Shown: one piece after another, positions 1 to 64,000 of the stretch
How the letters are laid out: each line of letters opens with the position of its first letter
Numbering within the stretch: the first letter of the stretch is position 1
From: Paludibacteraceae bacterium
GTDB taxonomy: Bacteria > Bacteroidota > Bacteroidia > Bacteroidales > Paludibacteraceae
Direction of reading: 5' to 3'
NCBI GenBank assembly: GCA_017446455.1
Contig: JAFSQV010000014.1
Span: 4,688 to 68,687, forward strand
Length of the DNA: 64,000 nucleotides
Position numbers and translations under genes: made by a program
Notes under the pieces: model-generated
What the model saw: only the letters and a program-made list of their open reading frames with translations
What the model was told of the DNA's origin: nothing
Database searches by the model: none

Positions 1-719
1 GGCGCCGTACAACCCTCTAAATAAGAGAGATACGCGCCTTCGTCGGCGACGAGTAACGTGCGCTCGAACTGACCTGTCTTACCGGCGTTGATGCGGAAAT
101 AGGTGCTTAACTCCATCGGACACCGCACGCCTTTCGGCACATAGACGAACGAGCCGTCCGAGAAGACCGCGGAATTGAGTGCCGCATAGAAATTATCGGT
201 CGGAGGAACGACGCTACCAAGATACTTTTTGACCAATTCCGGATACTCGCGCACCGCCTCGGAGATCGAGCAGAAAATGATGCCTTTCTCAGCCAAGGTC
301 TCGCGGAAAGTGGTCTTCACGGATACCGAATCCATAACGGCGTCCACCGCCATGTTTCCGGCCAGCGCCGCACGTTCTTCCAAGGGAATGCCGAGTTTGT
401 CGAAGGTCTTCATGATCTCTTCGTCAATCTCGTCTTTCTGTCCTTGCTCATTCTTAGCTTTCGGTGCGGCGAAGTACGAAATGGCCTGGAAATCTATCTC
501 CGGAATGTCGAGGTGCGCCCAGGTCGGCACAGGCATCGTCTGCCATTTACGGAAAGCTTTCAGACGGAACTCCAGCAGCCATTCGGGTTCGTTTTTCTTC
601 GCCGAAATCAACCGAACGATGTCTTCGTTCAGTCCCGCCGGTACCACCTCCGTCTCCACGTCGGTCGTGAAGCCGTACTTGTACTCTTGAGAAGTAATAT
701 TTTCTATTATACTGTCCAT
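1..719 (-). CDS. sufB: Fe-S cluster assembly protein SufB, N-terminal part (gene runs off the window start)
   Basis: Minus-strand translation from ATG 719-717 reads [56 protein letters not shown]...[33 protein letters not shown], the typical SufB pattern. It is absent from the ORF track because no stop lies inside the window. Confidence 0.85.
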
Positions 720-751
720 AGGTCTTCCTAGGTAGTAATAGGTCTTCCTAA

Positions 752-784
752 GAAAAAATAAGCCGCCCTTTTTTCGGGCGGCTT
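752..784 (-). terminator. rho-independent terminator after tRNA-Cys
   Basis: Minus strand carries an AAGCCGCCC-GAAAAAA-GGGCGGCTT hairpin (761-784) followed by ATTTTTT. Confidence 0.6.
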
Positions 785-858
785 GGAGGCCGGTAGCGGA
801 GTCAAACCGCTCTAAACGGTTTTGCAGACCGCTGACTAAGTCGCTCATCCAACCGGCC
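784..858 (-). tRNA. tRNA-Cys (GCA)
   Basis: Minus strand reads GGCCGGT TG GATG..AGTC A GCGGT CTGCAAA ACCGT TTAG AGCGG TTTGACT CCGCT ACCGGCC T CCA. It has a 7-bp acceptor stem, anticodon GCA, a 4-nt variable loop, the U73 discriminator typical of tRNA-Cys, and an encoded CCA. Confidence 0.85.
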
Positions 859-987
859 GTTCGCGTTCGGTACCCTCGGACTGCCATACGACTGCGTCGT
901 AAGGATAAGTCTCTCGGGCCCTCCGCTCTCCCCAAAAATTGGAAATTTTCGGGGACCCCGATAACTCCATTCTTTGGAAAGCGGGTG

Positions 988-995
988 CAAAAGTA
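988..995 (-). promoter_or_regulatory. Bacteroidota -7 promoter box (TACTTTTG) for the tRNA-Cys transcript
   Basis: Minus strand reads GCAGTACTTTTGCACCC with ATTTGCG about 20 nt upstream, matching the TTTG / TAnnTTTG architecture. A ~125-nt leader precedes the tRNA. Confidence 0.5.
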
Positions 996-1058
996 CTGCT
1001 TTTTTTTGAATTACGCAAATTTTTGGGCATTTTTTTTGCAAATATGGGAAAAAAAGAG

Positions 1059-1066
1059 TAACTTTG
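1059..1066 (+). promoter_or_regulatory. Bacteroidota -7 promoter box (TAACTTTG)
   Basis: GAGTAACTTTGCACCCGC lies 23 nt upstream of ATG 1089, with TTTTGCAAAT upstream. Confidence 0.55.
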
Positions 1067-1088
1067 CACCCGCAAAAGTTTGTGTTAT

Positions 1089-1595
1089 ATGGCAAAATAC
1101 ATCGTTATGGCCGAAGAGGGCGAGTTGCCGTTGATCGACAAAGCCCGCGAAGAGTTGGGGTTGGATCTGCGTGATGCGGAGATTCTTTTTACCGGCGTCG
1201 GCGCAATCAATATCATCCGTTCGCTGCAGCACTTAGACCGCGAGGCGGAGTTGTACAATATCGGCTATGCCGGCAGTGCCAATTTTGATTTGGGCAGTTG
1301 GGTAGAAGTGACGGAAGTGCGACTGAATCATCCGAATGTGACGTACGCGGAGCCGCGCCTGTCGCTGGTGGATGAGTCGCTCGGCGCTGAACTGCCGCCG
1401 GAGCACGAGACACGCCGTGCGATTTGTTATACGAATTGCGATTTTGTGCTGGCGTCGGATTACAAGGATTGTGTGTTCGACATGGAACTGGCGTTCATTG
1501 CGGCGCTGGGATTCAAGAATCTGCATGCCCTTAAGTACGTGAGCGACAACCTTTCGTTGCACGCCTATCACGAACATACGAGGGGAGTTGAGTGA
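1089..1595 (+). CDS. nucleoside phosphorylase family protein (MTA/SAH nucleosidase-like, short)
   Basis: MAKYIVMAEEGE...TGVGAINI...NIGYAGS...CDFV...DMELAFIA...VSD follows the PNP_UDP_1/MtnN motif order. The first ATG in the ORF is at 1089. Confidence 0.6.
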   Translation: MAKYIVMAEEGELPLIDKAREELGLDLRDAEILFTGVGAINIIRSLQHLDREAELYNIGYAGSANFDLGSWVEVTEVRLNHPNVTYAEPRLSLVDESLGAELPPEHETRRAICYTNCDFVLASDYKDCVFDMELAFIAALGFKNLHALKYVSDNLSLHAYHEHTRGVE

Positions 1596-2824
1596 TGACC
1601 ACGATTATCTTAAAACCGCATAAAGAAGAGTCGCTGAAGCGTTTTCACCCGTGGGTGTTCAGTGGCGCCATCGCCCGCATCGTTTTGGATGCGGCGCATA
1701 AGGCTGCTGCGCCGGAAGAGGGTGAACTCGTTTGCGTGGAGAGTGCGAATGGCGAAACGCTGGGTGTGGGGCATTGGCAGGTGGGTTCGATTGCGGTGCG
1801 CATCTTGGAGTTTGGCGTAGCGGAGTTGCCGGCTGATTTCTGGGAACAGCGTGTCCGCGCGGCGTATCAGGTGCGCGCGAGTTTGGGGTTAGTGAGAAAG
1901 GACAACGACACTTTCCGACTCGTTCACGGCGAAGGCGATTGGTTGCCGGGACTGATTGTGGACGTGTATGCGGACACGGCGGTCGTTCAGGCTCATTCGG
2001 TGGGCATGCACGTGTTCCGCGCGGCGATCGCTGAGGCGATTGTGGCGGTAGTGCCGCAGGTCAAAAACGTGTATTATAAGTCCGACGACACCTTGCCGTT
2101 TAAGGCGGCGATAGAGGGGGAGAAGACGGGATGGCTGGTGAGGGGTTCCGAGTATTCGGAGAATTCTGAGGATTCTGAGTTTTGGAGTACGGAGAACGGG
2201 TTGGAGTTTCGGATTGATTGGTTGAAGGGCCAGAAAACGGGATTCTTTGTGGATCAGCGCGAGAACCGCGCGTTGGTGGAGCGCTATGCGGCCGGAAAGG
2301 AAGTGCTGAATATGTTCTGCTACACCGGTGGATTCAGTCTATATGCCCTGCGCGGCGGCGCGAAGCGTGTGGACTCGGTGGATGTGAGTCAGAAGGCGAT
2401 TGACCTTGTGAATGCGAATGTGGCGCATAACTTTCCGAAAGCCAAGAATCATACGGCTGTCACGGCCGATGCCTTTGAGTACCTCACGGCGCAGAAGAAT
2501 GCAGGTCGGACGTTCGATTTGATTATCTTGGATCCGCCTGCTTTTGCCAAGCACCGCGATGCGGTGAAGAATGCTCTGCGCGGGTATCAACGCATCAATG
2601 CGAAGGCGATAGAGATGATTCGACCGGGCGGTATATTATTTACCTTCTCCTGCTCACAGGCGGTGGATAAGGAAGCCTTCCGTTTGGCGGTCTTCAGTGC
2701 GGCGGCTTCCGTAGGAAGAAAAGTAAGGATTCTGCACCAGTTGCATCAGCCGCAAGATCACCCGATAAATATTTACCACCCGGAGGGCGAGTACCTGAAG
2801 GGATTAGTGCTTTATATAGAATGA
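1595..2824 (+). CDS. rlmI: class I SAM-dependent rRNA (cytosine-C5) methyltransferase, RlmI-like
   Basis: N-terminal PUA-like region (LKRFHPWVFSGAI), GFFVDQRENR, FCYTGGFS and LDPPAF motifs. ATG 1595 overlaps the upstream stop (TGATG). Confidence 0.75.
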   Translation: MTTIILKPHKEESLKRFHPWVFSGAIARIVLDAAHKAAAPEEGELVCVESANGETLGVGHWQVGSIAVRILEFGVAELPADFWEQRVRAAYQVRASLGLVRKDNDTFRLVHGEGDWLPGLIVDVYADTAVVQAHSVGMHVFRAAIAEAIVAVVPQVKNVYYKSDDTLPFKAAIEGEKTGWLVRGSEYSENSEDSEFWSTENGLEFRIDWLKGQKTGFFVDQRENRALVERYAAGKEVLNMFCYTGGFSLYALRGGAKRVDSVDVSQKAIDLVNANVAHNFPKAKNHTAVTADAFEYLTAQKNAGRTFDLIILDPPAFAKHRDAVKNALRGYQRINAKAIEMIRPGGILFTFSCSQAVDKEAFRLAVFSAAASVGRKVRILHQLHQPQDHPINIYHPEGEYLKGLVLYIE

Positions 2825-3693
2825 AACTCGTTTGTTTTGATACCGAGACCACGGGTCTGGATGTGCAGAAAGAGCACATTATTCAGTTGTCGTTAGTGAA
2901 GGTGGACACCGCCGATTGGAATGTGGTGGACCAGCGCGATTGGTATATCCTTCCGGAAGGGGAGTTTACGATTCCTGCTGAGGCGGAGGCCGTGCATCAT
3001 ATCTCCAAGGATTTTCTGCTGGAGCACGGTGTGTCGCTGCGCAGCGTGTATGATGATCTGATAGCCTTTACGGAGGGTTGCGATATCCTCTCGTATAACG
3101 GGAACGGGTATGACGCGCCGATCTTGCACTATAACCTGGCGCGCTTGGGTCTGAGCTTCGATTTTGACGGTCGCACGTGGTACGACGCGTTGTTGCTGGA
3201 GCGCATCCATACGGCAGGGCAGGTGGACGAGAACGGCGAGAAGTTGCATAATAACCTGACGGCGGCTTATACCCGCTATTATGGTCATCCGTTCGAAGGT
3301 GCGCATAACTCGTTGGATGATGTGCTGGCTACGATCGAGGTGTTCAAAGCGCAGGTGGCAGCGCATGGATGGGAATGGGCACAGCGCCCGGAGTTCGGGT
3401 TTATCTCTTTCGACCGCTGGTTGGTGAAAAAGGGCGATTATTACTATCTCAATCAGGGCGCGCACCGCAATGAGTCGATTGAGTCGATGCTGCGTATTGA
3501 CCGTTCGTACCTGGAGTGGATCGTGGATAAATGTCCGACGACGGATGAGCAAACCCGCGCGATCATCAACCCGTATATCGGTCGGTATGTATCGCCTTTT
3601 GCGCCGACAGGCACGAATGGAGCAAAACCTTCTTCGCGGGGCAAAAAACGCTCCAAAGGAATCATTACGGACGCCGATTTGAGCCTTTTTTAA
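2821..3693 (+). CDS. DEDDh 3'-5' exonuclease domain protein (DnaQ-like)
   Basis: MKLVCFDTETTGLD (Exo I), YNGNGYDAPIL (Exo II) and HNSLDDVLAT (Exo III, H-x4-D). ATGA overlap with the upstream gene. Confidence 0.75.
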   Translation: MKLVCFDTETTGLDVQKEHIIQLSLVKVDTADWNVVDQRDWYILPEGEFTIPAEAEAVHHISKDFLLEHGVSLRSVYDDLIAFTEGCDILSYNGNGYDAPILHYNLARLGLSFDFDGRTWYDALLLERIHTAGQVDENGEKLHNNLTAAYTRYYGHPFEGAHNSLDDVLATIEVFKAQVAAHGWEWAQRPEFGFISFDRWLVKKGDYYYLNQGAHRNESIESMLRIDRSYLEWIVDKCPTTDEQTRAIINPYIGRYVSPFAPTGTNGAKPSSRGKKRSKGIITDADLSLF

Positions 3694-3846
3694 TGCAGTA
3701 CCTTCGGACTCCGCCTTGCTTCGCAATTCCCCCGAAGCTACGTTCGCACTTCCGTGCAAACGGCAAATATTTTAACAAAAAAGTCCTTTTATGCACGCAT
3801 AATTCATTTTTTTGTTAAAATATTTGCACATTTAAAAAATTTGTAG

Positions 3847-3854
3847 TACCTTTG
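3847..3854 (+). promoter_or_regulatory. Bacteroidota -7 promoter box (TACCTTTG) for tRNA-fMet
   Basis: GTAGTACCTTTGCACCCGC with ATATTTGCAC upstream, about 29 nt before the tRNA 5' end. Confidence 0.55.
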
Positions 3855-3882
3855 CACCCGCTTTTCGAAAGAGAAGATATAT

Positions 3883-3957
<75 letters not shown>

Positions 3958-3960
3958 ACT

Positions 3961-5250
3961 ATGAGAAAGCACTTTATAATCCTCATGACTCTTTACACGC
4001 TCTCCGTTTCGGCGGTGGAGCGTGTTTCGTTAGAGCAGTTACAGGCTGATTGGTCTCGCTATGCCAATCGGATGGTTCAAGTCACGACGCCGCTCGTAGT
4101 ATGCGGTAGTTATTATGACTCTTTGATTCTGGCTCCGGAGCGCTTGTATTGTCCGGAAGAACGCGCGGTGGGTTTGGCGGACGGCGACAGTACGGACTAT
4201 TGGCGCATCCAGGCTTCTAATCGCGCGAACTCGATTTGCGTACATTGTCGTAACACTTATTATAAGGTTCGCACGGGCGATCGTGTGCGCGGGTTTCAAG
4301 CGCGCGTGACAGGTGAGCGGCATTTTGTGACGGGTGCGGGTGTGAAGACTTCGCATGTGCGTGTAACTCCGCTCGCGCGGAAGGAGAAAGATGCAGTGCG
4401 CGTGGTAGGCGCGAATGTGGAGAATCTGTTTGCGGATCTTGGCGGATATGCCACGCGGCGTACGACCCCGAAGCAGAATGCGCTGAAGTTAAGTAAAGTG
4501 GCGAAAGGACTGAAGGCGATGAAGGCGGACCTCTATGCGCTGTGTGAAGTGCAGGTGGGTGATAAAGCGCCGACGATGCTTCTGGAGGCGTTGAACAAAG
4601 GCGGTAAGAAATACGCGTATGTCTCGATGCCGATGGAGAATATGGATCGTATCGGCGGTTGTTTTATCTATCGTACGGACCGCGTGCAACCGTATGAAGC
4701 GCCGCTTTCTGCGTACGCCGATACGAGCAGCCATTACCATGCCCGTATGTTCGCGCAGGGATTTGAATGTCTCGATAAGAAAGGTCAGCCTACGGGCGAA
4801 CGCTTCATTGTCAGTCTGAATCACCTGAAGTCCAAGCGGGCAGGCCGTGGAAACTATGACACGCATCTAAAGAGAATGTCTAATGTGGATTCGCTGTTGG
4901 CGATGCTCCCGCAAGCTGTTGCACTGTATGGCGATTCGGATGTGCTGCTGTTGGGCGATTATAACTGCTATACGCAGGAGTTGCCGATTCAGGCGATTGT
5001 GCGTGCCGGTTATCCGGATCAGTTGATGCGTTTCTGTCCGGATGACTATTCGTATGTATTCCGAGGCGAGATGGGGTATTTGGACCGTTGCTTCGCTTCA
5101 CCGTCCATGGCGACGCAGGTGGTACATGTGCAACCCTGGCACGTCAATACCGATTGGTATTACCAGCATGGCGCGAATAGGTTGAAGGACAAGAGCATGC
5201 ATCGCTACGCGGACCACGAACCAATCATCGTGGATATCAAACTTCAATAA
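3961..5250 (+). CDS. secreted endonuclease/exonuclease/phosphatase (EEP) family protein
   Basis: Start was moved to ATG 3961 because the track start 3931 lies inside the tRNA. Signal peptide MRKHFIILMTLYTLSVSA and C-terminal HRYADHEPIIVDIKLQ (SDHxP-like EEP motif). Confidence 0.7.
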   Translation: MRKHFIILMTLYTLSVSAVERVSLEQLQADWSRYANRMVQVTTPLVVCGSYYDSLILAPERLYCPEERAVGLADGDSTDYWRIQASNRANSICVHCRNTYYKVRTGDRVRGFQARVTGERHFVTGAGVKTSHVRVTPLARKEKDAVRVVGANVENLFADLGGYATRRTTPKQNALKLSKVAKGLKAMKADLYALCEVQVGDKAPTMLLEALNKGGKKYAYVSMPMENMDRIGGCFIYRTDRVQPYEAPLSAYADTSSHYHARMFAQGFECLDKKGQPTGERFIVSLNHLKSKRAGRGNYDTHLKRMSNVDSLLAMLPQAVALYGDSDVLLLGDYNCYTQELPIQAIVRAGYPDQLMRFCPDDYSYVFRGEMGYLDRCFASPSMATQVVHVQPWHVNTDWYYQHGANRLKDKSMHRYADHEPIIVDIKLQ

Positions 5251-5252
5251 GA

Positions 5253-5279
5253 AAAGAGCAGTCATCGAGACTGCTCTTT
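5253..5279 (+). terminator. hairpin terminator after the EEP gene
   Basis: AAAGAGCAGTC-ATCGA-GACTGCTCTTT, an 11-bp stem directly before the att repeats. Confidence 0.6.
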
Positions 5280-5393
5280 CTGTGACCCCGCTGGGCGGGT
5301 TCTACCTTGCACCTGGCGGTGCGAGCTTCTGTGACCCCGCTGGGCGGGTTCTACCTTGCACCTAGCGGTGCGAGCTTCTGTGACCCCGCTGGG
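5278..5393. repeat. tandem array: att core plus 34-bp spacer, 49-bp period, 2 full units and a third core
   Basis: TGTGACCCCGCTGGG occurs at 5281, 5330 and 5379. Units 5281-5329 and 5330-5378 differ at one base (CCTGGCGG versus CCTAGCGG). The spacer contains the GCACC-TGGC-GGTGC mini-hairpin. Confidence 0.9.
5379..5393. repeat. attL core
   Basis: TGTGACCCCGCTGGG is identical to 49207-49221 and is followed by phage DNA. Confidence 0.8.
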
Positions 5394-5434
5394 ACTGCGC
5401 AGATTGTGAGGCCTTATTAGCGCTTGATAGGGAA

Positions 5435-5468
5435 TTTCGGGTGATTTTTCGGGTGAAATTTCGGGTAA
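5435..5468. promoter_or_regulatory. three 12-bp-phased direct repeats TTTCGGGTRA (candidate integrase arm-type sites)
   Basis: TTTCGGGTGA at 5435 and 5447 and TTTCGGGTAA at 5459, between the attL core and the int stop codon. Confidence 0.5.
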
Positions 5469-5527
5469 TAGCCGATTTTCATATTAGCGATTCACAACAC
5501 TTCGCAACAAATCCCGTCAAAATCCCG

Positions 5528-6793
5528 TCATTTTTTCTCTGCCATTCGCTTGAGCACATTCAGTTTCATTTCGTCGTCCACATCCGTGTAACGTGCAAAA
5601 GCGCGCGATCCATCTGCGTGGCCAGTGAAAGATGAAGTGATGCGCTCCGATCCGGTTTCTTTAAATATATGCATCATAAACGTGCGTCTGGCGATGTGCG
5701 AGCTGGCAATCTCCCATAGGTGCTTCGGTTTTGTCTCGAGTGTCTTTGGATCCTGGACCATGATGACGCGATCCATGCCGGCATCCTTCAGTATTTTGTG
5801 AATATCCCGATTGTACACGATGGGGTCGACGAATGGAAGCAAACGCCCATCCGGCTGCCCTTTGTATCTTGATACGATCTCCAAAGCTGTGTCGGAGAGA
5901 GGGACACGCACGACAACCGGGTGACCTTTGCGCGTCTTGCGCGCGATGTACTGCAAGAAGCCATCCTCCGTTACATTGTCCTCACGAAGCTCTATGAGGT
6001 CCGACACACGGCAACCGACGTGGCATTGAAATATAAAGATGTCGCGCTGTGCTGCCATGCTTGGAGAAAGGCCTGAAATCTCATATAAGGCATTGCGCTC
6101 GTCAAGCGTAAGGTACGTCGGTGTTCCATATACCTCGCGTGGAATCTTGTAGCCGCCAAGACCAAACGGGTCCTGCCGCATTTCTCCAATGCGGACGGCT
6201 TCCTTGCATGCGGCGCGGAGCTTCTTCATTCGCGTGACGATAGTATTCCTGCCGCGTATGATTCCGGATTCTCCTTTCTCGTTCATGAGGAACCTGACAA
6301 AAGCGGCTGCATCGTCGGCCGTGAATGTGTCGGTATATAGTTTGCCGTGTTTCTCCTCGAAGCGCTGAATATCGCGCGCAATTACCTCATATATAGCAGC
6401 GGTAGCCGGTTCGAGGTTTTTCTTGTTAGGGTACTCCATAACACATTCGTAGAGCCTGCGCCTGGCTGGTCGCCTGCTCGCATTGATCCCGCGCGCTTCA
6501 TCAATAGTCTGCTGCAGCCATCCGTCGCCGGCATCGTATTGATCCCGCCACCAAGCGTCCAGCACGGTGTTCGTCAGTTCGTCGAGTTCCTGCTGCCTTT
6601 CGCGCAGAGCGACCGCCTCCGGCGTCATTTTGCGAGGTATTGACAAACACCCATCCGCTTCGTTCCAAGCAGCCACAGGCACCGGTATGTGCGTCTTGGC
6701 GCGCTGTGAGAACGTGCCTGCGTAGAAACGCGCAAGCACCTCGGCTTGCCCATTGTACACGCGGGATGATATGCGGAACTTGAGTGTTGGCAT
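5528..6793 (-). CDS. int: tyrosine site-specific integrase
   Basis: C-terminal catalytic pattern ...SHIARRTF...FTGHADGSRAFARYTDV (R..H-x-x-R..H..Y). Start chosen at ATG 6793 (MPTLKFRISS), which overlaps the upstream stop (TGATG). The track ORF extends to a TTG at 6838. Confidence 0.85.
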   Translation of the reverse strand: MPTLKFRISSRVYNGQAEVLARFYAGTFSQRAKTHIPVPVAAWNEADGCLSIPRKMTPEAVALRERQQELDELTNTVLDAWWRDQYDAGDGWLQQTIDEARGINASRRPARRRLYECVMEYPNKKNLEPATAAIYEVIARDIQRFEEKHGKLYTDTFTADDAAAFVRFLMNEKGESGIIRGRNTIVTRMKKLRAACKEAVRIGEMRQDPFGLGGYKIPREVYGTPTYLTLDERNALYEISGLSPSMAAQRDIFIFQCHVGCRVSDLIELREDNVTEDGFLQYIARKTRKGHPVVVRVPLSDTALEIVSRYKGQPDGRLLPFVDPIVYNRDIHKILKDAGMDRVIMVQDPKTLETKPKHLWEIASSHIARRTFMMHIFKETGSERITSSFTGHADGSRAFARYTDVDDEMKLNVLKRMAEKK

Positions 6794-7047
6794 CAGTCCT
6801 TCTTTATAATGAAATCTCCCTCTCCTTTTATGATCCAATCAAGTGAGACACCAAAAACCGTAGAGAGGTAGTAGATATTATCCAAGGAACACGTCATGCG
6901 GCCCTGTTCGATCACAGAGAAATTCTGCGGAAACAGATGCACCCTTGTACAAAATTCACTCTTATTCCTTACGATACCGTCGAGATAAAGCAGTCTGTAT
7001 GCACGAATGAAACGTGCAGCGATCTCGTCTTTGATTTTCCTACCCAT
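6793..7047 (-). CDS. small HTH (XRE-like) DNA-binding protein
   Basis: 84 aa. The pattern ...KSEFCTRVHLFPQNFSVIEQGRMTCSLDNIYYLSTVFGVSLDWII is HTH_3-like. It is translationally coupled to int. Confidence 0.6.
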   Translation of the reverse strand: MGRKIKDEIAARFIRAYRLLYLDGIVRNKSEFCTRVHLFPQNFSVIEQGRMTCSLDNIYYLSTVFGVSLDWIIKGEGDFIIKKD

Positions 7048-7762
7048 TGTTGGTGTCGTTTATCAGTTGTTGACATTTATCTGCAACTGCGTGAGTTGTT
7101 TCTAATGTTTCTTTTGTCTGCTTTGCAGCAGCTTTTCCTTGTGCCTGCGCGTCCGCGACGTGCGCTCGCGTGTATTCCTTATATATATTGATCAGCAAGC
7201 GCCCGTCCTCGGTCATCCAAAAAGGTGACGGCTGGACACCATACGATAAGCAAAGAAGCTGCTGTGTCAGTTTGGAAAGCGATGTGGTCCGTCCGTTATA
7301 AGACACACGTTTATTATCAATAACCGTACAAGTGATGGACGTGTCTTTTTTGAAACGGAGCACGGTGCCAACCGGCAACCCCATAGCAAGGAAGTCCATG
7401 TTCGGTGCTTTTTTACGTTTTGCCTCCTCATCATTGATTTCTTTTTGCACAGCAGTAGTCATGGGCTCAAACTTTCCAATACCTCTCATTAGTTTATCCA
7501 CCGTTTCTGGTGTTACACGAAAAAACTCAGAATTGCCCACACGCTTATCGGAGTAATTATCGTGCAAGATTGCCTCAATGTTCGACAATTCTTCATCTGG
7601 GACTTTATATGCGTATGCACACATGAACGGCTCCGGGACAGCAGTTCCGAGTTCGCGGATTCGATGCCGAATGTCAGTCCTGTGCGTCATTCCGATTTTC
7701 ACCATCCCATTAAAATAGGGATTAGTGAGCACATAAATCAGTCCGTAGTCTTTGCTTTCCAT
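7040..7762 (-). CDS. T5orf172 / GIY-YIG superfamily domain protein with an uncharacterised C-terminal domain
   Basis: The N-terminus GLIYVLTNPYFNGMVKIGMTHRTDIRHRIRELGTAVPEPF...SEFFRV fits the T5orf172 (MUG113) pattern. The C-terminal ~120 aa are not recognisable. Confidence 0.65.
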   Translation of the reverse strand: MESKDYGLIYVLTNPYFNGMVKIGMTHRTDIRHRIRELGTAVPEPFMCAYAYKVPDEELSNIEAILHDNYSDKRVGNSEFFRVTPETVDKLMRGIGKFEPMTTAVQKEINDEEAKRKKAPNMDFLAMGLPVGTVLRFKKDTSITCTVIDNKRVSYNGRTTSLSKLTQQLLCLSYGVQPSPFWMTEDGRLLINIYKEYTRAHVADAQAQGKAAAKQTKETLETTHAVADKCQQLINDTNNG

Positions 7763-7768
7763 AGTTGC

Positions 7769-8002
7769 TTATTTTTGATTAGTGGTTACTTTTTCGTATT
7801 TGTCCGGATATGTCACGATATCAACGATAGAAACTCCGAGAATGTCAGCAATGCGCAGAAGCGTCGAGAGTTTCATATCGTCCGTTTTATTAATACAACG
7901 TGAATATGCTGACTGCAGGATTCCAAGCTTTTCAGCTAACTCTTTTTGACTTAAACCGCGTTCTTTTCGCAGATTTTCCACATTTTTCAAAATATTATTC
8001 AT
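7769..8002 (-). CDS. XRE-family HTH transcriptional regulator (Cro/CI-like)
   Basis: RKERGLSQKELAEKLGILQSAYSRCINKTDDMKLSTLLRIADILGVSIVDIV. A TAATTTTG box (8010-8017, minus strand) lies only ~7 nt upstream of the ATG, so the mRNA may be leaderless. Confidence 0.8.
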   Translation of the reverse strand: MNNILKNVENLRKERGLSQKELAEKLGILQSAYSRCINKTDDMKLSTLLRIADILGVSIVDIVTYPDKYEKVTTNQK

Positions 8003-8056
8003 TTTTTTTCAAAATTACTTGCATATATGACAAAAATGTTATAACTTTGCACCCGA

Positions 8057-8120
8057 ATTGAAAAATTCAAGTTTGCAGACACGGGAGAGTATTGTGAGGT
8101 AACCGCAATACTCTTTTTTT
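8057..8120 (+). ncRNA. candidate small RNA (promoter plus intrinsic terminator, no ORF)
   Basis: TAACTTTG box at 8042-8049, then ~55 nt ending in the AGAGTATTG-TGAGGTAACCG-CAATACTCT hairpin (8086-8114) and a T7 run. It shares AGTTTGCAGACA and GTGAGGTAACC with 45632-45672. Confidence 0.4.
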
Positions 8121-8141
8121 GTCTACAGCCGCCCGCGACCG

Positions 8142-8173
8142 AGGCGCGAGATAGGCGCGAGAGTGGCGCGACC
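8142..8173. repeat. three 11-bp-phased GGCGCGA direct repeats (candidate operator)
   Basis: AGGCGCGAGA at 8142 and 8153 and TGGCGCGACC at 8164, with a related CCGCGACC at 8133. They lie in the intergenic region between two HTH genes. Confidence 0.4.
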
Positions 8174-8242
8174 GTGGCTAATTGACTGAGAGCCGACAGA
8201 GAACCAACAGATACTACTTATAATTGTAAAGTTTCCGAATAG

Positions 8243-8635
8243 TTACCCTGCCAGCACAGAGTCTCGCGGCGCAATAGTATCTCCCCCTTTTAATTCACTG
8301 ATTCGCTCATTAAGTGAATTTATAAGCTCACGTTGCGTTTCTATTGTTTCTTGTTTTGTGGCTATTACATCACGGAGAGAATCAATCAAATCTCGCGCTT
8401 CCGTCTCTTGTAGATCAAGTTTCATGTTGCCATTTCCACGCATAAGCCACTCTGCTGACAAATCTTTATATTGGAATAATATTTCCAACAAGGTGACTGC
8501 AGGGATCGTAGTCTCACCGTTAATATGGTTATTCAACGAGCGAGTTTGCACATTTATTTGCTTGGCCATGGAATTGACACTAAGGCCTTCTTTTTCCATG
8601 AAATAAAGCAGTCTTTTTCTTAGATTTTCTTCCAT
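8243..8635 (-). CDS. HTH plus coiled-coil regulator (candidate prophage repressor)
   Basis: The N-terminal HTH is KEGLSVNSMAKQINVQTRSLNNHINGETTIPAVTLLEILFQY and the C-terminal part is a heptad-rich helix. It is divergent from the early promoter at 8725. Confidence 0.65.
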   Translation of the reverse strand: MEENLRKRLLYFMEKEGLSVNSMAKQINVQTRSLNNHINGETTIPAVTLLEILFQYKDLSAEWLMRGNGNMKLDLQETEARDLIDSLRDVIATKQETIETQRELINSLNERISELKGGDTIAPRDSVLAG

Positions 8636-8724
8636 AAAACTCTCAATTTTTGCCGATTTTCAAAAAAAATGCATTTTTTAGCAAGATTTTTCCAAAATAA
8701 TTTGCGTGTTTGGAAAAATTTTTC

Positions 8725-8732
8725 TACCTTTG
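8725..8732 (+). promoter_or_regulatory. early rightward promoter -7 box (TACCTTTG)
   Basis: TTCTACCTTTGCACTCGC with TTTGCGTG about 20 nt upstream. It is divergent from the repressor-like gene. Confidence 0.55.
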
Positions 8733-8890
8733 CACTCGCAAACGGAAAACAAATGCACCGCAGCCACAAAGAAGAACTAAAAATTGCCGCAAAGGTAATA
8801 AAAAAATACCGAATACGCAAATAAAAACCAATAAAAAATTCAAAAAAAATGAAAGATTAGGATGTATGGACTTAATAGTGACATTCTGTC

Positions 8891-8902
8891 GGGGGGGGGG
8901 GG
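8891..8902. repeat. homopolymeric G12 tract
   Basis: 12 consecutive G residues in the ~235-nt leader between the early promoter and ATG 8969. The tract lies inside a 32-codon sORF (8866-8964). Confidence 0.95.
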
Positions 8903-8968
8903 AGAAGCCCGCCGCATTCAAAAAACAGACATGTAAAAACAATTTATTAACAATTAAAAAATGAAAAT

Positions 8969-9235
8969 ATGGCAAGCGAAAGACAAAACATAGAAGCTTT
9001 ATTGAAAAAAGGAGCCAATATTGCAAATCCTACTCTCAACCCACAAATGAAAGAGAAAGATAAGCTGAAAAAGTTTACTGATTCTGTAAGCAAGTTTATG
9101 ACGGCCGCAGGTTTTCCATGCGGACTCGATTACAGAGGAGCATTCAAAGTTATAGGTAGTAATAAAAACTACATTTACACCGTAGAGGATAAAAACGGCA
9201 AATTAGCTTTTATTTACTCGCACTCTGAATACTAA
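8969..9235 (+). CDS. hypothetical early protein (88 aa)
   Basis: First ORF downstream of the early promoter. No recognisable motif. Confidence 0.5.
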   Translation: MASERQNIEALLKKGANIANPTLNPQMKEKDKLKKFTDSVSKFMTAAGFPCGLDYRGAFKVIGSNKNYIYTVEDKNGKLAFIYSHSEY

Positions 9236-9301
9236 TCATAGGCCATAAGCGGCTGATAGCCGCTTATGGTTGCAATAACCAACAACTAAAACAATATCAT
9301 T

Positions 9302-9553
9302 ATGAGTGTAACAATCGAACAACTGCGCGAACTACGCGCAAGCCTGCCGAAAGGGCAGAAGGACCCATGGGGAGAGTGCTGCATCTCGAAGCGCACACTC
9401 CTGCAGAGGGCATTAAAACGCAACACGCTGGCCGAGCTCACAACCGGCGAGCAAGCGGTAGTACAAGAGTTCATCGTGCATTGCAAGTCGGTGCGTGACG
9501 AGCAGAAGAAACTGGCTGCAGAGATTGATCAACTATCCAATACCGAATTATAA
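9302..9553 (+). CDS. hypothetical early protein (83 aa)
   Basis: Its stop overlaps the next start (TAATG). Confidence 0.55.
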   Translation: MSVTIEQLRELRASLPKGQKDPWGECCISKRTLLQRALKRNTLAELTTGEQAVVQEFIVHCKSVRDEQKKLAAEIDQLSNTEL

Positions 9554-9918
9554 TGAGCACCACCAACCCACTCGAGCAATTAGCCGGCACGCGCAGCGTG
9601 ATCATGATTGACGCTGCCACGCTCCTGGAGTACCTGCACCAAGACCGTGAGGAGACCTACATGGAAGGCATCCGCGAGGGTCGCCGTCTGGCAGAGGCAG
9701 CAGCATTGGCAACGACAGCAGAGCCGCTGACGAAGAAGCAGGCCGCAAAGGCACTCGGATTCTCCGAGGGCACGATTGACAACATGCGACGCCGGGGCGA
9801 GCTGGAGAGCTACGAGTACGGTGGGCAGGTACGGATAGAACGCGCCGAGGTGGAGCGATGGAAACGCACCCACACCGGTCTGTATGCAAAAAGCAAACGT
9901 CTAACCTATAAAAAATGA
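9553..9918 (+). CDS. MerR/excisionase-type HTH protein (candidate Xis or early regulator)
   Basis: LTKKQAAKALGFSEGTIDNMRRRGELESYEYGGQVRIERAEVERWKR fits the HTH_17 pattern. Confidence 0.6.
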   Translation: MSTTNPLEQLAGTRSVIMIDAATLLEYLHQDREETYMEGIREGRRLAEAAALATTAEPLTKKQAAKALGFSEGTIDNMRRRGELESYEYGGQVRIERAEVERWKRTHTGLYAKSKRLTYKK

Positions 9919-11909
9919 CAACAATGAGAACAATCCAACTTGAGCGGATGGCGCTGCGCAACTTCAAGGGCGTACAATCCGCAGACTATGCCTTCGGGCA
10001 AGTAACGAACATCATCGGAGCCAACGGTACCGGCAAGTCCACCATCTTCGATGCGTACCTCTGGTGCCTCTTCGACAAGGACCAGGCAGGCAACAAGCCG
10101 AAAGTGCAGCCGCTGGACGAAAACAACGAAGTGATCCACGACCTCACCACATCGGTAGTGCTTCTTATGAAGATTGACGGCAACGAAATGGTTGTAGAGC
10201 GCCGGCTGAAAGAAACCTGGAGCAAGACGGGCGAGTGTACAGGTACCAAGAGCGAGTACCTTGTGAACGAGGTGCCCATGACGCAGACGCAGTTCCAAGC
10301 TAAAATGAGCGAGATTCTGCCACTTGACAAATGGTTCATCATCAGCTCTATCGGCATCATTCCTAACATGGACCAGAAGACATGCCGGGCGGCGCTACAA
10401 CAGATTGCACCAGCCATTGACGAGAAAGCCATCGCAGCCAAGTACAAAGCGGTCGCCATCGCCATGGCAAAAGGCATATCGGTGGATGAACTTGCCGCGA
10501 TGACCAAGAGTGAAAAGACCAAGGCGCAAAAGGAGCTCGACAGCATCCCGGCACAGCTGGATGCACAGGACCGCCTGCGTGTTGAGGACGATTTCACAGC
10601 GGTAGGAAAGCGCATCGACGAAATCAACGCAGAGGTGCGCCAACTGACAGCAGACATCGACGAAGCCAAGCGCGTAGAGCTCACTCCGGAGGAGATTGCC
10701 AAAGCCGAGCAACGCCGCAAGGAGATGAAGGAAGTGAGCGACAAGATGGCTGATATTGAAAAACAGATCAGCAAGGAGCGTGGCGAAAAGGACTACGCTT
10801 TCGAGAACGAAATGCGGAAAATCAGTCTGTATACCGACAAAGCAATGTCAGATATTGCAGGTTGGCAAAAACAGCTGGATATCTGCAACGAGCGCATAGC
10901 CCAACTGAACACTGAGGTGGATGCAGCCCGCAAACGTTGGATGGAACTAAACGCCACCACGTACACAGGAACGGTACTCGACGAGGTTTGCCCGACCTGC
11001 GGTCAGCGGATCCCGGAGGAGAAGATTGCCGAGGCAGCAGCCAAAGCAGAGGCTAACTGGAAAGCAGCCAAGGTTCAGCAACTTGAGCAGATCAACCACC
11101 AAGGCAAGGCGCTCAAAGCCGAGATCGACAGCCTCACAATACGCGTGGAAAACCTGCAGGCGAATATTGACAAGACCAACGCTATGCTGGACGAGTTCAA
11201 AGCAAGAATGGATGAACTGCATGATCAAGACGGCAAACTGCCGAGCTACCAGGATATGCTGGACGAGAATGCTGAACATGCCGAGTTGCAGAAACGCTAC
11301 AATGCTCTGGTGGCAGAGATTCACGCTGAATCCGAGAGCAACGAAAAGACCGAAGAGGCGATTGCAGCCAAAGTGGAGCCGCTCAAGGCGAAGATGGAAA
11401 GCCTCATGGCCGAACGGTCCGAACTCGAGAAGAGAATGGCGCAGAAAGCCACGAACGAGCGCATCGATGAAGAGCGAAAGCGCCTGCTGGCCAACCAAAG
11501 CACTCTGCAGCAAGCCATCGCCGAATATGAAGCAGCCGAAGCAGATATTGCCGGATTCAAGAAAGAGAAGATCACGGCGGTGGAGAACGGCGTGAGCAGC
11601 CTCTTCCGGATGGTGCATTGGAAGATGTACGAAGCCAACGTGACCAACTCCGGCGAAAAGGAAATCTGCCAGGCCATCATCGACGGTGTGCCATACGAGC
11701 AGCAGAACACCGCCACGCAGGTCAACGCGGGCATTGATATCGTGGAGGCCTTCGGCAAAGCCTACGGCGTGGAAGCACCGCTGTTCATCGACAACGCGGA
11801 GAGCGTAACAGACCTGCTTGATACTGAGCGTCAACTTATCAAACTGACGGTAGTTTCCGGCGCAAAACTGAGTGTAATTGGCCTACCAGAAGAGGTAGAT
11901 TTCGAATAA
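9915..11909 (+). CDS. Rad50/SbcC/SMC-like AAA ATPase with coiled coil and zinc hook
   Basis: Walker A NIIGANGTGKST, a ~450-aa coiled coil interrupted by CPTCGQ, and a C-terminal PLFIDNAESV (Walker B-like). Confidence 0.75.
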   Translation: MTTMRTIQLERMALRNFKGVQSADYAFGQVTNIIGANGTGKSTIFDAYLWCLFDKDQAGNKPKVQPLDENNEVIHDLTTSVVLLMKIDGNEMVVERRLKETWSKTGECTGTKSEYLVNEVPMTQTQFQAKMSEILPLDKWFIISSIGIIPNMDQKTCRAALQQIAPAIDEKAIAAKYKAVAIAMAKGISVDELAAMTKSEKTKAQKELDSIPAQLDAQDRLRVEDDFTAVGKRIDEINAEVRQLTADIDEAKRVELTPEEIAKAEQRRKEMKEVSDKMADIEKQISKERGEKDYAFENEMRKISLYTDKAMSDIAGWQKQLDICNERIAQLNTEVDAARKRWMELNATTYTGTVLDEVCPTCGQRIPEEKIAEAAAKAEANWKAAKVQQLEQINHQGKALKAEIDSLTIRVENLQANIDKTNAMLDEFKARMDELHDQDGKLPSYQDMLDENAEHAELQKRYNALVAEIHAESESNEKTEEAIAAKVEPLKAKMESLMAERSELEKRMAQKATNERIDEERKRLLANQSTLQQAIAEYEAAEADIAGFKKEKITAVENGVSSLFRMVHWKMYEANVTNSGEKEICQAIIDGVPYEQQNTATQVNAGIDIVEAFGKAYGVEAPLFIDNAESVTDLLDTERQLIKLTVVSGAKLSVIGLPEEVDFE

Positions 11910-11944
11910 ATCGCTAAATATCAACTAATTATGCAAAATAACTT

Positions 11945-11992
11945 GCGTGTTCCAAAAAAAAGTGCGTACTTTGCACCGCGTTTGGAACACGC
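11945..11992. promoter_or_regulatory. 12-bp perfect inverted repeat bracketing an internal promoter
   Basis: GCGTGTTCCAAA (11945-11956) pairs with TTTGGAACACGC (11981-11992), around GTACTTTGCACC. Confidence 0.45.
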
Positions 11993-12022
11993 ACAATACA
12001 AACCATTTAAAAATAAGAAGTG

Positions 12023-12244
12023 ATGAATATAAATGATTACATGAATCGTCAGGAAGGACGAAAAGCAAACGGACAATTCTCGCGTGAAGCACTCAATCGT
12101 ATGGCTGATAAATTGCGAGATGTGATCCTAAATCTAAAACAAAGATGGTACACATCACCTAAAGATTACGGACAGGCTCTCGCCAACCGTCCTCGCCACG
12201 CTCATGCTAAAGGGCGCAGGGTTTTACATACAACTAATTTCTAA
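12023..12244 (+). CDS. hypothetical protein (73 aa)
   Basis: ATG 12023 is one codon after the GTG used by the ORF track. Confidence 0.45.
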   Translation: MNINDYMNRQEGRKANGQFSREALNRMADKLRDVILNLKQRWYTSPKDYGQALANRPRHAHAKGRRVLHTTNF

Positions 12245-12265
12245 TCATTCAAAATCCTTACAAAA

Positions 12266-13030
12266 ATGCCAAATCCAACTAACACGCCGGCAGTAGCTCC
12301 GGCAGCGCCCATGCAGGTTTCTTACGAGGTCATGGGACAGAAAGTAACACTCAACGCGGACATGGTTCGCAAGTATCTAACCAAGGGTAACGGAAGCGTA
12401 ACCGACCAAGAGGTGCTACAGTTCATCAGCATCTGCAAGTACCAACAGCTCAATCCGTTCTTAAACGAGGCCTACCTGGTCAAGTTCGCCAACAACAGAG
12501 GCGGCGAGGACAATGCGCAGATCATTGTCAGCAAGGAGGCATTTATGAAGCGCGCCGAGGGTGATCCGCACTACAAAGGCTTTAAAGCCGGACTGATTGT
12601 GAAGCGAGGCGACAGCATTGAATATCCGGAAGGTGAGTTCATGCTGCAATCGGATGTGCTGCTCGGCGGCTGGGCAGAGGTGTTACGCGACGACCGCGAG
12701 TACCCAATTAAGGCTTTTGTGAGCCTTGCGGACTACGACAAAGGTCGCAGCACGTGGAGCCAAATCAAATGCACGATGATTCGCAAGACCGCGCTGGTTC
12801 ACGCGCTCCGCGAGGCGTTCCCTGCCCAACTGGGCGCGCTCTACACCCGCGAGGAGAGCCGCATCGAGGATGTGAACTTCGAGGAAGTACACGAAACCAA
12901 GGTGCAAGCCAACGCTAATGCTGCTCCGCTTCCGGAAGAGGAAGGCAACATGCATGCTGGTGATCCGGAACCGAAAGAGCCTGCAGCCCCAGCAAACGGA
13001 GGTACTAACGAACCAAAGATGGAGTTCTGA
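12266..13030 (+). CDS. RecT/Bet-family single-strand annealing recombinase
   Basis: ...DQEVLQFISICKYQQLNPFLNEAYLVKF...IVSKEAFMKRAE...KTALVHALREAFP fits the RecT/Bet pattern. Confidence 0.75.
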   Translation: MPNPTNTPAVAPAAPMQVSYEVMGQKVTLNADMVRKYLTKGNGSVTDQEVLQFISICKYQQLNPFLNEAYLVKFANNRGGEDNAQIIVSKEAFMKRAEGDPHYKGFKAGLIVKRGDSIEYPEGEFMLQSDVLLGGWAEVLRDDREYPIKAFVSLADYDKGRSTWSQIKCTMIRKTALVHALREAFPAQLGALYTREESRIEDVNFEEVHETKVQANANAAPLPEEEGNMHAGDPEPKEPAAPANGGTNEPKMEF

Positions 13031-13032
13031 TC

Positions 13033-13770
13033 ATGACGCTGACGGTACTTGGAAGCGGGTCCACGGGCAACGGGTATGTCCTGCAGAACGAGCACGAAGC
13101 ACTCGTCCTTGAGTGCGGAATGCCACGGCAGGACTGCCTGGCAGCCTTGGGCTACAACGTAAAGAAAGTGCGCGGGTGCCTTGTGACGCACGAGCACGGC
13201 GACCATGCCGGTTTCATTGAAGACTACATGGAGCTGATGCCATGCTACACCAGCGCCGGTACTGCCAACGCTATCCGGTACCGCAAACAGCGTCGTCCGG
13301 AGGTGCTGGAGGTATTAAGAACCGTCCGGCTTGGTGGATTCAGCGTGCGGCCTATACCGGCAGAGCACGACGCAGCGGAGCCTTTCGCCTATATCATCGA
13401 CCACGAGGAGAGCGGGCGGCTGCTCTTCGCCACCGACACCTACTACATCCGCTACACCATTCCGCATTTGAATAACCTCATGATTGAGTGCAATTACTCG
13501 CTGCCTTTGTTGGAAGCCAACATCGCGTCCGGGCTGGTTCCGGAAGCGCTCAAAGCTCGCACCCTGGAAAGTCACATGAGCCTTGCGCACCTCAAGGAGA
13601 TGCTGACGGCTAATGACCTCACGGCTGTAAACAACATCGTCTTGATCCACATGTCCGGGCGCAACAGCCAACAGGACGCGTTTGTGCGCGAGATAACCGA
13701 GCACACGGGCAAACATACCGTGGCAGCGACAAAAGGCCTCACTATCGAAATAAACAAGACACCGTTCTGA
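13033..13770 (+). CDS. MBL-fold metallo-hydrolase (probable recombination-associated nuclease)
   Basis: MTLTVLGSGSTGNGY...LVTHEHGDHAG contains the HxHxDH motif. Confidence 0.75.
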   Translation: MTLTVLGSGSTGNGYVLQNEHEALVLECGMPRQDCLAALGYNVKKVRGCLVTHEHGDHAGFIEDYMELMPCYTSAGTANAIRYRKQRRPEVLEVLRTVRLGGFSVRPIPAEHDAAEPFAYIIDHEESGRLLFATDTYYIRYTIPHLNNLMIECNYSLPLLEANIASGLVPEALKARTLESHMSLAHLKEMLTANDLTAVNNIVLIHMSGRNSQQDAFVREITEHTGKHTVAATKGLTIEINKTPF

Positions 13771-14717
13771 TGGATAAAGAGCGTGCGACATATACCAAGA
13801 GCACTCCGGACAATCTGGTGCAGATAGTAGGTGGCATAAAATACGCAGGCATTGCCATGCTGGCAATAAGGCTCAATGCCTTTGCGGACGGCGACGAGGC
13901 GCGCGTTTCGATCCAGATGCTCTGCGAGATATTCTCCTGCAGCGTGAACACCATAAAGGAGTACGCGAGACGGTTGGCGATGCTGGATATCTGGCACTTG
14001 AAAACGTTCCACGGACGAGGTGATGTCGCAGTCTGGAAAAAAGGATCAAACTTTGATGCTTATACCACCATAAAACCATCAAACTTTGACGCTTTTGTAA
14101 CTATAGAAAACCATCAAACTTTGACGAAAAAACCATCAAACTTTGACGGTAACAATATAGATAACAATATAGCAGCCGAGCGCGCGGATAAGCGCGCGCA
14201 TGCGGCTGAGAAAAATGCTGCTGCCGATGGCGAGCTGGAGAAGGGCTCGCCCCGGCAGGGAAAGGAGGATAAAATGATACAGCAACAATTCGAGGAGTTC
14301 TGGACCCTATTCGACGCAAAAGACGAATACCAGGACCGCAAAGAGCGCTGCGAGCGCGTGTGGTACAACGCTACCTCCCAGGAGCGCCGCGAGGCTTACA
14401 TCAAGGCTTTGCGCGCCGGCAAGAAGCACCGCGACAACCCGCTCCATTACCTGCAGTACGACACGCCGGAGGAGGCAAAGGCGGAGTTCCCGATCTTCGT
14501 CAACGGTGACGGTTCGATTGCCATGGCATTGAACGAAGCGGAGAATGGCGGACGGCCGTTGGCATTTGTCCGGGGCGGGCTGCAGCTGCATATCAACGAT
14601 AACTTCGCATACATCTACGTCACAGACGCGATTGCGCAGAAGATTCGGGTGATCCGAACCATCCCAAGTCGCGCCATTGAGCATGTGCCTGCGGAGCTAA
14701 GAGAAAATCAACAATAA
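13770..14717 (+). CDS. replication initiator-like protein (wHTH N-terminus) containing intragenic iterons
   Basis: N-terminal HTH-like segment SIQMLCEIFSCSVNTIKEYARRL. The central peptide repeats (K)PSNFD are encoded by the iterons at 14043-14147. Confidence 0.5.
   Translation: MDKERATYTKSTPDNLVQIVGGIKYAGIAMLAIRLNAFADGDEARVSIQMLCEIFSCSVNTIKEYARRLAMLDIWHLKTFHGRGDVAVWKKGSNFDAYTTIKPSNFDAFVTIENHQTLTKKPSNFDGNNIDNNIAAERADKRAHAAEKNAAADGELEKGSPRQGKEDKMIQQQFEEFWTLFDAKDEYQDRKERCERVWYNATSQERREAYIKALRAGKKHRDNPLHYLQYDTPEEAKAEFPIFVNGDGSIAMALNEAENGGRPLAFVRGGLQLHINDNFAYIYVTDAIAQKIRVIRTIPSRAIEHVPAELRENQQ
14043..14172. repeat. iteron cluster plus AT-rich direct repeat (candidate phage origin)
   Basis: CCATCAAACTTTGAC at 14076, 14111 and 14133 and a degenerate GGATCAAACTTTGAT at 14043. 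These are followed by AACAATATAG twice (14151 and 14163). Confidence 0.6.
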
Positions 14718-14743
14718 CTAAAAACCCTTAAAAAACAAAAATT

Positions 14744-15157
14744 ATGATTCTTAATGAAGTAAAAGTGAACTACACCCGCCAGACGGGTGAGGACAACCCA
14801 GGTAAGGTACGCGAGGCGTACTTAGTTGAGAGCATTAGCTGCTCCGATGCAGAAAAGCAAGTAACCGATTATCTTGAGCCTTACATCTTTGGAGACTTTG
14901 AGGCTCCGCAAATCCGGAAGCGTCAGTTCTTTGATGTTTTCGATAATAGAAGCGGGGAATTCTTCTATGAATCCAAAGTAGAGATAATCATAGTTGACGG
15001 AGATAAAGAAACGCGCAAAGCCGTGACGGTGCTCGTACAAGAGAATACGCTGACAGGTGCTTTGGAAGAGCTCAAGCGCAAGATGGAGACCTACGACTGC
15101 GAGATCATTAGCATCAAGAAGTCTGCAATTCTGGAACTCCTGCGTCCTACGAAATGA
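14744..15157 (+). CDS. hypothetical protein (137 aa)
   Basis: Well-spaced ORF with an ATG start. No motif recognised with certainty. Confidence 0.55.
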   Translation: MILNEVKVNYTRQTGEDNPGKVREAYLVESISCSDAEKQVTDYLEPYIFGDFEAPQIRKRQFFDVFDNRSGEFFYESKVEIIIVDGDKETRKAVTVLVQENTLTGALEELKRKMETYDCEIISIKKSAILELLRPTK

Positions 15158-15261
15158 AAGCGCTCATGTTTAGTGTAATAACAATCCTCGTGATGGTTGG
15201 TGTTTCGGCGGTTCTACTCCGCCGGAGCATTGACCGCGAGGAGAAAAACGAAAAGCAATGA
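15154..15261 (+). CDS. small single-pass membrane protein (35 aa)
   Basis: MKALMFSVITILVMVGVSAVLLRRSIDREEKNEKQ, with ATGA overlaps at both ends. It is below the ORF-track length cutoff. Confidence 0.4.
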   Translation: MKALMFSVITILVMVGVSAVLLRRSIDREEKNEKQ

Positions 15262-15815
15262 AAATCTATCCATTACTATTATCGCAGACATTCCCTGCAA
15301 CGCACCCCAGGCACGGCGAGCCGACGTACTTTAAGGAGAAAATGCATAACGCACTCCTTTGGGAGAAAGGAATGAATGTCGGATATGCGCTCAATCCAAG
15401 CTACGCGGTTCCTCAAGATCAGCCGCAAATGAAACTGCATACCATCCGGGCAAACTTTAAACTATGGGTCTATCGGTTCGCAAAGATTTACACCGGCCAA
15501 GCGTGCCTCTCTCTACGGGTGTGGTCCGGCAAGCCTTACGCCAGTAAGCAGATCGAGATTGCCCGGCTGACAAAGGAAGACGGCATTGGTCTGCAGGCGC
15601 TGGAGTTCCTGGAGTTTGATCCGGTATTCAAGCCAGGCATCTGGATCGCCGGCAAAACGTATGAGCAAAGCCAGAAACTGATCCTTGCCAAGAACGACGG
15701 TCTTTCGTTTGACGACTGGAACGCGTGGTTTTTCGGCAAAAAGAAAAACGGCGAACCGCTATATGACCTTACAGAGAAGATGGCAATTATCCATTTCACA
15801 AGTTTTCGGTACTAA
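15258..15815 (+). CDS. ASCH/PUA-like domain protein (tentative)
   Basis: MKLHTIRANFKLW resembles the K-x-x-T-x-R core of ASCH domains. Otherwise uncharacterised. Confidence 0.35.
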   Translation: MKIYPLLLSQTFPATHPRHGEPTYFKEKMHNALLWEKGMNVGYALNPSYAVPQDQPQMKLHTIRANFKLWVYRFAKIYTGQACLSLRVWSGKPYASKQIEIARLTKEDGIGLQALEFLEFDPVFKPGIWIAGKTYEQSQKLILAKNDGLSFDDWNAWFFGKKKNGEPLYDLTEKMAIIHFTSFRY

Positions 15816-15951
15816 TGGCGACGAAAGATTGTAAAAACGGCTGCCCTCCTGGGACGGATATGCGGACTTGTATGCTTGCTTTCATGGAAGGCTGCCCGTA
15901 CCTCTCCAGCAGAGATGGAGATATTTTCGTAAAACAAAACACACAGCAATT

Positions 15952-16767
15952 ATGAGCAAAGCAATTTACATGCCAAAAGGCAAGGCAGGCGAGTACGCCA
16001 AATATGCCTGCAACTTCTACGTCGGATGCAGTAACGATTGTTCTTACTGCTACTGCAAGCGCGGACTGCTGGGACATGCCATGGGCGGCACCACTCCGAC
16101 ACTCAAAAAGTGCTTCAAGGACGAAGACGACGCGCTCAAAGTCTTCGAGCGCGAACTGGCGGCAAACTTACAAGAGTTGCAAAATCACGGATTGTTCTTT
16201 ACGTTCACCTCCGACCCGCTGCTGCCTGAGACGGAAGGTCTGACATTCGCGGCTATCGACACCTGCATCGACTACGATGTGCCTGTTAAGCTGCTGACCA
16301 AGCGGGCGGACTTCGATGTGAGTTCCTATTACGACATACACCTCGACAGTATAGCCTTTGGTTTCACGCTGACAGGCTGCGACGAGTTGGAACGCAACGC
16401 CAGCACAAACGCCGAACGCATAGCCAAAATGAAAGAACTCTACCACCGAGGCTTCAAGACCTTTGCGTCCATTGAGCCGGTGATTGACCTCGGCAAGAGT
16501 TACGACATGATAGCCAAGACGATCGGACACTGCGACCTCTACAAGATAGGCCTGCTGACGGGCAAACGTAACTACACGCCGGAAGATGTGTCGCAGTTCG
16601 TGTGTAAAGTGAACGACATGATTCACCGTCACAACTTCTTCAACAAAGAGGAAGTCAAAGTCTATTGGAAAGACAGCGTGCCGGGGTTCCTAAAGATTGA
16701 GCGCACAGACAAGTGTTTCGATCATTGGTTCTGCGTCGGCGCGGATTATGACATCTTTAATGAATGA
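15952..16767 (+). CDS. radical SAM protein (SplB-like CxxxCxxC)
   Basis: Start chosen at ATG 15952 (MSKAIYMPKGKAGEY). NFYVGCSNDCSYCYCKRG carries the CX3CX2C cluster motif. Confidence 0.6.
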   Translation: MSKAIYMPKGKAGEYAKYACNFYVGCSNDCSYCYCKRGLLGHAMGGTTPTLKKCFKDEDDALKVFERELAANLQELQNHGLFFTFTSDPLLPETEGLTFAAIDTCIDYDVPVKLLTKRADFDVSSYYDIHLDSIAFGFTLTGCDELERNASTNAERIAKMKELYHRGFKTFASIEPVIDLGKSYDMIAKTIGHCDLYKIGLLTGKRNYTPEDVSQFVCKVNDMIHRHNFFNKEEVKVYWKDSVPGFLKIERTDKCFDHWFCVGADYDIFNE

Positions 16768-16860
16768 TCCGTGTTTAAGAATTATCGACCGAATGTTATA
16801 AATCGGAGGGTAGTGGCGCATTATAATCGCAAATAACTTGCACGTGAAAAATAATAGTGT

Positions 16861-16868
16861 TACCTTTG
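16861..16868 (+). promoter_or_regulatory. internal promoter -7 box (TACCTTTG)
   Basis: GTGTTACCTTTGCACCAAC with ACTTGCACG upstream. Confidence 0.5.
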
Positions 16869-16918
16869 CACCAACAAAACGTAAACAACTGATTATCAAC
16901 CTTTAAAACAAAAAGACA

Positions 16919-17089
16919 ATGAAACGGTACAGAGCAGAGCTTTTCAGCAGGCCATTAGGATTATGGATCGAACACTGGCGATCATGTGAAACGCAAGAGG
17001 AAGCCCAAGAAGTATGCGACCTATATACAACTAACCAAGGATACATATACCCAAAGGCAAGAGTCGTAGAGATAGAGACGAAACAATAA
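16919..17089 (+). CDS. hypothetical small protein (56 aa)
   Basis: MKRYRAELFSRPLGLWIEHWRSCETQEEAQEVCDLYTTNQGYIYPKARVVEIETKQ. It is the first ORF after the promoter at 16861 and is below the track cutoff. Confidence 0.35.
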   Translation: MKRYRAELFSRPLGLWIEHWRSCETQEEAQEVCDLYTTNQGYIYPKARVVEIETKQ

Positions 17090-17137
17090 CTAACCAGGCA
17101 CGGGGCTTCGGCCCCTGCCACAAAACCCTTATAAAAC

Positions 17138-17536
17138 ATGGCATTCGAAGTATTTAACATCAACCCGAAAGGGCGCAAGACCGGGGACTGCGTGACGCGA
17201 GCTATCGCAAAGGCAGCCGGCATCACATGGCAAGAGGCGCTTCGCCTCCAGTATGAAACATCGCTCAAGACCGGATGGTCGCTAACCAGCACACAAACGA
17301 TTAACTTGGTGCTGAAGGGACTGGGCTTCGAGGAGCAGACGGTAAGGCCGCTGCCGGGCACAAAACGGCCGACGGTGGCGAAACTCGCTGAGCTCTACGA
17401 CCTCATGAGTGTTGAGAGTATCGTAGTCAAAGTATCCGGGCACCTCACATGCGCTGTCGCAGGAACCATATATGACCTTTGGGACTGCAGCGCGAAGCCG
17501 GCATACAAGTTTTGGATAAAATACGTGGAGGATTGA
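17138..17536 (+). CDS. hypothetical protein with a papain-like Cys/His/Asp arrangement
   Basis: GDCVTRAIA...SGHLTCAV...YDLWD. The order and spacing are compatible with a small cysteine peptidase fold, but this is unverified. Confidence 0.4.
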   Translation: MAFEVFNINPKGRKTGDCVTRAIAKAAGITWQEALRLQYETSLKTGWSLTSTQTINLVLKGLGFEEQTVRPLPGTKRPTVAKLAELYDLMSVESIVVKVSGHLTCAVAGTIYDLWDCSAKPAYKFWIKYVED

Positions 17537-17538
17537 AT

Positions 17539-18021
17539 ATGCAAGAAACCTCGAAAAAATATAAACTTATGAAGACAAAAACTATTCCGTTCGATGCTAA
17601 GATGGCAAAGGACATCCAAGATGGAAAGAATGATGGCAAAATCAAAACGAGAGATTCTAAAGATGTAGATGAGATAGTATTCTTCGGGACACCTTTAGAG
17701 TATAAAGTATATGCAGTAATTAACGGAAGACCACACTCATTTACAGAGAGAGGATTCGAGAGAAGTTGGGATAAAAGCGGCAAATGGCATGGCGACCTCG
17801 TTATCGAAGTGCCCGACAATGAGCCGCAGTTCAAACCGTTTGATAAGGTGCTGGTGCGAAATGAAGATACATCAGCTTGGACTTGTGCTATCTTCTCGCA
17901 TCATATAAATAACACAGTCAGTTTTCTGTATGCTGCAAACAGCTTCTTATGGAAGCAATGCATCCCATACGAAGGCAATGAGCACTTGGTAGGTACTACC
18001 GACAAACCAAAGGAGGACTGA
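17539..18021 (+). CDS. hypothetical protein (160 aa)
   Basis: ATG 17539 lies just after the upstream stop. AT-rich segment. Confidence 0.5.
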   Translation: MQETSKKYKLMKTKTIPFDAKMAKDIQDGKNDGKIKTRDSKDVDEIVFFGTPLEYKVYAVINGRPHSFTERGFERSWDKSGKWHGDLVIEVPDNEPQFKPFDKVLVRNEDTSAWTCAIFSHHINNTVSFLYAANSFLWKQCIPYEGNEHLVGTTDKPKED

Positions 18022-18023
18022 GT

Positions 18024-18362
18024 ATGACAATAAAAGAAAAAATAATCAACCGTCTTAACAAGGGTTTTAACGGTCATTACAATATACCGCATAATGCACA
18101 ATGGAAAACAAATCAAGCGCGAGGTATGTGGGTTCGTTCGCAAGGTGCTCATTCGTGGTATTTTAGCGATTTGAATTTATTTCCGCATGAGTTGGTCGGT
18201 AGTCAATACCCTGCGACAGAATGCCTTAAATGGAAAAGATGGTTGATTGATAAAAAAGAACGAGAGATATATCAATATATAGAAGGAGTAACAACTTATG
18301 ATAGCGAAACTTGTTTGCTCGAAAACATTGATTTAAAAAAATATAACAAACAGGAGGATTGA
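18024..18362 (+). CDS. hypothetical protein (112 aa)
   Basis: Tightly packed in the AT-rich ORFan block. Confidence 0.5.
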   Translation: MTIKEKIINRLNKGFNGHYNIPHNAQWKTNQARGMWVRSQGAHSWYFSDLNLFPHELVGSQYPATECLKWKRWLIDKKEREIYQYIEGVTTYDSETCLLENIDLKKYNKQED

Positions 18363-18364
18363 TT

Positions 18365-18565
18365 ATGACACAGTTTAATCAAGGATGGTGGAATTGCTTT
18401 ACATCGTTTGCAAACAATACGAGAATCGATTACAATTCTGTTTGTATGGAGGTTCTGCGTGGTGCAGGAATAAAAAGAAACGAGGCAGAGTATGCTATAA
18501 AAAAGCAATATGTATATGGAGAGGCGGTTGGTATTATCGAAGAATACTTAAAATTGGAGGAATGA
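18365..18565 (+). CDS. hypothetical protein (66 aa)
   Basis: ATG 18365 is preceded by AGGAGG. Confidence 0.45.
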   Translation: MTQFNQGWWNCFTSFANNTRIDYNSVCMEVLRGAGIKRNEAEYAIKKQYVYGEAVGIIEEYLKLEE

Positions 18566-18876
18566 GTATGATAGACGATCAAATCAAACCACTTGCGTAT
18601 AAAGTAGAACAACTCCGCAACCCGTGGATCAGCGTCGAGGAGAGGTTGCCTGAGAAAGCGAGAGGATTGTATGAGTTAGAAAAAGACGAGCAACACAAGA
18701 TGGTTCTATTTATGACTGCAAACGGCTGGCTATATATAGGATACTTGGACGCAGAGGAGATATGGCGTGCATTCACAGTCCCATTCAAGGGAGCATATCC
18801 AATAGATTCGCTCACATGGTCAAAGGTTACCCATTGGATGCCAATACCCGAATTGAAGGAAGGAGGTGAGCAATGA
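18562..18876 (+). CDS. DUF551-like phage protein
   Basis: WISVEERLPEK...VTHWMPIPE matches the DUF551 signature (W..v.e.lP ... thWmp.P). ATGA overlap with the upstream gene. Confidence 0.55.
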   Translation: MSMIDDQIKPLAYKVEQLRNPWISVEERLPEKARGLYELEKDEQHKMVLFMTANGWLYIGYLDAEEIWRAFTVPFKGAYPIDSLTWSKVTHWMPIPELKEGGEQ

Positions 18877-19040
18877 TGCTATCACAAACAATCATCCCTA
18901 TTTACTTACCAATGCCTTCTACTGATGGCATCCCGGCAGAAGAAGTAAACGTAGTCGTTCTTATAGGAGTAGGTATCATTTGCTTACTATTAGGCTTTTG
19001 TATAGGACTATTGCTGCACGATAAAATCTTCAAAATATGA
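18873..19040 (+). CDS. small membrane protein (55 aa)
   Basis: The segment ...VVVLIGVGIICLLLGFCIGLLLH... is a transmembrane segment. ATGA overlap. Below the track cutoff. Confidence 0.4.
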   Translation: MMLSQTIIPIYLPMPSTDGIPAEEVNVVVLIGVGIICLLLGFCIGLLLHDKIFKI

Positions 19041-19113
19041 TACTTCCCGTGCAAAAATTCATATTTTTATTAACTTTTTCGTAAAATTATTTGCAAGTTC
19101 GGAAATTTTGTAG

Positions 19114-19121
19114 TATCTTTG
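19114..19121 (+). promoter_or_regulatory. internal promoter -7 box (TATCTTTG)
   Basis: TGTAGTATCTTTGCAGCCG with ATTTGCAAG upstream. Confidence 0.5.
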
Positions 19122-19146
19122 CAGCCGAAAAAATATCTACGATAAT

Positions 19147-19359
19147 ATGGCTACACCTAATTCAAATGACAGGAAGGTAGAGCAGGAGCTAAACCAGGTG
19201 CTCAATTACGTCAAGAGCGCGAAGGCGCTCCTGAACAAGATTCTAAACAATCCGGATAACTACTCGAGCCGGTATCTGCAAACGCCAAGGCTCAAGAATG
19301 AAATCCACCAACTCGGTGTCAACCTTAGTGACGCTATTATCCACGCTTCAAATTTATAA
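19147..19359 (+). CDS. hypothetical 70-aa protein, paralog of 20846-21061
   Basis: MATPNSNDRKV... compared with MATPTTADRKV... They share the same length class and an all-helical composition. Confidence 0.5.
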   Translation: MATPNSNDRKVEQELNQVLNYVKSAKALLNKILNNPDNYSSRYLQTPRLKNEIHQLGVNLSDAIIHASNL

Positions 19360-19364
19360 TCGAT

Positions 19365-19577
19365 ATGGCAGTAAGTTTACGTATTACAGCAAGTAACCTC
19401 GAAGCACGAATACGAGGTGTTATGCAAGATGCTAAAGAAGCACAAATCCAGGCGCGAGGCCTTGGAGAAGGCTATGTAGGCGTTGAGGAAGTAAAAATGG
19501 CCACAAAGATATACCTTGAGGCAGCCCAAAAGGCGATCGATTATCTTCACAAGGCCGACAGACAATGGAAACGATAA
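19365..19577 (+). CDS. hypothetical 70-aa protein
   Basis: Compact ORF between the paralog and the methyltransferase. Confidence 0.45.
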   Translation: MAVSLRITASNLEARIRGVMQDAKEAQIQARGLGEGYVGVEEVKMATKIYLEAAQKAIDYLHKADRQWKR

Positions 19578-19619
19578 ATTCCGACTAACAATGCCAATCC
19601 CAACGACCATACTACCGAG

Positions 19620-20843
19620 ATGAATATCGTCAGAACAGAAACAGAGATTATAAAGGTTGCATTACTGCATCCGAATGAAGGGCAGATACCAGATGTACCT
19701 GCCAATCCTCGTTTTATCACTGAGGATGAGTACAAAGCGCTGGTGGATAGTTTGCGAGCAGATAACCTCACAGGAGTACTGCAAGTCAAGGTGTACCAGC
19801 ACAACAATCAATGGATTGTTCTTGATGGTAACATGCGCCTCAAGGCTCTGCAGGAATTGCAGATTGACGAGGTGCAATGTCTTATTGTACCGGAAGGAAC
19901 GGATGCACGCACACTTCGTAAGATTGTCCTCGATTCGAACTCCAACTTCGGCCAATGGGACTGGGACATGCTCTCGGATCAATGGGACATGGACGAGTTG
20001 GATGCTGCCGGCATCGACATTCCCGATCTGGGCGGAGCCAAACCGACGAACACCGAGGCGGAGGATGTGGAAGAGGACGATTTCGACGAGACAACGAACG
20101 AGATCAAGACGCGCTGCCAGGCTGGCGATATCTGGCAACTGGGCGAACATAAACTGCTCTGCGGGGACAGCACAAAGGAAGCGGACATCGCGCGCCTCAT
20201 GGGCAACGAAAAGGCTGACCTTTGGATAACCGATCCTCCGTACAACGTCAACTACGAGGGCGGCACAGACGAGAAGCTCAAGATCGCCAACGACAACATG
20301 AACTCCGGCGACTTCTTTGAGTTCCTCAAGGCTGCATTCACAACGGCCGTCAAAGTGCTCAAGGAAGGGTGCTCGTTCTATATGTGGTACGCAAGCCGCG
20401 AGCATGTGAACTTCGAAACGGCACTCAACGCAGCCGGGCTGACCGTCCGGGAGCAGTTGATCTGGAATAAGAGCAGCCTGGTCCTCGGCCGGTTCGATTA
20501 CCACTTCAAGCACGAGCCGTGTTTGTACGGATGGAAGGATGGCGCGAGCCACAACTGGTACAACGATCGCAGCCAGACGACCGTCATGGATTTCGAGAAA
20601 CCGCGCAAGAACGACCTGCACCCGACGATGAAGCCGGTGCCGCTCTTCGCGTATCAAATAGCCAACTCCAGCAAGAAAGGCGACATCGTGCTGGACACTT
20701 TCGGAGGTTCCGGAACGACCATCATCGCTTGTGAGAACCTCGGTCGCAAAGCCCGCAGCGTGGAACTGGACCCGCACTACTGCGACGTGATCCTCGCGCG
20801 CTGGGAGAAACTAACCGGAAAAGAAGCAATCAAAATTCAATAA
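19620..20843 (+). CDS. ParB-like nuclease domain fused to an N6A/N4C DNA methyltransferase
   Basis: N-terminal ParB-N pattern (LHPNEGQ..., VLDGNMRLKAL), an acidic linker, then FGxG/SAM motifs: ITDPPYN (motif IV) and LDTFGGSGTT (motif I). Confidence 0.8.
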   Translation: MNIVRTETEIIKVALLHPNEGQIPDVPANPRFITEDEYKALVDSLRADNLTGVLQVKVYQHNNQWIVLDGNMRLKALQELQIDEVQCLIVPEGTDARTLRKIVLDSNSNFGQWDWDMLSDQWDMDELDAAGIDIPDLGGAKPTNTEAEDVEEDDFDETTNEIKTRCQAGDIWQLGEHKLLCGDSTKEADIARLMGNEKADLWITDPPYNVNYEGGTDEKLKIANDNMNSGDFFEFLKAAFTTAVKVLKEGCSFYMWYASREHVNFETALNAAGLTVREQLIWNKSSLVLGRFDYHFKHEPCLYGWKDGASHNWYNDRSQTTVMDFEKPRKNDLHPTMKPVPLFAYQIANSSKKGDIVLDTFGGSGTTIIACENLGRKARSVELDPHYCDVILARWEKLTGKEAIKIQ

Positions 20844-20845
20844 TT

Positions 20846-21061
20846 ATGGCAACACCAACAACCGCAGACAGAAAGGTCGCAAGCGGGTATCACCAAGTAA
20901 TCCGCTCGATATCTAAGACACAAGGAGAAGTCAACGAGTTCAAGTATAACGTTAGCAATTCGCAGGCGTATGCTGACCTCCAGAGCGACGTGCGCAAGGC
21001 TGCTGATTTAATAAAAGAGGCAGGTCTACTACTCGCTAAACATCAAAACGAATTTATGTAA
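20846..21061 (+). CDS. hypothetical 71-aa protein, paralog of 19147-19359
   Basis: Shares the N-terminus MATPxxxDRKV and lies immediately upstream of the MetK-like gene. Confidence 0.5.
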   Translation: MATPTTADRKVASGYHQVIRSISKTQGEVNEFKYNVSNSQAYADLQSDVRKAADLIKEAGLLLAKHQNEFM

Positions 21062-21063
21062 CT

Positions 21064-21861
21064 ATGTTTGAAAAAGTGAATCCGAGCCATCCGGATAAGG
21101 TGGCGGACCGTATAGCAGGTGCGATAGTGGACCTCTGCTATAAAAAGAACGACTGCCCGAAGGTGGCTGTTGAGGTGCTCCTGGGCCACGGCCTTTGTAC
21201 CGTGATTGCCGAGACGGGCGAAGTGATAACCGAGCAGGAGGTGTGCGACATCGTTCATCGCATCGCCGGCGCACAGGAAGTGAAGTTCATCTGCGTGAAG
21301 CAAGACATCCACTTGGCGCAGAACCAGCGCAAGAACCCTCGCTGTGGTGACAACGGCATCTTTAAAGGCTCGCCGGTCAGCGCAGAGCAAGCAGAGCTCT
21401 CCAACCTCGCGCACCAACTCTACCAGAAATACCCTACTGACGGCAAGTTCATCGTGAACGGCGGCCGTCTCACCATCTGCCAATCGCAAGCCAAGAACCG
21501 CGACATTCGCAAGTTCTTTGAGGAGAAAGGTCACAAGGAGTTGACCATCAACCCTCTGGGCGAGTGGGAAGGAGGCCCGAATGTGGACAGCGGAGCGACA
21601 AACCGCAAGCTCGGAAGCGATATGGGCGATGGTGTGACCGGTGGTGGTCTGCACGGCAAGGACCTCTCGAAAGCGGATGTGTCCGTTAATATCTTCTGTC
21701 ATATCATGGCGCAAAAGACCAACCGGGACTACAGAGCCGTGTGTGCCATCGGCGACGAATACGTGAACGGCATACCTTTCGCGCAGATCGTGGGTCTGGC
21801 AAAGAACTACATCGACCAGGTTGGCGGATTTGAGAAGTTCGCTGAGTGGGGATTGATCTAA
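21064..21861 (+). CDS. compact S-adenosylmethionine synthetase (MetK)-like protein, 265 aa
   Basis: Collinear MetK motifs are present. SHPDKVADRIAGAIVD corresponds to GHPDKIADQISDAVLD, CGDNGIFKG to GAGDQGLMFGYA, INPLGEWEGGPNVDSGATNRK to [22 protein letters not shown], and GGGLHGKDLSKADVS to GGGAFSGKDPSKVDRS. The protein is ~120 aa shorter than bacterial MetK. Confidence 0.7.
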   Translation: MFEKVNPSHPDKVADRIAGAIVDLCYKKNDCPKVAVEVLLGHGLCTVIAETGEVITEQEVCDIVHRIAGAQEVKFICVKQDIHLAQNQRKNPRCGDNGIFKGSPVSAEQAELSNLAHQLYQKYPTDGKFIVNGGRLTICQSQAKNRDIRKFFEEKGHKELTINPLGEWEGGPNVDSGATNRKLGSDMGDGVTGGGLHGKDLSKADVSVNIFCHIMAQKTNRDYRAVCAIGDEYVNGIPFAQIVGLAKNYIDQVGGFEKFAEWGLI

Positions 21862-21868
21862 AACATCA

Positions 21869-21957
21869 GTGGTTAGAAAGGGCGTCTGGAAGGCGCGTCG
21901 AGGGTTAGTCACAACCTTAAGGTCGCCGTCCGTGGTTCGATTCCACGGCTAACCACT
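21869..21957 (+). ncRNA. tRNA-like element 1 (non-canonical; class II/Sec-like features)
   Basis: 8-9 bp acceptor-like helix GTGGTTAG/CTAACCAC and a perfect T-arm CCGTGG-TTCGATT-CCACGG. The D-like hairpin is GCGTC-TGGAA-GGCGC. There is a 6-bp helix AGGGTT/AACCTT closing AGTCAC (TCA centred) and a 12-nt extra arm. It does not fold as a standard 7-nt anticodon loop. Confidence 0.45.
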
Positions 21958-21961
21958 TACA

Positions 21962-22035
21962 TCGCAGGATGGAGCAACTGGATAGACTCACGAGTATTGT
22001 ACCCGGCATGTGTAGGTTCGAATCCTACTCCGCAA
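21962..22035 (+). ncRNA. tRNA-like element 2 (degenerate; possible pseudo-tRNA)
   Basis: Good D-arm (GAGC-AACTGGATAG-ACTC) and T-arm (GTAGG-TTCGAAT-CCTAC). The loop-like ATTGTAC would give anticodon TGT, but the flanking stem does not pair and the acceptor helix needs a bulge. Confidence 0.35.
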
Positions 22036-22052
22036 CTAACATCTAAACAACT

Positions 22053-22556
22053 ATGGCACAGGAGCTTTGGCAGATAGCTAAACCATTCGGCAGACCGAGG
22101 AAATTCAAAACGCCCAAGGAACTATGGGACGCTTTCATCGCGTATGTCGAGTGGGCTGAAAACAACCCGATAACGGTTGGAAACGAGCGTCGCCAAAAGC
22201 AATCAGCCAAAAGAGGAGAGGAAAAAGCGCAGAGAAAGGAAACGGCTCCGCGCCCCTACTCTCTTGTGGCATTCCGTATACATGCCGGCATCAAACGCGA
22301 CTGGGCAACATTCGCGGCGACTTACTCCAAGAGAAGCCATGACTTTTGTGGAGTCATACAAGCCATCGAAGAGAGTGTCCGCCAGCAGATGGTCGAGCAG
22401 GCTATGGTTGGCAACTACAAAGAGAACCTCGTAGCACGCATCAACGGCATCTCCGACAGCATCAAGCAGGAGGTGAAAGCCGATGTTCAAGCCCGGACAT
22501 CGTTGAGCGTGGGCGAGGCACAAGCGTTCCTTGAGGAATTGGAAAAGACGATCTAA
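22053..22556 (+). CDS. terS: terminase small subunit (putative)
   Basis: PFGRPRKFKTPKELWDAFIAYVEWAENNP is a typical TerS N-terminal HTH. It lies directly upstream of and overlaps TerL. Confidence 0.6.
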   Translation: MAQELWQIAKPFGRPRKFKTPKELWDAFIAYVEWAENNPITVGNERRQKQSAKRGEEKAQRKETAPRPYSLVAFRIHAGIKRDWATFAATYSKRSHDFCGVIQAIEESVRQQMVEQAMVGNYKENLVARINGISDSIKQEVKADVQARTSLSVGEAQAFLEELEKTI

Positions 22557-24013
22557 TGACGAAGCAAGAGGTAATAGCAGCCAAGTGTGTCGCGGACACC
22601 CTGTGGGCGACGCGATACTTCTTCTACGCAGAGAACGGCCGCAAGTTCAATGTGGGCGAACACCACAAGCGTATTGCAGAGAAGCTCGACCGCGTGTTTC
22701 GTGGCGAATGCACAAGGCTTATCATCAACTGCCCGCCGCGTTACTCCAAGACGGAGATGCTAAAGGCGTTTGTGAAGAAGGGTCTGGCAATCAACCCAGC
22801 ATCGAAATACATCATGCTGTCGTATTCGGCTAACCTTGCGCTGGACAACTCCGAACGTATCAAGGATGCCGTGGCGAGCGATTGGTACCGGGATTTGTTT
22901 CCTTGGGTGCAGATTAAAAAAGACAGCCACAGCAAGCAGAAATGGTACACGACGCAGGGCGGTGGCATCTACGCGACATCCTCGGACGGCCAGGTGACCG
23001 GTTTCGGAGCCGGTTTGGTCAAGGAAGAGGGCGCAGAGGACTTTGACATTGAGAGCAACGCAGGTGCCTGGGGTGGTGCCATCATCATCGATGACCCGCT
23101 CAAACCGCTGGACGCAAGTAGTCCTGTCAAACGGCAAAAGGTCAACGACCAGTTCGAGAATACCATCCGGAGCCGTGTGAACGACCGGAGCACGCCGATC
23201 ATCATCATCATGCAGCGTCTTCACAAGCAGGACCTCTGCGGCTACCTGCTGGACCTGGAGCCGGATGAGTGGGAGGTGCTTTCGCTACCGGCGCTAAGCG
23301 TGGACGAGAATGGCAACGAGGTGGCTCTTTATCCGTTCAAGCACACGGTGGAGGAGCTGCACAAGATACGCGCTGCAAACCGGTTCACGTTCGAGACGCA
23401 GTACCAGCAGAACCCGAAAGCCATCAACGAGAAGCTGTGGCTGTTTGCTTTTGACAGAGACAAGCACACCGGGCATGTGGAGTATGATCCGAGCCAGCCG
23501 CTGGTGATGAGCTGGGACTTCAACCGCAACCCGATGACATGCACGCTGTTTCAGCATATCGGGCACCAGGTACGCGGCATCGAGTGCTTCCGCATCGAGA
23601 ACGCCACCACGCGTATGGTATGCCAGGAGATACACAAGAAATACCCGAATGCGTTCTGGTTGGTCACCGGCGATGTGGCAGGTAAGAACTCCACGACGCT
23701 CTCGCTGCTCAATAACTACGACGTGGTCAAGGCCTACTTCGATTTGAGCCGGAGCCAAATGCAGTACTCAGGGACCAACCCAAGGCTCGCCGACAGCCGT
23801 TACTTCATGAACTCGCTGTTTGAGCAATACGACATCGTCTTTGACAAAGAAAAATGCAAGCCGGCCATCTTCGACTTTGAGAACGTGATGTCCGACGAAG
23901 AGAATAAACCCGTGAAGACCTCCCGCGATAACGTAGCGCAGCAGGCGGACTTCCTTGATAACGTGCGCTACTATTTCCATCGGTTCTACAAGGAACTGAT
24001 ACCAAATTACTAA
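22556..24013 (+). CDS. terL: terminase large subunit
   Basis: Walker A-like INCPPRYSKTE and Walker B AIIIDDPLKP. The C-terminal nuclease half shows a D-rich pattern. 485 aa. Confidence 0.8.
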   Translation: MTKQEVIAAKCVADTLWATRYFFYAENGRKFNVGEHHKRIAEKLDRVFRGECTRLIINCPPRYSKTEMLKAFVKKGLAINPASKYIMLSYSANLALDNSERIKDAVASDWYRDLFPWVQIKKDSHSKQKWYTTQGGGIYATSSDGQVTGFGAGLVKEEGAEDFDIESNAGAWGGAIIIDDPLKPLDASSPVKRQKVNDQFENTIRSRVNDRSTPIIIIMQRLHKQDLCGYLLDLEPDEWEVLSLPALSVDENGNEVALYPFKHTVEELHKIRAANRFTFETQYQQNPKAINEKLWLFAFDRDKHTGHVEYDPSQPLVMSWDFNRNPMTCTLFQHIGHQVRGIECFRIENATTRMVCQEIHKKYPNAFWLVTGDVAGKNSTTLSLLNNYDVVKAYFDLSRSQMQYSGTNPRLADSRYFMNSLFEQYDIVFDKEKCKPAIFDFENVMSDEENKPVKTSRDNVAQQADFLDNVRYYFHRFYKELIPNY

Positions 24014-24014
24014 C

Positions 24015-24308
24015 ATGCTAACACGCATCATCATATTGAGCCTTATCATCACAGCCGTCCACGTGACCACGTGGGATGGCATGATTTTCCATCGTCCTGC
24101 AGAGTGGATCGGTGAGTGGCTGGACCGCTGGCACCTGGGCGTGATGCGCAAACCTTTATGGGAGTGCAACATCTGCATGGGCGGCATCTGGACGCTCTTT
24201 CTCGACCCGGTCCTCTTCGGCTGGTCGTGGTGGGTGCTCGTGGATATGCTGTGCGTGATCGGGCTGAACACTTTAATCGCGGCTCTTATCAGTCGCATAA
24301 ACGAATAA
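24015..24308 (+). CDS. hypothetical membrane protein (97 aa)
   Basis: Three hydrophobic segments: IIILSLIITAV, GGIWTLFLDPVLFGWSWWVLV and VIGLNTLIAAL. Confidence 0.5.
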   Translation: MLTRIIILSLIITAVHVTTWDGMIFHRPAEWIGEWLDRWHLGVMRKPLWECNICMGGIWTLFLDPVLFGWSWWVLVDMLCVIGLNTLIAALISRINE

Positions 24309-24312
24309 AAAT

Positions 24313-24549
24313 ATGACAGATTCACAAAGAAACAACGCAACGAGGATACTGCGTTCCTATGGCATTGACCGTTTAACTCTTAACAATCATGCCGGTGCAA
24401 CCTATAGCATCGAGAATGACGGTATAGAGGTGAGAAAGATATCCAAGACCGACTACGAGAAGATAAGAGGCGATTTCGGCCGTTATGGTCTTAAAGTAAT
24501 GGTAAGCAGTGCTGACGGATATGGTCGTCTAATTTTGAAAATTCAATGA
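24313..24549 (+). CDS. hypothetical protein (78 aa)
   Basis: Packed ORF whose stop overlaps the next start. Confidence 0.5.
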   Translation: MTDSQRNNATRILRSYGIDRLTLNNHAGATYSIENDGIEVRKISKTDYEKIRGDFGRYGLKVMVSSADGYGRLILKIQ

Positions 24550-24767
24550 CACATCAAGCAGAGGCATTGGGATTTCGTTTTTCGCGCTACGGCTGTCCTT
24601 GTAACGGCAAGCCGGCCATTTATACCATTGACCACGATGGAGCGCAGCAGACCTTGACCATTTGGCCAATGCGGGACGCGTGGCAGTTGACATCCAAAGG
24701 CCTGCGGCTCGCCGGAGGCAACAAAGAGAACATGACAAATAAAATCAAAGAGATATGGGCCTTATAA
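24546..24767 (+). CDS. hypothetical protein (73 aa)
   Basis: ATGA overlap with the upstream ORF. Confidence 0.5.
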   Translation: MTHQAEALGFRFSRYGCPCNGKPAIYTIDHDGAQQTLTIWPMRDAWQLTSKGLRLAGGNKENMTNKIKEIWAL

Positions 24768-25348
24768 AAGAACTGGCAGAGGTGTGGCGCATCCAATGGG
24801 ATAAAAAGCGCGAACAGAAAAACAAGTACCGCATCGAGTACGCGTTTACGTGCGGCGGCACCAAGTACTACCGCTTTGCCGATATCACAAACCTGCCGTA
24901 TGAGCGCGGGCTGATGGCACTGGTGGCTTACAACGAGGTGGAGATGCGCTGCTCGCGTGAGTTCCTCATCAAGTACCAGGGAGCCGTGGACAAACTGCTC
25001 CACGACCAGAAGATTGACATCTTCAAAATCCAGCAGCTGAACGAGATACTGAAACAGCGTCTGCAACTGCCGACGGATGTGGACTTGCTCTACAAGCTCG
25101 CCAGCATCTGTTTCTTTGACAAGAGTGAGAACCCGGCTGTTTACGAACCAGCCTATGCCGAAAAGAAAATAGCCAAATGGCGGAAAGATAAAGGGGTGCA
25201 CGATTTTTTTATGCAGACGCCTTTGTTGGAATTAATGCCATTCTTAGGGAGTGTCGATACCGATTTAGACACCTTTTCGGCTCTCCAAGCGGAGATAGAC
25301 GCGATCCACTCGCAAGCTCTCCGATTAGCGTCCTCGGCGAAAAAATAG
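24755..25348 (+). CDS. tail assembly chaperone (gpG-like), zero-frame product
   Basis: It lies immediately upstream of the tape measure gene and ends in GCG AAA AAA TAG with an open -1 frame downstream. Confidence 0.55.
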   Translation: MGLIKELAEVWRIQWDKKREQKNKYRIEYAFTCGGTKYYRFADITNLPYERGLMALVAYNEVEMRCSREFLIKYQGAVDKLLHDQKIDIFKIQQLNEILKQRLQLPTDVDLLYKLASICFFDKSENPAVYEPAYAEKKIAKWRKDKGVHDFFMQTPLLELMPFLGSVDTDLDTFSALQAEIDAIHSQALRLASSAKK

Positions 25349-25530
25349 ACGAGTACGAACATTGGAAAGACCTCGTCAGCGAGGGCAACACGGCCAACCT
25401 CGAGAACATGACGTTCTTGGAGTTCATGGCAAAACTGGACCGGCTCATCGATAAGTATGAGAAGGAGGCGAAAGCCGCAAAGGAACGTGCAGAAAGCATA
25501 AAGAACCACAAGCACTATGCCAGAAAATGA
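25337..25530 (+). other. -1 programmed frameshift site and gpGT-like extension
   Basis: An A6 run (25340-25345) sits directly before TAG. The -1 frame continues KIDEYEHWKDLVSEGNTANLENMTFLEFMAKLDRLIDKYEKEAKAAKERAESIKNHKHYARK for 62 codons, to TGA 25528-25530, overlapping the TMP start. Confidence 0.55.
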
Positions 25531-28500
25531 CATCATCATCAAAATAACCGGCGAGGCGGATTTGGATGCGGCGCAAAAGCAGTTGCAGGAACTGACGAAG
25601 CGGTCGGAGGACTACGAGAAGCAGATCGAGAAGCTCAAAGAAAAAGAGAAGCAGGTATCTGCCAGTCTTCGGCAATCTATCAAGAACCGCAAAGAACTCT
25701 CCGATGTATTAATCGAAACACATCGGCAATACAGCAATCAACGCAAGGCTCTCAAAGATAACATCACAGCCAACAAACAAAGCATCAAGGCGCTGACGGA
25801 TCAAGTCAAGGCATACAAGACCTTACATGGTCAGTCAGGCCGTATGGTCCAGCAGCTCCGCGCCATGCGCGAGGAACTCCAGAGGATGGAGGATGCCGGC
25901 GAGTTTGGATCGCAGGCATTTGTGGACCTCGCCATCGCGGCAGGAAAGCTCGAGGACCAGATCGGCGACACCCAGCAGCGCATCCGCATCCTGGCCAGCG
26001 ACACGAAGAACATGGATGCTTTGATGGGTCTTGGTGATGGACTGGCAGGAACATTCTATATAGCCACATCCGGTGCAGAGTTATTCGGCGAGGATATGGA
26101 GGGTTTGCAGCAGGCATTCTACAAGGTGCAGGCTGCTATGTCTATTCTGTCCGGAACACAGCAAATTTACAACTCTCTCCAAAAGGATAGTGCATTTGCT
26201 GTCGTCTTCGGGAACGGGCTCGAAAAAACAAAACAGAAACTCCTGCAGCGATCTACGGCACTCGAGCGGCTGTATAATATCCAGAAAAAGACAGGAGCAG
26301 CCACCAATAGCGCGCAGGCATTTACAACAGGATTGTGGACTAAGGCGCAATGGAAACTCAATGCAGCAATTGCAGCAAACCCTATAGGCGCAACCATCAT
26401 GGCACTTCTTGCCTTGGGAGCAGCCGTCATGGGGATAATATCCGCATATAACAAGTTCGTTAGCACATCCGGAAAAGCGCAAATGAAACTTGAGGAATTG
26501 CGTGCACAGAATGGCGCGAACGAGGCGAAACGTGCGCACGATCACGAAAGGAGGATACAATCCATTGATAACAAGGAAACGAAAGCGCTCGCTGAAGCAA
26601 AGAAACGCTATGCAAGCGAGGTGGAGATGGCAAAAATTAAAGCTAAGAATGCAAAGGAGCGCGCCAAAGAAACAGAGGCGTACACGAAGAAGGAGATTGC
26701 TCTTAACAATCAGGAAGTGGAGCAGTTGAAGATAATCATGGAAGAGTCTCAAAAGGAAGCGGATTCGGCATGGAGATGGTTTGGCCGCAAGAAACGTAAA
26801 CAAAAGGAAGCAGCAGAGGCGCAGCAAAACTACTACGAAGCACTCAGGAAAACGGAGGACCTGGAGCAGCAGAACATCGACACTCAACAAGCCGCAAGCG
26901 ATGCGGAACAGGAGTTAGTAGAGGCGCGTAAAAGCATGACTCTCGAAGCGGAGCAGACCAATATCAACATCATGCGCGATGGAGCTACCAAAGAAATCGC
27001 CTTGATCAACGCGAACTATAGAGAGAAACTTAAGTACATCAAAGGCAACACAAAAGAAGAGATCGCTCTTCGGAAGGCGCTGGAGGACCAGCAGGCTAAA
27101 GAGATAAGCGAAGTTCGCAAGAAATACTCGCTCCAGGCGCTACAAGTTGAAGTCCAGGAGAAGAAAAACCTGCTGACGGCCATGGCACAAAGCCGAGGTA
27201 CAGAAGCGGACTACGAAAAGGAGCTCGAGTTGACGAAGGAAGTTGCTAAAAAAGAGGCGAAGGCTCGCATCGACTCGCTCGACAAAGTGAATATGTCGAC
27301 CAAGGAGTATGCGGCACAAAAGGCTGCAATCGAATTGGAGTTGGCAGAGACCATCAAGAGAATTGATAATGACGAGGCAACCCGGAAGGCAGAGAACGCC
27401 CGCCGGATTACTGAGATAGAGTTGCGGGAAGCAGAGATACGAAAGAATGCTCTCACGGGAGCGGAAGGAGTGGACGAGCAGAAGGCAATATTGGAAGACT
27501 ACTACGCTACCCGTAAGAAGCAACTCGAAGAGAACGCACGCCTGGAGAAAGAGTCGGTTGAGCGCTCCAAAGACACCGAGGAAGTCAAGACGGCCAAGAT
27601 CAAGGCGATAGATGCGCAGTTGAATGCCGACCTTGTGGAACTCAAGAAAGAGGGATCGCAGGCGATGCTTGATGTGGATAAGCAATACTTGACAGAGTTG
27701 GAGATTGCAGCAGACAAAGCAGCAGATAAGGTCAGCAAGGCGGGCACTACAGGCGACAAGCTGAAGGCTCTAAAAGAGCAGTTCGAGGCAGAAAAAGCAC
27801 TCAACGCAGAGCAGATAAAACAACTTGACGAGGCATGGAACAGCGGTGCTCTGACCGATCATAGCGAGTACCTCAAGGAGCGTTATGAACTTACAAAGGC
27901 CACCGTGGACGCAGAGTTGGAGTACCAGCAGAACGCCATCCAAGCCATCGCGGACGGGTTCGATCAGACGCTGAGTTACATCCAGCAGATCAGCGACATC
28001 GCTTTTGAGGCTCTGAGCAGCAACGTCCAGGCTGAGTTGGATGCATTTGAAAAGATGTACACCACCGACTGGGAAGAGGCCCAGAAAAACGCTGATAAGA
28101 AATACCTGACGGAGAAGGCTTACGAGAAGAAGAAAGCGGCTCTCCAGGAGAAGCAGGCGAAATACGCCAAGGCGCAAGCCATCATCAATGCCGGTATCAA
28201 TACGGCGCTCGCCATCACGAACGCGCTCTCGACATGGCCTGTCTCGCTGGGAATTGCCATGGCGGCCATCGTTGGCGCAATGGGTGCTATCCAGATAGGT
28301 GTCATTGCCAACAAGCCTCTCGCTCAGTACGCGAAAGGCCGTAAGGGCGGCAAAGGCGAATACGCGCTCGTCGGAGAAAAAGGACCGGAGGTTATGTACG
28401 TGCCTGACGGTGCGAGCATTGTCCCTAACAGCCTCATCGCTACTCCGGAAGCATGGCCAAAGTTCGGTGTTCCGGAGCTCCCGCACACCGACAGAGAAAT

Positions 28501-28693
28501 AATGCGCTACGCGGCCGAACAGACTGCGTTTGGAGCGTCCATCGACTATGACCGGATGGGCGCGTCTGTGGCCGAGCATTTGCCCAAACAGCGCAACGTG
28601 ACAGTCAACGTGGATCGCTCGGGCGTGCATATCCTCGACGGCGGCAATAATCGCACATACCTCAACGCTAAATACAACGGATCATGGAGCTGA
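25517..28693 (+). CDS. tail tape measure protein (putative)
   Basis: 1058 aa with long E/K/A/Q coiled coils. Gly/Ala-rich hydrophobic segments (AANPIGATIMALLALGAAVMGIISAY and INAGINTALAITNALSTWPVSLGIAMAAIVGAMGAIQIGVI) are typical of tape measure proteins. Confidence 0.65.
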   Translation: MPENDIIIKITGEADLDAAQKQLQELTKRSEDYEKQIEKLKEKEKQVSASLRQSIKNRKELSDVLIETHRQYSNQRKALKDNITANKQSIKALTDQVKAYKTLHGQSGRMVQQLRAMREELQRMEDAGEFGSQAFVDLAIAAGKLEDQIGDTQQRIRILASDTKNMDALMGLGDGLAGTFYIATSGAELFGEDMEGLQQAFYKVQAAMSILSGTQQIYNSLQKDSAFAVVFGNGLEKTKQKLLQRSTALERLYNIQKKTGAATNSAQAFTTGLWTKAQWKLNAAIAANPIGATIMALLALGAAVMGIISAYNKFVSTSGKAQMKLEELRAQNGANEAKRAHDHERRIQSIDNKETKALAEAKKRYASEVEMAKIKAKNAKERAKETEAYTKKEIALNNQEVEQLKIIMEESQKEADSAWRWFGRKKRKQKEAAEAQQNYYEALRKTEDLEQQNIDTQQAASDAEQELVEARKSMTLEAEQTNINIMRDGATKEIALINANYREKLKYIKGNTKEEIALRKALEDQQAKEISEVRKKYSLQALQVEVQEKKNLLTAMAQSRGTEADYEKELELTKEVAKKEAKARIDSLDKVNMSTKEYAAQKAAIELELAETIKRIDNDEATRKAENARRITEIELREAEIRKNALTGAEGVDEQKAILEDYYATRKKQLEENARLEKESVERSKDTEEVKTAKIKAIDAQLNADLVELKKEGSQAMLDVDKQYLTELEIAADKAADKVSKAGTTGDKLKALKEQFEAEKALNAEQIKQLDEAWNSGALTDHSEYLKERYELTKATVDAELEYQQNAIQAIADGFDQTLSYIQQISDIAFEALSSNVQAELDAFEKMYTTDWEEAQKNADKKYLTEKAYEKKKAALQEKQAKYAKAQAIINAGINTALAITNALSTWPVSLGIAMAAIVGAMGAIQIGVIANKPLAQYAKGRKGGKGEYALVGEKGPEVMYVPDGASIVPNSLIATPEAWPKFGVPELPHTDREIMRYAAEQTAFGASIDYDRMGASVAEHLPKQRNVTVNVDRSGVHILDGGNNRTYLNAKYNGSWS

Positions 28694-31419
28694 CGCATAG
28701 ATTAAATGTTCAATACGAAACATCCGAAATTACAACTCCGGAGGAATATTTCGTAGTGCCTATTTGCAGCTACGCGACTCCAGGCGGAGGAACAGAGTAC
28801 ATTGCGGAAGGCGGACTACCTACTTCCATATTTCCGGAAACTGGCGAAAGCTTGCATGGCTCAGGCGGGATCACGATTCCGAGCGGAAAGACAGCCAGGA
28901 TAGTTATTCCTGTGTCCGGAGTGGTCGTGATGACAACGTACCCACAGCTCGAGAGCTTCACGGTGGAGACAACAAGCGGAACGAAAACCGTGTCTGGAGT
29001 TCCGAATGCTACACTGGCGCTGCTCAACGATGCGCCAAGCAGGACGGTAGAGGTTTCTGGAGGAAACACTATCTGGATCATTTGCAAAGCTGCAGGTGTG
29101 ATTGAAAACCTAAGCGTGGAGATCATATCTCCGCACGAATATGCAGTTATCAACGAGCCTGTGGGGTTCGACGATCTGCAGATGACGATGAAGCGCAATG
29201 ACTACCATGGCATGGGAGCGGAGGTGTCGCTTGGAACGCTGGAGTTCTATGGGCTTGCATACGACTTGATTAAATCTTCCTACGACGACGATATCGACAA
29301 CGAGGTCATTTACTCAGTACTCGACGCGAGCAACAACACTCTCTTTCGTGGTGTCCTCGACCTTTCCACATGCAGTTTTTCTCGCGCGGACTACCAGAGC
29401 GTAAAAGTGAAGGTCGGCGAAGTTGGCCCGAAGACCATCTTCAACAACCGTACAGACAAGGAAATCGACATGGACGATCCGAAGACCATCGACGGCAGCG
29501 CCGTTACAAGTCCAACCTGGAAATCGCTTCACATCCCGATGAAGCACCTGCTGTACACGATCCTCTCGAAGCGCGATGTGGACTCGGAAGAGATATATCA
29601 AAGCGCAGGAGATGGGCAAACCAGCGGATCAAACTATATTTATTTTTACACATGGAAGAATACTTTTAGTGGGAATCCAGCTCCTAACGCTCTCTTCTTG
29701 CCGTTAGGAGAGAACCCGTCCGTAGAGTTCGGAACATTCGCAGAGCAGACACCGCCTTATACAACAAGCGGAGTGATTAACAGCGCTGTGGATGATATAA
29801 GAGTCGTCAATCCGCAATACTACGCAAATGCGGATCACGAAACGAAGTATGGATCAAATACAGAAGCCAATGTTAGAGCGCATCTCGAGTTAGAGATACG
29901 CCACTGGAGATGCTTCTATCAACTTGTCGCAGGAGGAGGCTACGACAGACAATCCGCTAAGTACTCCTACTATGTGAGACTCGTCGGGTACTACGAAAAA
30001 GACGGAAATCATTTTATAAATGGCAATCAGGTATACATATCTGCCGGTGACGGCGAACCTGCAAGGCAGACTATCACTTTAGACTTAGAGAACCAAATAC
30101 CAGCTGATGTTTCATTAAGGTACTATTTGGAGTTCACTCCTGGTTATGTGTATAGGGGCACAAGCGGGGATTATCAGGATGTCCTGCCGCAACAGATAGA
30201 AGCGTGGATCAAAATAAAAGCAGGATCGTATTTCAAAATGACGATGTACGACAACCTGCCCGAAACGAACGTCAACGCGGATATGCTCCTGGTGCATGAT
30301 GCGCTCAACGTGGTGTCGCACGCCATCAGCGAGAACGTGCTGCCTGTCAAGAGCGACTGGTATCGCACGCCGGACAGCCAATGGGAGTCCGGAACGCTCG
30401 GTGGAGGCGCACTCAAAGCAATAACGAACGGGTACAAGATACGTGGCCTTTTTACTGATGGAGTGCTGAAACGAAACATGCCTATGTCCTTTAAGGCGCT
30501 CATCGAGAGCCTTTCGGCATTGGATAACATCGGATGGGGATTCTCCACGGAGAGCGGAACTACCTGCGTGCGCGTTGAGCGCTGGGACTGGTTCTACAAA
30601 GACACCGTAGTCCTGACGCTTGATCACGTGGCAGAGATTACAAAGGATGTGTACATAGACCGCATCCCGACAGAACTCAAGATCGGATATAAGAAATACG
30701 CAACGCAAGAGCAGTACAACTCCATCGAAAGTCCGCACGGTACACGAAACTACATAAATGGCATCAAGGCCGTTAGTAAGGAAATTACAAAGGAGTGTGA
30801 GTTCATCGCGGACAACTACGCCATCGAAGAGACAAGACGCGCCAGAACGCAAAAGAACGCAACGGAAGAAACCACCTACGATGAGAGCATCTTTATCTTT
30901 GAGCTCATCCGGAAAGGACCGTCCTCCGGAACGCGTGTGTACTCCATCGGTCACACGGCTGTGGACGCTGAGAATGTGGGCCGTGCAGAGGAATTTATCA
31001 ACGCGAAGCTAACCCCGTACAACATGGCCAAGCGCTGGCGTGACTACCTTTTTGCTGCGAACAACACAACACCACTCAAGTTTACGACCGGCGAGATTAA
31101 CTACAAGGCAGCGTTTGGAGTGATTCCGGAAACAGACACGGTGAGTGGCGTGGTCACAGATTCACTGCTCCCGTTCGGAGGGACGAGCAAACAAGCTGAG
31201 AACCTGGATGTTGAATACCAGCAGGCGAAGTTCAAAGCAGAGAAACTCACGTTCTCCTACCCGCTGACAATCGCGCAGTACAACGCCATCAAGGCAAACC
31301 CATACGGCCTCGTCCAACTGACGGAAGGCAATACCACCATCGCCCAGGGCTGGATTCTGGACTTCAAATACAAGTTCGAGGACGGCATGGCTGATTTCAC
31401 ACTCATTGCTAAACGATAA
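28684..31419 (+). CDS. tail tip / distal tail-baseplate protein (putative, 911 aa)
   Basis: It overlaps the TMP stop. Size and position fit a Dit/Tal-type protein. No motif recognised. Confidence 0.45.
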   Translation: MELTHRLNVQYETSEITTPEEYFVVPICSYATPGGGTEYIAEGGLPTSIFPETGESLHGSGGITIPSGKTARIVIPVSGVVVMTTYPQLESFTVETTSGTKTVSGVPNATLALLNDAPSRTVEVSGGNTIWIICKAAGVIENLSVEIISPHEYAVINEPVGFDDLQMTMKRNDYHGMGAEVSLGTLEFYGLAYDLIKSSYDDDIDNEVIYSVLDASNNTLFRGVLDLSTCSFSRADYQSVKVKVGEVGPKTIFNNRTDKEIDMDDPKTIDGSAVTSPTWKSLHIPMKHLLYTILSKRDVDSEEIYQSAGDGQTSGSNYIYFYTWKNTFSGNPAPNALFLPLGENPSVEFGTFAEQTPPYTTSGVINSAVDDIRVVNPQYYANADHETKYGSNTEANVRAHLELEIRHWRCFYQLVAGGGYDRQSAKYSYYVRLVGYYEKDGNHFINGNQVYISAGDGEPARQTITLDLENQIPADVSLRYYLEFTPGYVYRGTSGDYQDVLPQQIEAWIKIKAGSYFKMTMYDNLPETNVNADMLLVHDALNVVSHAISENVLPVKSDWYRTPDSQWESGTLGGGALKAITNGYKIRGLFTDGVLKRNMPMSFKALIESLSALDNIGWGFSTESGTTCVRVERWDWFYKDTVVLTLDHVAEITKDVYIDRIPTELKIGYKKYATQEQYNSIESPHGTRNYINGIKAVSKEITKECEFIADNYAIEETRRARTQKNATEETTYDESIFIFELIRKGPSSGTRVYSIGHTAVDAENVGRAEEFINAKLTPYNMAKRWRDYLFAANNTTPLKFTTGEINYKAAFGVIPETDTVSGVVTDSLLPFGGTSKQAENLDVEYQQAKFKAEKLTFSYPLTIAQYNAIKANPYGLVQLTEGNTTIAQGWILDFKYKFEDGMADFTLIAKR

Positions 31420-31424
31420 GAAAA

Positions 31425-32201
31425 ATGCTGGAAAACCAATTTATAAAATGCGCGAGTTCGACTCCGAGCACATGGGGCGCAGCTCCGGTGTTCGTGATCG
31501 TAGGGAGTGCCAGGACCTTGACGCTCAACCACATTAATCTCTTTGTGCCTGGAGACGTGACAAAACTCACCTATTTGCTATCCGGAGTAGTAAACACGTA
31601 TACCGTAGATGTTGCATCGTCCACAAACGACTATAAGATAGTCGGCATCCGAGACGATCTGTGGCATATATGGGACTGGTTTCTCGGAGGCCAGGCGAAA
31701 GTCGTGGTGCAAGCGAAACGCGGAGACGGAACGTACCTCTATAGCAATCCCATCATCCTCTTAAACGAGGCAGTTGATAAGGATAGCGAGAGATTTGCTT
31801 TTGTCAAGTACAGATGCGACGAGGATGCGCTCGGGTTTCCGTTCAGTCAAGAGCCGACAAAGTACGTCAGTATAGATCTCCCCATTCGTTTGCATTCGCC
31901 GCAACTCGTCCAGGATGAGAAAACATACGTGAAAGCAAACGGCGAGGTGGTGACGCTTTATGCTAAGTACTACAAAGAGTGGGATGGAGAGACGGAGTAT
32001 CTGTCAGCCGAAATGCACGATAAGATAGTGGCCGCGCTGTCGTGCGACGAGGTGTATATCAACGGCAAGCGCGTGACCAAATCCGAAAAATACGAAATCG
32101 CCTGGGACGCATACGACCTGGACTGCGACGGAGAAACAAAACTGGCTATGGCAACATTTAAGGTGCGCGAGCACATCACACAACGAAATTCAAATTATTA
32201 A
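31425..32201 (+). CDS. tail-associated protein (258 aa)
   Basis: Call rests on position after the tail tip gene. Confidence 0.4.
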   Translation: MLENQFIKCASSTPSTWGAAPVFVIVGSARTLTLNHINLFVPGDVTKLTYLLSGVVNTYTVDVASSTNDYKIVGIRDDLWHIWDWFLGGQAKVVVQAKRGDGTYLYSNPIILLNEAVDKDSERFAFVKYRCDEDALGFPFSQEPTKYVSIDLPIRLHSPQLVQDEKTYVKANGEVVTLYAKYYKEWDGETEYLSAEMHDKIVAALSCDEVYINGKRVTKSEKYEIAWDAYDLDCDGETKLAMATFKVREHITQRNSNY

Positions 32202-32206
32202 GAACT

Positions 32207-34030
32207 ATGCCTATTAACATTTCTGATGTAGCAGCAGTAGCGTCTGCTTTGTCTGGTCGCTATTCCAATAGAGCGGAGTGCGTCGAGCTCGCACGCAAAC
32301 TGCGCGTACACGCCAATGGCGAGCTACCAGGCCATCTGCTGACTGATCGCCGACCCAACGAGCCGGAGGAAATCAAGAAGTACCGAGAGAAAATCTACGT
32401 ACCGAAAACCAAGCAGGCTGTTTCCAAGGTTATCAACTCCCTGGAGAAGATTCGTCGTGCGCAGGACTGGTACATCAAGTACGACAACGAGGCTATTCCC
32501 AAGGTGGTGGCCGAGCAGGAGACGCTGGAGCGTTACTGCGAAGAGAACTACCCTGGCTTCACGAGCATTACCAACTGGGCGTTTTCGGAGCTGCTCAAGC
32601 AGTCGCTGATTGACGCTAACGGCGTGGTGGCTGTTGTGGTGGATGAGACGCCGGCCAACAAAGGTCAGTACTGCAAGCCCGTTGCAAAATTCTTCAACTG
32701 CGACCAGATCGTGGAGTACCGCGATGGCGATTATATCGTGCTCCGCAGCAACGACAAGGTGGAGTACCCGGTCAAGAGCCGCGACGGCATGAAGATCGTG
32801 CGCACAGAGAAAGGCGGTAACGTGATGTACTTACTCACTAAAAACGAATGTATCCGCTACGAGCAGAACGGCACCAATAACTACAAGAACGCCATCACAT
32901 ACACGCACAACATTGGCCAACTTCCAGCATGGAAAGTGGGCGGTTTGTACCATTCGCGCGTAAACAACGACACGATCTACGAGAGCCGTCTGGCTGGCAT
33001 GGTTCCGGACCTGGATGAGGCGGCACGCGAGTACAGCGACCTGCAGGCGGAGATCGTGATGCATATCCATTCGGAACGCTACGCGTACACGAACACCGAG
33101 TGTCCGGACTGCAAAGGTCTTGGGCACGTAACAGGCGAAGACGGCAAGACGACCAGATGTCAGAGATGCGGCGGTACCGGGCATATCCTCAACTCTACAC
33201 CATATGGCACGATCCTGGTGGACTCAGCACGTGCTGGCGAAAATCAACTCCCAACTCCACCGATCGGTTATATCCAGAAGCAGACGGATATCGCCAAGTT
33301 GCAGGACGAGCGCATCCGCAACCATATCAAGGATGCGCTGGCGGCCGTGAACATGGAGTTCCTGGCCGAGACACCGATTGACCAGTCCGGAGTGGCCAAG
33401 GCCTACGACGCTAACGAACTGAATAACTTTGTGAACTCCGTGGCCGAGGACCTGGTGCGCAATATCGACAACGTGTACAAGTTCATCAACGAGTACCGTT
33501 ACCGGACGATCGTGCCGGACGAGGAGAAGCGCCGTGCGATGCTGCCGTCTGTCAACGTGCCGACGAAATTCGATATCGCAAACACGACCATCCTCATGCA
33601 GGAGCTCCAGGGAGCACGCCAAGCGGAAGCCAACCCGGAGACAATGCGCGTGCTGGAGACCAACTACGCAAAGATGCAGTTTAATACGGAACCGGAGGTG
33701 GCAGAGCGCCTGCAGACCATCTTTGACATGGATCCGCTGTTTGGCGTCAAAGAGGAAAACAAAATGACGATGCTGCAAAACAACGGCATCACCGAGACGG
33801 CCTACATCATTTCCTGCAACATCCACGCGTTTGTGCGCCAGGCTATCTACGAGCACAAGGACTTCTGTGAGTGGACCTACGACAAGAAAAAGGAACTTCT
33901 GGAGCAGTACGCCGAGGAGGTACGCAAGGACGCAGAGAAGCGTGCGGAGAAAAACGCCCAGCAATGGCTGGATTTCGGCGGCCTTGGCGACGATAAACCC
34001 AAACCGGGTGAACCCATCCAAAGAGCCTAA
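32207..34030 (+). CDS. portal protein (putative) with an inserted CxxCxGxG zinc-finger pair
   Basis: 607 aa, directly upstream of the MuF (SPP1 gp7-like) gene as in SPP1-type head modules. It contains CPDCKGLGH...CQRCGGTGH (33101-33184). Confidence 0.5.
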   Translation: MPINISDVAAVASALSGRYSNRAECVELARKLRVHANGELPGHLLTDRRPNEPEEIKKYREKIYVPKTKQAVSKVINSLEKIRRAQDWYIKYDNEAIPKVVAEQETLERYCEENYPGFTSITNWAFSELLKQSLIDANGVVAVVVDETPANKGQYCKPVAKFFNCDQIVEYRDGDYIVLRSNDKVEYPVKSRDGMKIVRTEKGGNVMYLLTKNECIRYEQNGTNNYKNAITYTHNIGQLPAWKVGGLYHSRVNNDTIYESRLAGMVPDLDEAAREYSDLQAEIVMHIHSERYAYTNTECPDCKGLGHVTGEDGKTTRCQRCGGTGHILNSTPYGTILVDSARAGENQLPTPPIGYIQKQTDIAKLQDERIRNHIKDALAAVNMEFLAETPIDQSGVAKAYDANELNNFVNSVAEDLVRNIDNVYKFINEYRYRTIVPDEEKRRAMLPSVNVPTKFDIANTTILMQELQGARQAEANPETMRVLETNYAKMQFNTEPEVAERLQTIFDMDPLFGVKEENKMTMLQNNGITETAYIISCNIHAFVRQAIYEHKDFCEWTYDKKKELLEQYAEEVRKDAEKRAEKNAQQWLDFGGLGDDKPKPGEPIQRA

Positions 34031-34103
34031 GAAAGACGAACCTACGCAAGAATAGTAACGCGACCATCACGGGACCATCTCCCAAGAACAAGCCAATAAC
34101 ACC

Positions 34104-36245
34104 ATGACCGAACTAAAGGATGTCATAGAGACGCTGGATCAAGCGGCCGATTCGTTTGACGGCATCGCCACCAAGGAGCAGAAGAAAATCTACGACGAGG
34201 TGGTGGTGCTTGCCAAGGACCTGGAAACAGATGTCCATGGCAAAGTCAAGCAGTCCATCGCCAACCTCAAACGGCTGACTCAGATTAAAGCCAAGCTCGC
34301 TGCCCTCTCCAAAGATAAGGAGTGGGTGGCGGGCATTACGCGTTTCGCGCAGTACTTCGGGCACCTACAGAAGATGCAGAACGAGTACTACTCGCAGCAT
34401 TTCACGGAGAGCACACTTGGCATGAATGCGCAAAAGAAAAACCAACTGATGCGCGAGATGGCAGTGCAGAACACCATGGAAGCGCTGATGGGCGACGGAT
34501 TGAAAGCCAACGTGACTGACAAACTCAACGACATCCTGCTGCGGGCGGTTACGTCCGGGGCCAAGTTTGCGGACCTGCAGGACGAGCTGCGCGCACACCT
34601 CATGGGCGAGAATGGCGGCAAGGGAGCCTTTGCACGCTATGCCACCACATACGCCACGACGGCGCTTTCGCAGTTTGCCGGCCAGACCAACAAACTCATG
34701 ACGGACGACCTCGGCCTGGAGTGGTTTATGTACACCGGAAGCAACAAGGAAACAACGCGCGAGTTTTGCGAGCACCTAACCAAGAAGAAGTACATCCACA
34801 AGTCAGAGATACCGACGATCCTCACGGGCAAGATTGACGACTACCAATGCGCCATCTACGAGAAGACAGGTCTGCCATTGGGCATGATCGCCGGCACCAC
34901 GCCGGAGAACTTCCAATGCAACTGCGGCGGTTGGAACTGCCGTCACCAACTCGTGCCGGTGCATGAATCCGCTGTGCCTGCAAACATCCGTGCAAAGTTC
35001 AAGCAGATACGGCCTACAATTGAAAAGCCTATAGGCCAGCAGCCGATTGACCTTTCGCAGTACAGAGAGCAAATCAGCAATATTGAAAAGTATATCGCTG
35101 AACATCCGAAGTCCGCAAAAATAAAAGGATATCTGGATGGTGTAAAGCAACTTGCTAAAGAAGGTAACGAAGACTTATTGAAGTCTGTATTAAAAGCAGC
35201 AAATGCGGATATTAGAAAGTTTGAGGCTTCTGCAAATGTGAAGACCAAAAAGAATGCTGCTATAGAAGAAAGCCATAAAGAATGGACACAATGGACTTCT
35301 CAAAACGAAGCATGGCTCAGTGTAACGAAGTCTAATGCCTCAAAAGCCGGTATTGAAATCGAAGAATTATTAGATAAAACAAAGTCCGCGAAGGAACTCG
35401 ACAAATTAAAGACTACTATCGGAGAGGCAATAAAACAAAGGCAAAATGAATTTGACGATGCCGTTTCGAAGGCATCCGATATCGTTTACGAACTTATACA
35501 AGAAGGAGAATCGGATATCGCCATCGACTTTGAAGATAAGATTCAAAAGTTTAATTGGGATGGAATTAAGAATGATGCAATGCGTCAAAAGCAACTTGCA
35601 GAACTTAATGATATTATTGTCCGTGGAAAAGAAACACTTAAAAAGGTCCGCGAGCCGTTATATAAAAATGTTGTCAAAAGACTCAAAGCAAGAAATATTG
35701 CGTATCACAAAATTAACACTAATGAAAGCGCAATCTCAGAAGAAGAAATTATTAAGAAGGTAGGAATAAACGATCCTGTCGGGTATTGTTCATCACTTGC
35801 TTTTGCCTATGCGGCAAACAAAGCTGGCCTTGATGTTGTGGATTCGCGCGGAGGAAAGAGTGCAGAATTCTTTAGTACCGATGCTCAAATAATGGAAATA
35901 GCACGATCTCTTGGAGGCGAGCAATTGTTCTCAAAGAATGAAGTGGCTGATGCTTATGCAGTACTTGCTAAAGTTCAAGAAGGGCATGAGTATTATTTTG
36001 GATGCGCAAGGCACGCTGCTATCGTTCGCAAAAAAGGTGGCGAATTAGAGTTCCTTGATTTGCAGGAGTTCTATAAAGATGGAAACGGATGGAGAATACT
36101 ATCTCTTAATGAATTAAGAAGAAGGTTTGACGCAAGAAACATCAATCAATTTGCAACCGCAACAGTCCTTGTAGATTTAAACAACATGCGTAATTCACTC
36201 GCGTTTAAGGATATGGTTGGATATATCCATAACCCTAAAAAGTAA
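34104..36245 (+). CDS. MuF / SPP1 gp7-family head morphogenesis protein with a long C-terminal extension ending in a Cys/His domain
   Basis: MuF core ...TREFCEHLTKKKYIHKSEIP...NCGGWNCRHQLVPV (aa ~190-290), then coiled coil. The C-terminal ~180 aa read ...VGYCSSLAFAYAANKAG...GCARHAAIVRKKGGELEFLD. GC content drops from about 35,000 onward. Confidence 0.7.
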   Translation: MTELKDVIETLDQAADSFDGIATKEQKKIYDEVVVLAKDLETDVHGKVKQSIANLKRLTQIKAKLAALSKDKEWVAGITRFAQYFGHLQKMQNEYYSQHFTESTLGMNAQKKNQLMREMAVQNTMEALMGDGLKANVTDKLNDILLRAVTSGAKFADLQDELRAHLMGENGGKGAFARYATTYATTALSQFAGQTNKLMTDDLGLEWFMYTGSNKETTREFCEHLTKKKYIHKSEIPTILTGKIDDYQCAIYEKTGLPLGMIAGTTPENFQCNCGGWNCRHQLVPVHESAVPANIRAKFKQIRPTIEKPIGQQPIDLSQYREQISNIEKYIAEHPKSAKIKGYLDGVKQLAKEGNEDLLKSVLKAANADIRKFEASANVKTKKNAAIEESHKEWTQWTSQNEAWLSVTKSNASKAGIEIEELLDKTKSAKELDKLKTTIGEAIKQRQNEFDDAVSKASDIVYELIQEGESDIAIDFEDKIQKFNWDGIKNDAMRQKQLAELNDIIVRGKETLKKVREPLYKNVVKRLKARNIAYHKINTNESAISEEEIIKKVGINDPVGYCSSLAFAYAANKAGLDVVDSRGGKSAEFFSTDAQIMEIARSLGGEQLFSKNEVADAYAVLAKVQEGHEYYFGCARHAAIVRKKGGELEFLDLQEFYKDGNGWRILSLNELRRRFDARNINQFATATVLVDLNNMRNSLAFKDMVGYIHNPKK

Positions 36246-36250
36246 CTTTA

Positions 36251-36460
36251 TCAACGAGCACGATACGGAAACTCGCTATCAAAAATTGCACGTTCTCCAG
36301 GAGTGAGATTGTTTGGGTAGTCCTTAAGATAACTAAAGATTTTAATTTTGTCAAAAGAGAACAAGAAATCACCCGTCTTGAGATTCGGGATAGTTGCTAC
36401 GTTCCAGATGACATTAGATTCATCTTCTTTAAAAAACTCATATATAACATCGTTTTCCAT
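36251..36460 (-). CDS. hypothetical 69-aa protein, opposite-strand moron (immunity candidate)
   Basis: It is the only minus-strand ORF inside the late region. It has its own TACCTTTG box (36483-36490) and AGGAG before the ATG, and lies in an AT-rich segment. Confidence 0.5.
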   Translation of the reverse strand: MENDVIYEFFKEDESNVIWNVATIPNLKTGDFLFSFDKIKIFSYLKDYPNNLTPGERAIFDSEFPYRAR

Positions 36461-36482
36461 AAGGAGATAGTTATTCTGGTCG

Positions 36483-36490
36483 CAAAGGTA
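36483..36490 (-). promoter_or_regulatory. promoter -7 box (TACCTTTG) for the moron
   Basis: Minus strand reads GCGTACCTTTGCGACC, 23 nt upstream of ATG 36460. Confidence 0.5.
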
Positions 36491-36625
36491 CGCTTTTTAT
36501 TTGACACGTGCAAGTTTTTTGGCAAAAAAGTGCTGAAAAAAGTGTAATTTTCATCATTTCGACAAAAAATTCACTTTTTAATTATTTATTTCATTATTTT
36601 ATTTGCAGATACAAAAAATTATTAC

Positions 36626-36633
36626 TATCTTTG
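36626..36633 (+). promoter_or_regulatory. promoter -7 box (TATCTTTG) restarting rightward transcription
   Basis: ATTACTATCTTTGCAACCG with ATTTGCAGA upstream, 27 nt before ATG 36660. Confidence 0.5.
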
Positions 36634-36659
36634 CAACCGAATTTAAAAACACCAATATT

Positions 36660-37007
36660 ATGGCAACATACATCTTCGATAAACCGTTTCTTGATAAAGC
36701 CATCGCCGGAGTCCGTGCACTTAAGCTTGCCGAACTGAAAGCTCGCAAGGAAATAAGCTGGTGGCTTGATAGCCGGCACAAGAGTGCTGTTGTTGCTGAA
36801 TACCGCCAACTCGGTGGACGTGGTGCAGGCATCGCAATTGATCTGGACGTAATGACTGAGGACGGATATTCGGATAAGAAGAACATCGGATTGTCAACAT
36901 CTGGGACAGGTCAGTCAACTGCCAACTCCGAGGAGAGGGCGTTTGATAGCGTGAAGCAATCCGCACTCCGTAGATTGGAAGTATTGAAATCAAGGGGAAT
37001 CATATAA
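36660..37007 (+). CDS. hypothetical protein (115 aa)
   Basis: Start chosen at ATG 36660 (MATYIFDK), downstream of the promoter. Confidence 0.5.
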   Translation: MATYIFDKPFLDKAIAGVRALKLAELKARKEISWWLDSRHKSAVVAEYRQLGGRGAGIAIDLDVMTEDGYSDKKNIGLSTSGTGQSTANSEERAFDSVKQSALRRLEVLKSRGII

Positions 37008-37084
37008 ACAACTCGAGCGCCATCGTCTCGTATGTGTCTCGTAAGCGTCTCGTAAATATGTCGTAACATAAAAAAATTACAATC

Positions 37085-37504
37085 ATGACTCAAAAGTACA
37101 TCAAAGTAACGCCGAAAGGCGAGAAAGAGGGACGAGTAGTGCTCGCATCCCTTAAGAGCTTCTTCGTTAGTCAAGGCGCGAAGATTGAAACTCCCACTCC
37201 GGAAGAGATTGCTGCTGAGTTTCCGGAAGAGCGCAAGGTCAGCGCAACGTCGGCGCAACCGCAGCAGAGCCAGCAGGCTGTAAACGCAGTCATTGCCGAG
37301 CAGAAGGTAACCATCGAGAAGCAGGCCGAGACGATCAAGGCCCTCGAAGAGGAGCTGAAGACCGTCAAGGAGGAGCGCGAAAAAGCCTACGAGCAGGTAG
37401 CGGCTCTCGGTAAGTCCCTCGAGGAATCCGAGCAGTTGATTGCCAAACTGCGTGCTGACGCAGACAAAGGCGCAAAAACCTCCGGCAAGGAGAAAGGCGA
37501 ATAA
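37085..37504 (+). CDS. scaffolding-like coiled-coil protein (139 aa)
   Basis: E/K/A/Q-rich helix (EKQAETIKALEEELKTVKEEREKAYEQVAALGKSLEESEQLIAKLRADADK). It lies upstream of the capsid gene. Confidence 0.5.
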   Translation: MTQKYIKVTPKGEKEGRVVLASLKSFFVSQGAKIETPTPEEIAAEFPEERKVSATSAQPQQSQQAVNAVIAEQKVTIEKQAETIKALEEELKTVKEEREKAYEQVAALGKSLEESEQLIAKLRADADKGAKTSGKEKGE

Positions 37505-37528
37505 CACAAACTCTAAAACACAAATCAT

Positions 37529-38416
37529 ATGACTTTAGGAGATTTTCTCAACAACCTGGCGGCCAAAACCGGCCTGCAAAATGATCAAGCCTTTATTGAT
37601 TTGCTGTCCTCTTCCGAGCTCTCTCAACACGAGATCAGCGACGAACTGGCACAACGCATCGACGGAGGCCTTATGTCGCTCGATGGAGCGAAAAACAACC
37701 GTGACGTACTGAACCACTACAAGCCTATCGTGCTCAAGGCTATCGACGACAAGTTTGCCGTCCTGGCCGAGAAATACGGTATCGCGGACAAGATTGCTGC
37801 CGAGAAATCCTCGTACAACAAGCTTGACATCCTCGAGCAGGCGCTGGCCGCCAAGCTGGCCGACGCGGAGGCGAGAGTGCAAAGTGCAGGCGGGCAGAAG
37901 AGTGAAGAAGTGACACGGCTGACCAAGCAGATCAGCGACTTGCAGGGACAACTACAGACACTGACTGCATCCAAGGAGGCAGAGTTGAAATCGCTGCGCG
38001 ATCAATACTCGAAGAGCCAACTGGACATGCTCATCAACTTCGATCTCAAGGGACGGAACTATGCCAATGCGGAACTTGGCGACACCAACGTGGATATTGC
38101 TCACGCTATCATCTCCAAGGCGCTGCAGGAGCAGAAAGCCGTCATCGTGAACGACAACGGAGTGCTCAAACTCAAGCAGGCCGACAACCTCGACCTGGAC
38201 TTCCTTGACGGTCAGTACAAGCCGGTATCGTTCAGCGACTTTGTATCCCGCACGCTTGCGGACAAGCATCTGCTGGCTGTGCAAGGAAATGGCGACGATG
38301 ATCACAGGACACCTCCTGCTCCCCCTGCACCGACAATTCCGACCGGACAGGACAACAGGAACACCAGACAGTTTGAAGCAGCCTTAGCTGCCTCAATGGC
38401 TGACGACGAAAATTAA
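37529..38416 (+). CDS. scaffolding / head-associated protein (295 aa)
   Basis: Central coiled coil, a Pro-rich C-terminus, and position directly before the major capsid gene. Confidence 0.5.
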   Translation: MTLGDFLNNLAAKTGLQNDQAFIDLLSSSELSQHEISDELAQRIDGGLMSLDGAKNNRDVLNHYKPIVLKAIDDKFAVLAEKYGIADKIAAEKSSYNKLDILEQALAAKLADAEARVQSAGGQKSEEVTRLTKQISDLQGQLQTLTASKEAELKSLRDQYSKSQLDMLINFDLKGRNYANAELGDTNVDIAHAIISKALQEQKAVIVNDNGVLKLKQADNLDLDFLDGQYKPVSFSDFVSRTLADKHLLAVQGNGDDDHRTPPAPPAPTIPTGQDNRNTRQFEAALAASMADDEN

Positions 38417-38434
38417 TCAAAAACATCAACTACT

Positions 38435-39589
38435 ATGCCAATTACAGGTACTGGCTTTGCGCAAGCCCTCAAAAAAAACATCGGCCTTATTGCTAAGGAG
38501 AATGATCCTCAGTTGAAAGTCACTCCGACCGGCTTCCTCAAGTTGCTGCTTGAGAACAACGCCCTGGTTGAGATTAACAACATCGAGGAGCTCCGCAAGG
38601 GCCAGAAGCGCACCATCAAACTGCGTTATTTGCAACGCGGTTCCGAAAGCGAGGTAACGGACGTTGACAACTGCGACACCAACACGGTGGACGGTTGGAA
38701 AGAGAGTGAAATCCCGACACCTCAGTTCTCCAAGATCGGCATCTTCATTCCGGACGACGAGTTCCGTCAGTACGAGGAAGAGGCTATCCAGACGCTCGCA
38801 TTGGGCGACGGCCAGCAGGCTCCGCTGATGCGTGGTTTCTACGAGATTCTGCTCACCAAGCTCATCGGCTTGATCAGCAAGATTGACACCAACCTCATCG
38901 CTGCACAAGCGCTCAAATGGGGCGAGAATGCGGCATACAGCCCGCGTACCGGCGCTAAAGTTATCGAGCTGGGTAAGACCGCCGATTTCAATAGCGGTTA
39001 CGTCAAGCTGCAAGAAGATGCGCTCATCAACGAGCTGAACGGCGACCTGCTGCTTTGCGGCAACGGTCTGATAACCCGCTACGACATGTACCACCGACTG
39101 AAAGCAGGTAACGATGCTAACGGTATCGGCGCTCTGCCTCTCAACGCGTACTACGATCCGCGCACCAAGGCCGGATGGGGTACTGACCACTTCGGAGTGT
39201 TCGCAAAAGGCACCATCGGCTTCGTCGATTGGAATAAGAACGTAGGTCCTTATGCAGGTGAGAAAGGCGGTCACAACTTCTTCACGCTTCCTATCCCTGT
39301 AGAGCTCGCAAACGGCACGCTGTCTGCGCTTGTGCTTGACGCACAGATGTTCTACGGAGCATGTCCGGAGTACGATGGCGATGGCGTGCTGACGAAAGAT
39401 CGCGGATGGAACATCATCCTCTCGAAGCACTACGGCCTGTTCAACTTGCCGGACAACGCATTTGCATCGAGCGACATCCTCTATAAGGTCAACGGCTCGC
39501 TGCACTACGTGGCACAGGAGAAAGCGGAGGTAACTACCGTAGAACCGACTGCATCGGCGGTATTCAAAACGCAGGAGCAGACTGAGTAA
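38435..39589 (+). CDS. major capsid protein (putative)
   Basis: 384 aa, preceded by a strong RBS-free short spacer, in the canonical position after the scaffold genes. Its GC and codon use are typical of highly expressed late genes. Confidence 0.6.
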   Translation: MPITGTGFAQALKKNIGLIAKENDPQLKVTPTGFLKLLLENNALVEINNIEELRKGQKRTIKLRYLQRGSESEVTDVDNCDTNTVDGWKESEIPTPQFSKIGIFIPDDEFRQYEEEAIQTLALGDGQQAPLMRGFYEILLTKLIGLISKIDTNLIAAQALKWGENAAYSPRTGAKVIELGKTADFNSGYVKLQEDALINELNGDLLLCGNGLITRYDMYHRLKAGNDANGIGALPLNAYYDPRTKAGWGTDHFGVFAKGTIGFVDWNKNVGPYAGEKGGHNFFTLPIPVELANGTLSALVLDAQMFYGACPEYDGDGVLTKDRGWNIILSKHYGLFNLPDNAFASSDILYKVNGSLHYVAQEKAEVTTVEPTASAVFKTQEQTE

Positions 39590-39600
39590 CCGGAACGATT

Positions 39601-40119
39601 ATGCTTGACGAACTGAAAGGATATATCGGATTAAGAAGCAACGGCGACACAGAGGCACCAAGTGGCCTCTATGTCGACGCGCTTCCCGATATCAACCTGA
39701 CTATCATTGAGCGTATCACGACGAATGAGGAAGACAGCTGCGAAACATGGTCCCGCATTGAAAAGCGAGCGTTGTTGAAATTCCGGACGCTATTCATCCG
39801 GGAAGTCAACAAATGCCATAAGATCAACGCTATCGATAAATGCGAATGCCTCATTGTTAATAACAAGGAAGTTCTTGCAACAGCCTTGTGGTATATCATG
39901 GGCGCTGAGGTGATGATCACCCGCAAAGAATCGAGCCGGATCAATGCGGCGACCATAGATCGCGGAAAAAACGACGAGCTCCGGGCGTATTTCGAGGACC
40001 AGTTCCAGAAAGAGCTCGAGGTGGCCGTCAATAGCATAGACGTTCACAACTCTACTTGCTTTCCGGACGAGCAGCCAAAGCCAAATGCAATAGTGACCAT
40101 TGAAACTCCTATCCTCTAA
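39601..40119 (+). CDS. head-tail connector / head completion protein (putative)
   Basis: 172 aa. Call rests on position after the capsid gene. Confidence 0.4.
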   Translation: MLDELKGYIGLRSNGDTEAPSGLYVDALPDINLTIIERITTNEEDSCETWSRIEKRALLKFRTLFIREVNKCHKINAIDKCECLIVNNKEVLATALWYIMGAEVMITRKESSRINAATIDRGKNDELRAYFEDQFQKELEVAVNSIDVHNSTCFPDEQPKPNAIVTIETPIL

Positions 40120-40556
40120 TGGAACTCACGACCAACATGCCAGTGGTGCTCAATACCGTCAATATGAAGTTGTCGGCATTGGATATCAAACGCATGACGA
40201 ACATACAAGCGACTACGCTGATGGCAGTCATGCGCGACCGCATCCATGTACAAGGACGAGATTCCAACGGAGCGCCGATTGGTGTATATACACCAAAGTA
40301 CATCAAGTACTCGCGTAAGAAAGCCGGCCGTGGAACTGACAGCAAGGTTATCTTATCGCTGACAAGACAGATGGAAAATGGGTATATCTTGGTAGAGTTA
40401 CCAAACGGCACCGGTATCGGATTCTCGACGCACGAGGACTTCCAAAAGGCCGGATGGTGTGAGGAGACTTACAAAAAGCCTATCTTCAAGCCGACAGCCG
40501 AGGAAACGGCAATGGTCAACCAAATAGCAGAAGAATACATTGCTAAACACCTATAA
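40119..40556 (+). CDS. head-tail joining (HK97 gp10-like / virion morphogenesis) protein (putative)
   Basis: 145 aa. MAVMRDRIHVQGRDSNGAPIGVYTPKY...SLTRQMENG resembles this family. ATGA-type overlap with the upstream gene. Confidence 0.45.
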   Translation: MELTTNMPVVLNTVNMKLSALDIKRMTNIQATTLMAVMRDRIHVQGRDSNGAPIGVYTPKYIKYSRKKAGRGTDSKVILSLTRQMENGYILVELPNGTGIGFSTHEDFQKAGWCEETYKKPIFKPTAEETAMVNQIAEEYIAKHL

Positions 40557-40558
40557 GT

Positions 40559-41080
40559 ATGCACAGCGTCATTCGTTCAATCAATGAGGTGCTTAATGGC
40601 ATTTTTAAGCCAGGGGCTAAGGTTCATTTTTATGGACTGGCAGAATCTGTCGCTGCTCGCGATTCGAAAGGAGAAAAGGTTGTGCCGGCGATAGTACTCC
40701 CAGACGGCGAGTGCTTCGACGTATATGGACTGGCCGACATGAAGAACGCTACTTTCTATCATCGTCTGCAGAGTTCGCAGTTTGGATCGGTGCAGTCTTT
40801 TGGTAGCACAAAGGACTACGAGAAGACAAGCGATGTATCGCTTATTGTTTTTGGTAAGCGCCAAGTGTACGATCAGTTCGTGCTGGCAGACACCGTCTGC
40901 GCGGCTCTTGGAAAAATGAAGAATGTGACGCTGCAGGGAGTTGATTACAACCTGCTGCAGGTGTTTGCAACGGAGTACAGCGGCCTGTCCTGCTTCCTTA
41001 ATCCGGATTACTTCTTATTTAGAATCAATTATCGTATAACCAGCACCCTTAATAGGTGCACAAATATTGAAAAACTATGA
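40559..41080 (+). CDS. neck / tail completion protein (putative)
   Basis: 173 aa, in the connector block. Confidence 0.4.
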   Translation: MHSVIRSINEVLNGIFKPGAKVHFYGLAESVAARDSKGEKVVPAIVLPDGECFDVYGLADMKNATFYHRLQSSQFGSVQSFGSTKDYEKTSDVSLIVFGKRQVYDQFVLADTVCAALGKMKNVTLQGVDYNLLQVFATEYSGLSCFLNPDYFLFRINYRITSTLNRCTNIEKL

Positions 41081-41661
41081 GTTTACAACGAATCACATGT
41101 GATGGTGCCTCTGGCACTCCGCTGGTTCATACCTGCGACCCTTGCGAGCGAGAGCTTGGTCGTGTCCGTGGTGCGTGCCTTGTAGATGGGTCGTTTGATT
41201 TTACGGCTCTTATTGCTGCATTGAAAGGTTCTGATCCATCTGCAGCCCAGAACCTCTTTGAACAAGCGATTGAAGATGGAGATATACACCTCATCTCAGA
41301 GACTACCGGTACCTACGATGGCGGTTCTCCTCAGACAGGAGATGGCTACGGGGACGAAGAAACACGTCTGCTCGGTTATCTGCACACGCTGAACTTCAAG
41401 GACCCGTCGTATGCCGGCAACAAAGACTTCTACGAGCAAGCAGAGAAGGAGCACTGGAAACTAATCTGGCGAACAGAGACATTGTTGCACTTCGTCAACA
41501 AGCCTGCAGGTATCCAAGCGATCGCTCCTGTAGAGACGGACCTGACATCTGCTGTCGTATGGGACGTAACGGCTACCTGGAAGTCCAAGGAGAAGCCGGA
41601 AATAGCTCCACTTGCACACCTTGCAAAGTATTTCGAAGGATGCTGGGAAACCACTCCTTAA
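41077..41661 (+). CDS. structural protein, possible major tail/tube protein
   Basis: 194 aa. It is the last gene of the connector block and overlaps the upstream stop. Confidence 0.35.
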   Translation: MSLQRITCDGASGTPLVHTCDPCERELGRVRGACLVDGSFDFTALIAALKGSDPSAAQNLFEQAIEDGDIHLISETTGTYDGGSPQTGDGYGDEETRLLGYLHTLNFKDPSYAGNKDFYEQAEKEHWKLIWRTETLLHFVNKPAGIQAIAPVETDLTSAVVWDVTATWKSKEKPEIAPLAHLAKYFEGCWETTP

Positions 41662-41719
41662 GAGCTATCTAATGGCATAGGCGGCTGACTACTGCCTATG
41701 CTAACTAATTTTAACAAGT

Positions 41720-42670
41720 ATGGAAACGCTAAAAATTGTAAAGGGCCAGCCGTTTGTGTTGTGGATTCCAACTATCATGCTCAACGCCGATGGCGAGCAG
41801 GAGATAGATGCCAGCACGCTCACAGATGTCGTTGTGACAGCGAGCAGCGGGTGTGATAAATATACCATCGACCACCACGCGCACGAGCACTGGCTCGTGC
41901 TGGAATTTGACGACAGCCTGAAAATAGGCCCGTACAGAATAACTATCACAGGGTTCCTTGAAGGAGGGCGCAAGTTTTGTCTTGCGCTTGCTAAACCGCT
42001 CGAGATCGTCAACTGGGACAGCGAAAGCAACTGGGACCGCTTCATCGTAGGCGACCATATCGAACTGACGGATCATCCGTTCATAACGGGTGAGTTTCTC
42101 ACAGATGCGGAGTTTGAAGCCTTGAAAGAAGAGTACCGCGAGAAGAACGCGCAACTCGACCAGGCGATCGCAGATGCCGAAGCGGCAAAGGAACACTATG
42201 ACGAACTCGCCGAGCAGTTGAGCGGAGTGGCGCAGGAAGCGACATCGCATGAGATACTAACCAAAACGGAAGCGGCGAAAGATGCAGCAGTAGAAGCAAA
42301 AACCGCAGCGCAGGCAGCAGAAACGACGACACAAGGCACGGCAAACAAGAACGAGATACTTGCGGCTATTGCAGCAAACGCCGGAATTCCTACTTTGACC
42401 ATACCAAACACAACGGCAGCGCAGGAACTTGCACCGAATGTGTTGTATATCTTTTCATCCCGCACAAACGAACTGACCCTCACAATAGGCGCGCCTATTG
42501 TGGGTATAGCCAACGAGTATCACTTTTTTGTCGTATGTGGTGCGACCGCACCGACAATCAATTTCCCTGCTGGTATCACATGGAACGGCGGCAGCGCACC
42601 GACTATTGCAGCCGACAAGACCTACGAGGTATCTATATTGAATAATGTTGCAGCATATTTTGAGGTATGA
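41720..42670 (+). CDS. fibre/whisker-like structural protein (316 aa)
   Basis: N-terminal beta-rich domain, an Ala/Glu-rich coiled coil (AIADAEAAKEHYDELAEQL...AAKDAAVEAKTAAQAAE) and a C-terminal beta domain. Confidence 0.4.
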   Translation: METLKIVKGQPFVLWIPTIMLNADGEQEIDASTLTDVVVTASSGCDKYTIDHHAHEHWLVLEFDDSLKIGPYRITITGFLEGGRKFCLALAKPLEIVNWDSESNWDRFIVGDHIELTDHPFITGEFLTDAEFEALKEEYREKNAQLDQAIADAEAAKEHYDELAEQLSGVAQEATSHEILTKTEAAKDAAVEAKTAAQAAETTTQGTANKNEILAAIAANAGIPTLTIPNTTAAQELAPNVLYIFSSRTNELTLTIGAPIVGIANEYHFFVVCGATAPTINFPAGITWNGGSAPTIAADKTYEVSILNNVAAYFEV

Positions 42671-43026
42671 GAAAGACATTCGAGAAAGACGGCAAAATAC
42701 GCAGTTTTGAGATCGAGAACGACCGCATACTTGCGACAATAGAGATAGGTGGCGATTGGGTAGCAAACCCAACGCTTGAAGTCTTTTTAGCAGATGGCTG
42801 GCAAGAGTATATCGCACCCGTGCCCGAACCATACATACCGACATATGCAGAGTTAGTAGAGCAGTATATTCGTGAGCATGGCTACGAGACCTACGGCGCA
42901 GAGTTGGCAGTAGTGAACAATTATTCCGAGAACCCGTCCGAGTATTTGGAATCGTGGCAGCACTATCAAGGTGTCCGCCATGAGGCAAAGATTTGGGCAC
43001 AATCCCAACCCCACCGCGATGAATGA
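42667..43026 (+). CDS. hypothetical structural-module protein (119 aa)
   Basis: ATGA overlap with the upstream gene. Confidence 0.45.
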   Translation: MRKTFEKDGKIRSFEIENDRILATIEIGGDWVANPTLEVFLADGWQEYIAPVPEPYIPTYAELVEQYIREHGYETYGAELAVVNNYSENPSEYLESWQHYQGVRHEAKIWAQSQPHRDE

Positions 43027-43669
43027 TGTACTGCTAAATAGACGGAGAGAGATGATGCAAGTAAGCAAGTCTAAGGATAACGTCATCTTATATACGACTA
43101 CTGACGGTAATCCTATCCCAGATAAAACCAACTACGCTTCTGGAGTAAATCTTATTAGCAACACTTATGAGAATGGTGTAGGTACATTGACATTTGACGG
43201 TGTGATTACTACCATTCCGAATAGTGCAGGATTCCATGGTATTACAACTCTTGAATCAGTAGAGTTCCCAGATAGCATCGTGAATTTTGGATACGGTTTG
43301 TTTAATGGTTGTTCGGGGCTTAAATCAGTTAAGTTGCCGCAATACATAACAAGAATCGATACATACACGTTCTATAGTACAGGACTACTTACGCTTGAGA
43401 TACCAGATGGAGTAACGTATATTGGTACATATTGTTTTATGCGTAGTTATAATTTCAAAATATTTGAACTCCCCGCAAGTCTAACGAGCATCGGACGACA
43501 GGCATTCTTAAGCACAGCAATAACGGATATAAAGATTTTGAACACCACTCAAAAGGTAAATGGTGCGGCTTATATGTTTGACAACCCAATAATAAGAGTG
43601 CCGAACGCATTGCTTTCCGAGTATCAAGCAGATAGTAACTGGAATGTGTATAGACTGGCTGGATATTAA
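43019..43669 (+). CDS. BspA-type leucine-rich repeat protein (candidate receptor-binding/adhesion protein)
   Basis: Repeats of the type F.GC..L.S(V/I).(L/I)P..(V/I)..I....F (ESVEFPDSIVNFGYGLFNGCSGLKSVKLPQYITRIDTYTF...). Start chosen at ATG 43019; ATG 43052 is an alternative. Confidence 0.65.
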   Translation: MNDVLLNRRREMMQVSKSKDNVILYTTTDGNPIPDKTNYASGVNLISNTYENGVGTLTFDGVITTIPNSAGFHGITTLESVEFPDSIVNFGYGLFNGCSGLKSVKLPQYITRIDTYTFYSTGLLTLEIPDGVTYIGTYCFMRSYNFKIFELPASLTSIGRQAFLSTAITDIKILNTTQKVNGAAYMFDNPIIRVPNALLSEYQADSNWNVYRLAGY

Positions 43670-43670
43670 A

Positions 43671-44162
43671 ATGTATAACTTCAAGACCTGCATCGTCCTT
43701 CTGCTCTGCGCGTGCTTCGGTGGTTGCAGATGTCCCGAGTGCGTAACGACAACCGAAGTCGAGAAGGTCGTAAAAGTTGTAGAACGTGACACGACCATCG
43801 TGACGAAAGCGGACTCCGCAAGCGTGAGCGCGCTGCTCAAATGCGATAGCGCGTATAACGTAGTGCTCTTTGAACTTGTCAGCATACAAGGCGAGCGTAT
43901 CAAAGCACAGGCGAACACGAAGAAGCAGGGCAAAGACCTTGCGCTTACGCTGAACTGCAAAGAGGACTCGCTGCTGACCGAGATACAACTGCGCGACAGT
44001 ATCATCGCCACCACTACGACCAACACGAAGATCATCCGGGAGAAGTATGTGCCTGGCTATTACAAGTTCGTATCATGGGGCTTTTGGATATTGCTCGCCA
44101 TCCTCATCCTTCTTGGAGCATGGAAGATATTGAAGACATATCTCAAAAAATCAATCATATGA
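43671..44162 (+). CDS. unimolecular spanin-like protein (N-terminal lipobox plus C-terminal TM)
   Basis: MYNFKTCIVLLLCACFGGC (lipobox-like FGGC) and a C-terminal FVSWGFWILLAILILLGAWKIL. Start at ATG 43671. Confidence 0.5.
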   Translation: MYNFKTCIVLLLCACFGGCRCPECVTTTEVEKVVKVVERDTTIVTKADSASVSALLKCDSAYNVVLFELVSIQGERIKAQANTKKQGKDLALTLNCKEDSLLTEIQLRDSIIATTTTNTKIIREKYVPGYYKFVSWGFWILLAILILLGAWKILKTYLKKSII

Positions 44163-44341
44163 AAGAGTTCTGGAAAACTTGGCAATTCTGGACTGCGGTA
44201 GTCTCAGTCATTCTGCTCATCGTAGCGGTAGTGTTGTACTTCGTATCTCCGAAATTCTGCTATGCGGCGAGCGGTCTGCTCATTGGCGCATTCGCAGGCT
44301 TCATCGGCGGGTATTTTGTAGCGAAGAAAGGAGGCTACTGA
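44159..44341 (+). CDS. holin-like protein (60 aa, 2 TM)
   Basis: WQFWTAVVSVILLIVAVVLYFV and AASGLLIGAFAGFIGGYFVA, with a charged C-terminus KKGGY. ATGA overlaps on both sides. Confidence 0.55.
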   Translation: MKEFWKTWQFWTAVVSVILLIVAVVLYFVSPKFCYAASGLLIGAFAGFIGGYFVAKKGGY

Positions 44342-44742
44342 TGAGCCAGATAGAGATTGCATTGCAGATTATTACTACCATCGTCGGACTGATCGGTGGT
44401 GGTGTTGGTATCTATTTCTGGCGTGTCAATCGCGAACTCAAGCAGCAAGAGGTGGAGAAAGCGGCCATTGAAAACGAGATGACACAGGCTGGTGCTTGGC
44501 GCGGACTATACGAGCAGGAACACGCCAAGTGCGAGCAGAAGAGCGCGGAGAAGCGAGAACTCTATGCCGAGCGCGACCGATTGAGAGACGCGAACTCCAA
44601 GAAAGACTTGCGAATCGAGCAGTTGTGTTGGTATTATTGCACACGGCCGAACTGCGACAAGCGTAATCCTCCGCACCGATTTGACGAGCGCGGATACGAG
44701 ATTCACGCAGAGACATTTGATAACAATAAAAAGAAGGAGTGA
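44341..44742 (+). CDS. N-terminal TM plus coiled-coil protein (holin/antiholin or i-spanin-like)
   Basis: IALQIITTIVGLIGGGVGIYFW followed by a charged helical region. Confidence 0.45.
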   Translation: MSQIEIALQIITTIVGLIGGGVGIYFWRVNRELKQQEVEKAAIENEMTQAGAWRGLYEQEHAKCEQKSAEKRELYAERDRLRDANSKKDLRIEQLCWYYCTRPNCDKRNPPHRFDERGYEIHAETFDNNKKKE

Positions 44743-44746
44743 TTGT

Positions 44747-45178
44747 ATGGAGGTTATTTTGCATAGGGCATATAAGAATCCCAATTATACCATAGGCAAA
44801 TTGTATATTGACGGCAAGCCGTGGCGCGACTGCTGCGAGGACCCAGACAGGTGTCTAAACATGTGGATGCCGCTCAAGGACATCGAGGCGAAGAAGGTCT
44901 ATGGCGCCACAGCCATCCCATGCGGCCGTTACGAGATCACACTGACCCACAGCCCAGCATTCGGAAGAGTGCTGCCGCTGCTCAACGGTGTACCCGGATG
45001 GAGCGGCGTGCGGATTCACGCAGGCAACAGCCCCGCCGACTCCAAGGGATGCCTGCTGCCGGGAGATAACAAGGCGGTAGGCAAGGTGCTCAACAGCCGA
45101 GCTGCCGAGAAAGAACTTGTCGCACTCATGCAAGCCGCTCATGCACGAGGCGAGAAAAACTACATCACTATCATATAA
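44747..45178 (+). CDS. candidate endolysin: DUF5675-like protein with a YkuD-like H...GC motif
   Basis: MEVILHRAYKNPNYTIGKLYIDG...IPCGRYEITL...VRIHAGNSPADSKGCLLPG. The His-x10-Gly-Cys spacing resembles the L,D-transpeptidase catalytic motif. It is the last gene of the lysis block. Confidence 0.4.
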   Translation: MEVILHRAYKNPNYTIGKLYIDGKPWRDCCEDPDRCLNMWMPLKDIEAKKVYGATAIPCGRYEITLTHSPAFGRVLPLLNGVPGWSGVRIHAGNSPADSKGCLLPGDNKAVGKVLNSRAAEKELVALMQAAHARGEKNYITII

Positions 45179-45579
45179 TGACCATTAACGAGTTTAGAAA
45201 ACGGCAGGAGAAACGTAACAAAGGAAAGGCTGCAGCCTCGGAGCACGATTTGCAGGTGCAATGCGTGCATATCTTCCGGATGCTATATCCGAATCAATGG
45301 CGACTACTGATGGCTATTCCAAACGGCGGCTACAGAACTGCCACGACAGCGCGTAAGATGCACGCGGAGGGAGTGCAGGCCGGTGTACCGGACATGCTGC
45401 TTGCAGTGGCCCGAAAAGGCTATCACGGCCTTTGGATTGAAATGAAAAACGGCAAGGCAGGAAGAGTTTCCGAGCTCCAGAATGAGATGATCGCCAGACT
45501 GAAAGCAGAAGGCTATGCCTGCGCCGTCTGCCGAACACAAGAAGAATTTATCAACACCATCAAAGAATACATAGATTAA
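45178..45579 (+). CDS. VRR-NUC domain nuclease
   Basis: The PD-(D/E)xK pattern ...GVPDMLLAV...GLWIEMKNGKAG...Q fits the VRR-NUC signature. Confidence 0.7.
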   Translation: MTINEFRKRQEKRNKGKAAASEHDLQVQCVHIFRMLYPNQWRLLMAIPNGGYRTATTARKMHAEGVQAGVPDMLLAVARKGYHGLWIEMKNGKAGRVSELQNEMIARLKAEGYACAVCRTQEEFINTIKEYID

Positions 45580-45591
45580 TCGTAAAATATA

Positions 45592-45730
45592 GGCAGGGTA
45601 CAAAAAAACTCCCTGCCGGCTAAAGTCAAGGAGTTTGCAGACATATTGACTTTAGACAAAGGTGAGGTAACCACCACGACAGAGAGTAATACTCCAAGTT
45701 GTGCGGTTACCTCGCTTATGTTTTATGTCT
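45592..45730 (-). ncRNA. candidate structured small RNA
   Basis: Minus-strand TACCTTTG box (45738-45745), then three hairpins. These are GAGGTAACC...GGTTACCTC (45664-45713), CTAAAGTCAA/TTGACTTTAG (45620-45655) and GGCAGGG/CCCTGCC (45592-45617). No credible ORF is present. Confidence 0.4.
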
Positions 45731-45768
45731 GCGAGTGCAAAGGTACAACAAAAATTTGACATACGCAA

Positions 45769-46080
45769 ATGAAAAGTGAACTTTTTGCAAAAATTCTTGC
45801 TGTTGTGGCTCAAGTTACGGAATTGGAGCCACAAAAAATCCTATCTAAAACAAAGACAGAAGACCTCGTCGCCGCGCGCAGCCTATTCGTACACCAATGC
45901 GTAAGATTCGGAATACCGCCGATATCTATTGCAGAGTTTATGAACCGCAGTAAAACAAAGTGTATCGCAAGGAGCCTTGAAGCATACAACAGCTACTATA
46001 GAACCTCCTATTTATTCCGAGAGATGGACAACATGATCGCAAGTATGGTCCATAAAGATGCCGCATCTATGCCACAATAA
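45769..46080 (+). CDS. DnaA domain IV-like HTH protein
   Basis: ILAVVAQVTELEPQKILSKTKTEDLVAARSLFVHQCVRFGIPPISIAEFMNRSKT resembles the DnaA C-terminal DNA-binding domain. Confidence 0.55.
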   Translation: MKSELFAKILAVVAQVTELEPQKILSKTKTEDLVAARSLFVHQCVRFGIPPISIAEFMNRSKTKCIARSLEAYNSYYRTSYLFREMDNMIASMVHKDAASMPQ

Positions 46081-46126
46081 ATCCGCAACTATCCCACTAC
46101 TCTTTCTTTATGTCGGAGAGAAGCAG

Positions 46127-46134
46127 TACCTTTG
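46127..46134 (+). promoter_or_regulatory. promoter -7 box (TACCTTTG) of the right-arm operon
   Basis: GCAGTACCTTTGCACCGTC, 62 nt upstream of ATG 46197. Confidence 0.5.
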
Positions 46135-46196
46135 CACCGTCTTTTGAAAGCGCGCAAAAAGGCACAAAGTGAAACAATCAAATCATTATTACAACT

Positions 46197-47060
46197 ATGG
46201 CAGAAAGTACAACCATTTACACTCCGGACGCAGGTTCGGCAAGTGTAAATAGCATGCTCCCTTGGCTGATGGGTAATCATGGTGGCTTCGGCGGTAACGG
46301 CTGGAGTGACCTGATTGCGCTGTTGGTCGTATGGGGCATCTTCGGCAACAACGGCTTTGGTGGTGGCTTTGGTGGTAACAAAGCAGCTCTGACTGCGATG
46401 GCTACCAATAACCAAGACCTGATTATGCAGGCTGTTGCCGGCAACCGTAGCGCCATCTCTGAGTTGGCAGGAAACCTCAATGTTTCCATCAATGCCGTAC
46501 AGCAGAGTCTCAATGCGCTTGGTCTCGGTATTCAGCAAGTGGGCAACCAAGTTGGTATGTCCGGCTTGCAGGTTATCAACGCTATTCAGTCCGGCAATGC
46601 CGACATCGCTTCCAAACTCGCTTCTTGCTGCTGCGAGACCCGCAACGCGATCACAACCCAAGGCTTCGAGAACCGTCTGGCTACTCTCCAGCAGACAGAC
46701 GCTATCAACGCCAAGATTGCGGAGCAGACCCAGGTTATCAACGACAAGTTCTGTGACCTGGAGAAGCGCGAGATGCAAAGCAAGATTGATGCTCTGGCTC
46801 AACAGAACACCATCCTGCGTGGCACAATCGACAACGCAAACCAGACAGCAGCCATCCAAGGCTACGTGGCGCAAACCGTCGCTCCTGTTGCTGCATCGCT
46901 CAATGAGTTGAGCAAAGAGGTGACAGCCATCAAAGGCTGTATGCCTCAGTCTGTAACCATCCCGTATTCGCCTGTTACAGGTGTTCCGACGGCTGCATTG
47001 GCTTTTGCCGGACTGGGCGCATATGGTTACGGCTATGGAGGTAATGGATTCTTCGGATAA
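46197..47060 (+). CDS. glycine-rich / coiled-coil protein of unknown function (287 aa)
   Basis: N-terminus GGFGGNGWSDLIALLVVWGIFGNNGFGGGFGGN, a central Q/N/A-rich helix with SCCCE, and C-terminus GLGAYGYGYGGNGFFG. Confidence 0.6.
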   Translation: MAESTTIYTPDAGSASVNSMLPWLMGNHGGFGGNGWSDLIALLVVWGIFGNNGFGGGFGGNKAALTAMATNNQDLIMQAVAGNRSAISELAGNLNVSINAVQQSLNALGLGIQQVGNQVGMSGLQVINAIQSGNADIASKLASCCCETRNAITTQGFENRLATLQQTDAINAKIAEQTQVINDKFCDLEKREMQSKIDALAQQNTILRGTIDNANQTAAIQGYVAQTVAPVAASLNELSKEVTAIKGCMPQSVTIPYSPVTGVPTAALAFAGLGAYGYGYGGNGFFG

Positions 47061-47078
47061 TGAAGAAAGGAGGGCACT

Positions 47079-47423
47079 ATGTGGGACTTCTTTAATTTCA
47101 TACCGATGCTCCTCGTGAATCGTCGCGGTTCCTTGTTGCTGCCAACTACCGGTCTTTCCGTTAGTGCAACTGCCGCGACATTCACCCTCCCGTCGTACCG
47201 CGTATGTGGTCCTCGCGGCACCATGCTCATCAAGATTTCACAAGCGTTCCCGGACGGTGCCACCGCCACACTGCCTATTGTGTTCACTGCTAACGGTGGT
47301 ACGCAGGCGGCAACAAAAGTCGGTGGTGATCCGTTGACGATTGCTGACATCCCGGGCACGGGTGTTTACGAGTTCTACTACGACCGCGAAAGCAGCACCT
47401 TGCAACTGCTTGGAGCTGCATAA
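47079..47423 (+). CDS. hypothetical protein (114 aa)
   Basis: Same operon. Beta-rich composition. Confidence 0.5.
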   Translation: MWDFFNFIPMLLVNRRGSLLLPTTGLSVSATAATFTLPSYRVCGPRGTMLIKISQAFPDGATATLPIVFTANGGTQAATKVGGDPLTIADIPGTGVYEFYYDRESSTLQLLGAA

Positions 47424-47469
47424 ACGGCGAAAGAGCAAATCAAGTTAAATCAACTAAAAGTCAAACAAC

Positions 47470-47982
47470 ATGTTCAGTACACTTCGTAAGGGCACGCTCG
47501 TTTATGTGCTCAAGAAAGACGGCAAACCATCAGTAGACATATGTGAAGTTGCCGAGGTCACGCCTCCAGCATTCACAGCAGGCGCTACTACATTCCAACC
47601 AGGCTTCCCATTGCAGCAGCGGACAACCGTTGATGCAAAAGTCAAATCCGGTGACCAGGTGCTCGAATTCAAGCAGCTGCCATCCGATGCAACTATCTTC
47701 AGCTACAACGGCCAGACGGTCGTTGCTGACAACAAAGACGACATCCTTCGCGAGATTGAATCTATGCGAAATATCAGTGCAGAGGCACTTGCCTCTGTTG
47801 ATAAGCACAAGGAGATCGTGAGTTGCTGTGATGAGATCATTGCAAAACTCAACCCTCAAGTCCGTAGTGCTGCAGAAAACACAAGGGCTATGGAAAAGCT
47901 CAACGGCAGAGTGGACGGTTTGGAAAAGTCCATCGGGGACCTAAAAGGCATGCTCTCCGAGGTGCTGAAACAAAGAAAGTAG
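47470..47982 (+). CDS. hypothetical protein (170 aa)
   Basis: Same operon. The C-terminus is coiled coil. Confidence 0.5.
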   Translation: MFSTLRKGTLVYVLKKDGKPSVDICEVAEVTPPAFTAGATTFQPGFPLQQRTTVDAKVKSGDQVLEFKQLPSDATIFSYNGQTVVADNKDDILREIESMRNISAEALASVDKHKEIVSCCDEIIAKLNPQVRSAAENTRAMEKLNGRVDGLEKSIGDLKGMLSEVLKQRK

Positions 47983-47994
47983 GAGGACACCGCA

Positions 47995-48252
47995 ATGGGA
48001 CTTTTTATTATCAGCAAAAAAGACGGCTCAAGCGTTGACGAACTGCGCGAGTTCAAACACAAAGTCAAGACCGCAAAGAAGCTCATGGAAGAGATTTGCG
48101 AAGATGTCGAATCCATGGAGGCTGAGTACGGAGGAGACTACAGCGAGCGCAGTCGGTACCGCGAGCACTGGGACGATCGCGATCGTGAACGCGAACGCTA
48201 TCGCGACGAGATGGAACGTGACCGCTACCTTAGTGAGCGTAGACGTTACTAA
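47995..48252 (+). CDS. hypothetical protein with an RD/RE-rich tail (85 aa)
   Basis: The C-terminus reads RSRYREHWDDRDRERERYRDEMERDRYLSERRRY. Confidence 0.45.
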   Translation: MGLFIISKKDGSSVDELREFKHKVKTAKKLMEEICEDVESMEAEYGGDYSERSRYREHWDDRDRERERYRDEMERDRYLSERRRY

Positions 48253-48302
48253 TCAGTAACCCGGGCAGGGGACTAATGTTCTCTGCCCTTAATTTTGAAA
48301 TT

Positions 48303-48704
48303 ATGAATAAGACAATATATGAAGATATGCCGCGCGAAATGCGTGCATACCTAAGCAACTACGGTTGGCATTTCAATAAGGCTCTGCAGGAATGGGCAGC
48401 GTCACATATGCGCGACAAATCCGGCAATCCAATCAAAGCGTACACAAAGGAATCGCTCGATGCTCTCCTTAAAGCTTATGCTGTCGATTTGAAAACTGAC
48501 CACATATACGATGCGCTGTATGTGGCTAATATGTGCAGGGCCGATTTCTACGGATCGTCTGTTGCCGACGAGGCGCATCTGGTCAAGTACGTGGCCGATT
48601 ACGTGAATGATCCGGACGGATATGAAGGCATGCCGTTTGTGCGGTTCTACGCAGACACTTGCATGAAGAACGACTGCACAATCTACTGGGAAGATTTCAT
48701 ATGA
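48303..48704 (+). CDS. hypothetical protein (133 aa)
   Basis: Start moved to ATG 48303, after the GGGCAG...CTGCCC hairpin. Confidence 0.5.
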   Translation: MNKTIYEDMPREMRAYLSNYGWHFNKALQEWAASHMRDKSGNPIKAYTKESLDALLKAYAVDLKTDHIYDALYVANMCRADFYGSSVADEAHLVKYVADYVNDPDGYEGMPFVRFYADTCMKNDCTIYWEDFI

Positions 48705-49120
48705 TCCGGCAGACGATAAATATCGAGCAGTACGGGTGGGATGCTTACGTTTATATGGCAGCCACACCAGCAGACGCACCGGAGATTATAGGCGTACTGG
48801 AAAGTATAGGTATCAGCGCTGCGCAATTTATGAAAGCAGAGAGACATCTTCAGAGTGCTGTTCGTGATAGCGGAATGACATACTCTTCCGGAAGAACGCG
48901 CGAGAGCGTAGTCGTTATCTCCAGGAGTACATCGCCAGAAGAAACAATCAACACATTTTCACACGAACTGCGCCACCTGGCCGACGATATTGCAGAGGCA
49001 CTCAACATCCCGCATCGCGGAGAGGAAGTTGCATACCTTACTGGAGATATCGCGTGTGCGCTTGCGGGTTCATTACTGCATATCGCTTGCGAATGTCCAA
49101 AGTGCCGAAATGCCGGATAA
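48701..49120 (+). CDS. HExxH zinc-metallopeptidase-like protein (139 aa)
   Basis: FSHELRHLADD plus a C-terminal CECPKCRN. ATGA overlap with the upstream gene. It is the last prophage gene. Confidence 0.5.
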   Translation: MIRQTINIEQYGWDAYVYMAATPADAPEIIGVLESIGISAAQFMKAERHLQSAVRDSGMTYSSGRTRESVVVISRSTSPEETINTFSHELRHLADDIAEALNIPHRGEEVAYLTGDIACALAGSLLHIACECPKCRNAG

Positions 49121-49160
49121 ATAGCGAATTTTCGTCAAAATCTCGTCAATTTAAAAATAA

Positions 49161-49205
49161 AAAAGAACGTAAAATGCTAATACACAGCACGATACGTTCT
49201 TTTTT
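49161..49205 (+). terminator. rho-independent terminator at the prophage right end
   Basis: AAAAGAACGTA...TACGTTCTTTT stem followed by a T-run, directly before attR. Confidence 0.6.
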
Positions 49206-49206
49206 A

Positions 49207-49221
49207 TGTGACCCCGCTGGG
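49207..49221. repeat. attR core (identical to the 3' end of tRNA-Arg)
   Basis: TGTGACCCCGCTGGG is identical to 5281, 5330 and 5379. Confidence 0.85.
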
Positions 49222-49282
49222 GCTCAAACCCAGAACCTTCAGAACCGGAATCTGACACTCTATTCAATTGAGCTACGGGGCC
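49209..49282 (-). tRNA. tRNA-Arg (CCG)
   Basis: Minus strand reads GGCCCCG TA GCTC AATTGAATA GAGT G TCAGA TTCCGGT TCTGA AGGTT CTGGG TTTGAGC CCCAG CGGGGTC A. 74 nt. Confidence 0.85.
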
Positions 49283-49289
49283 GAAGAGG

Positions 49290-49976
49290 TTACCTGCGGT
49301 TTCCTCCTAAAAAGATCAGTATGTAATACACCAGTGTGGCGAGCGACGAGAGGGCGGCTACGACGTAGGTATAAGCGGCGCTATGCAGTGCATCGGACGC
49401 CATCTCTGTGGTCTCGCGATCGGTGAGGCCTGATTCTTGCAACCAGTTTACGGCGCGCTGACTGGCGTTGACCTCCACCGGTAAGGTGATGAAAGAGAAG
49501 AGGGTCGTCAGTGCGAAAAGACCTATGCCTGCCAGCAGGATCTGCGGGAAACTCTCAATGAGCAGCATACCGGCGAGGAGAATCCACGTCATCCAGTTGC
49601 TGGCAAAAGACACTACGGGTACTAAAGCCGAGCGCATCTTCAGCGGCGCATAAGCCGTGGCATGTTGAACCGCATGTCCGCATTCGTGTGCGGCTACTGC
49701 TGCGGCTGCTACGTTCGTACCGTAATACACATCTTTCGAGAGATTGACGGTCTTGGTAGCCGGATTATAATGGTCGGTGAGTCGACCGTCGACATGCGTA
49801 ATCTGCACATCCGTGATACCGTGGTCACGCAGCATCTTTGCCGCCACGTCGCGCCCGTTCATCGGCAGGGCTTCTTTGCTGTATCGCTCAAATTTCTGCT
49901 TGAGCGAATAGGACACGAGCCAACTTGCCAAGGCGATGGCGATGAAGATGATCCAATAGATAGTCATTGTACTCAT
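49290..49976 (-). CDS. membrane zinc metallopeptidase (YugP/Zn_peptidase_2-like)
   Basis: AAHECGHAVQH motif with flanking TM segments. Confidence 0.75.
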   Translation of the reverse strand: MSTMTIYWIIFIAIALASWLVSYSLKQKFERYSKEALPMNGRDVAAKMLRDHGITDVQITHVDGRLTDHYNPATKTVNLSKDVYYGTNVAAAAVAAHECGHAVQHATAYAPLKMRSALVPVVSFASNWMTWILLAGMLLIESFPQILLAGIGLFALTTLFSFITLPVEVNASQRAVNWLQESGLTDRETTEMASDALHSAAYTYVVAALSSLATLVYYILIFLGGNRR

Positions 49977-50452
49977 GCTTTTGCTTTCTTTTGTGCTTTC
50001 AATTCCAGCATTTTACATTTGCGGCATTCGCCATAGAGCAGGAGCGTATAGTGCTGCATAAAAAAACTCTGGGTCTTCTGCTCCCGGATGATATAGTCGA
50101 TAGCCGGTGAGCGAAAATTGGTGGTTCGTCCGCACTTCTGGCATATGCGTTGCATCCGGATCGAGTTGCCGGTGATCAGTTCATACTCCGTTGCCTGGTG
50201 TCCTTTTTGCCGCTTGGTAGCATGGATAATCTGCGCATCCAGGAAGAGTTGCAAGCAGTTATATATCGTTCCCGTCGAGACTCCGTCCGACTGACAGGCA
50301 TTTTCCAAGTGCTCTGCGGTGAAGGGCTGAGGCAACATACATGCTTGCTCCAACACCTTTTCCCGGATAGCGGAATAGCGACCATCGTGCTCTTGCAAGT
50401 ACGCATTCATCCGCTCCAGTGCTGCACCGAAGATTTTGAAGACCTTGCCCAT
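49973..50452 (-). CDS. Fur-family transcriptional regulator
   Basis: wHTH (STGTIYNCLQLFLDAQII) plus CxxC...CxxC (CQKCGR...CRKC). Confidence 0.75.
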   Translation of the reverse strand: MGKVFKIFGAALERMNAYLQEHDGRYSAIREKVLEQACMLPQPFTAEHLENACQSDGVSTGTIYNCLQLFLDAQIIHATKRQKGHQATEYELITGNSIRMQRICQKCGRTTNFRSPAIDYIIREQKTQSFFMQHYTLLLYGECRKCKMLELKAQKKAKA

Positions 50453-51582
50453 TAGATCGCTTTGATATATGCGCGGTGTTGCTTATGCCGCTTGTGGTCA
50501 AACTGCGTAAAATTCGCAATGTTCTTGGTGTTCGTCTCCAATATGTTGGTCGTCTCCAATATTTTGATACCGTACTTGTTGATGATAGGTATCTGGTCCT
50601 GGAAGAACAAGGCATTGATGCCTTTGTCCTGGTAGTCCGGACGAACGGCGATGAGCAGAAAACTGAACGAATTCATCTTTTTTGCCCACAGCGCTTTCAG
50701 CAGGTAGTACCAGCCGAGCGGCAGTAATTTGCCATGACATTTACGCAACGCATCCGAGATGTCAGGCATACCCAAACCGACACCTACGATCTCGTCTTTC
50801 TCATTTACAACCAAGGTCACGAAGTCGAAGTTCAGCAGCGGGAAATACATGTTCTTGTAGTAGTTCTTCTGCTTCATCGTCATCGGTTGGAAGTTGTACA
50901 AAGTCTGGTAGGCCTCGTCAATGACGTCCATATACTCGATGCCGTACTTGCGCACCAGTTCGCGCGAGTTCTTCACTTTGTCCACGCGTACGTGCGAGCG
51001 TTCCTTTACTATATCGGCGATGCGGCATAAGCGCTCCGGACAGCCGTTGGGCGGATAGACTCGGAACTCAAACCAGTCGGCTTCTTTTGTTAGTCCGTAG
51101 GCCTCCATATGCTTCACGTAATACGGGTAGTTATACAGCGAAGCCATCACCGCGGGATAGTCATACCCGTCAATGAGCAAGCCTTCGTGGTCGAAATCCG
51201 TAAATCCTACCGGACCGTTCAATGCATCCATGCCACGTTCTTTTCCCCACGCTACAACGGTATCCAGCAGGGCACGACTTACCTCCAGGTCGTCAATGAA
51301 ATCGATCCAACCGAAACGGACATGCTTGTATCCCCATTTCTCGTTGGCTCTGTGATTGATGATACCGGCGATACGTCCCACTGCTTGACCGTCCTGGAAC
51401 GCCATCCATAACTGAAACTCGCACACCTCCAACGCAGGGTTTTTCTCCGCGTTGAAGCAGTTCATCTCATCGAAGAAGAGGGGAGGACAATAGTACGGAC
51501 AATCGGCATACAAACCATTAGCGAACTGAATGAATTGTTTCAGTTCGCGCTTCGTGTTGATTTGTCTGATCTCTATTGCCAT
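50452..51582 (-). CDS. GNAT-like acyltransferase family protein
   Basis: Start moved to ATG 51582 (MAIEIRQIN) so it does not overlap tRNA-Ala. Contains IAVRPDYQDKGINALF, an acetyl-CoA-site-like segment. Confidence 0.5.
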   Translation of the reverse strand: MAIEIRQINTKRELKQFIQFANGLYADCPYYCPPLFFDEMNCFNAEKNPALEVCEFQLWMAFQDGQAVGRIAGIINHRANEKWGYKHVRFGWIDFIDDLEVSRALLDTVVAWGKERGMDALNGPVGFTDFDHEGLLIDGYDYPAVMASLYNYPYYVKHMEAYGLTKEADWFEFRVYPPNGCPERLCRIADIVKERSHVRVDKVKNSRELVRKYGIEYMDVIDEAYQTLYNFQPMTMKQKNYYKNMYFPLLNFDFVTLVVNEKDEIVGVGLGMPDISDALRKCHGKLLPLGWYYLLKALWAKKMNSFSFLLIAVRPDYQDKGINALFFQDQIPIINKYGIKILETTNILETNTKNIANFTQFDHKRHKQHRAYIKAI

Positions 51583-51586
51583 TAAG

Positions 51587-51659
51587 TGGAGCATAGGGGA
51601 GTCGAACCCCTGACCTCAACATTGCGAACGTTGCGCTCTACCAACTGAGCTAATACCCC
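51587..51659 (-). tRNA. tRNA-Ala (CGC)
   Basis: Minus strand reads GGGGTAT TA GCTC AGTTGGTA GAGC G CAACG TTCGCAA TGTTG AGGTC AGGGG TTCGACT CCCCT ATGCTCC A. The G3:U70 identity pair is present. Confidence 0.85.
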
Positions 51660-51665
51660 TTTTTG

Positions 51666-52058
51666 TGGAGCTAGCGGGAGTCGAACCCGCGTCCAAACAA
51701 GGAACAATTCCGCTTTCTACACGCTTATCTTGGCCTTCGTTTTCGTCCGGTAGCAAGACCCAAGCCACCAACTACCGGCTTATCTGCTAAGTTCTCGATA
51801 CCGCATCGCAGCCTGCGATATCTATTCTGTGAATTCCCGCACCGCTATATCCTTTCAGCCCACAGACTCGGCTTGGAGCGATGTCTCGTTCAGGCGCCTT
51901 GCGCCCGAAGAAAGCTAATCTACTATACTTCGATTAGGCAGCGAGAGCATACTCATAGTTGTTGCCAGTTATGTGTCGAAGCGAGATTTACGAGCGTTGC
52001 CTCATTGCTCGGCGTGCTTACACAACCATTCTACCTGCTGTCAAAACCAAATAGCCCC
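51666..52058 (-). ncRNA. ssrA: tmRNA
   Basis: The 5' end GGGGCTATTTGGTTTTGACAGC pairs with the 3' end TAGCTCCA (G3:U70), and the T-arm is GCGGG-TTCGACT-CCCGC. The internal tag reading frame GGC AAC AAC TAT GAG TAT GCT CTC GCT GCC TAA encodes GNNYEYALAA. Confidence 0.85.
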
Positions 52059-52136
52059 CGGAGGTGTCCCCGTTAATCGGGGAAACCGGCCTCCGCCGGA
52101 AGGGGCACTATACCCCTTGATTGCTAAAAGCGAGCG

Positions 52137-52144
52137 CAAAATTA
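52137..52144 (-). promoter_or_regulatory. promoter -7 box (TAATTTTG) for ssrA and tRNA-Ala
   Basis: Minus strand reads GCAGTAATTTTGCGCTCGC, about 80 nt upstream of the mature tmRNA 5' end. Confidence 0.5.
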
Positions 52145-52181
52145 CTGCTTTTTTTTGAATTATGCAAATATTTTTGAATTT

Positions 52182-52952
52182 TTATTCAAAAGAGAGGTAC
52201 GGAGCAAGGCGTTTGAGTTCGTTTTCGCTGAATTCCGGAAGGTGTTGCAAGTCCTCAATGCCGTTTAGACGTGTGCGCTTTCTGCGCAGTGTATAAACAG
52301 CTTTTGCCTGCTGGTAGCGGATGTACGGATGACGTTGAAGTCGCTCTGCTGAGCTGCTGTTAACAGGAATCTGCTGTACCTCGTTGCTATCCGCCGTGAA
52401 ATGGCTTAATAAGGTGTCCAAACGCAGTTTGACAAACTCTTCGTCCGTCAGTTGGGTCGGACTGATATACCCGCCTAACTGCTCCCTATATCGGATAATC
52501 TGCATGGCGGTATATCGGCCGATGCCGCGGATGAGTTGCAGTTCGGCAGTGTCCGTATGGTTGAGATCCAAGACGGTATCTTTCTTGATATGCCGCGCAT
52601 AATACCATCCTACGGAGTCGCGCCAGAGAGAGTCGGCTACGCGAAAAGAATCATAGGCCAGTTGCCGCTCGCGTTTCCATTCGTCGCGCCGCATAGAGTC
52701 TGCCAAGCGAAAGGAGTCATAGCGCTGTTCGCGTTCTTTGGACCATTGCGCATATCGTAACGAATCGACACGCCGCATCGAGTCCTTGCGCTGCTCCCAT
52801 GTGCGTTTGACAGGTTCTTGCGGTGCTTGTAATTCGGGGTAGTTAGAAGGCCACAAAGCCACGGTCAACCAAATGATCAGGAAGATACCGAAGAGAATAA
52901 ACGCACCGATACGTTGCTCTTTAGCCAAGATATGTCGGTCTTTCTTAGCCAT
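52182..52952 (-). CDS. ComEA-like helix-hairpin-helix DNA-binding protein
   Basis: N-terminal TM segment. The HhH motifs read LNHTDTAELQLIRGIGRYTAMQIIRYREQLGGY and SAERLQRHPYIRYQQAKAVY. Confidence 0.65.
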   Translation of the reverse strand: MAKKDRHILAKEQRIGAFILFGIFLIIWLTVALWPSNYPELQAPQEPVKRTWEQRKDSMRRVDSLRYAQWSKEREQRYDSFRLADSMRRDEWKRERQLAYDSFRVADSLWRDSVGWYYARHIKKDTVLDLNHTDTAELQLIRGIGRYTAMQIIRYREQLGGYISPTQLTDEEFVKLRLDTLLSHFTADSNEVQQIPVNSSSAERLQRHPYIRYQQAKAVYTLRRKRTRLNGIEDLQHLPEFSENELKRLAPYLSFE

Positions 52953-54030
52953 TGACAGTCATATCTGCTGTACCATCAGCGAGGTGCGAGGTGACTTGAT
53001 CGCCCGGCTGCAGATCTGCGATAGAACGAATGATTTTTCCGTCTTTGGTCAAGAGACTGTATCCGCGTTGATAGATGCATTCAGGGTTACATGCCGCTAA
53101 ACGTTGCTCTAAGAGTTCTACGCGATGTTGGCGAACAAGAATCTGCCGTTCCGCCGTGCGGTGCAGGCGTACCAGCAAATCCGCGAGTCGGTCTATCTGC
53201 GCGTCCATCCGATGAATAAGCCATTCGGCAACGGCCGTAGGGGTCTTGAGTGCTTCGTGCGCCACCAGATCCAAGACCGATATGTCGCGGGTGTGACCGA
53301 TGCCGGTCAGTACCGGCAGCTCGCACTGCGCACACACGGCGCAGAGGGTGTAGTCGTCAAAACAACTGAGGTCTGCTGTAGCTCCTCCGCCACGAATGAT
53401 GACTACGGCATCGAAAGCCTGACTGTCTATCTCATCCAGCGCCGCGATGATGGAAGGAGCAGCCCCTTCGCCTTGCATCGTAGCCCCGAAAAGGGATAGA
53501 AGGAAAGAATAAGGAGAAGCTTCTAACTGGTGCTTGAAGTCTTCGTAGCCGGCCGCTTTCGGCGAAGAGATAACGGCGATGCGGCGAATGAGAGTAGGCA
53601 AGGGGAGTAATTGCTGGGCGTCTAAGAGTCCGTCTTTCTGCAGTTGGGCAATCGTCTGTTGCCTTTGCCGTGCGAGGTCGCCGAGTGTGTAACTCGGGTC
53701 GATGCCGATGATAGAGAGACTCAATCCATAAACGGCGTGGTACTGTATCTCCACTTCTACGAGCACCGACATGCCCGGTTGCAGCGCTTGCCCTGTCTCC
53801 GACTCAAAATAGGCCGTGAGCATCTCTTTTGTTCCGGCCCAACAGGTTGCCCGCATCTTCGCGGACTTTCCTTCAATGAGGTCCAGATACATGTGGCCTC
53901 CGCGTTCGCTGAGGCTGCTGATCTCGGCTTTCACCCAATACGAAGCGGCCAGACTGTCGTCCAGCGCTTCACCGATGAGGGCGCATAGTTCGGAGAGAGT
54001 TAGTGTCGCCACGGGTCGCAAAGGATACAA
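52945..54030 (-). CDS. xseA: exodeoxyribonuclease VII large subunit
   Basis: LSELCALIGEALDDSLAASYWVKAEISSLSERGGHMYLDLIE (OB fold) and ...IAVISSPKAAGYEDF...VVIIRGGGATADLSCFDD. Confidence 0.8.
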   Translation of the reverse strand: MYPLRPVATLTLSELCALIGEALDDSLAASYWVKAEISSLSERGGHMYLDLIEGKSAKMRATCWAGTKEMLTAYFESETGQALQPGMSVLVEVEIQYHAVYGLSLSIIGIDPSYTLGDLARQRQQTIAQLQKDGLLDAQQLLPLPTLIRRIAVISSPKAAGYEDFKHQLEASPYSFLLSLFGATMQGEGAAPSIIAALDEIDSQAFDAVVIIRGGGATADLSCFDDYTLCAVCAQCELPVLTGIGHTRDISVLDLVAHEALKTPTAVAEWLIHRMDAQIDRLADLLVRLHRTAERQILVRQHRVELLEQRLAACNPECIYQRGYSLLTKDGKIIRSIADLQPGDQVTSHLADGTADMTVNG

Positions 54031-55178
54031 CGCTGTTGTGCCTTTAAACTAAAGAGGACCGTAAAGCGTACGCCGACCGTGAGATTACGCACCCAGAGTT
54101 GATTGCCGTTAGCGACATCCGTCGTGAAGACGTGATTCATCTTGAAGGTATGGAAATCATACAGTCCGCGTTGTTGTGCCTCTATCTTTGCCGGATCGGT
54201 CTCAGCTTCGTTGATGTTGAGATCGTATAGTTTATTGGTCCCGTTGGGGCTGATGTTGGGCAGACTGATGTCGATAAAGGCCGCGATACGCATGCGGCAG
54301 TCTAAGTTATCGGACTTGCTGGTGCGGTATTGCTGAATCACCTCATAGGTGTTGAACTCATATCCACCTTCGAGGTGACCGATAATATCGAGATTCTCGA
54401 CACCGGTTTTACCCAAGCGAATCGGCAGTTTACCTCCGTCGGCAGAGAGCGGTACATCTTTGCGGAAGCCATGATTATCCATTTCCTCAAAAACACCCAT
54501 ATAATCGTCGAAGACTGCACGCGAGGTACAGGTGGCATTGATGCGTGTCTTTCCGCCGAAGGCGTAGTTGACTTGCGCGCCGAGCATCACATAACCCACA
54601 CCGCCTTGACCGGAGATATAATAACCGAAGTTGATAGGCAGTTGAGCGTAATAGAGTTCCGCCATGTCGCTGCGTTCGCCGAAGACATGCTTCATGTTAA
54701 ACGGCATACCGTCGTAGGGGTCGGTCATCGGATAGCGTTTTCCGATATCCGGATTGGAGAATCCATTGAGGAATGTGGACGCACTCGCTGGAATACTTTC
54801 TGCCTTAAGCGGTGTGGTCACATGCTGAATACCCACGCCGACACCGGTCTGCAAGAAGAAGTTCTTGACGTGGTACTCGTATAGGAACTTGCCGTTAGCG
54901 GCCCATCCGCCCGGCGTACTTTGAACTCCTTGAATATTAGACAGGAACGTACTCCAACCTCCATCTACGGAGAAACCGAGGTAGTGGCCCGATCCGGTAT
55001 ATGTGGTGGAATGCAGGCCAAGCGAGTTCCGGGTCTTATTCGCATCCCTAGCGGAGAAGCCTTTCACTTTCGAGAGGTTTCTCTCCGCCTTGGAGGATGT
55101 GGAATAGCGGTTCTGCCCCCATGTCGCAATAGAGGCGAGGCAGAGGCTTAGAACGATGATTTGTCGCAGTTTGGACAT
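54000..55178 (-). CDS. outer-membrane beta-barrel protein (putative)
   Basis: Signal peptide MSKLRQIIVLSLCLASIATWGQ and alternating aromatic/Gly-rich strands (GYVMLGAQVNYAFGG). It lies immediately downstream of the giant T9SS cargo gene. Confidence 0.5.
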   Translation of the reverse strand: MSKLRQIIVLSLCLASIATWGQNRYSTSSKAERNLSKVKGFSARDANKTRNSLGLHSTTYTGSGHYLGFSVDGGWSTFLSNIQGVQSTPGGWAANGKFLYEYHVKNFFLQTGVGVGIQHVTTPLKAESIPASASTFLNGFSNPDIGKRYPMTDPYDGMPFNMKHVFGERSDMAELYYAQLPINFGYYISGQGGVGYVMLGAQVNYAFGGKTRINATCTSRAVFDDYMGVFEEMDNHGFRKDVPLSADGGKLPIRLGKTGVENLDIIGHLEGGYEFNTYEVIQQYRTSKSDNLDCRMRIAAFIDISLPNISPNGTNKLYDLNINEAETDPAKIEAQQRGLYDFHTFKMNHVFTTDVANGNQLWVRNLTVGVRFTVLFSLKAQQRCILCDPWRH

Positions 55179-58100
55179 GTGTCTTTTACGATTACTTTAA
55201 TGGCTCTATATGATTCTTTTGACTCCTTATCCGACGACCATACCTGAACGATATACATTCCTTCTACGGACGGTATGGACACCGGTGTGGACTGGCCGTG
55301 GTATGTGCCTTTGGAGATGAACTGACCATCCACGGTGTTGATGCGGTACTCGCCGCTGCTGTTCTCGTTGAGCGAGAGGATGTGTATGGATCCTCCGCGC
55401 GGAACGCAGGTGGGCGTTACAGCAATATAGTCACTCGAAGGACCGTGGTCTTTGCCCGGGTCTGTCGAGGAGTTCGGCATGGCTTTTACGACGATCGGAC
55501 AGGTGGGCTCGGAACTGATCACCGCGCCTGTGATGTCCGTCTCAGTGAGCACGACGTGGTATTCCGCGGTTTGCTCCGAGTCGTATATCAGACCTTCCGG
55601 CACATAGAGATACGGTTTGGTGTATCCGAACATCTTTTGTCCGTTGCGATACCACTGGAAGCCGTTCCATGCATAACCGCCGTTGTTGTTCTCATCCAGT
55701 AAGACGATCAGGTCACCATGGCGCTGAACCATCACCCATGCGGGGTAGTTCACTTTCACCTCGATATCATAGGTCATCTGACCTGCGCCGGAGCAAGTGC
55801 CGTTCTGGAAACTGATGGTTGCATGATAAACACCGGGCGTCGGATAGTCTTCACGTGCTTCGAGGTTCGGAATCGGCAGGTCGAGTGCGTATACCGAGTC
55901 TACTTTCCATTCACTTTCCGGACGAACGATAGCCTGGTCGATGATATCCACGAAGCCTATCTCATGCGCATCGTAAGCATACTGGATGCTGAAGCTTGTG
56001 GGGTGACCGCCTTTGTACGAATAGCGAATGGCATAGGTTGCTTCGGTATTTGCTTCGCCGAAGCATACGGGAGTAGGCTCGACGGTGATCTGCGAGGACT
56101 TCACAATGGAGAGGGTAAGTGTGGTTTTGGTCTTACATGGCTTGCCCTCCTCTTGGACGAACCTCACGTACGTGCCTGCCGTGCTTAAGATAGTATCGCC
56201 GAATTGGTAAGTCTCGCCTTCGCATATCGTAGCGCTCATGGTGATAGGCGGCAGCGATTCGAGGATCTCATAGTAGAGCGTGAGCACGGAGTCGCAGAAA
56301 CATGCTACCGTCTTCAAGCTATCGCGTACGATGTATGAATGGCCGATTTCCAAGTCCGTAGGAACGATATTGCCCGACACTTTGTTCGTCGCATTGCCTT
56401 TCGCGTCTGTATAACGATTGATCGGATTGCCTGCACTGTCAAACAAGTATAAGTTGCTCGGGATATGCTCTTCACCATTGCGCAACAGCCAGTGGAAATC
56501 ATCGTCGTTATAGCATACCATCGTGTCATAGGTATACGGCTCGATATAGATGGCTCGGAAGCGTCTCAAATCCGCTTCGTCACCCTCGCAAGGCCATACA
56601 CCATATGCAGGGGTGTAACTAACGATGACTTCGCGGGTGTCGATACATGTGACGGTTGGGTCTTGCGGCTGTATGATGTTACGTATAGTATCCGGAACCG
56701 TTGTTCCTGCCTTATAACATACGGAATCCCGTTTCCAATCCGGGGACCATTTAGGATCGTTGAAGCACCTGTTCTTAGGCTCACGTACCACTCCGTCGCC
56801 GAAGACTACCAAGTCTAATATACAAATAGAGTCAACGCAGATACCGCGGCTCAGATATTGCTTAGCGCATAAGGTATCGGTTGCTGTTGCATGCCGATTT
56901 TTCAAAACCTGTTCGCTAACGACAATATCTTTGTGACCTACCCAATGATAGGTGTCGCTTGCGCACACCTCAACGGTACCAAGACTTTCGCTTACGTTCG
57001 CATTTACCAAATAGGTTGGATAGACGGTTACATTTTGCACAAACACCTCGAAAGAACCGTCAGCATTCAGTACAGTGTCTATCAGCAGGTAGGTGCGCGT
57101 ACCGTCCGCGTTATAGTGATAGTCTTTGCTACCACGGTTAGGGGAGGGGTCGAAATAATCGACCTCGTCGATGACATTTCCGTTCTCGTCGTAGTAGTAG
57201 CGGAAGTAATCTCCTGTCGTATAGGTGAACGTATGGTAGCGTGTGCCATCCGCGCGCGCTACGGTCGTGTCGCCGCCAAAATGCCACGGTTCGGTTACTC
57301 CTTCATCCATCACATCGCCGTTATCACCCAGATTGACTGCGGGTAAGATATTTGTCTTGTTTACCGTGATATTCAGGAAGGTCGTACTATCGCAAGATAT
57401 ACTTCCCTGTGTTCCGTCGGAGAGTTGTGAACTATGGAAGATACCGCTTAAGGCACCTGCTGTTTCCTTCTCTATAAGATCCTCCGTGATGATGACCGCA
57501 GAGTCCACTTTCGCCACAGTCTTGAGTTCCTCCAAATCCTTTATGCTCGGATGGGTGAGGAAGAAGTCCTGACCTACAAAGAGCACCTGCGGATTCGTGA
57601 AGAAACGCAGCGTGTCATACGAATAGAGCGTGCGCTCATACGTGGAGCGATCTTTGTTGGCATCCTCCCGGTAAATAGGAAGCACGAACATACGTACGCC
57701 CTCGATACTATCGCATTCTACCGGCTCCTTATCGCCGGTTTCAGGGTCTGTCCAATACTTCGTTTTGGTCTTTAAGTCATTACCGGCTATCAATACGGTA
57801 TCTTTGTCTACGGAGAATACGATACCTTTGAATGTTCTTGTCTCTCCTGGAACTTGGCACAATGTAGTATCTTCCGTCGTGACATAAGCCGGATAAATCG
57901 TCAGGTGTCGATAGAAATGCGCATCCAGACCTGCTACCGGCCAAGGAGGAGAAACGGTCTTACGATGTTCCTCTAACCGGACGGTTTTCGGTAACTCACT
58001 CAGATCAGTATAGTAGTCTTGTAAATCCACAGAGATAATGGTATCTCCGGCTTGCCAAGTATAGGGTGTCTCGTTGCTACAAGCCCATGCGTACGTGTGT

Positions 58101-61100
58101 TCTTCTTGTACGTCCGCTACCGGAACCTGCAAAGTCACTGTCGAGTCGCAGACATCCGTCAACGAACCGTCATCGCGCGTATAGGGGCGAGTGGTGATGG
58201 TCGTTGTCAACGTATACATATTCTTGCCCGGAACTACGGTCCATCCTTCCGGTACCACTCCGTATTCTTGGAGCACGGCGATGGGCTTGCCCCCGGGGTT
58301 CGGGATGGTGTCGGTAAGCACTCTCTCTCCGGCCCAGATCACGCCGTGCCACTCAAACCATTGTTGGGTCGAGATAGGCGTGTAGGTCTCCTTGGTCTCG
58401 TATACGGGTTGAAGGATAACCGTCTGATAATAGATTCTATGGCAAGGAATGTCCACAATCGTATCCGCCAGTTCGTAAACGATACGCGCAGTCTTGGAGC
58501 GATTGATACGCAGCGGATTGGTCTCGTTGTGGTAACGCTTCCTGGTGTTAGGCTTGCCTTTTTCATAGGCCCAGAACGGAGAGTGCTCCGGCCATTTATG
58601 TTCTATTTGCGTGCCGTTATCGTAGCAATATACAACCGTGTCGTAATGAGTCTCTACCGGGTTGACTGTCACCTTGTATTGTATGATATATGGACAACCA
58701 TCCGAGTTGACACATTCTATCTCGGGGCTGTAATACACAACTCCCGTTAGAGAATCTCTCGGGTTGAAGACCCATTCGAAGGTTTCGTCCTTGATGTCAC
58801 GGTCAGAACGCTTGTTGACAATCAATAGAGGATCATCTTTACATAACTCTTTCTCCTTGATGCGCGTCTCATCGTGGTGGAGGAAGGTGAGGTGTAAGAT
58901 ATGGCGTTCACCGACACACCCGGAGAAACCGGTACCGGCAGGATAGGTGGCTCTCGGGTGATTATATACACATACATTCGTTCCCTCATGTATACCGTCT
59001 ACACCGACTTGATAGGGAATGTCTATGTGCTTGGTAAATCGTCCGTCGTACCAGTTGTAGTCAAGAGACCATGTGAATCGCGTATTACAGGTCGTTTCGT
59101 CATCGTGTATGTACTCTGTGATGGGCCAAACATAGAAACTCAGTTTCAGCGAATTGTCACATCCGAGGACTTTGCGCGATGAATGAAGCGTAGCGCCGTA
59201 CTTGTCAATCCACTCCTGCATCTTGTCACTACAATCCGTCTTGAGAATGATGTCGGTGCTTTCAAACTGCCAATACAACTTACTGTCGCCCAGGTACGTC
59301 CAGCCATTAGCTCCTATATTGCCATTGTTCTTGCAGGCGGTAAACGTGCCGGGGAAATCAAAGTTCTTAAAGAAATCGCCGAATTGCCTGTCTTTGAGTT
59401 GGTCGGGGACATCTGCCAGATCATCTTCACACAGATAACCGAGGTCCAGTACTTTTACGTCACTTTGGCAGAGCAGTACGCGTAGCGTGGCAATCGAATC
59501 ATTCTCACATCCGTTGACGGTGGTATAATATTGCGTGAAAGCGCTATTTCCGTCGACTCCGTTTTCTCCTACTACTAGCGGAGTGAGTACACTTTCTTTT
59601 GTCTCCGGGTTTACGAAGAACTTAATGTAATATTTACCGTCTTGCTCTACGATGTCAGGATCGTTGGTACAACGGATAAGCCAGGTGGTATCGTTGTAAC
59701 TGCGGAACGTACGCACGATGGTACTCAGTGTGTCTTTCTGCCAGTTGTCTTGCTCTGTCTCATCGCACAAAATAGGCTGGCGATATAGAATGGCACGCAC
59801 CTCAAAGTCCTCATACGGATGGCGCTGTCTGGCTGATCTGTCTTTCTCCGGCAACACGAAGAACCTCGTCTCGAGGAACGGATTGCTTAGACCGCCTTCT
59901 TGGTATTCGTACTTGTGCGTTGCGTCGTCCACATGCGTGTATTCCGTACGCGCTTGGTTACTTTGATTGATACGCATCACTTCCCACTTGATAGCGTCCC
60001 AATCGTTATGGATGATAGCCGGGAAACGCAATTTAGTGCTGTCGCATATGAAAATCGTGTCGTATTGAGTCGGTATATTGGGCAGCACTACTTTGTCCAG
60101 ATACCAACCGCCGCCGTTCGCTTTGTCCGGATACTTGGCGTTGAAATCTGCGCCATGTACTTCCTTTGGCTCGTATTTCTTGGAGAGGAACAATGAGTCC
60201 TCCACCGGTGTGCAGTCGTAGCCAATCGGGTAGAGACACGCTTGACTATTCTCCAAACCGTATACATATCCGCCGAAACCTTTCTCCGCAGCCGTGAGAA
60301 TCTGATAACCTTCTTCCTCACTCGGAATAGGAATGCGGGCATATTGGTAGTTGGAATAAACACTTCCGGGTAAGTTCTTGAACAAACTCGGAGGTACGGC
60401 CGTCCCGTTGCGTTTGAGCGTGGGAATGGTCGTTTTCTTTGCCCACACTACCAACTCATAACTCATTGGTTGTATCTCTTTCAGCGGATTTTGATACGTT
60501 GCGAATACCGCGGTGTCCGTCAAGTGTTCCAACGGCGTAATCATCGTCATGGACGGGTCACCTTGGTACTGCGGGATATTGTTCACCAGATATCCGTTGT
60601 AGACGGCACTGGAGGTGAAGAGGTTGACCTGAATCGGTTTGTCTGCCTTGATAACCACCGTACTGTCTTCCAACGTAGCACCGAAGCCGTGCACGTGGTA
60701 CGCATCAATGAGTCTCGACCACTTTTCTCCGGAGAGCATGTTGTCCTTCGTCTGTGGTCCTTGGGCGGTGGTTAACGTCACTTTGGTGCCGTTGTCCCGC
60801 GCGATGATATCCACTTTATTGATCTGCGTATGAAGACCTGTCAACGGCACAATGAATTCCGTGCCCCAGCGGTCAATCGGCAATAATTGCTCAAAAGCAT
60901 GGTCGAAGGTTGCATTCGGCAGGTCGGTGGTGAAAACGGCCGTTTGGTTTCCGCTCCATACCGCTACCGGCCGATCTGCACAGATCGTTGCTCCGGATAA
61001 GTCAATGGTATTCGCCGGGTTCTCCGGATCAGCCGTTGCGCGAACAATATAAATCTGGTAAGGCTGCGGGAAAGTCGCCGTCAGTGTGCCGGTACTTCCT

Positions 61101-61723
61101 TTGCTGGTTTTTACGTTATCCGGCAACTGGATTTTAATATTCGTACCGGCCGCTGTGGACATAACTACAAACTCCGTTGCGATATTGTCTTCTTTGTTAC
61201 AAGCTACGATATATTCGTGTCCCAGCGCTTGTTTCGGCAGCACATGCGAACCGTCCAAAGAAAGACTCTTGTCGGTAGTACCAATCTGGTTGACCGCATA
61301 CACGGTCATCTTCACGCCGTTCTTACTATAGATGTGCACACCTAACGTGAGCGGGGTCTCTACATTGTCTTTCTCGTGGGTGATATCCCAATAAGCGAGA
61401 TCCGCGTCCATGTCGATGACCTCCGTGGAGTTAACCGCCACGGGGTATTCCTGACGAAATGAACCGCATTGCACAACCACTGTATTCTCCGTGATCTCCG
61501 GATGACCGGGCACTTCTCGGGAACTAACCAAGAATTGCAACTTCAAGTCAGGAGCATTCCGCTGAGCGGTTCCGTTCGGCAAAAAAGTGGTGTAGAAATC
61601 ATAACCCTCGGTACTCGTCACCGGAGAAACGGATAAAGTCGCTTGAGCCCGCATAACAAGGGCCAAACAGAGGGCATATATCAGTACTAATAATTTACGC
61701 ATGTGTCTCATGTTCGTGCACAT
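55148..61723 (-). CDS. giant Cys-rich cell-surface protein with a T9SS type-A C-terminal sorting domain (2191 aa)
   Basis: Signal peptide MRKLLVLIYALCLALVMRAQA; alternative starts lie at 61711 and 61702. The C-terminus ...VTPTCVPRGGSIHILSLNE..YRINTVDGQFISKGTY....EGMYIVQVWS....YRAIKVIVKD fits the Por_Secre_tail pattern. Confidence 0.7.
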   Translation of the reverse strand: MCTNMRHMRKLLVLIYALCLALVMRAQATLSVSPVTSTEGYDFYTTFLPNGTAQRNAPDLKLQFLVSSREVPGHPEITENTVVVQCGSFRQEYPVAVNSTEVIDMDADLAYWDITHEKDNVETPLTLGVHIYSKNGVKMTVYAVNQIGTTDKSLSLDGSHVLPKQALGHEYIVACNKEDNIATEFVVMSTAAGTNIKIQLPDNVKTSKGSTGTLTATFPQPYQIYIVRATADPENPANTIDLSGATICADRPVAVWSGNQTAVFTTDLPNATFDHAFEQLLPIDRWGTEFIVPLTGLHTQINKVDIIARDNGTKVTLTTAQGPQTKDNMLSGEKWSRLIDAYHVHGFGATLEDSTVVIKADKPIQVNLFTSSAVYNGYLVNNIPQYQGDPSMTMITPLEHLTDTAVFATYQNPLKEIQPMSYELVVWAKKTTIPTLKRNGTAVPPSLFKNLPGSVYSNYQYARIPIPSEEEGYQILTAAEKGFGGYVYGLENSQACLYPIGYDCTPVEDSLFLSKKYEPKEVHGADFNAKYPDKANGGGWYLDKVVLPNIPTQYDTIFICDSTKLRFPAIIHNDWDAIKWEVMRINQSNQARTEYTHVDDATHKYEYQEGGLSNPFLETRFFVLPEKDRSARQRHPYEDFEVRAILYRQPILCDETEQDNWQKDTLSTIVRTFRSYNDTTWLIRCTNDPDIVEQDGKYYIKFFVNPETKESVLTPLVVGENGVDGNSAFTQYYTTVNGCENDSIATLRVLLCQSDVKVLDLGYLCEDDLADVPDQLKDRQFGDFFKNFDFPGTFTACKNNGNIGANGWTYLGDSKLYWQFESTDIILKTDCSDKMQEWIDKYGATLHSSRKVLGCDNSLKLSFYVWPITEYIHDDETTCNTRFTWSLDYNWYDGRFTKHIDIPYQVGVDGIHEGTNVCVYNHPRATYPAGTGFSGCVGERHILHLTFLHHDETRIKEKELCKDDPLLIVNKRSDRDIKDETFEWVFNPRDSLTGVVYYSPEIECVNSDGCPYIIQYKVTVNPVETHYDTVVYCYDNGTQIEHKWPEHSPFWAYEKGKPNTRKRYHNETNPLRINRSKTARIVYELADTIVDIPCHRIYYQTVILQPVYETKETYTPISTQQWFEWHGVIWAGERVLTDTIPNPGGKPIAVLQEYGVVPEGWTVVPGKNMYTLTTTITTRPYTRDDGSLTDVCDSTVTLQVPVADVQEEHTYAWACSNETPYTWQAGDTIISVDLQDYYTDLSELPKTVRLEEHRKTVSPPWPVAGLDAHFYRHLTIYPAYVTTEDTTLCQVPGETRTFKGIVFSVDKDTVLIAGNDLKTKTKYWTDPETGDKEPVECDSIEGVRMFVLPIYREDANKDRSTYERTLYSYDTLRFFTNPQVLFVGQDFFLTHPSIKDLEELKTVAKVDSAVIITEDLIEKETAGALSGIFHSSQLSDGTQGSISCDSTTFLNITVNKTNILPAVNLGDNGDVMDEGVTEPWHFGGDTTVARADGTRYHTFTYTTGDYFRYYYDENGNVIDEVDYFDPSPNRGSKDYHYNADGTRTYLLIDTVLNADGSFEVFVQNVTVYPTYLVNANVSESLGTVEVCASDTYHWVGHKDIVVSEQVLKNRHATATDTLCAKQYLSRGICVDSICILDLVVFGDGVVREPKNRCFNDPKWSPDWKRDSVCYKAGTTVPDTIRNIIQPQDPTVTCIDTREVIVSYTPAYGVWPCEGDEADLRRFRAIYIEPYTYDTMVCYNDDDFHWLLRNGEEHIPSNLYLFDSAGNPINRYTDAKGNATNKVSGNIVPTDLEIGHSYIVRDSLKTVACFCDSVLTLYYEILESLPPITMSATICEGETYQFGDTILSTAGTYVRFVQEEGKPCKTKTTLTLSIVKSSQITVEPTPVCFGEANTEATYAIRYSYKGGHPTSFSIQYAYDAHEIGFVDIIDQAIVRPESEWKVDSVYALDLPIPNLEAREDYPTPGVYHATISFQNGTCSGAGQMTYDIEVKVNYPAWVMVQRHGDLIVLLDENNNGGYAWNGFQWYRNGQKMFGYTKPYLYVPEGLIYDSEQTAEYHVVLTETDITGAVISSEPTCPIVVKAMPNSSTDPGKDHGPSSDYIAVTPTCVPRGGSIHILSLNENSSGEYRINTVDGQFISKGTYHGQSTPVSIPSVEGMYIVQVWSSDKESKESYRAIKVIVKDTCPNCDKSSF

Positions 61724-61739
61724 TATTCATTTTAGGGCG

Positions 61740-61747
61740 CAAAGATA
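61740..61747 (-). promoter_or_regulatory. promoter -7 box (TATCTTTG) of the giant gene
   Basis: Minus strand reads TTGTATCTTTGCGCCC, 17 nt upstream of ATG 61723. Confidence 0.5.
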
Positions 61748-61795
61748 CAAAAAATTTTGCATCTACACAAATAAAAATACAATTTTTATACCAAA

Positions 61796-63169
61796 TCAGC
61801 GATTTTTAATAAGAAAAGTACTAAAAAGAATAAAAATCAGGTAATACGCAACAACCATTCCTAACCCGATATGCACCGAGACTGTACTGCCCGGAAGATG
61901 CTCTATCCAACCCGTCGAATGATTCATTGCCCATGCCAAACCGTACGTCATTTTGCCCATCATCGTTCCCAACCAACTGCAGCCTAAGACAATCGTAGCC
62001 AGCCCGCAAGGAACTAACACTGTCGCGAGCGGCAAAACAATCAGATTAGTCAACAGAAAATAGCAACTTATTTGCCCGAAATAGAACATCGTGATAGGTA
62101 AAGTACCTATCTGCGCCGCAAGAGACACGATGATAATCCCAAGAAAATAGAGTCCGATTTGTTTGAAAATTCCTTCCTTTGAGGGCAGGGTAGGAGTCAG
62201 GTTTTTTGCCATCACTACGATCGCTGCCGTAGCCGCAAAACTCAGCTGAAAGCTGACGCTCCATAAATCCGTCGGGCGCGCTGCCAAAATCAATACCGCT
62301 GCTGCGGCGATGGTATTCAGACTAAAGGCCGGCCGGTACAGCATTCGTCCCACTTCAAAGATCGTCACCATCGTCACCGCCCGGACTACCGAAGGTGTCA
62401 TTCCCGTCAACCACGCGTAGCCCCACATCACCGCAATAACAACTCCACTAATTATGCACCGGCCTAAACGGTTCTCATACAGCGGTTTGAAGCGTCCGCC
62501 TAAGGTCAAGAGCCACAATACCAACCCGTACAAAATACCCGTGTGCAAACCACTCACGGCCAGCACATGTGCAGCGCCGGAGGCCTGAAAGTGCCGCCGT
62601 ATCTCCGGGTCAATATCATCTTTATAACCCAGCGTCAACGCACCCGTTGTGGCCAATTCATCTCCACTCAAACCGGCTGCAGCCAAGCGCCGGTACAAGC
62701 GCACTTGCAAAGGCTCTGTATGTTCCTTTGCCGGCAAAAGATTGTACCGCGCTGCGAACGCTCTGCCCGTCCTTCGCGACCATTCAATCTGCGTCTTCGC
62801 CACTACGGTATCACCCCAACTCGGCAAGGCCCGCGTACTATCTCGCAATAGATACAAATAAACCTCTAAGCCTCTAATCCCTAACTCACTAATCCCTAAC
62901 TCACTAATCCCTAACTCACTTATCCCTAACTCACTCATCCCTAACTCCTTCATCCCTATCACCTTCGTCTCAAACCGCTCGCACTTGGCTGTCGGTTTCG
63001 GCGCACTCTCAATCACAAATCCGTACGTCTTCACCTCTTCCCGCTGAGCTTCTGTACCCGTTTCTTCTGTCTGCGGCACAAACGGTCGAAAATGGTCGAA
63101 AAGAAGTATTGCTGCTACCAATGGCAACAGCAATACAATCATCGGGTATGCACGTATTTTGCTTAGCAT
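61796..63169 (-). CDS. comEC: ComEC/Rec2-family DNA internalisation channel protein
   Basis: Polytopic protein with ASGAAHVLAVSGLHTGILYG (competence domain signature). The N-terminal region contains a (SELGI)n repeat. Confidence 0.75.
   Translation of the reverse strand: MLSKIRAYPMIVLLLPLVAAILLFDHFRPFVPQTEETGTEAQREEVKTYGFVIESAPKPTAKCERFETKVIGMKELGMSELGISELGISELGISELGIRGLEVYLYLLRDSTRALPSWGDTVVAKTQIEWSRRTGRAFAARYNLLPAKEHTEPLQVRLYRRLAAAGLSGDELATTGALTLGYKDDIDPEIRRHFQASGAAHVLAVSGLHTGILYGLVLWLLTLGGRFKPLYENRLGRCIISGVVIAVMWGYAWLTGMTPSVVRAVTMVTIFEVGRMLYRPAFSLNTIAAAAVLILAARPTDLWSVSFQLSFAATAAIVVMAKNLTPTLPSKEGIFKQIGLYFLGIIIVSLAAQIGTLPITMFYFGQISCYFLLTNLIVLPLATVLVPCGLATIVLGCSWLGTMMGKMTYGLAWAMNHSTGWIEHLPGSTVSVHIGLGMVVAYYLIFILFSTFLIKNR
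62861..62965. repeat. in-frame 15-bp tandem repeat (about 6-7 units) inside comEC
   Basis: Three perfect units of AATCCCTAACTCACT (62876-62920) are flanked by degenerate units. The repeat encodes KELGM-SELGI-SELGI-SELGI-SELGI-RGLEV. Confidence 0.9.
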
Positions 63170-63239
63170 GTGCTTATCATGTGCTTATCATCTCGGGGTA
63201 ATATCGTATCCTACCCATCCTTATAATATACAAAGTATA

Positions 63240-63890
63240 TTATGCCGTGATTTTCATCTTATGTATCACTTCTATTGGATCTTTCGCTCCGAAGACGGCA
63301 CTGCCGGCTACCAGCACATCCGCGCCGGCGTCGAACAATGCATGCGCATTCTCTGCGTTCACACCGCCGTCAATCTCAATCAGCGTCTGCAGTCCCCGCT
63401 CCTCTATCTCCGCCTTGATAAAGCGAATCTTATCCATCGTCTCGGGAATGAATTTCTGGCCTCCGAAGCCCGCAAAAACCGACATTAGCAACACCATATC
63501 CACCTTGTCCAAATACGGAACCAAACGTTTTACGTCAATGTCCGGATTGATGGTAAGACACGTCCTCACGCCCTTCGCCTTAATCAAATCCAGGATAGGC
63601 AGCGGATCGTCCACAGCCTCCAAGTGAAAACCGACCGACCACGCACCCGCATCGCAAAATCGCTCCACGTATTTCTCCGGATGAACGATCATCAGGTGCA
63701 CATCCAGCGGCTTTGTGCAATACTTGCGCATCGGCTCCATCAGCGGAAAACCGAACGAGATATTCGGCACAAACGTACCATCCATCACGTCCACATGCAA
63801 CCAGTCCGCTTCACTGCGGTTAATCATTTCCAAATCCTGTGCCAAATGACCGAAATCGGCCGACAAAACACTTGGTGCAATCAGTCTCAT
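63240..63890 (-). CDS. rpe: ribulose-phosphate 3-epimerase
   Basis: MRLIAPSVLSADFGHLAQDLEMINRSEADWLHVDVMDGTFVPNISFG is a classic Rpe N-terminus. Confidence 0.9.
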   Translation of the reverse strand: MRLIAPSVLSADFGHLAQDLEMINRSEADWLHVDVMDGTFVPNISFGFPLMEPMRKYCTKPLDVHLMIVHPEKYVERFCDAGAWSVGFHLEAVDDPLPILDLIKAKGVRTCLTINPDIDVKRLVPYLDKVDMVLLMSVFAGFGGQKFIPETMDKIRFIKAEIEERGLQTLIEIDGGVNAENAHALFDAGADVLVAGSAVFGAKDPIEVIHKMKITA

Positions 63891-64000
63891 TTTGATTCGT
63901 TAAATACAAGTTTATATCCTTTGCCTCTCACCGCCGCAATCGAGTATCCGGCGCGTTCCAAAAATCGACGTAAGTGATTGATATACACGCCCATAGAGCG
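63887..64000 (-). CDS. response regulator, C-terminal winged-helix fragment (gene starts beyond the window end)
   Basis: Minus-strand frame reads ...MGVYINHLRRFLERAGYSIAAVRGKGYKLVFNESK*, the OmpR/PhoB-type trans_reg_C ending. Its TGA overlaps the rpe ATG. Confidence 0.6.
   Translation of the reverse strand, partial: RSMGVYINHLRRFLERAGYSIAAVRGKGYKLVFNESK

Follow-up and report, generated by a model that had tools for sequence, protein, structure and literature searches.

A compact SAM synthetase homolog paired with a ParB-like DNA methyltransferase in a Paludibacteraceae prophage

The window (the whole stretch of 64,000 nucleotides that was analysed, from a Paludibacteraceae bacterium) contains a prophage, whose main features are listed in Table 1. 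The att-like repeat TTnTGTGACCCCGCTGGG occurs at 5278, 5327 and 5376 and again at 49204, the 3' end of a tRNA-Arg. A megablast search of phage records with 11 kb around the compact MetK homolog (mini-MetK) gave a single 83-nt match, and there is therefore no close sequenced phage. The radical-SAM-like ORF matches Pfam Radical_SAM at 1.2e-5, below gathering, and an NCBIfam PA0069-type rSAM profile at 1.2e-7; it may be a second SAM consumer of the same prophage.

Table 1. Features of the prophage and of the gene block around mini-MetK (window coordinates)
Feature	Position	Strand	Basis or remark
Prophage extent	5278..49224	.	att-like repeats and integrase
Integrase	5528-6838	-	
Radical-SAM-like ORF	15868..16767	+	CxxxCxxC at GCSNDCSYC
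62-nt repeated element copy, candidate promoter	19066..19127	+	repeat search, family D1
Two 70-aa ORFs heading the block	19147..19359, 19365..19577	+	
DNA methyltransferase, 407 aa, ParB-like N-domain and N6_N4 MTase domain	19620..20843	+	Pfam, PHROG, hhalign
71-aa ORF between MTase and mini-MetK	20846..21061	+	no family match
Mini-MetK, compact MetK/MAT homolog	21064..21861	+	265 aa
Terminase small subunit, gp3-like	22053..22556	+	Pfam GP3_package 8e-13
Terminase large subunit	22556..24013	+	Pfam Terminase_6C, weak

As the first-pass annotation had described, and as the ORF coordinates bear out, mini-MetK lies one small gene downstream of the methyltransferase (MTase). The gaps between the MTase, the 71-aa ORF and mini-MetK are 2 nt each. 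The 71-aa ORF is weakly paralogous at its N-terminus to the first of the two 70-aa ORFs. In relatives of 95% identity its place is taken by a 93-aa ORF that is unrelated to it; it is thus a variable slot outside the conserved pair, and its candidacy as a conserved third component was ruled out. The 62-nt element belongs to a repeat family with six copies in the window, the next copy on the + strand being at 36578. It carries the motifs TTTG ... TAnnTTTG, which we take to be of the Bacteroidota promoter type from the Bacteroides consensus, and it is a candidate promoter for the block running from 19147 through the MTase and mini-MetK to the terminase. A scan for σ70-type promoters remained at background level, and the σ70 consensus is unsuited to a Bacteroidota host. 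A scan of 21861-22053, ahead of the small terminase subunit, gave no terminator-like site on the + strand. The terminase genes follow mini-MetK in the same order in relatives L082-L085, and their position directly downstream places the MTase and mini-MetK at the start of the packaging/late genes.

The MTase is the only one found within the window. Its N-domain (aa 1 to ~165, 19620-20114) is divergent and ParB-like with a GNMR box-II-like motif, and its N6_N4 MTase domain (aa ~190-400; PF01555, 1.4e-27) has a TDPPY motif (TDPPYNV in translation). The protein matches phrog_498 at 1.6e-127, and several ParB PHROG families down to 2e-17. The isolated N-domain has no match to Pfam ParB_N, and the sole matches obtained by phmmer against the PDB, to HPPK/DHPS, were spurious. 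By hhalign, it aligns with ParB_N-positive homologs at 98.1% probability, with GNMR placed on GHGR. The MTase had been called an orphan at first pass; the flanking ORFs match no nuclease family, and several small ORFs there carry no annotation. Passages of a survey describe fusions of the ParB-CTPase fold with N6_N4 MTases as enriched in phages and prophages and suspected of an anti-defence role; a link to SAM synthetase is not mentioned in those passages (PMC12704722). The prophage MTase appears to share the fusion architecture given there and in phrog_498, with a diverged ParB-like domain that does not reach the Pfam ParB_N threshold.

Mini-MetK had been annotated at first pass as a MetK-like ORF with the signature blocks in order and as ~120 aa shorter than bacterial MetK, and both descriptions stand. 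All four blocks are present (SHPDKVADRI at aa 8-17, CGDNGIFKG at 94-102, INPLGEWEGGPNVDSGATNRK at 162-182 and GGGLHGKDLSKAD at 193-205), and the protein falls 119 aa short of the 384-aa E. coli MetK. The Pfam domain S-AdoMet_synt_N (PF00438) is matched above threshold, with 43.4 bits against a gathering value of 33.1 and E 5.3e-11. In the Pfam profile search the central domain PF02772 gave no match and the C-terminal domain PF02773 stayed below gathering (16.6 bits vs 25), and the cut-off of the NCBIfam equivalog TIGR01034 was missed (57.3 bits vs 309.4). A sequence search found 45 MAT sequences in the PDB with E of 3e-5 or less, and the top 50 listed Foldseek matches in the PDB are all MATs (E~1e-13, TM(query) 0.66-0.76). 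Because of these Pfam, PDB and Foldseek matches, the MetK homology is far above chance. Identity to canonical MetKs is ~25-29%, and a structure search of BFVD returned no meaningful viral match.

Structural comparison with MetK, which had been proposed as a check, gave a MAT fold, and a different fold was not seen with Pfam or among the listed Foldseek matches. The AF2 model (pLDDT 88, pTM 0.89) consists of three βαββαβ repeats; its pLDDT is only 60-68 at residues 171-200, which form the triphosphate loop. Relative to E. coli MetK, mini-MetK has lost 6 residues at the N-terminus, then 13, 4, 15, 25, 1 and 3, and ~52 in the C-terminal third. The ~119 lost residues come from loops, hairpins and the C-terminal tail, and the three structural repeats all survive. 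The central domain is therefore not largely trimmed, as had been thought: trimming occurs in all three domains and is largest C-terminally. Canonical MetK (E. coli, 384 aa; PDB 1FUG, 7LL3; TIGR01034) shares the fold, the block order and 19 ligand positions with mini-MetK. In contrast, the insert of ~13 aa that follows E56 in E. coli MetK is missing from mini-MetK, as are a β-hairpin and a C-terminal region of ~20-40 aa; the gate loop is partly lost, and the second repeat is shorter by ~40 aa. It is a true MetK-fold protein and not a broken MetK.

By alignment, all 19 ATP, Met, Mg and K ligand or catalytic positions of E. coli MetK are retained in mini-MetK; for D126 and K128 the register is ambiguous, since hhalign pairs D126-G-K128 with E. 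coli D175-G-K177 and not with D164/K166, and their assignment rests on secondary-structure position and invariance. The mini-MetK residues H9, D11, K12, E37, E50, Q80, D96, D126 and K128 correspond to H15, D17, K18, E43, E56, Q99, D119, D164 and K166 of E. coli, and W168, D175, R181, K182, D186, K199, D200, K203 and D205 correspond to F231, D239, R245, K246, D250, K266, D267, K270 and D272. The retained set comprises the catalytic His, the Mg2+ Asp pair, the K+ Glu, the Met-binding Glu/Gln/Asp/Lys, and the Lys/Arg/Asp of the triphosphate site. The 19 positions are identical in 16/16 riboswitch-linked, at least 120 of 121 MTase-linked and 22/22 other relatives (~160 sequences). Thus the loss of essential catalytic residues, which had been considered at first pass, did not occur. 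A literature search, with most subscription journals outside it, returned no enzymology for any compact-family member and no description of a compact MAT.

In every mini-MetK family member, the adenine-stacking Phe (F231) is replaced by Trp, and in mini-MetK the gate and triphosphate loops are shortened. These changes would fit an altered chemistry, in which another nucleotide or amino acid yields a SAM analogue for non-methyl DNA modification by a partner transferase, and locus L005, where compact MetK is found with PAPS-reductase/ParB (IbrA/IbrB-like) genes, points in the same direction. However, such a chemistry is very unlikely: the equivalents of the Met-binding residues E56, Q99, D239 and K270 show no change, nor do the ligands of the triphosphate, the partner genes encode ordinary N6_N4 (DPPY) and C5 MTases, and the riboswitch of the chromosomal copies is a standard SAM-I aptamer.

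The compact MetK family comprises more than 8000 clusters at 90% identity, its hosts span several phyla, and it is very common in phages, beside SAM-using enzymes. IMG/VR has more than 595 matches, and Gardnerella phage vB_Gva_AB1 is one of the relatives. The locus samples are the best 80 matches per collection and are thus biased toward relatives ~60% identical to the query. The co-occurrence of mini-MetK and ParB-MTase in relatives, for which a survey had been suggested, was found in 59 of the 65 viral loci with enough flank (~91%), where the two genes adjoin. In 54 of the 65, a ParB-MTase of 406-446 aa abuts or overlaps the compact MetK stop codon, and in a further five the ParB-MTase lies directly upstream, the arrangement that the window also has. 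Counting only loci with 3 kb on both sides, and with neighbours sought by tblastn seeds, 33/35 viral and 34/45 genome loci have a gene for an N6_N4 MTase, a C5 MTase or a radical-SAM enzyme no more than 3 kb away. Where a ParB-MTase is missing, the loci have C5 MTases, radical-SAM/SPASM genes or an N6_N4 MTase that has no ParB part, and solo copies of compact MetK also exist (for example, L032). On this gene-order evidence, mini-MetK and the ParB-MTase are a conserved tight pairing and no coincidence. The linkage shows an association with a methylase, not proof of a SAM-limited methylase.

Instead of being dedicated to DNA methylation, mini-MetK could be a general booster of the SAM pool or a manipulator of the host. 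As a booster, it would provide SAM for other phage users such as the radical-SAM-like ORF, which lies 4.3 kb upstream in the window; radical-SAM/SPASM enzymes, and not MTases, adjoin compact MetK in some loci, and the solo copies also agree with this role. As a manipulator, it would force host SAM riboswitches off and shut down the methionine/SAM genes of the host, or bring about lysogenic conversion with altered polyamines, AI-2 and biofilm in the lysogen. An effect on SAM-dependent defences had been suggested at first pass; however, BREX and type I/III restriction-modification (R-M) need SAM to restrict, and raised SAM would therefore not obviously disarm them. A different prophage MetK, from GBS, has been linked to aggregation and biofilm phenotypes (PMC8223999). 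However, these phenotypes are not transferable to mini-MetK because the GBS protein is of a different lineage, without the catalytic core. Moreover, a DNA MTase directly adjoins in ~91% of viral loci, often with overlapping stop and start codons, and a gene that leads the packaging block is more likely to be expressed in the lytic cycle than in the lysogen. A booster or manipulator role is rather unlikely on this balance.

A SAM-I riboswitch (RF00162) lies directly upstream of compact MetK in 16 bacterial loci of a species-representative scan, and also in L169, a metagenome contig that is counted apart from them. The RF00162 scores are 50-67 bits (gathering 44.4). The aptamer is on the coding strand and lies 57-90 nt upstream in 15 loci; L161 is the exception, at ~295 nt. 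Carriers of a riboswitch-linked copy include MGBC127997, UMGS869 and the L132 and L143 MAGs. A 301-aa 'long form' (P0092) was rejected as a start-codon miscall that reads across a riboswitch. No methylase is present at the 16 loci, and the surroundings are chromosomal (pyr operon, glpK, M29 peptidase etc.). The riboswitch-linked and the phage copies share 68% identity and interleave in a tree. Housekeeping metK likewise sits behind a SAM-I riboswitch, which in Bacillota is found upstream of either the canonical or the compact form. This suggests that some gut Bacillota may use the compact enzyme as their housekeeping SAM synthetase.

The control of chromosomal copies by a SAM riboswitch favours catalysis over a decoy. 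MAT active sites are built across the dimer interface, and a truncated subunit could in principle poison the dimer. A non-catalytic MetK mimic of this kind would bind host MetK, as a poisoning heterodimer, or a MetK partner, and would inhibit or redirect SAM synthesis; the shortened mini-MetK also fails curated family thresholds. However, 19 ligand and catalytic residues that are invariant in ~160 sequences would be superfluous for a mere binder, and the chromosomal copies are riboswitch-regulated like biosynthetic genes. In addition, a conserved heterodimer interface is unlikely because of the ~25-29% identity to canonical MetKs and the hosts in several phyla. The decoy or inhibitor raised in the first-pass annotation is thus hardly credible, and is the least probable of the explanations considered.

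The RF00162 aptamer is absent from the 5' leader of mini-MetK and from the rest of the window, so that SAM would be made there without host feedback control. The missing riboswitch would also suit a counter-measure to SAM depletion, whether the pool is lowered by the host, by a defence system or by a competing phage of the SAM lyase type, or the transcription of host metK is shut off during infection. Phages do contest SAM in the opposite direction: the SAM lyase of T3 degrades SAM and inhibits MetK, disabling host R-M and BREX (bioRxiv 10.1101/2023.02.27.530186). As mini-MetK would, this phage protein acts on the host SAM economy to cope with SAM-dependent DNA modification and restriction, but its fold is unrelated and its direction opposite, since mini-MetK would make SAM for a phage methylase. 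No SAM-depleting defence was identified in the window or in related loci. A counter-measure, which is quite improbable, overlaps with supply of the phage methylase, and sequence data cannot separate the two.

SAM synthetases of phages are routinely annotated and already known. For a streptococcal prophage MetK (Φ1207.3 orf29), the supply of methyl donor to the phage methylase was proposed by the authors, and the pairing of a ParB-methylase with a longer-form phage MetK was noted in 2014 (PMC4260502). The MetK of Φ1207.3 orf29 and phi29862_0030 (345-353 aa) occupies the same genomic slot as compact MetK, after an SNF2 helicase and before a ParB-adenine MTase, a C5 MTase and the terminase. In syntenic streptococcal prophages this slot holds either a 345-aa canonical-type MetK (phi29862) or a mini-MetK (Javan105), followed in each by the ParB-adenine MTase and C5 MTase. 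The 345-353-aa proteins are near-full-length, 46-48% identical to E. coli MetK, have all three Pfam domains and usually have an HNH endonuclease next. In contrast, the window protein is 25% identical to them, and the mini family forms a lineage of its own that has diverged further. A short MetK-related ORF near a ParB-type adenine MTase has also been described in GBS prophage 12/111phiA / phiGBSVK-A (PMC8223999). The phiGBSVK-A protein (246 aa) is of the streptococcal 345-aa type with one internal deletion spanning D164 to K246, which takes the P-loop and half of the active site, all of which the window protein keeps. Mini-MetK can therefore not be equated with the '135-aa truncated' MetK of 12/111phiA, as the phiGBSVK-A protein is internally deleted and without the catalytic core.

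The homology, the fold, the residue conservation, the gene linkage and the riboswitch control of chromosomal relatives are direct observations. Mini-MetK is probably an active, unregulated compact SAM synthetase that is co-expressed with the methylase and fuels phage DNA methylation. The pairing of a SAM source with a SAM consumer, proposed at first pass, is also the most economical reading of the conserved tight gene pair. Mini-MetK would be a catalytically competent minimal MAT (ATP + L-methionine -> SAM + PPi + Pi), probably homodimeric like other MATs. It would represent a large, tightly conserved family in which the MAT core of three repeats and the complete active site persist, while peripheral loops, hairpins and the C-terminal tail have gone. 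Co-transcription with the ParB-like/N6_N4 MTase at the head of the packaging/late genes would mean that, upon induction, SAM is made when and where the methylase modifies newly replicated DNA, presumably prior to packaging. The SAM would be used mainly by the methylase, and methylation would shield the progeny genomes against the restriction systems of the host infected next.

A bolder version, which is unlikely, makes mini-MetK and the ParB-methylase a physical self-fuelling unit, and the ~260-aa protein the sole riboswitch-controlled SAM synthetase of some gut Bacillota. In such a unit, the ParB-like domain would load or slide on phage DNA while the co-translated mini-MAT hands SAM to the methylase directly, and DNA modification by the phage would be independent of the host SAM pool. 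If this is true, the ~260-aa protein would be the smallest natural MAT, with a gene moved repeatedly between host chromosomes and phages.

If active, as the preferred reading of a methylase-fuelling synthetase has it, mini-MetK, a natural protein, would be smaller by ~30% than all MATs characterised so far. As such, it would mark out the minimal core that a universal enzyme needs for catalysis, and offer a compact scaffold for the production of SAM and SAM analogues. Genome annotation pipelines currently miss the compact riboswitch-linked enzyme as MetK. The result is a testable model in which many temperate phages from gut and oral bacteria would bring a SAM source that is free of feedback and coupled to their DNA methylases, the mirror image of SAM destruction by T3.

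The 265-aa product of ORF 21064-21861 (mini-MetK) is, as judged from its sequence and predicted structure, a complete but minimal methionine adenosyltransferase (MAT). The MetK N-terminal domain scores above the Pfam threshold, the C-terminal domain is weak, and the central domain has no Pfam match in the protein. TIGR01034 gives 57 bits against a cut-off of 309, and PHROGs assigns the protein to phrog_1569, labelled 'unknown function'. With phmmer, 45 MAT sequences in the PDB match at E ≤ 3e-5; every one aligns over two blocks, at the N-terminus and around the P-loop. AlphaFold2, run on an alignment of 48 family sequences, gives a confident model (pLDDT 88.1, pTM 0.89) with three βαββαβ units. 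All of the best 50 Foldseek matches listed from the PDB are MATs, with no other fold among them (E about 1e-13, query-normalised TM 0.66-0.76; best match Ureaplasma MAT 6RKC). Residues 81-90 and 171-200 have low pLDDT; they match the gate and triphosphate loops, which in known MATs gain order only once ligand is bound and the dimer is formed.

Mapping to E. coli MetK, anchored on shared motifs, is one-to-one at 19 ligand and catalytic positions (H15, D17, K18, E43, E56, Q99, D119, D164, K166, N226, F231, D239, R245, K246, D250, K266, D267, K270, and D272), and the retention of binding residues raised in the first-pass annotation holds at all of them, with F231 to Trp as the sole change. Altered chemistry yielding a SAM analogue is a distant prospect. 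We tentatively prefer D126-G-K128 as the counterpart of D164-A-K166, because the motif is invariant and, by secondary structure, stands where the first hairpin strand begins beyond the repeat-2 helix; hhalign (96% probability) sets it against D175-G-K177 instead. The protein has 119 residues fewer than E. coli MetK, and the losses are scattered: the N-terminus is shorter by 6, 13 are gone behind E56, the gate loop is reduced by 4, 15 are missing ahead of D164, the middle repeat lacks 25 in its second half, 1 is absent immediately ahead of D239, the P-loop is shorter by 3, and the C-terminal third lacks ~52 (a β-hairpin, a segment of ~20 residues, and the tail). Near the C-terminus, the conserved GGFEKFAEW lines up with the YGHFGR..FPWE motif of canonical MetK. 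The first description of a largely trimmed central domain is thus right only in part: all three domains are pared and none is lost.

Phage SAM synthetases are routinely annotated; a search with E. coli MetK picks up 139 phage records, the majority being 345-aa streptococcal forms. Orf29 of Φ1207.3 was proposed to supply methyl donor to the adjacent methylase (Iannelli et al. 2014, PMC4260502). The metK of GBS prophage 12/111phiA is described as 'truncated but functional', the truncation being said to spare the catalytic domain (PMC8223999). Its equivalent in phiGBSVK-A (L086:3998-4738) is a 345-aa type with an internal deletion of the E. coli D164-K246 segment, and is therefore a different thing from mini-MetK. 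The deletion removes ATP/triphosphate ligands, D239, R245, and K246, so that this sequence is unlikely to synthesise SAM, contrary to PMC8223999. The literature searched, which takes in few subscription journals, yielded neither an account of the ~260-aa family nor an enzyme assay on it.

A word-indexed search finds at least 8000 mini-MetK clusters at 90% identity; the best 120 of these are 260-301 aa long with PF00438 as sole domain, and some carry the JGI label 'S-adenosylmethionine synthetase'. When 1.84 billion representatives at 50% identity are searched exhaustively with a profile, only 301 clusters reach E ≤ 1e-30, and many of these are fragments. The family is abundant yet homogeneous in sequence, which fits strong purifying selection. 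Phage GenBank records contribute 25 matches at 55-61% identity, from Streptococcus Javan prophages, Oscillospiraceae and Ruminococcus gut phages, Gardnerella vB_Gva_AB1, and Terrisporobacter. Among species-representative genomes, mini-MetK occurs mainly in Bacillota and in a few Bacteroidota, the nearest being a Prevotella sp. at 68%. The '301-aa' form P0092 (a 71-member cluster; L169:9969-10906, on a metagenome contig) is a start-codon miscall of a ~265-aa protein, its 5' extension overlapping a SAM-I aptamer. Two SAM_HAT genes (PF01887, SAM hydroxide adenosyltransferase) lie about 8 kb downstream on the same contig.

The first-pass annotation suggested surveying the pairing with ParB-methyltransferase (MTase) fusions, a recognised architecture reported to be enriched in phages and suspected of an anti-defence role (PMC12704722). 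Among the best 80 IMG/VR loci, 65 have at least 1.8 kb downstream and 59 of these show the pairing: in 54 the start of a 406-446-aa MTase abuts or overlaps the mini-MetK stop, and in 5 it lies directly upstream, as in the window. The viral partners carry Pfam ParB_N and N6_N4_Mtase. The isolated N-domain of the window MTase matches neither Pfam ParB_N nor the PDB (phmmer); several ParB PHROGs match it, and its profile aligns with ParB_N-positive N-domains at 98.1% probability (hhalign), GNMR against GHGR. Of the 35 viral loci flanked by 3 kb on either side, 33 include an N6_N4 MTase and 23 a C5 MTase as well; among the genome loci so flanked, at least one SAM consumer is present in 34/45. Apparent exceptions include a ParB-less N6_N4 MTase (L093), C5 MTases (L104, L138), and radical-SAM or SPASM proteins (L098, L131, L141). 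Directly 5' of terminase, a variant module at L005:3695-7471 encodes a PAPS-reductase-like protein (IbrA-type), a ParB-like protein of 178 aa, a small DPPC-motif MTase-like ORF, mini-MetK, and a stand-alone ParB-like protein of 217 aa. The common denominator is therefore SAM use, by three unrelated enzyme folds. Radical-SAM/SPASM proteins stand on either side of mini-MetK in L131:2145-5703, and a riboswitch-controlled copy precedes a B12-binding radical-SAM gene in L098:6959-8302; these two copies may be a dedicated SAM supply for radical-SAM chemistry. Streptococcal prophages that share synteny carry, between an SNF2 helicase and a ParB-adenine MTase plus C5 MTase, either a 345-aa canonical-type MetK (phi29862) or mini-MetK (Javan105), and this in-place swap argues for equivalent function. 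We found no earlier report that mini-MetK in phages is near-obligately paired with ParB-methylases or further enzymes that use SAM. A role as a general SAM booster or host manipulator is rather unlikely.

Methylase-free genome loci are ordinary chromosomal settings (pyrK-pyrD-pyrF-pyrE, FAD oxidoreductase, M29 aminopeptidase, and, to judge by eye from the sequence, a putative glycerol kinase and phosphate transporter), in which a ~190-250-nt leader lies 5' of mini-MetK. The RF00162 SAM-I riboswitch is found on the coding strand in 13/13 methylase-free loci tested with Rfam, and also in L157, L161, and L169 (50-67 bits; gathering 44.4). The aptamer ends 57-90 nt from the gene start, or ~295 nt in L161. 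Riboswitch-linked loci (L095, L098, L099, L102, L106, L115, L117, L121, L128, L130, L132, L133, L143, L156, L157, L161, L169) belong to Bacilli, Erysipelotrichaceae, and Clostridia MAGs. Across 160 loci, nhmmer gives 16 riboswitch-linked genome loci (15 Rfam-confirmed plus L102) and 0 viral; 122 loci are MTase-linked, with an overlap of 0. Identity is 68% between the two classes and 71% inside either, the copies interleave in a neighbour-joining tree without support values, and the classes do not differ at any of the 19 catalytic positions. Combined with the homology to MetK, control by a SAM riboswitch argues strongly, as an independent line of evidence, for SAM synthesis by the family; we found no earlier report of such chromosomal copies. 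The invariant active site and the riboswitch-linked copies weaken the earlier suggestion of a decoy or inhibitor, and a non-catalytic MetK mimic is the least probable reading considered. Rfam finds no SAM riboswitch in the window; the phage copy would thus lack feedback control, by contrast with the riboswitch-linked copies.

Features of the prophage and its flanks in the window
Feature	Coordinates	Strand	Remarks
62-nt element, six copies	3799-3860, 7994-8055, 8677-8738, 16813-16874, 19066-19127, 36578-36639		motifs TTTG ... TAnnTTTGCA
att-like repeat TTnTGTGACCCCGCTGGG, integrase end	5278-5396		three tandem copies, 49-nt period
Tyrosine integrase	5528-6838	minus	beside TTnTGTGACCCCGCTGGG triplet
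Recombination module	12266-13770 and 9915-11909		RecT, MBL-fold protein, SMC/AAA_23 ATPase
ORF	13770-14717		family search without match
33-nt repeats, AAAACCATCAAACTTTGA...	14039-14139		three in tandem, within ORF 13770-14717
Radical-SAM-like ORF	15868-16767		CSNDCSYC cluster motif; early/middle prophage region
Small ORF, ~70 aa	19147-19359		N-terminus MATPxxxDRKV
Methyltransferase, 407 aa	19620-20843	+	
Small ORF, 71 aa	20846-21061	+	N-terminus MATPxxxDRKV
MetK-like ORF, 265 aa	21064-21861	+	
Terminase genes, small and large subunits	22053-24013		3' of mini-MetK
att-like repeat TTnTGTGACCCCGCTGGG, single copy	49204-49224		within tRNA-Arg(CCG), at its 3' end, which the repeat matches

The prophage spans ~44 kb, and its chromosomal flank carries a tmRNA (tag GNNYEYALAA) and an XseA gene. 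The XseA product shares a ≥90%-identity cluster with a protein of a Paludibacteraceae MAG, which makes the host a member of the Bacteroidales. Three tandem copies of TTnTGTGACCCCGCTGGG are an unusual arrangement, perhaps left by repeated integration. The layout of MTase, small gene, and MetK-like ORF first reported is reproduced exactly, with 2-nt gaps between them. The two small ORFs on either side of the methylase are weak paralogs (34% identity over 38 aa); in phages that are 95% identical, the downstream one gives way to an unrelated ORF of 93 aa. The radical-SAM-like ORF has weak PA0069/SplB-type similarity, under the Pfam gathering score, and may be a second SAM-dependent enzyme of the prophage. 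The 33-nt repeats are iteron-like and could be a candidate replication origin. The MBL-fold protein resembles anti-Pycsar Apyc1 weakly (E 2.5e-4, far under cut-off). The 62-nt elements, candidate promoters with Bacteroidota-type motifs (TTTG, about 20 nt, TAnnTTTG), appear to lie where transcription units of the prophage begin; one copy sits before a host tRNA-Met. The copy at 19066 lies just 5' of the block running from ORF 19147-19359 through the MTase to mini-MetK, no further + strand copy follows until 36578, and no + strand terminator-like site occurs between mini-MetK and TerS. We infer that the MTase/mini-MetK pair heads the packaging/late transcription unit.

Mini-MetK is probably an active compact MAT that, on prophage induction, would make SAM without host feedback for the co-expressed methylase, which would mark replicated phage DNA ahead of packaging. 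About 0.2 mM SAM in a 1-fL cell corresponds to about 1e5 molecules, and full methylation of a 4-bp site, both strands included, across 100 genome copies of 44 kb each takes about 3e4 methyl groups, or more with a C5 MTase as well. By these order-of-magnitude figures, demand is therefore comparable to the whole SAM pool. Insurance against SAM depletion is an improbable account of the gene. The initial idea of a phage bringing both a SAM source and a methylase is strengthened by the linkage to SAM consumers and by the riboswitch-linked copies; the first interpretation as a whole is supported in part. The window gene is an ordinary member of a very common family, and that family is a compact, uncharacterised form of a universal enzyme. 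The chromosomal copies go without the metK name in annotation pipelines, and such genomes may therefore seem to lack, or to have an extra, SAM synthetase.

What the first reader, a model, noticed from the sequence alone, without database searches (positions are those of the whole stretch)
21869..22035. Two tandem tRNA-like elements with perfect T-arms but non-canonical anticodon regions, one with UCA centred in its loop
Two elements with canonical T-arms (GGTTCGATTCC and GGTTCGAATCC) and D-like arms lie between the MetK-like gene and terS. Element 1 (89 nt) has an 8-9 bp acceptor helix, a 5-bp/5-nt D hairpin and a 6-bp anticodon-type helix closing AGTCAC. It also has a 12-nt extra arm. These features recall class II/selenocysteine-type or suppressor tRNAs rather than a standard elongator. 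Element 2 has a loop ATTGTAC (would-be anticodon UGU), but its anticodon stem does not pair and its acceptor helix needs a bulge. Its 3' strand (CTCCGCAAC) mimics the host initiator tRNA. They may be unusual functional tRNAs (an opal or frameshift suppressor), decoys for anticodon nucleases or tRNA-targeting defences, or decayed tRNA genes.
Basis: seen in the sequence. Interest (0 to 1): 0.6.

Follow-up and report, generated by a model that had tools for sequence, protein, structure and literature searches.

The report
Phage tRNA-shaped RNA plus dead initiator tRNA
Between two prophage genes lie a conserved RNA that has the shape of a tRNA but cannot read codons, and beside it the decayed remains of a phage "start" tRNA; the first belongs to a small RNA family I could not find described, and its job is unknown.

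Summary
Both T-arm motifs are real: GGTTCGANTCC occurs 4 times in the window against 0.11 expected by chance. ARAGORN and Rfam call neither element a tRNA.

Element 1 (21871-21955) is not a suppressor tRNA. It is one of 9 distinct members of a small RNA family in related Bacteroidales phage contigs, always just after the mini-MetK module.
- The acceptor, D, T and anticodon-like helices all show compensatory changes: 96.8% of cells pair and 7 pairs change on both sides.
- The core evolves more slowly than synonymous sites of the neighbouring gene.
- The "anticodon" loop varies from 6 to 13 nt, lacks U33, and has no conserved anticodon. UCA is present in only 7 of 9.

Element 2 (21963-22035) is a degraded copy of a phage initiator tRNA-Met(CAU), which is intact right after element 1 in seven of the nine relatives. 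A model of those tRNAs gives intact copies 93-102 bits and element 2 only 27.7.

The function of element 1 is unknown. My best guess is a non-decoding tRNA mimic cut out by tRNA-processing enzymes. The scan has noted analogous RNAs before terS in Firmicutes phages.

The parts
21064..21861 (+). Mini-MetK (SAM synthetase-like, 265 aa) gene. It is the constant upstream neighbour of element 1. Its stop codon lies 9 nt before G1 of element 1.
   Evidence: ORF list. Pfam S-AdoMet_synt_N, E 5e-11. The same gene lies upstream of element 1 in L008, L104, L117, L118 and L120.
21871..21955 (+). Element 1: a non-decoding tRNA-shaped RNA, from G1 to the discriminator A. It is one of 9 distinct members of the family.
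   Evidence: Model R1 scores it 105 bits and its relatives 83-117 bits, while true tRNAs score about 18-21 bits. Covariation is shown. ARAGORN and Rfam do not call it a tRNA. Relaxed ARAGORN gives the boundaries 21871-21956.
21871..21876 (+). Element 1 acceptor helix, 5' strand GGTTAG. It pairs with CTAACC at 21949-21954.
   Evidence: Six pairs, 98% of cells paired, 2 pairs with changes on both sides (GGGCAG/CTGCTC in L120, GGGTAG/CTACCC in L008).
21881..21899 (+). Element 1 D-like arm: stem GGCGT/GCGTC (two G.U pairs in the window) closing the loop CTGGAAGGC. TGGAAGGC is invariant in the family.
Evidence: the second pair is G-C, G-U or A-U; the innermost pair is C-G, U-G or A-U, with mismatches in 2 of 9.
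21901..21918 (+). Element 1 anticodon-like arm: a 6-bp helix in the window closing AGTCAC. Only the basal 3-4 pairs are kept in the family, and the loop is 6-13 nt with no conserved anticodon.
   Evidence: Identity of this arm to the window copy is 25-83%, against 82-94% for the core.
21919..21929 (+). Element 1 conserved single-stranded variable region, AAGGTCGCCGT.
   Evidence: Nearly invariant in alignment A5. No conserved stem.
21930..21948 (+). Element 1 T arm: 6-bp stem CCGTGG/CCACGG with the canonical loop TTCGATT.
   Evidence: 100% of cells paired. One compensatory C-G to G-C change in L008. Motif statistics.
21963..22035 (+). Element 2: degraded remnant of a phage initiator-type tRNA-Met. 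It keeps C1xA72, the A11:U24 pair and a perfect T arm (22012-22028). It has lost the anticodon stem and the CAU anticodon, has a 1-nt deletion in the 3' acceptor strand, and has a 3-nt insertion in the D loop.
   Evidence: Alignments (27.7 bits against 93-102 for intact copies). Rfam tRNA matches only the T arm, 14.5 bits. Fold z-score +1.3. 66-73% identical to intact copies.
22053..22556 (+). terS (small terminase), the downstream neighbour and first gene of the packaging and late block.
   Evidence: Pfam GP3_package, E 8e-13. Homologues P0001-P0049.
3883..3957 (+). Host initiator tRNA-Met(CAU), intact. It is the closest cellular relative of the phage tRNA that element 2 descends from. It is not part of the prophage.
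   Evidence: ARAGORN and Rfam, 63.4 bits. 92.8 bits on the phage initiator-tRNA model R2. The integrase lies at 5528-6838 on the minus strand, with a host-type gene in between.

Best explanation
The gap holds a two-gene RNA cassette of a Bacteroidales phage lineage.

Element 1 is a conserved RNA of about 85 nt that folds like a tRNA. It has a 6-bp acceptor helix stacked on a 6-bp T stem, which gives the same 12-bp stack as the 7+5 of a normal tRNA. It also has a canonical T loop and a D arm whose loop carries invariant GG dinucleotides, so the tRNA elbow can form. Its 'anticodon' arm is only a spacer helix with a freely varying loop, so it cannot decode.

Element 2 is what remains of a phage-borne initiator tRNA-Met. 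In most relatives that tRNA is intact and starts 8 nt (or about 100 nt) after element 1.

Inferred, not shown:
- Both lie on the sense strand with no promoter or terminator of their own. I infer that they are transcribed with the MetK-to-terS message and cut out by the host's tRNA-processing enzymes: RNase P at G21871, RNase Z or exonucleases at the 3' end, then CCA addition.
- What is selected in element 1 is the tRNA body, not a codon-reading function.
- My committed guess at its role is a tRNA mimic that acts through its body. Either it serves as a processing and end-forming 'punctuation' element at the early/late junction (about 35%), or it binds a specific tRNA-recognising partner (about 25%).

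Loss of the phage initiator tRNA in this prophage is tolerated because the host copy is intact.

The confidence figure refers to the identity claims: element 1 is a conserved non-decoding tRNA-shaped RNA, and element 2 is a degraded initiator tRNA. The specific role is much less certain, as the percentages above show.
For: - Family and synteny: element 1 homologues lie in the same place in L008/L130, L104/L105, L112, L117, L118, L119, L120/L121 and L122.
- Covariation: 96.8% of cells pair. Seven pairs change on both sides, against 0-2 when the partners are slid. The covariation score is 0.253 against 0.114 in shuffles (0 of 500). Every helix has at least one compensatory pair.
- G.U pairs, such as the two in the window's D stem, work only on the + strand RNA.
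- Purifying selection: core identity is 82-94%, against 62-86% at synonymous sites of the adjacent MetK gene.
- Non-decoding: loops are 6-13 nt, and U33 and an anticodon are not conserved. Relaxed ARAGORN assigns inconsistent anticodons. There is no Rfam match at E<=10 in any member.
- Element 2: an intact initiator-type tRNA-Met (C1xA72 or C1xC72, A11:U24; Rfam 50-59 bits) follows element 1 in 7 of the 9 distinct members. The window copy scores 27.7 bits against 93-102.
- Element 1 persists where the tRNA is lost (L104/L105) or decayed (the window).
- No promoter or terminator consensus flanks the elements.
Against: - There is no transcript evidence.
- There are only 9 distinct sequences in about 4-5 lineages. 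Alignment A5 was fitted to the model structure, which inflates the pairing counts.
- Plain 'punctuation' does not explain why the connector AGAAAGG, the D loop TGGAAGGC and the variable region are nearly invariant.
- A specific partner has not been identified.
- Related phages do without the cassette (L113-115, L116, L123-127), so it is accessory.
- Element 2 keeps a perfect T arm and most of its acceptor, so it may not be entirely inert.
Confidence: 0.7

Rival explanations
1. Element 1 is an unusual decoding tRNA: an opal (UCA) suppressor, a selenocysteine-type tRNA or a frameshift suppressor.
For: In the window, UCA sits in the loop AGTCAC. An 8-bp acceptor can be drawn and the variable region is long. 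Relaxed ARAGORN will call a tRNA there.
Against: - Loop length is 6-13 nt across homologues and U33 is absent. UCA is missing in L119 and L120.
- The two extra acceptor pairs break in 3 of 9 members, with no compensation.
- No tRNA or tRNA-Sec model matches at E<=10.
- terS, terL and the other late ORFs are open under the standard code.
- ARAGORN's anticodon calls disagree between homologues.
Confidence: 0.03
2. Element 1 is a decoy for an anticodon nuclease or another defence that recognises the anticodon loop of tRNA-Met/fMet or tRNA-Asp.
For: Many loops contain UCAU (5 of 9) or GUC (8 of 9). The element sits beside a phage initiator tRNA whose anticodon loop differs from the host's at positions 32 and 38. 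Phage tRNAs are known to counter tRNA-targeting defences (PMC10264068, PMC11555353).
Against: The loop is the least conserved part of the RNA in both length and sequence, the opposite of what a loop-specific decoy needs. No such nuclease has been identified in this host.
Confidence: 0.1
3. Element 1 is a regulator whose loop pairs with the terS start-codon region, acting as an antisense RNA or a mimic of the initiator anticodon, to control late-gene translation.
For: In L112, L117 and L008 the loop forms an 8-9-bp duplex with the terS start region (about -11 kcal/mol). It ranks first among ORF starts in those loci, with shuffle p of 0.003-0.019. A loop U-to-G change matches GCA-to-GCC in terS between L112 and L117.
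Against: There is no such pairing in the window (-3.7 kcal/mol, p 0.34), L104, L118, L119 or L120. L130 has the same loop as L008 but a 2-nt insertion breaks the duplex. The cases are related to each other, so they are not independent tests.
Confidence: 0.07
4. Both elements are neutral wreckage: tRNA pseudogenes drifting in an intergenic slot.
For: Element 2 clearly is degraded. The slot between MetK and terS varies between phages.
Against: The core of element 1 is more conserved than synonymous sites next door, and its helices show compensatory changes. It is retained in lineages that lost the tRNA.
Confidence: 0.04
5. The conserved sequence acts as DNA: a cos/pac or attachment site next to terS that contains tRNA-gene fragments.
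For: The position directly upstream of terS fits. Integrative elements often carry 3' halves of tRNA genes. Three Logan contigs end about 200 nt upstream.
Against: - Covariation includes G.U pairs, which would be A/C mismatches on the other strand.
- A full cloverleaf is present rather than a 3' fragment.
- The integrase and the prophage border are 16 kb away.
- The 3' end of the host tRNA-Met has no second copy in the window.
Confidence: 0.03

Closest known systems
Canonical bacterial tRNA (Rfam RF00005)
   Same: Cloverleaf order of helices, a 12-bp acceptor/T coaxial stack, the T loop UUCGAUY, GG in the D loop, a size like class II tRNAs, and a location in a phage tRNA slot.
   Different: A 6+6 split instead of 7+5 for the stack. 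A 4-nt connector (AAAG) with no U8. No 7-nt anticodon loop, no U33 and no conserved anticodon. An 11-nt unpaired variable region. It fails ARAGORN and the Rfam model in all 9 members.
Bacterial initiator tRNA-fMet, including copies carried by phages
   Same: Element 2 and its intact relatives share C1xA72 (or C1xC72), A11:U24 and the AGG/CCU anticodon stem of the Bacteroidales initiator. The host initiator scores 92.8 bits on the phage model.
   Different: The window copy has lost the anticodon stem and CAU and has indels in the D loop and the acceptor. It scores 27.7 bits, lower than an unrelated tRNA-Ala (52.5 bits).
Phage T4 stable RNAs species 1 and 2 (rnaC, rnaD) in the tRNA gene cluster (from my own knowledge)
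   Same: Small non-decoding RNAs encoded beside phage tRNA genes and matured with them. Their function is still unknown.
   Different: There is no sequence relationship. The T4 RNAs are larger and are not cloverleaf-shaped throughout. Processing of element 1 is untested.
t-elements of plant mitochondria and other tRNA-like processing signals (PMC1920247); mascRNA-type tRNA-like RNAs
   Same: tRNA-shaped structures without decoding function that RNase P and RNase Z use to form mRNA ends. This fits the sense-strand position between two coding blocks and the free anticodon arm.
   Different: They come from a different domain of life. Those elements are poorly conserved in sequence, whereas the loops and connectors of element 1 are nearly invariant. 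Cleavage has not been shown here.
tRNA-like domains of tmRNA and of bacterial Y RNA-like YrlA
   Same: Mimicry of the acceptor/T/D 'top half' of tRNA without an anticodon.
   Different: No Rfam match to either. tmRNA carries an ORF and pseudoknots. In YrlA the termini lie in the Ro-binding stem, not the acceptor. No Rsr or SmpB context is present here.
Non-decoding tRNA-shaped RNAs before terS in Firmicutes phages, noted earlier in this scan (e1-3601482, e1-1965242, e1-2646223; unchecked AI notes)
   Same: The same kind of object in the same genomic place: tRNA-derived, anticodon domain lost, next to working phage tRNAs, upstream of or at the terminase genes.
   Different: Different hosts (Bacteroidales here). 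No shared sequence words with element 1. Those notes describe islands of several elements, whereas here there is a single element plus one tRNA.

Membership tests
Canonical tRNA (RF00005) | Covariance-model score at or above the gathering threshold (29 bits), or an ARAGORN call | tested here: not met
   There is no ARAGORN call in the window gap. Rfam matches only the T arm of element 2, at 14.5 bits, E 4.6. No element 1 homologue matches at E<=10.
Canonical tRNA (RF00005) | 5-bp anticodon stem closing a 7-nt loop with U33 and a defined anticodon | tested here: not met
   Element 1 loops are 6-13 nt, and position 33 would be U, A or G. The element 2 stem has 1 of 5 pairs.
Canonical tRNA (RF00005) | Acceptor/T stack with T loop, and a D arm with GG able to form the elbow | tested here: met
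   Element 1 has a 6+6 bp stack, the T loop TTCGATY and the D loop TGGAAGGC, all conserved with covariation.
Bacterial tRNA-Sec (RF01852) | 8-bp acceptor plus 5-bp T stem, 6-bp D stem with a 4-nt loop, UCA anticodon, long variable arm | tested here: not met
   The extra acceptor pairs are not conserved. The D stem is 4-5 bp with a 9-11-nt loop. UCA is absent in 2 of 9. The variable region has no stem. There is no model match.
Bacterial initiator tRNA-fMet (element 2) | Unpaired 1:72, A11:U24, G-C-rich anticodon stem, CAU anticodon | tested here: not met
   C1xA72 and A11:U24 are retained. The anticodon stem and CAU are lost, and the 3' acceptor strand has a 1-nt deletion. Relatives meet all the features.
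The new element 1 family (model R1) | Match to the family covariance model, and synteny after the MetK module | tested here: met
   The window copy scores 105 bits, E 7e-24, within the family range of 83-117. The next best hits are true tRNAs at about 20 bits.
tmRNA / YrlA tRNA-like domains | Match to the Rfam models; tag ORF, or a Ro-binding stem holding the termini | tested here: not met
   Only sub-noise local matches to the T arm (cyano_tmRNA 11.2 bits against a gathering score of 70).
tRNA-like processing elements (t-elements) | Cleavage by RNase P at the 5' end and by RNase Z at the 3' end of the tRNA-like fold in vivo | not testable with these tools
Only the structural prerequisites are shown.

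The most novel reading that the evidence does not exclude
Element 1 is a trans-acting tRNA-body mimic with a dedicated partner. It would be recognised through its invariant connector, D loop and variable region by a host or phage tRNA-binding protein, such as a defence nuclease that reads the tRNA body or 3' end, a synthetase, or a modification enzyme. Together with the phage initiator tRNA it would form a cassette that protects or reprograms translation initiation during infection. It would then be the Bacteroidales counterpart of a general, undescribed class of non-decoding tRNA mimics placed before terS in temperate phages.
Probability: 0.2. Interest if true: 0.8.

Novelty: new variant of a known kind. 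Interest (0 to 1): 0.55.

Why it matters
Phage tRNA genes are now read mainly as countermeasures to tRNA-targeting immunity or as codon supplements. Conserved phage RNAs that keep the tRNA body but have given up decoding do not fit either reading. They point to a function of tRNA shape itself: processing, sequestration of a tRNA-binding factor, or something unknown.

This family is small, compact (about 85 nt) and has a clear covarying structure. It also comes with natural 'experiments': lineages with and without the partner initiator tRNA, and with and without the cassette. That makes it a tractable entry point.

The result also has a practical side. Standard annotation pipelines miss element 1 entirely. 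With relaxed settings they would mislabel it with arbitrary anticodons, and they would mislabel element 2 as a tRNA.

Tried and rejected
- Rfam at gathering and at E<=10 on the window and on 8 related loci: no family for element 1.
- Searches for more members mostly failed:
  - exact 25-mers in IMG/VR;
  - terS protein in IMG/VR;
  - BLAST of the gap against 60 relatives;
  - model R1 against the window's own genome and 150 genomes of the family;
  - a pattern against 400 genomes of the order;
  - INPHARED phages.
- The pattern scan of genome contigs gave only chance hits upstream of ordinary tRNAs.
- Searches used a pattern that required GGTTCGANTCC, so they could not see the GATCCC variants. 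Those collections are therefore under-searched.
- One IMG/VR scan was wasted on a mistyped spacer.
- The Heliusvirales phages that share the mini-MetK gene have a different gene order and no such element.
- I tested the idea that element 2 is an att-site fragment of the host initiator tRNA and dropped it.
- I considered a 'private start codon' reading for element 2 (altered-anticodon initiator tRNA, as in earlier scan notes) and rejected it. Its anticodon arm does not fold and terS starts with ATG.
- A variable-arm hairpin and the MFE pairing of GGCG with CGCC in element 1 are not conserved (by eye).
- Pairing of the loop with the terS start is inconsistent across the family.

Full report
**1. 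What is at the coordinates**

The stretch 21862-22052 is an ORF-free gap between a 265-aa mini-MetK gene (21064-21861; Pfam S-AdoMet_synt_N) and terS (22053-22556; Pfam GP3_package), followed by terL.

The gap contains GGTTCGATTCC (21934) and GGTTCGAATCC (22015). This T-arm motif occurs four times in the 64 kb against 0.11 expected. The other two copies lie in a real tRNA-Ala and in the tmRNA.

ARAGORN finds four tRNAs and a tmRNA in the window but nothing in the gap. Rfam at gathering thresholds finds nothing there. At E<=10 it finds only the isolated T arm of element 2, at 14.5 bits against the 29 needed.

Folded alone, element 1 is moderately stable (-34.1 kcal/mol, z -2.4). Element 2 is less stable than its own shuffles (z +1.3).

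**2. Relatives**

The terL protein led to IMG/VR contig L008, which has the same gene order. After MetK it has a 72%-identical copy of element 1, then a bona fide tRNA-Met(CAU).

A pattern scan of metagenomes and the contexts of terS homologues gave more copies. Element 1 is present in L008/L130-133, L104/L105, L112, L117, L118, L119, L120/L121 and L122. With the window that makes 9 distinct sequences.

In every case it lies 8-10 nt after the stop codon of MetK, or in L117 after a small ORF that follows MetK.

In seven of the nine distinct members, ARAGORN and Rfam (50-59 bits) call an intact tRNA-Met(CAU) after it. It starts 8 nt downstream in L112, L117, L118, L119 and L122, and about 100 nt downstream in L008/L130 and L120. 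These tRNAs have C1xA72 or C1xC72, A11:U24 and the same AGG/CCU anticodon stem as the host initiator. They are therefore initiator-type.

L104/L105 have element 1 but no tRNA. Related phages L113-115, L116 and L123-127 have neither, and carry small ORFs in the slot or none at all.

**3. Element 2**

Element 2 aligns with these phage tRNAs and with the host initiator tRNA (window 3883-3957). The alignment includes the flanks ACATCGC... and ...GCAACTAA.

A covariance model of the eight intact phage copies (R2) gives these scores:

| Sequence | Score (bits) |
|---|---|
| Intact phage copies | 93-102 |
| Host initiator tRNA | 92.8 |
| Unrelated host tRNA-Ala | 52.5 |
| Element 2 (21963-22037) | 27.7 (E 4e-6) |

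So element 2 is a recognisable homologue but a broken one.
- The anticodon stem has 1 of 5 pairs, and CAU is gone.
- The D loop has a 3-nt insertion.
- The 3' acceptor strand has lost one base, leaving a bulged A.
- It keeps C1xA72, A11:U24 and a perfect T arm.

It is only 66-73% identical to any intact copy, whereas the close relatives are 93-99% identical to each other. That is more divergence than the 84-86% synonymous-site identity of the neighbouring gene would predict. It is therefore an old or fast-decaying remnant, possibly of a different allele.

The host tRNA is not the prophage attachment site. The integrase lies at 5528-6838 on the minus strand, a host-type gene lies in between, and the tRNA's 3' end is not repeated elsewhere.

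**4. Element 1: structure**

I built a model from the nine sequences (R1). It finds only the family, at 83-117 bits (window 105). True tRNAs reach about 18-21 bits.

On the structural alignment A5:
- 96.8% of cells form standard pairs.
- Seven of 21 pairs change on both sides, against 0-2 when the partners are slid by 1-3 columns.
- The covariation score is 0.253 against 0.114 in shuffles (0 of 500 reach it).
- Each of the four helices has at least one compensatory pair.

Caveats: there are nine related sequences, and the alignment was fitted to the model.

The consensus structure is:
- a 6-bp acceptor helix (GGTTAG/CTAACC; GGGCAG/CTGCTC in L120; GGGTAG/CTACCC in L008);
- a 4-nt connector, AAAG;
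- a D stem of 4-5 bp (GGCGC/GCGCC, GACGC/GCGTC, GGCGA/TCGCC) closing a loop with invariant TGGAAGGC;
- an anticodon-like arm whose basal 3-4 pairs covary;
- an 11-nt conserved single strand, AAGGTCGCCGT;
- a 6-bp T stem with the loop TTCGATY.

The 6+6 bp stack equals the 7+5 of a normal tRNA. The G.U pairs (two in the window's D stem) make sense only for the + strand RNA.

Only 68% of cells pair, there are no compensatory changes, and where those positions vary they break.

**5. Element 1: selection, and why it does not decode**

Outside the anticodon-like arm, the window copy is 82-94% identical to its relatives. Synonymous sites of the adjacent MetK gene in the same genomes are 62-86% identical. 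For L008 the figures are 0.82 against 0.62, and for L104 0.89 against 0.63. The core is therefore under purifying selection.

The anticodon-like arm is 25-83% identical. Its loop is 6, 6, 10, 12, 12, 12, 12, 12 or 13 nt long. None of the loops is a 7-nt loop. The base before the candidate triplets is U, A or G. UCA occurs in 7 of 9, UCAU in 5 of 9 and GUC in 8 of 9.

ARAGORN at 85% thresholds, or with 'introns' allowed, does call the element (window 21871-21956). But it assigns Asp, a 4-base GUCA, Arg, Stop, Val, Met, Asn, Leu, Gln or SeC in different homologues. There is no conserved anticodon.

The late genes are open in the standard code. The suppressor, selenocysteine-type and frameshift readings are therefore rejected.

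**6. What it does**

*Shown:* a conserved, covarying, tRNA-shaped RNA gene on the sense strand. It sits in an accessory slot at the junction of the early (methylase and MetK) and packaging modules. It has no promoter or terminator consensus of its own. It is usually paired with a phage initiator tRNA but is retained without it.

*Inferred:* it is transcribed with its neighbours and excised by RNase P and RNase Z and finished by the CCA-adding enzyme. All the features those enzymes read are the ones conserved: the acceptor/T stack, the T loop and the D-loop elbow. The part they ignore is free to vary.

For its role I rank the options as follows.
- **(a) Processing and end-forming punctuation, about 35%.** This would resemble mitochondrial t-elements (PMC1920247). 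It would also explain why the decayed element 2 has kept exactly its top half.
- **(b) A mimic that binds a specific tRNA-recognising partner through its invariant connector, D loop and variable region, about 25%.** That degree of invariance is more than simple punctuation needs. tRNA-targeting defences and phage tRNA countermeasures are well documented (PMC10264068, PMC11555353, PMC13056530, PMC12851939).
- **(c) A decoy for anticodon-loop nucleases, about 10%.** This is disfavoured because the loop is the least conserved part.
- **(d) Pairing with the terS start region, about 7%.** It is strong in L112, L117 and L008 (-11 kcal/mol, shuffle p 0.003-0.019, ranked first among ORF starts, with one matching substitution). 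It is absent in the window and four other members, and it is broken in L130.

Neutral decay and a DNA-level cos, pac or att role are contradicted by the covariation and the G.U pairs.

**7. Comparison with what is known, and novelty**

Element 1 fails the membership tests for tRNA, tRNA-Sec, tmRNA and YrlA. It works most like non-decoding tRNA-shaped RNAs such as the T4 stable RNAs in the tRNA cluster (from my own knowledge) or t-elements.

I found no paper describing this family in four library searches. It has no Rfam family.

Earlier notes of this scan (unchecked) describe analogous non-decoding tRNA-derived RNAs before terS in Firmicutes phages. The theme has therefore been seen before on other DNA. 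This Bacteroidales family shares no sequence words with them.

I rate it a new variant of a known kind, of moderate interest. Element 2 alone is ordinary: a tRNA pseudogene.

**8. Limits**

- Family members come from only 9 distinct sequences.
- The large collection scans used a pattern that missed the GATCCC variants, so the family's true spread is unknown.
- It was not found in the window's own genome outside this site, in 150 genomes of the family, in 400 of the order, in INPHARED, or in IMG/VR beyond one contig.

Noticed in passing
window 21859-21871; L008 2832-2845; L104, L117, L118, L120 equivalents: The distance from the stop codon of the upstream ORF to G1 of element 1 is 8-10 nt in every lineage. 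A ribosome terminating there would cover the 5' strand of the acceptor helix. This could be simple compaction, or a coupling between upstream translation and folding or processing.
   Followed up: no
L112 395, L117 2500, L008 3506 (terS starts) against the element 1 loops: In three family members the anticodon-like loop is complementary to 8-9 nt around the terS AUG (about -11 kcal/mol, best target in the locus). A loop U-to-G change matches a GCA-to-GCC change in terS. The window shows no such pairing.
   Followed up: partly
element 1 loops in all members (window 21907-21912): The triplet GUC is present in 8 of 9 loops and UCAU in 5 of 9. This hints that the parent was a tRNA with a GUC or CAU anticodon, but the flanking loop positions are not tRNA-like.
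   Followed up: partly
L112, L119, L122 (contig ends): Three independent Logan contigs end about 200 nt upstream of element 1, inside the 3' part of the MetK gene. This is probably an assembly-graph fork at a MetK segment shared by many phages (69-79% DNA identity to Heliusvirales phages). A physical genome end was not excluded.
   Followed up: no
slot between MetK and terS in L113-115, L117, L118, L120, L105, L008: The slot is a variable accessory region. Different relatives carry a 124-aa ORF, an Amidase_2 gene, or 70-115-aa ORFs there, with or without the RNA cassette.
   Followed up: no
L112 333-339, L117, L118, L119, L120, L008 (anticodon loops of the phage tRNA-fMet): The intact phage initiator tRNAs differ from the host initiator at loop positions 32 and 38 (AUCAUAG, UUCAUAU or CUCAUAU against the host's CUCAUAA). 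This is the pattern reported for phage tRNAs that evade anticodon nucleases (PMC10264068).
   Followed up: no
L117 about 2165-2235; L118 about 2225-2265: Strong hairpins follow the phage tRNA-Met in some relatives (two GTCAAGC...GCTTGAC hairpins in L117). They may be terminators or processing signals. The window has none.
   Followed up: no
window 3883-6838: The host initiator tRNA-Met (3883-3957) is followed by an Exo_endo_phos-family gene (4012-5250) and then the prophage integrase (5528-6838, minus strand). The prophage border is near 5.3-5.5 kb, not in the tRNA.
   Followed up: partly
window 21886: The window copy of element 1 has C where the other eight members have A at the first D-loop position, the equivalent of tRNA A14. 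It also has two C-to-T changes that turn D-stem G-C pairs into G.U pairs. The copy still scores within the family range (105 bits).
   Followed up: partly

Follow-up and report, generated by a model that had tools for sequence, protein, structure and literature searches.

A 64,000-nt stretch of a Paludibacteraceae genome (contig JAFSQV010000014.1; hereafter, the window) contains an ORF at 34104-36245 (+) encoding 713 aa, and just beyond it a 69-aa ORF on the opposite strand. The locus raises the question of whether the long protein is a phage head protein ending in a toxin, and the small gene its antidote, as an earlier note made from the sequence alone had proposed. In our judgment, the 713-aa protein is likely a MuF-family polymorphic toxin with a new Tox-PL1-like tip and a DUF7675 protein as its immunity partner, carried by an integrated gut Bacteroidales prophage.

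A MuF core followed by an exchangeable cassette

A tyrosine integrase gene at 5528-6838 indicates that the phage is temperate, and host genes flank the element. The portal protein gene (32207-34030, +; phrog_7376, E = 4.9e-17) lies directly 5' of the 713-aa ORF, and this portal-then-MuF order is kept in related loci. The MuF core expected within the first ~290 aa was confirmed by this gene order, by NCGGWNCRHQLVPV at aa 273-286, and by structural matches to head proteins. The constant head-morphogenesis core comprises aa 1-300 (34104-35003, +) and ends just past NCGGWNCRHQLVPV. Pfam Phage_Mu_F (PF04233) matched aa 140-274 below threshold (E = 0.008; 17 bits against a gathering score of 29.6); this match spans the full length of the profile, and 8 of 10 relatives have it too. 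The AF2 model of the core (pLDDT 86.4) had 66 matches in BFVD at E ≤ 1e-3, and those with names were mostly minor capsid or head morphogenesis proteins.

In the 120 homologues closest to the window protein, core identity is 44-97%, and the core is followed by 12 C-terminal families, several of them recognised toxin domains (an ADP-ribosyltransferase, PF03496; a CdiA_C-like domain; and Tox-PL1/Gln_amidase). Alternative C-termini after a breakpoint near aa 300-320 had been predicted, and the end points of protein-level BLAST alignments indeed concentrate at aa 296-310 of the query, and a second group lies at aa 370-393. Comparison by blastn with 12 related loci showed that DNA homology ends at 34957-35003 (35134 and 35227 in two loci) and restarts at 37498-37538. 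In 300-nt windows, GC content is 0.52-0.58 up to ~34950, 0.31-0.43 over ~35000-36750, and back up by ~36900. DNA homology, protein homology and GC content thus agree on the limits of a variable cassette region (34960-37500) between the conserved MuF core and conserved head genes. The cassette begins with a low-GC linker (aa ~301-509; 35004-35630, +), within which the second group of breakpoints falls; judging from its sequence, the linker is Lys/Glu-rich and probably helical. A predicted helix at aa 511-529 runs into the C-terminal domain.

The reported fall in GC content (from ~0.55 to 0.31-0.43 over ~35000-36700) is real, but a recent exchange is not shown by it, because low GC (0.36-0.45) is a feature of every cassette in this phage group, and the window's C-terminal domain is only ~44-47% identical to its nearest other copy. 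The region also holds an extra cargo gene (36626-37007, +), consisting of a 115-aa ORF (36660-37007) with its own TATCTTTG box at 36626-36633. This ORF had no Pfam, PADLOC or phage-database match, and it was rejected as part of a conserved module given its absence from all related loci.

The papain-like domain and the DUF7675 gene

The C-terminal domain, modelled over aa 510-713 (35631-36245, +) with a globular part at aa ~537-707, was matched by phrog_7104 (function unknown; E = 1e-20) and by no Pfam family in any of the 120 members. Its AF2 model has a pLDDT of 91.5, and papain-like folds account for nearly all of its top Foldseek matches, in line with the papain-like order of Cys and His residues that had been noticed in the sequence. 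The candidate catalytic residues on the plus strand are C562 (35787-35789), H637 (36012-36014), D652 (36057-36059) and Q654 (36063-36065). They are nearly invariant across 120 homologues (Cys in 118 of 119 aligned, His in 120/120, Glu or Asp at 652 in 118/120, Gln in 120/120), although the window domain has Asp at position 652, where 117 of the 120 have Glu. Further invariant features of the domain family are a D-x-R-G-G-x-S motif, Y630 and R674-F675, and the window domain lacks the conserved QxKGxxGxxK tail.

Fold matches in the PDB included C39 peptidases, Josephin, phytochelatin synthase, lymphostatin, and MINDY and USP deubiquitinases, all of them weak (E of at least 2e-3, TM 0.3-0.4). In BFVD, the top match after a member of the domain's own family was "Papain fold toxin 1, glutamine deamidase" (E = 3e-4, probability 1.0). 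Alignment by hhalign to the Tox-PL1 tails of the same MuF group superimposed the Cys, the His and the [DE]xQ motif with a probability of only 46%, and PF15644 itself gave no match at E ≤ 1 in the window protein and none at E ≤ 0.01 in any of the 120 members. The domain may thus be a remote relative of Tox-PL1/Gln_amidase, with a weak link at the sequence level.

The 69-aa ORF (36251-36460, −; ATG start) lies tail-to-tail with the 713-aa ORF, their stop codons 5 nt apart. It had been described as the sole minus-strand ORF in the late region, and this is consistent with the plus-strand orientation of every non-nested ORF of at least 150 aa between ~22000 and ~45000. Its product belongs to DUF7675 (PF24723, E = 8.7e-17, 61.2 bits with the cut-off at 27, covering positions 1-57 of the 65 in the profile; also phrog_6473), which was its only Pfam match, with no Imm35. 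The window copy lacks the C-terminal part of the profile, including the W..FF segment found in most other copies. Given this truncation, the lost QxKGxxGxxK tail and the replacement of Glu by Asp in its partner, the pair in the window could be atypical or weakened. DUF7675 matched 170 clusters (at 50% identity) among 1.8 billion representatives, and occurs also as orphan copies, some of them in satellites, in tandem, and in fusions with other domains, as expected of immunity proteins. Its conservation is unusually high for an immunity protein, an observation that counts against that assignment.

A promoter box of its own had been claimed for this gene, and the gene is indeed preceded by a Bacteroidetes-type promoter (36483-36514, −), with CTTG at 36514-36511, a 20-nt spacer, and TACCTTTG at 36490-36483, 22 nt before the ATG. 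The motif TAnnTTTG is frequent in the window (44 observed versus 29.8 expected; 44 was reached in 1 of 100 shuffles). We take the box to be no chance motif, because each of the five related DUF7675 genes of Bacteroidales (including L012-L015) has it 16-31 nt before its start. The same layout precedes the minus-strand genes that follow other cassettes (L004, L006 and L008), and a convergent putative immunity gene with its own promoter was found at all eight loci checked.

The two genes lie side by side at every inspected locus with this tip, spanning two phyla and non-phage loci, and the 69-aa ORF is therefore conserved, as had been anticipated. In Bacteroidales phages the pair is adjacent at 5/5 loci and always convergent, whereas in Firmicutes phages it is co-directional and the genes overlap by ~10 nt; adjacency kept despite this difference in orientation was counted in favor of a pairing. 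The pair was also adjacent in the four GenBank phages inspected, and tblastn placed both proteins at neighboring coordinates in five more records. Other tips of the MuF group adjoin other small genes, not DUF7675. The papain-like domain and DUF7675 co-diverge (Mantel r = 0.53, p = 0.0008), a correlation equally expected for any two linked genes.

The domain occurs in phages of gut and rumen Bacteroidales and Firmicutes (including one rumen Butyrivibrio phage) and in prophages of Streptococcus pneumoniae, S. gordonii and S. equi. Elsewhere it is encoded by a gene of its own behind a short MuF gene, or belongs to a set of three orphan toxin cassettes that are arrayed on a chromosome and have a MuF-end handle in common. 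At one locus the domain and an overlapping DUF7675 gene lie beside an FtsK/SpoIIIE (EssC-like) gene, and one homologue of the domain has a weak N-terminal WXG100 match (E = 1e-4); this single neighbor and single match give a weak hint of a link to type VII secretion.

Proposed function and competing explanations

We propose that, as in SPP1 gp7 and phage Mu F, the MuF domain (aa 1-300) would serve as a head- and portal-associated module through which the protein reaches the capsid, and that the fusion protein probably enters the cell with the DNA, as this analogy also suggests. Packaging and delivery of MuF toxins have been proposed before (PMC5576092; PMC5512222). The linker would lead from this module to the exchangeable tip, a putative papain-fold cysteine hydrolase of an unnamed family with C562-H637-D652-x-Q654 as its candidate active site, which is probably a peptidase or deamidase with a target in the cytoplasm. 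Given its strict co-occurrence with the tip domain, DUF7675 would be the cognate immunity protein, most likely binding the tip as a stoichiometric inhibitor. Since the promoter is autonomous, immunity could be expressed without the late operon, e.g., during lysogeny, and lysogens making DUF7675 would then be protected from the toxin.

A wider reading joins these points and, taken as a whole, appears rather doubtful to us. It holds that, in this Bacteroidales phage group, the immunity genes of all tips lie on the opposite strand under a conserved, autonomous promoter of the Bacteroidetes type, with antidote made continuously and toxin only on induction. Virions or lysate would then intoxicate non-lysogens or cells with a different cassette and spare sibling lysogens, a form of kin discrimination, and the papain-fold tip would represent a new enzymatic class, e.g., a C-H-Q deamidase that acts on a novel target in the cytoplasm. 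On the same reading, orphan DUF7675 copies in satellites, the S. equinus elements among them, would serve to resist the toxin of the helper.

The locus could also be read as host takeover or anti-defence, in which the injected tip alters defence or regulatory proteins of the host for the phage's own infection and DUF7675 only silences it in the producing cell. The fold and candidate active site suit a protein-modifying enzyme, MuF fusions have been described among polyvalent proteins as early effectors delivered with DNA (PMC5512222), and the Firmicutes DUF7675 gene is translationally coupled in the late operon, so that inhibitor and enzyme would be made together. We nevertheless hold this explanation to be unlikely, as the pair occurs outside phages (beside the EssC-like gene and in the orphan-cassette array) and DUF7675 alone in satellites, a distribution usual for toxin/immunity pairs. 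In Bacteroidales, the independent promoter likewise suggests a protection of lysogens that extends beyond producing cells.

Another alternative is a role in morphogenesis, in which the tip would be a protease that cleaves MuF or other head proteins during assembly, with DUF7675 as an assembly partner or timing inhibitor and no toxicity. Zhang et al. (2012) count papain-like peptidases among the releasing proteases of MuF systems (PMC3482391), the fold matches include actinophage proteins named "capsid maturation protease and MuF-like fusion" (E = 1-2e-3), and phrog_595, which matches the N-terminal part of the 713-aa protein, is labelled head maturation protease. Such a role is very unlikely given that the head module can dispense with this tip: orthologous cores (44-97% identity) bear 11 other, unrelated tips. 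Moreover, the papain-like tip is the only domain past the linker, leaving nothing to release, and the domain is present in non-phage loci.

A target in the animal host, reached by a deamidase or deubiquitinase-like effector released on lysis and acting on eukaryotic ubiquitin-like or other proteins, is highly improbable. The fold matches to Josephin, MINDY and USP deubiquitinases and to lymphostatin would suit it but are all weak. The C-H-x-Q signature resembles that of Cif-type deamidases, which have a Cys-His-Gln triad. There is a precedent in Bxa, whose ADP-ribosyltransferase tip modifies epithelial proteins and promotes gut colonization (PMC11699363). However, the partner protein is cytoplasmic and has no signal peptide, which points to a target in the bacterial cytoplasm, and the domain is found in many Firmicutes phages, the rumen Butyrivibrio phage included, and beside the EssC-like gene. 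Scarcely credible is a virion-borne cell-wall hydrolase that aids DNA entry: the papain-like fold and Cys-His order are common to NlpC/P60 and CHAP enzymes, and some internal head proteins carry wall-degrading domains (T7 gp16 is one), but no NlpC/P60, CHAP or amidase match was obtained in Pfam (120 members) or in the fold searches, and a cytoplasmic inhibitor would be needless.

The preferred reading, a MuF toxin with its DUF7675 antidote, gives two uncharacterised families, Pfam DUF7675 and phrog_7104, a candidate role that can be tested. It also widens the catalogue of Bxa/Apk2-type tips, with at least 12 tip families in a sample of 120 Bacteroidales MuF homologues, most of them without a Pfam match. 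The convergent immunity gene with its own promoter hints at when immunity is expressed, which bears on the purpose of MuF toxins.

Comparison with known systems

The earlier note had placed the locus in the class of MuF toxins with immunity genes. The comparative checks favor this reading, though not its novelty in Bacteroidales, as polymorphic MuF toxins of Bacteroidales prophages (Bxa and Apk2) are already published (PMC11699363; PMC10083569; PMC12226406). The window shares with them an N-terminal MuF domain encoded among the head genes of a temperate Bacteroidales phage, an exchangeable tip, and small immunity genes after it. The Bxa/BAH toxin-immunity locus has been experimentally validated (PMC11699363), and the related locus L004, in which a tip of the ADP-ribosyltransferase family is followed by a minus-strand ADP-ribosylglycohydrolase gene (E = 4e-30), has the same kinds of genes. 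A glutamine-deamidase tip is reported among Bxa homologues and also occurs on relatives of the window MuF protein. The window tip differs in being neither an ADP-ribosyltransferase, a Gln_amidase (PF15644) nor an alarmone synthetase, but a member of an unnamed papain-fold family, and neither this family nor its DUF7675 partner is mentioned in these three papers.

Tox-PL1 (PF15644, Gln_amidase; PMC3482391) has in common with the window tip a papain-like fold, as modelled for the latter, the order of the candidate catalytic residues, a position at the extreme C-terminus of polymorphic toxins, and the DxQ motif, which is DLQ in the window and mostly ELQ in its family. Tox-PL1 has been described fused to both MuF and WXG (type VII secretion) N-termini (PMC3482391). 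In the window family, by contrast, the Cys is preceded by Ser or Tyr and not by Asn, the D-x-R-G-G-x-S motif, Y630 and R674-F675 are additional invariant features, and the partner is DUF7675 instead of Imm35.

In temperate phages of Firmicutes, Jamet et al. (2017) found a small ORF after 89% of MuF toxins (PMC5576092), and in Streptococcus and Butyrivibrio phages the same papain-like domain and DUF7675 follow the portal gene; in the scheme of that study, extensions such as this tip would rank as "unknown domain". The small gene is co-directional and overlapping there, unlike in the Bacteroidales group, where it converges on the MuF gene under a promoter of its own. The window protein resembles the prototypes, SPP1 gp7 and phage Mu gpF, in its fold and in following the portal gene; the prototypes end without a toxin tip, and such short MuF proteins were absent from the 120 closest homologues of the window protein. 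Judged from these sequence comparisons, the new element would be the papain-like/DUF7675 toxin-antidote cassette, within a class of phage-borne polymorphic toxins that is already known.

MuF core and exchangeable tips

The window is an integrated temperate phage, with a tyrosine integrase gene (Phage_int_SAM_5 domain; 5528-6838) and host genes on its right flank, i.e., exonuclease VII, ComEC, and a 2191-aa IgGFc-binding protein (IgGFc_binding, E 7e-39; 55148-61723, minus strand). Related loci were found in Segatella copri, Bacteroidaceae, and Paludibacteraceae assemblies, and in a few bins under other taxon names that we suspect to be mis-binned phage contigs; megablast of 30000-42000 against GenBank phages gave no match. 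A T5orf172/MUG113-domain protein (7040-7762, minus strand) is encoded beside the integrase and a 664-aa SMC/RecF-like AAA ATPase (AAA_23, AAA_15; 9915-11909, plus strand) close to it, and both are possible accessory or defence-type genes in the early region of the prophage.

The gene for the 713-aa MuF protein (34104-36245, plus strand) directly follows the portal gene (phrog_7376, E 5e-17), and motif NCGGWNCRHQLVPV occupies aa 273-286 of its product. It is followed by a minus-strand gene for a 69-aa protein (36251-36460), whose stop codon lies 5 nt from that of the MuF ORF. In 300-nt windows, GC content was 0.52-0.58 from the portal gene to ~850 nt into the MuF ORF, then 0.31-0.43 from ~35000 to ~36750, recovering afterwards. 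The MuF ORF with its motif, the GC drop, and the inverted small ORF were thus all found again where the earlier note had placed them. The portal protein (32207-34030) carries a four-cysteine zinc-ribbon-like insert at aa ~293-330 (CPDCKG...CQRCGG), with weak matches to Anti-TRAP, DnaJ_CXXCXGXG, and zinc knuckle.

The N-terminal part is a MuF domain at its canonical position. The Pfam Phage_Mu_F match in the window protein was weak (aa 140-274, E 0.008), and a full-length match to the profile was also found in 8 of 10 relatives. An AlphaFold2 model of aa 1-330 (87 sequences, pLDDT 86.4) had 66 BFVD matches at E<=1e-3, those with names being mostly minor capsid, head morphogenesis, and capsid morphogenesis proteins.

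Residues 1 to ~300 were common to the best 120 homologues (44-97% identity), which range from 443 to 1094 aa and all carry a C-terminal extension (120/120 of the closest MuF homologues). Homology to the window protein ended in two clusters, at aa 296-310 and aa 370-393, and clustering of the last 170 aa separated 12 tip families, which bears out a previously suspected breakpoint near aa 300-320 with alternative C-termini. The largest family (n = 29) includes several members matching the ADP-ribosyltransferase (ART) family PF03496, followed by a CdiA_C-like family (n = 23), the window's own domain (n = 15), and PF15644 Gln_amidase/Tox-PL1 (n = 8); scanned representatives of the remaining families had no Pfam match. 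This cassette polymorphism is also visible in DNA, as similarity to 12 related loci ended at 34957-35003 (for two loci at 35134 and 35227) and began again at 37498-37538.

The GC drop had been taken as the mark of a recently exchanged cassette, a reading that was not supported. In every relative the core has a GC content of 0.52-0.58 and the tip 0.36-0.45, so low GC is a standing property of the cassettes and no evidence of a recent swap. A recent transfer from Firmicutes was rejected as the source of the low GC on the same ground, and because the identity of the window domain to copies from Firmicutes (31-40%) does not exceed that to copies from Bacteroidales (37-47%).

The papain-fold tip

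The tip (aa ~510-713) had no Pfam or NCBIfam family match and corresponds to phrog_7104, of unknown function in PHROGs. Searches against PDB sequences (phmmer and profile search) returned chance matches alone (E >= 0.75), and PADLOC found no defence-system match for the toxin, the 69-aa protein, or the ORF at 36660-37007. A single-sequence search with the domain retrieved 3 proteins and a profile search 131, many of them of 170-380 aa without a detectable MuF part; one homologue has a WXG100-like N-terminus (E 1e-4). A weak tblastn match within the host IgGFc-binding ORF (58004-58336) is due to chance, as it aligns neither the His nor the region of the Cys.

The AlphaFold2 model of aa 510-713, from an alignment of 120 homologues, reached a pLDDT of 91.5 and a pTM of 0.89. 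In the model, the Cys begins a helix, the His begins a strand, and the acid-x-Gln motif ends the next strand, a predicted placement that is the papain arrangement. Foldseek matches to the PDB were weak (best E 2e-3, TM 0.3-0.4), and the leading ones were nearly all papain-like, i.e., the lymphostatin protease region, the ComA/PCAT1 C39 peptidases, Josephin, phytochelatin synthase, MINDY, and a herpesvirus USP. In BFVD, the first match was a member of the same family (E 5e-18), the second was annotated as 'Papain fold toxin 1, glutamine deamidase' (E 3e-4, probability 1.0), and actinophage MuF-protease fusions came third. Aligning the domain with the PF15644-type tails of the same MuF group using hhalign (E 2e-4, probability just 46%) brought Cys, His, and [DE]xQ of the two into register. 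Tox-PL1 is defined by NC-H-DxQ, and its fusions to MuF and WXG domains have been reported (Zhang et al., PMC3482391).

The putative active-site residues are nearly invariant: C562 in 118 of 119 aligned sequences, and H637 (120/120), E/D652 (118/120), and Q654 (120/120) among the homologues. Together with the modelled fold, this upholds the papain-like Cys/His order that the earlier note had read from the sequence. The motif D580-x-R582-G-G584-x-S586 is also invariant in the 120 homologues, and Y630 and R674-F675 are conserved as well. From the conservation and the model we conclude that the tip probably has enzymatic activity and that its family is a new one close to Tox-PL1; sequence does not tell apart a peptidase, a deamidase, or another activity.

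The activity of the window's copy may be reduced. Its residue 652 is the sole Asp, with Glu in 117 of the 120 homologues, and the domain ends in ...GYIHNPKK. Most domain proteins continue after ..GYINT with a QxKGxxGxxK tail (alignment A1, columns 232-246; window 36225-36245), possibly a site of processing or a signal for targeting; this tail is absent from the window protein and from the tip-bearing homologues P0003 and P0006. At least four near-identical 713-aa proteins are present in other assemblies, indicating that the arrangement is stable.

DUF7675 as the proposed partner of the tip

The 69-aa protein belongs to DUF7675 (Pfam PF24723; E 8.7e-17, above the cut-off) and to phrog_6473; the small ORF is thus conserved, and in the loci inspected it lies beside the same domain. 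An exhaustive HMMER search gave 170 clusters at E<=1e-3, mostly of 60-150 aa, including tandem duplications and fusions to other domains, such as a region that reads as GNAT-like in the sequence. The gene call in a close relative is 25 codons longer, but the added codons are no more than the promoter region in translation, which makes the ATG at 36460 the likely start. The window's protein stops short of a conserved W..FF segment, and no signal peptide was apparent by eye. We found no paper mentioning DUF7675.

The pairing with the tip is strict. In four related Bacteroidales loci whose tips are 37-47% identical to that of the window (L012-L015), DUF7675 directly follows the tip on the minus strand (4/4), although in L014 it is missing from the gene calls. 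In tblastn against GenBank phages, the domain and DUF7675 each hit 17 records. All four phages inspected (Javan215, Javan242, Butyrivibrio Ceridwen, and pneumophage IPP67) have the order portal, MuF with the tip domain, and DUF7675, the last beginning ~10 nt before the toxin gene stops; the IPP67 small gene matched DUF7675 at E 7e-31. One phage encodes MuF (335 aa) and the tip domain (204 aa) as separate genes, followed by DUF7675. At a locus adjoining an FtsK/SpoIIIE (EssC-like) gene, a 324-aa protein composed of an N-terminal part without Pfam match and the tip domain is followed by an overlapping, uncalled DUF7675 ORF. An Anaerovoracaceae chromosome (GCA_036644855.1, L022:4781-9161) has three tandem orphan cassettes, each with the same 75-aa zincin-like fragment and a common ~70-aa MuF-core end (..PPFHPRCRTTT..) ahead of a different tip: the papain-fold domain with DUF7675, a tip with an HExxH motif, and a tip with a 95-aa ORF behind it. 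This array is reminiscent of the displaced tips known from CDI/Rhs toxins, in this case for MuF toxins.

The two genes are together throughout, while their arrangement changed from co-directional with overlap to convergent; this retention speaks for an interaction between the two proteins. Across 12 pairs, the pairwise identities of the tip and of DUF7675 were correlated (Mantel r 0.53, p 0.0008), which could partly be a product of linkage alone.

DUF7675 genes were also detected in eight Streptococcus satellite (PICI-like) elements, in which tblastn with the papain-fold domain found no match. The copy in the S. equinus satellite Javan201 (L017:8079-8291) is 94% identical (66/70) to that of the S. 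equinus phage Javan215 (L001:5596-5808), which does encode the MuF toxin. The satellite gene looks like an orphan immunity gene against the toxin of a likely helper.

Bacteroidetes promoters have a -33/-7 layout of TTTG and TAnnTTTG. On the minus strand, TACCTTTG lies at 36490-36483, 22 nt ahead of the DUF7675 ATG, with CTTG 20 nt further upstream, and these elements fit that layout. A promoter box of its own had been proposed for the small ORF; this autonomous motif is indeed present, and a TAnnTTTG box lies 16-31 nt ahead of the ATG in all five DUF7675 genes of the phage group, three of which share CTTGCAxG ~20 nt further upstream. All other tips examined in the group are likewise followed by minus-strand genes: an ADP-ribosylglycohydrolase (E 4e-30) and then a 107-aa ORF after an ART-family tip (within L004:3917-5238), a 90-aa ORF (within L006:3253-3597), and a 79-aa ORF (within L008:7992-8384). 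The element CTTGCAxG-N20-TACCTTTGC precedes the starts of minus-strand genes after other tips by 28-31 nt. Scanning 35600-37200 for sigma-70 promoters and terminators gave no useful information.

Beyond DUF7675, a 115-aa plus-strand ORF (36660-37007) has a TATCTTTG box 27 nt upstream on its own strand, box and ORF together spanning 36626-37007; this box and the DUF7675 promoter diverge, with an AT-rich spacer between them. Searches of Pfam, PADLOC, and phage databases gave no match for the ORF, and all related loci lack it, so it is an orphan cargo gene. A weak Ntox47 match (E 0.044) of the longer ORF 36603-37007 was rejected, as it did not recur with 36660 taken as the start. The 51%-identical full-length relative L012 has extra cargo between the pair and the head genes (L012:6602-9444), i.e., a 103-aa ORF and genes for an N6/N4 DNA methyltransferase and for a protein with the N-terminal domain of S-AdoMet synthetase, so this site looks like a general cargo hotspot.

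Proposed function and known systems

By analogy with SPP1 gp7, the MuF core would carry the protein into the capsid, a route proposed for MuF proteins (PMC5576092, PMC5512222). The tip would then act in the cytoplasm as a cysteine hydrolase toxin and DUF7675 would inhibit it by binding, while the opposite-strand promoter would permit DUF7675 expression in the lysogen. Less probably, the tip could be a takeover or anti-defence effector, or an effector that acts on the animal host like the Bacteroidales MuF toxin Bxa. The occurrence of the domain outside phages and its interchangeability with bona fide toxin tips speak against a morphogenetic protease and against a cell-wall hydrolase.

A toxin tip with an immunity partner would place the locus among the MuF polymorphic toxins, which are established in general (PMC3482391, PMC5576092) and already known from Bacteroidales (PMC11699363, PMC10083569, PMC12226406). 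The types of genes in the ART-plus-glycohydrolase locus L004 are those of Bxa/BAH, a toxin-immunity system from a Bacteroides stercoris prophage. Across Bacteroidales, homologues of the Bxa N-terminus are reported with tips of the ART, glutamine deamidase, and alarmone synthetase types, with small ORFs after each (PMC11699363). New relative to these systems are the probable identity of the tip, whose Tox-PL1-like family has no name, the recognition of DUF7675 as a candidate partner, the spread of the pair over two phyla and several delivery contexts, and a convergent-immunity design with its own putative promoter.
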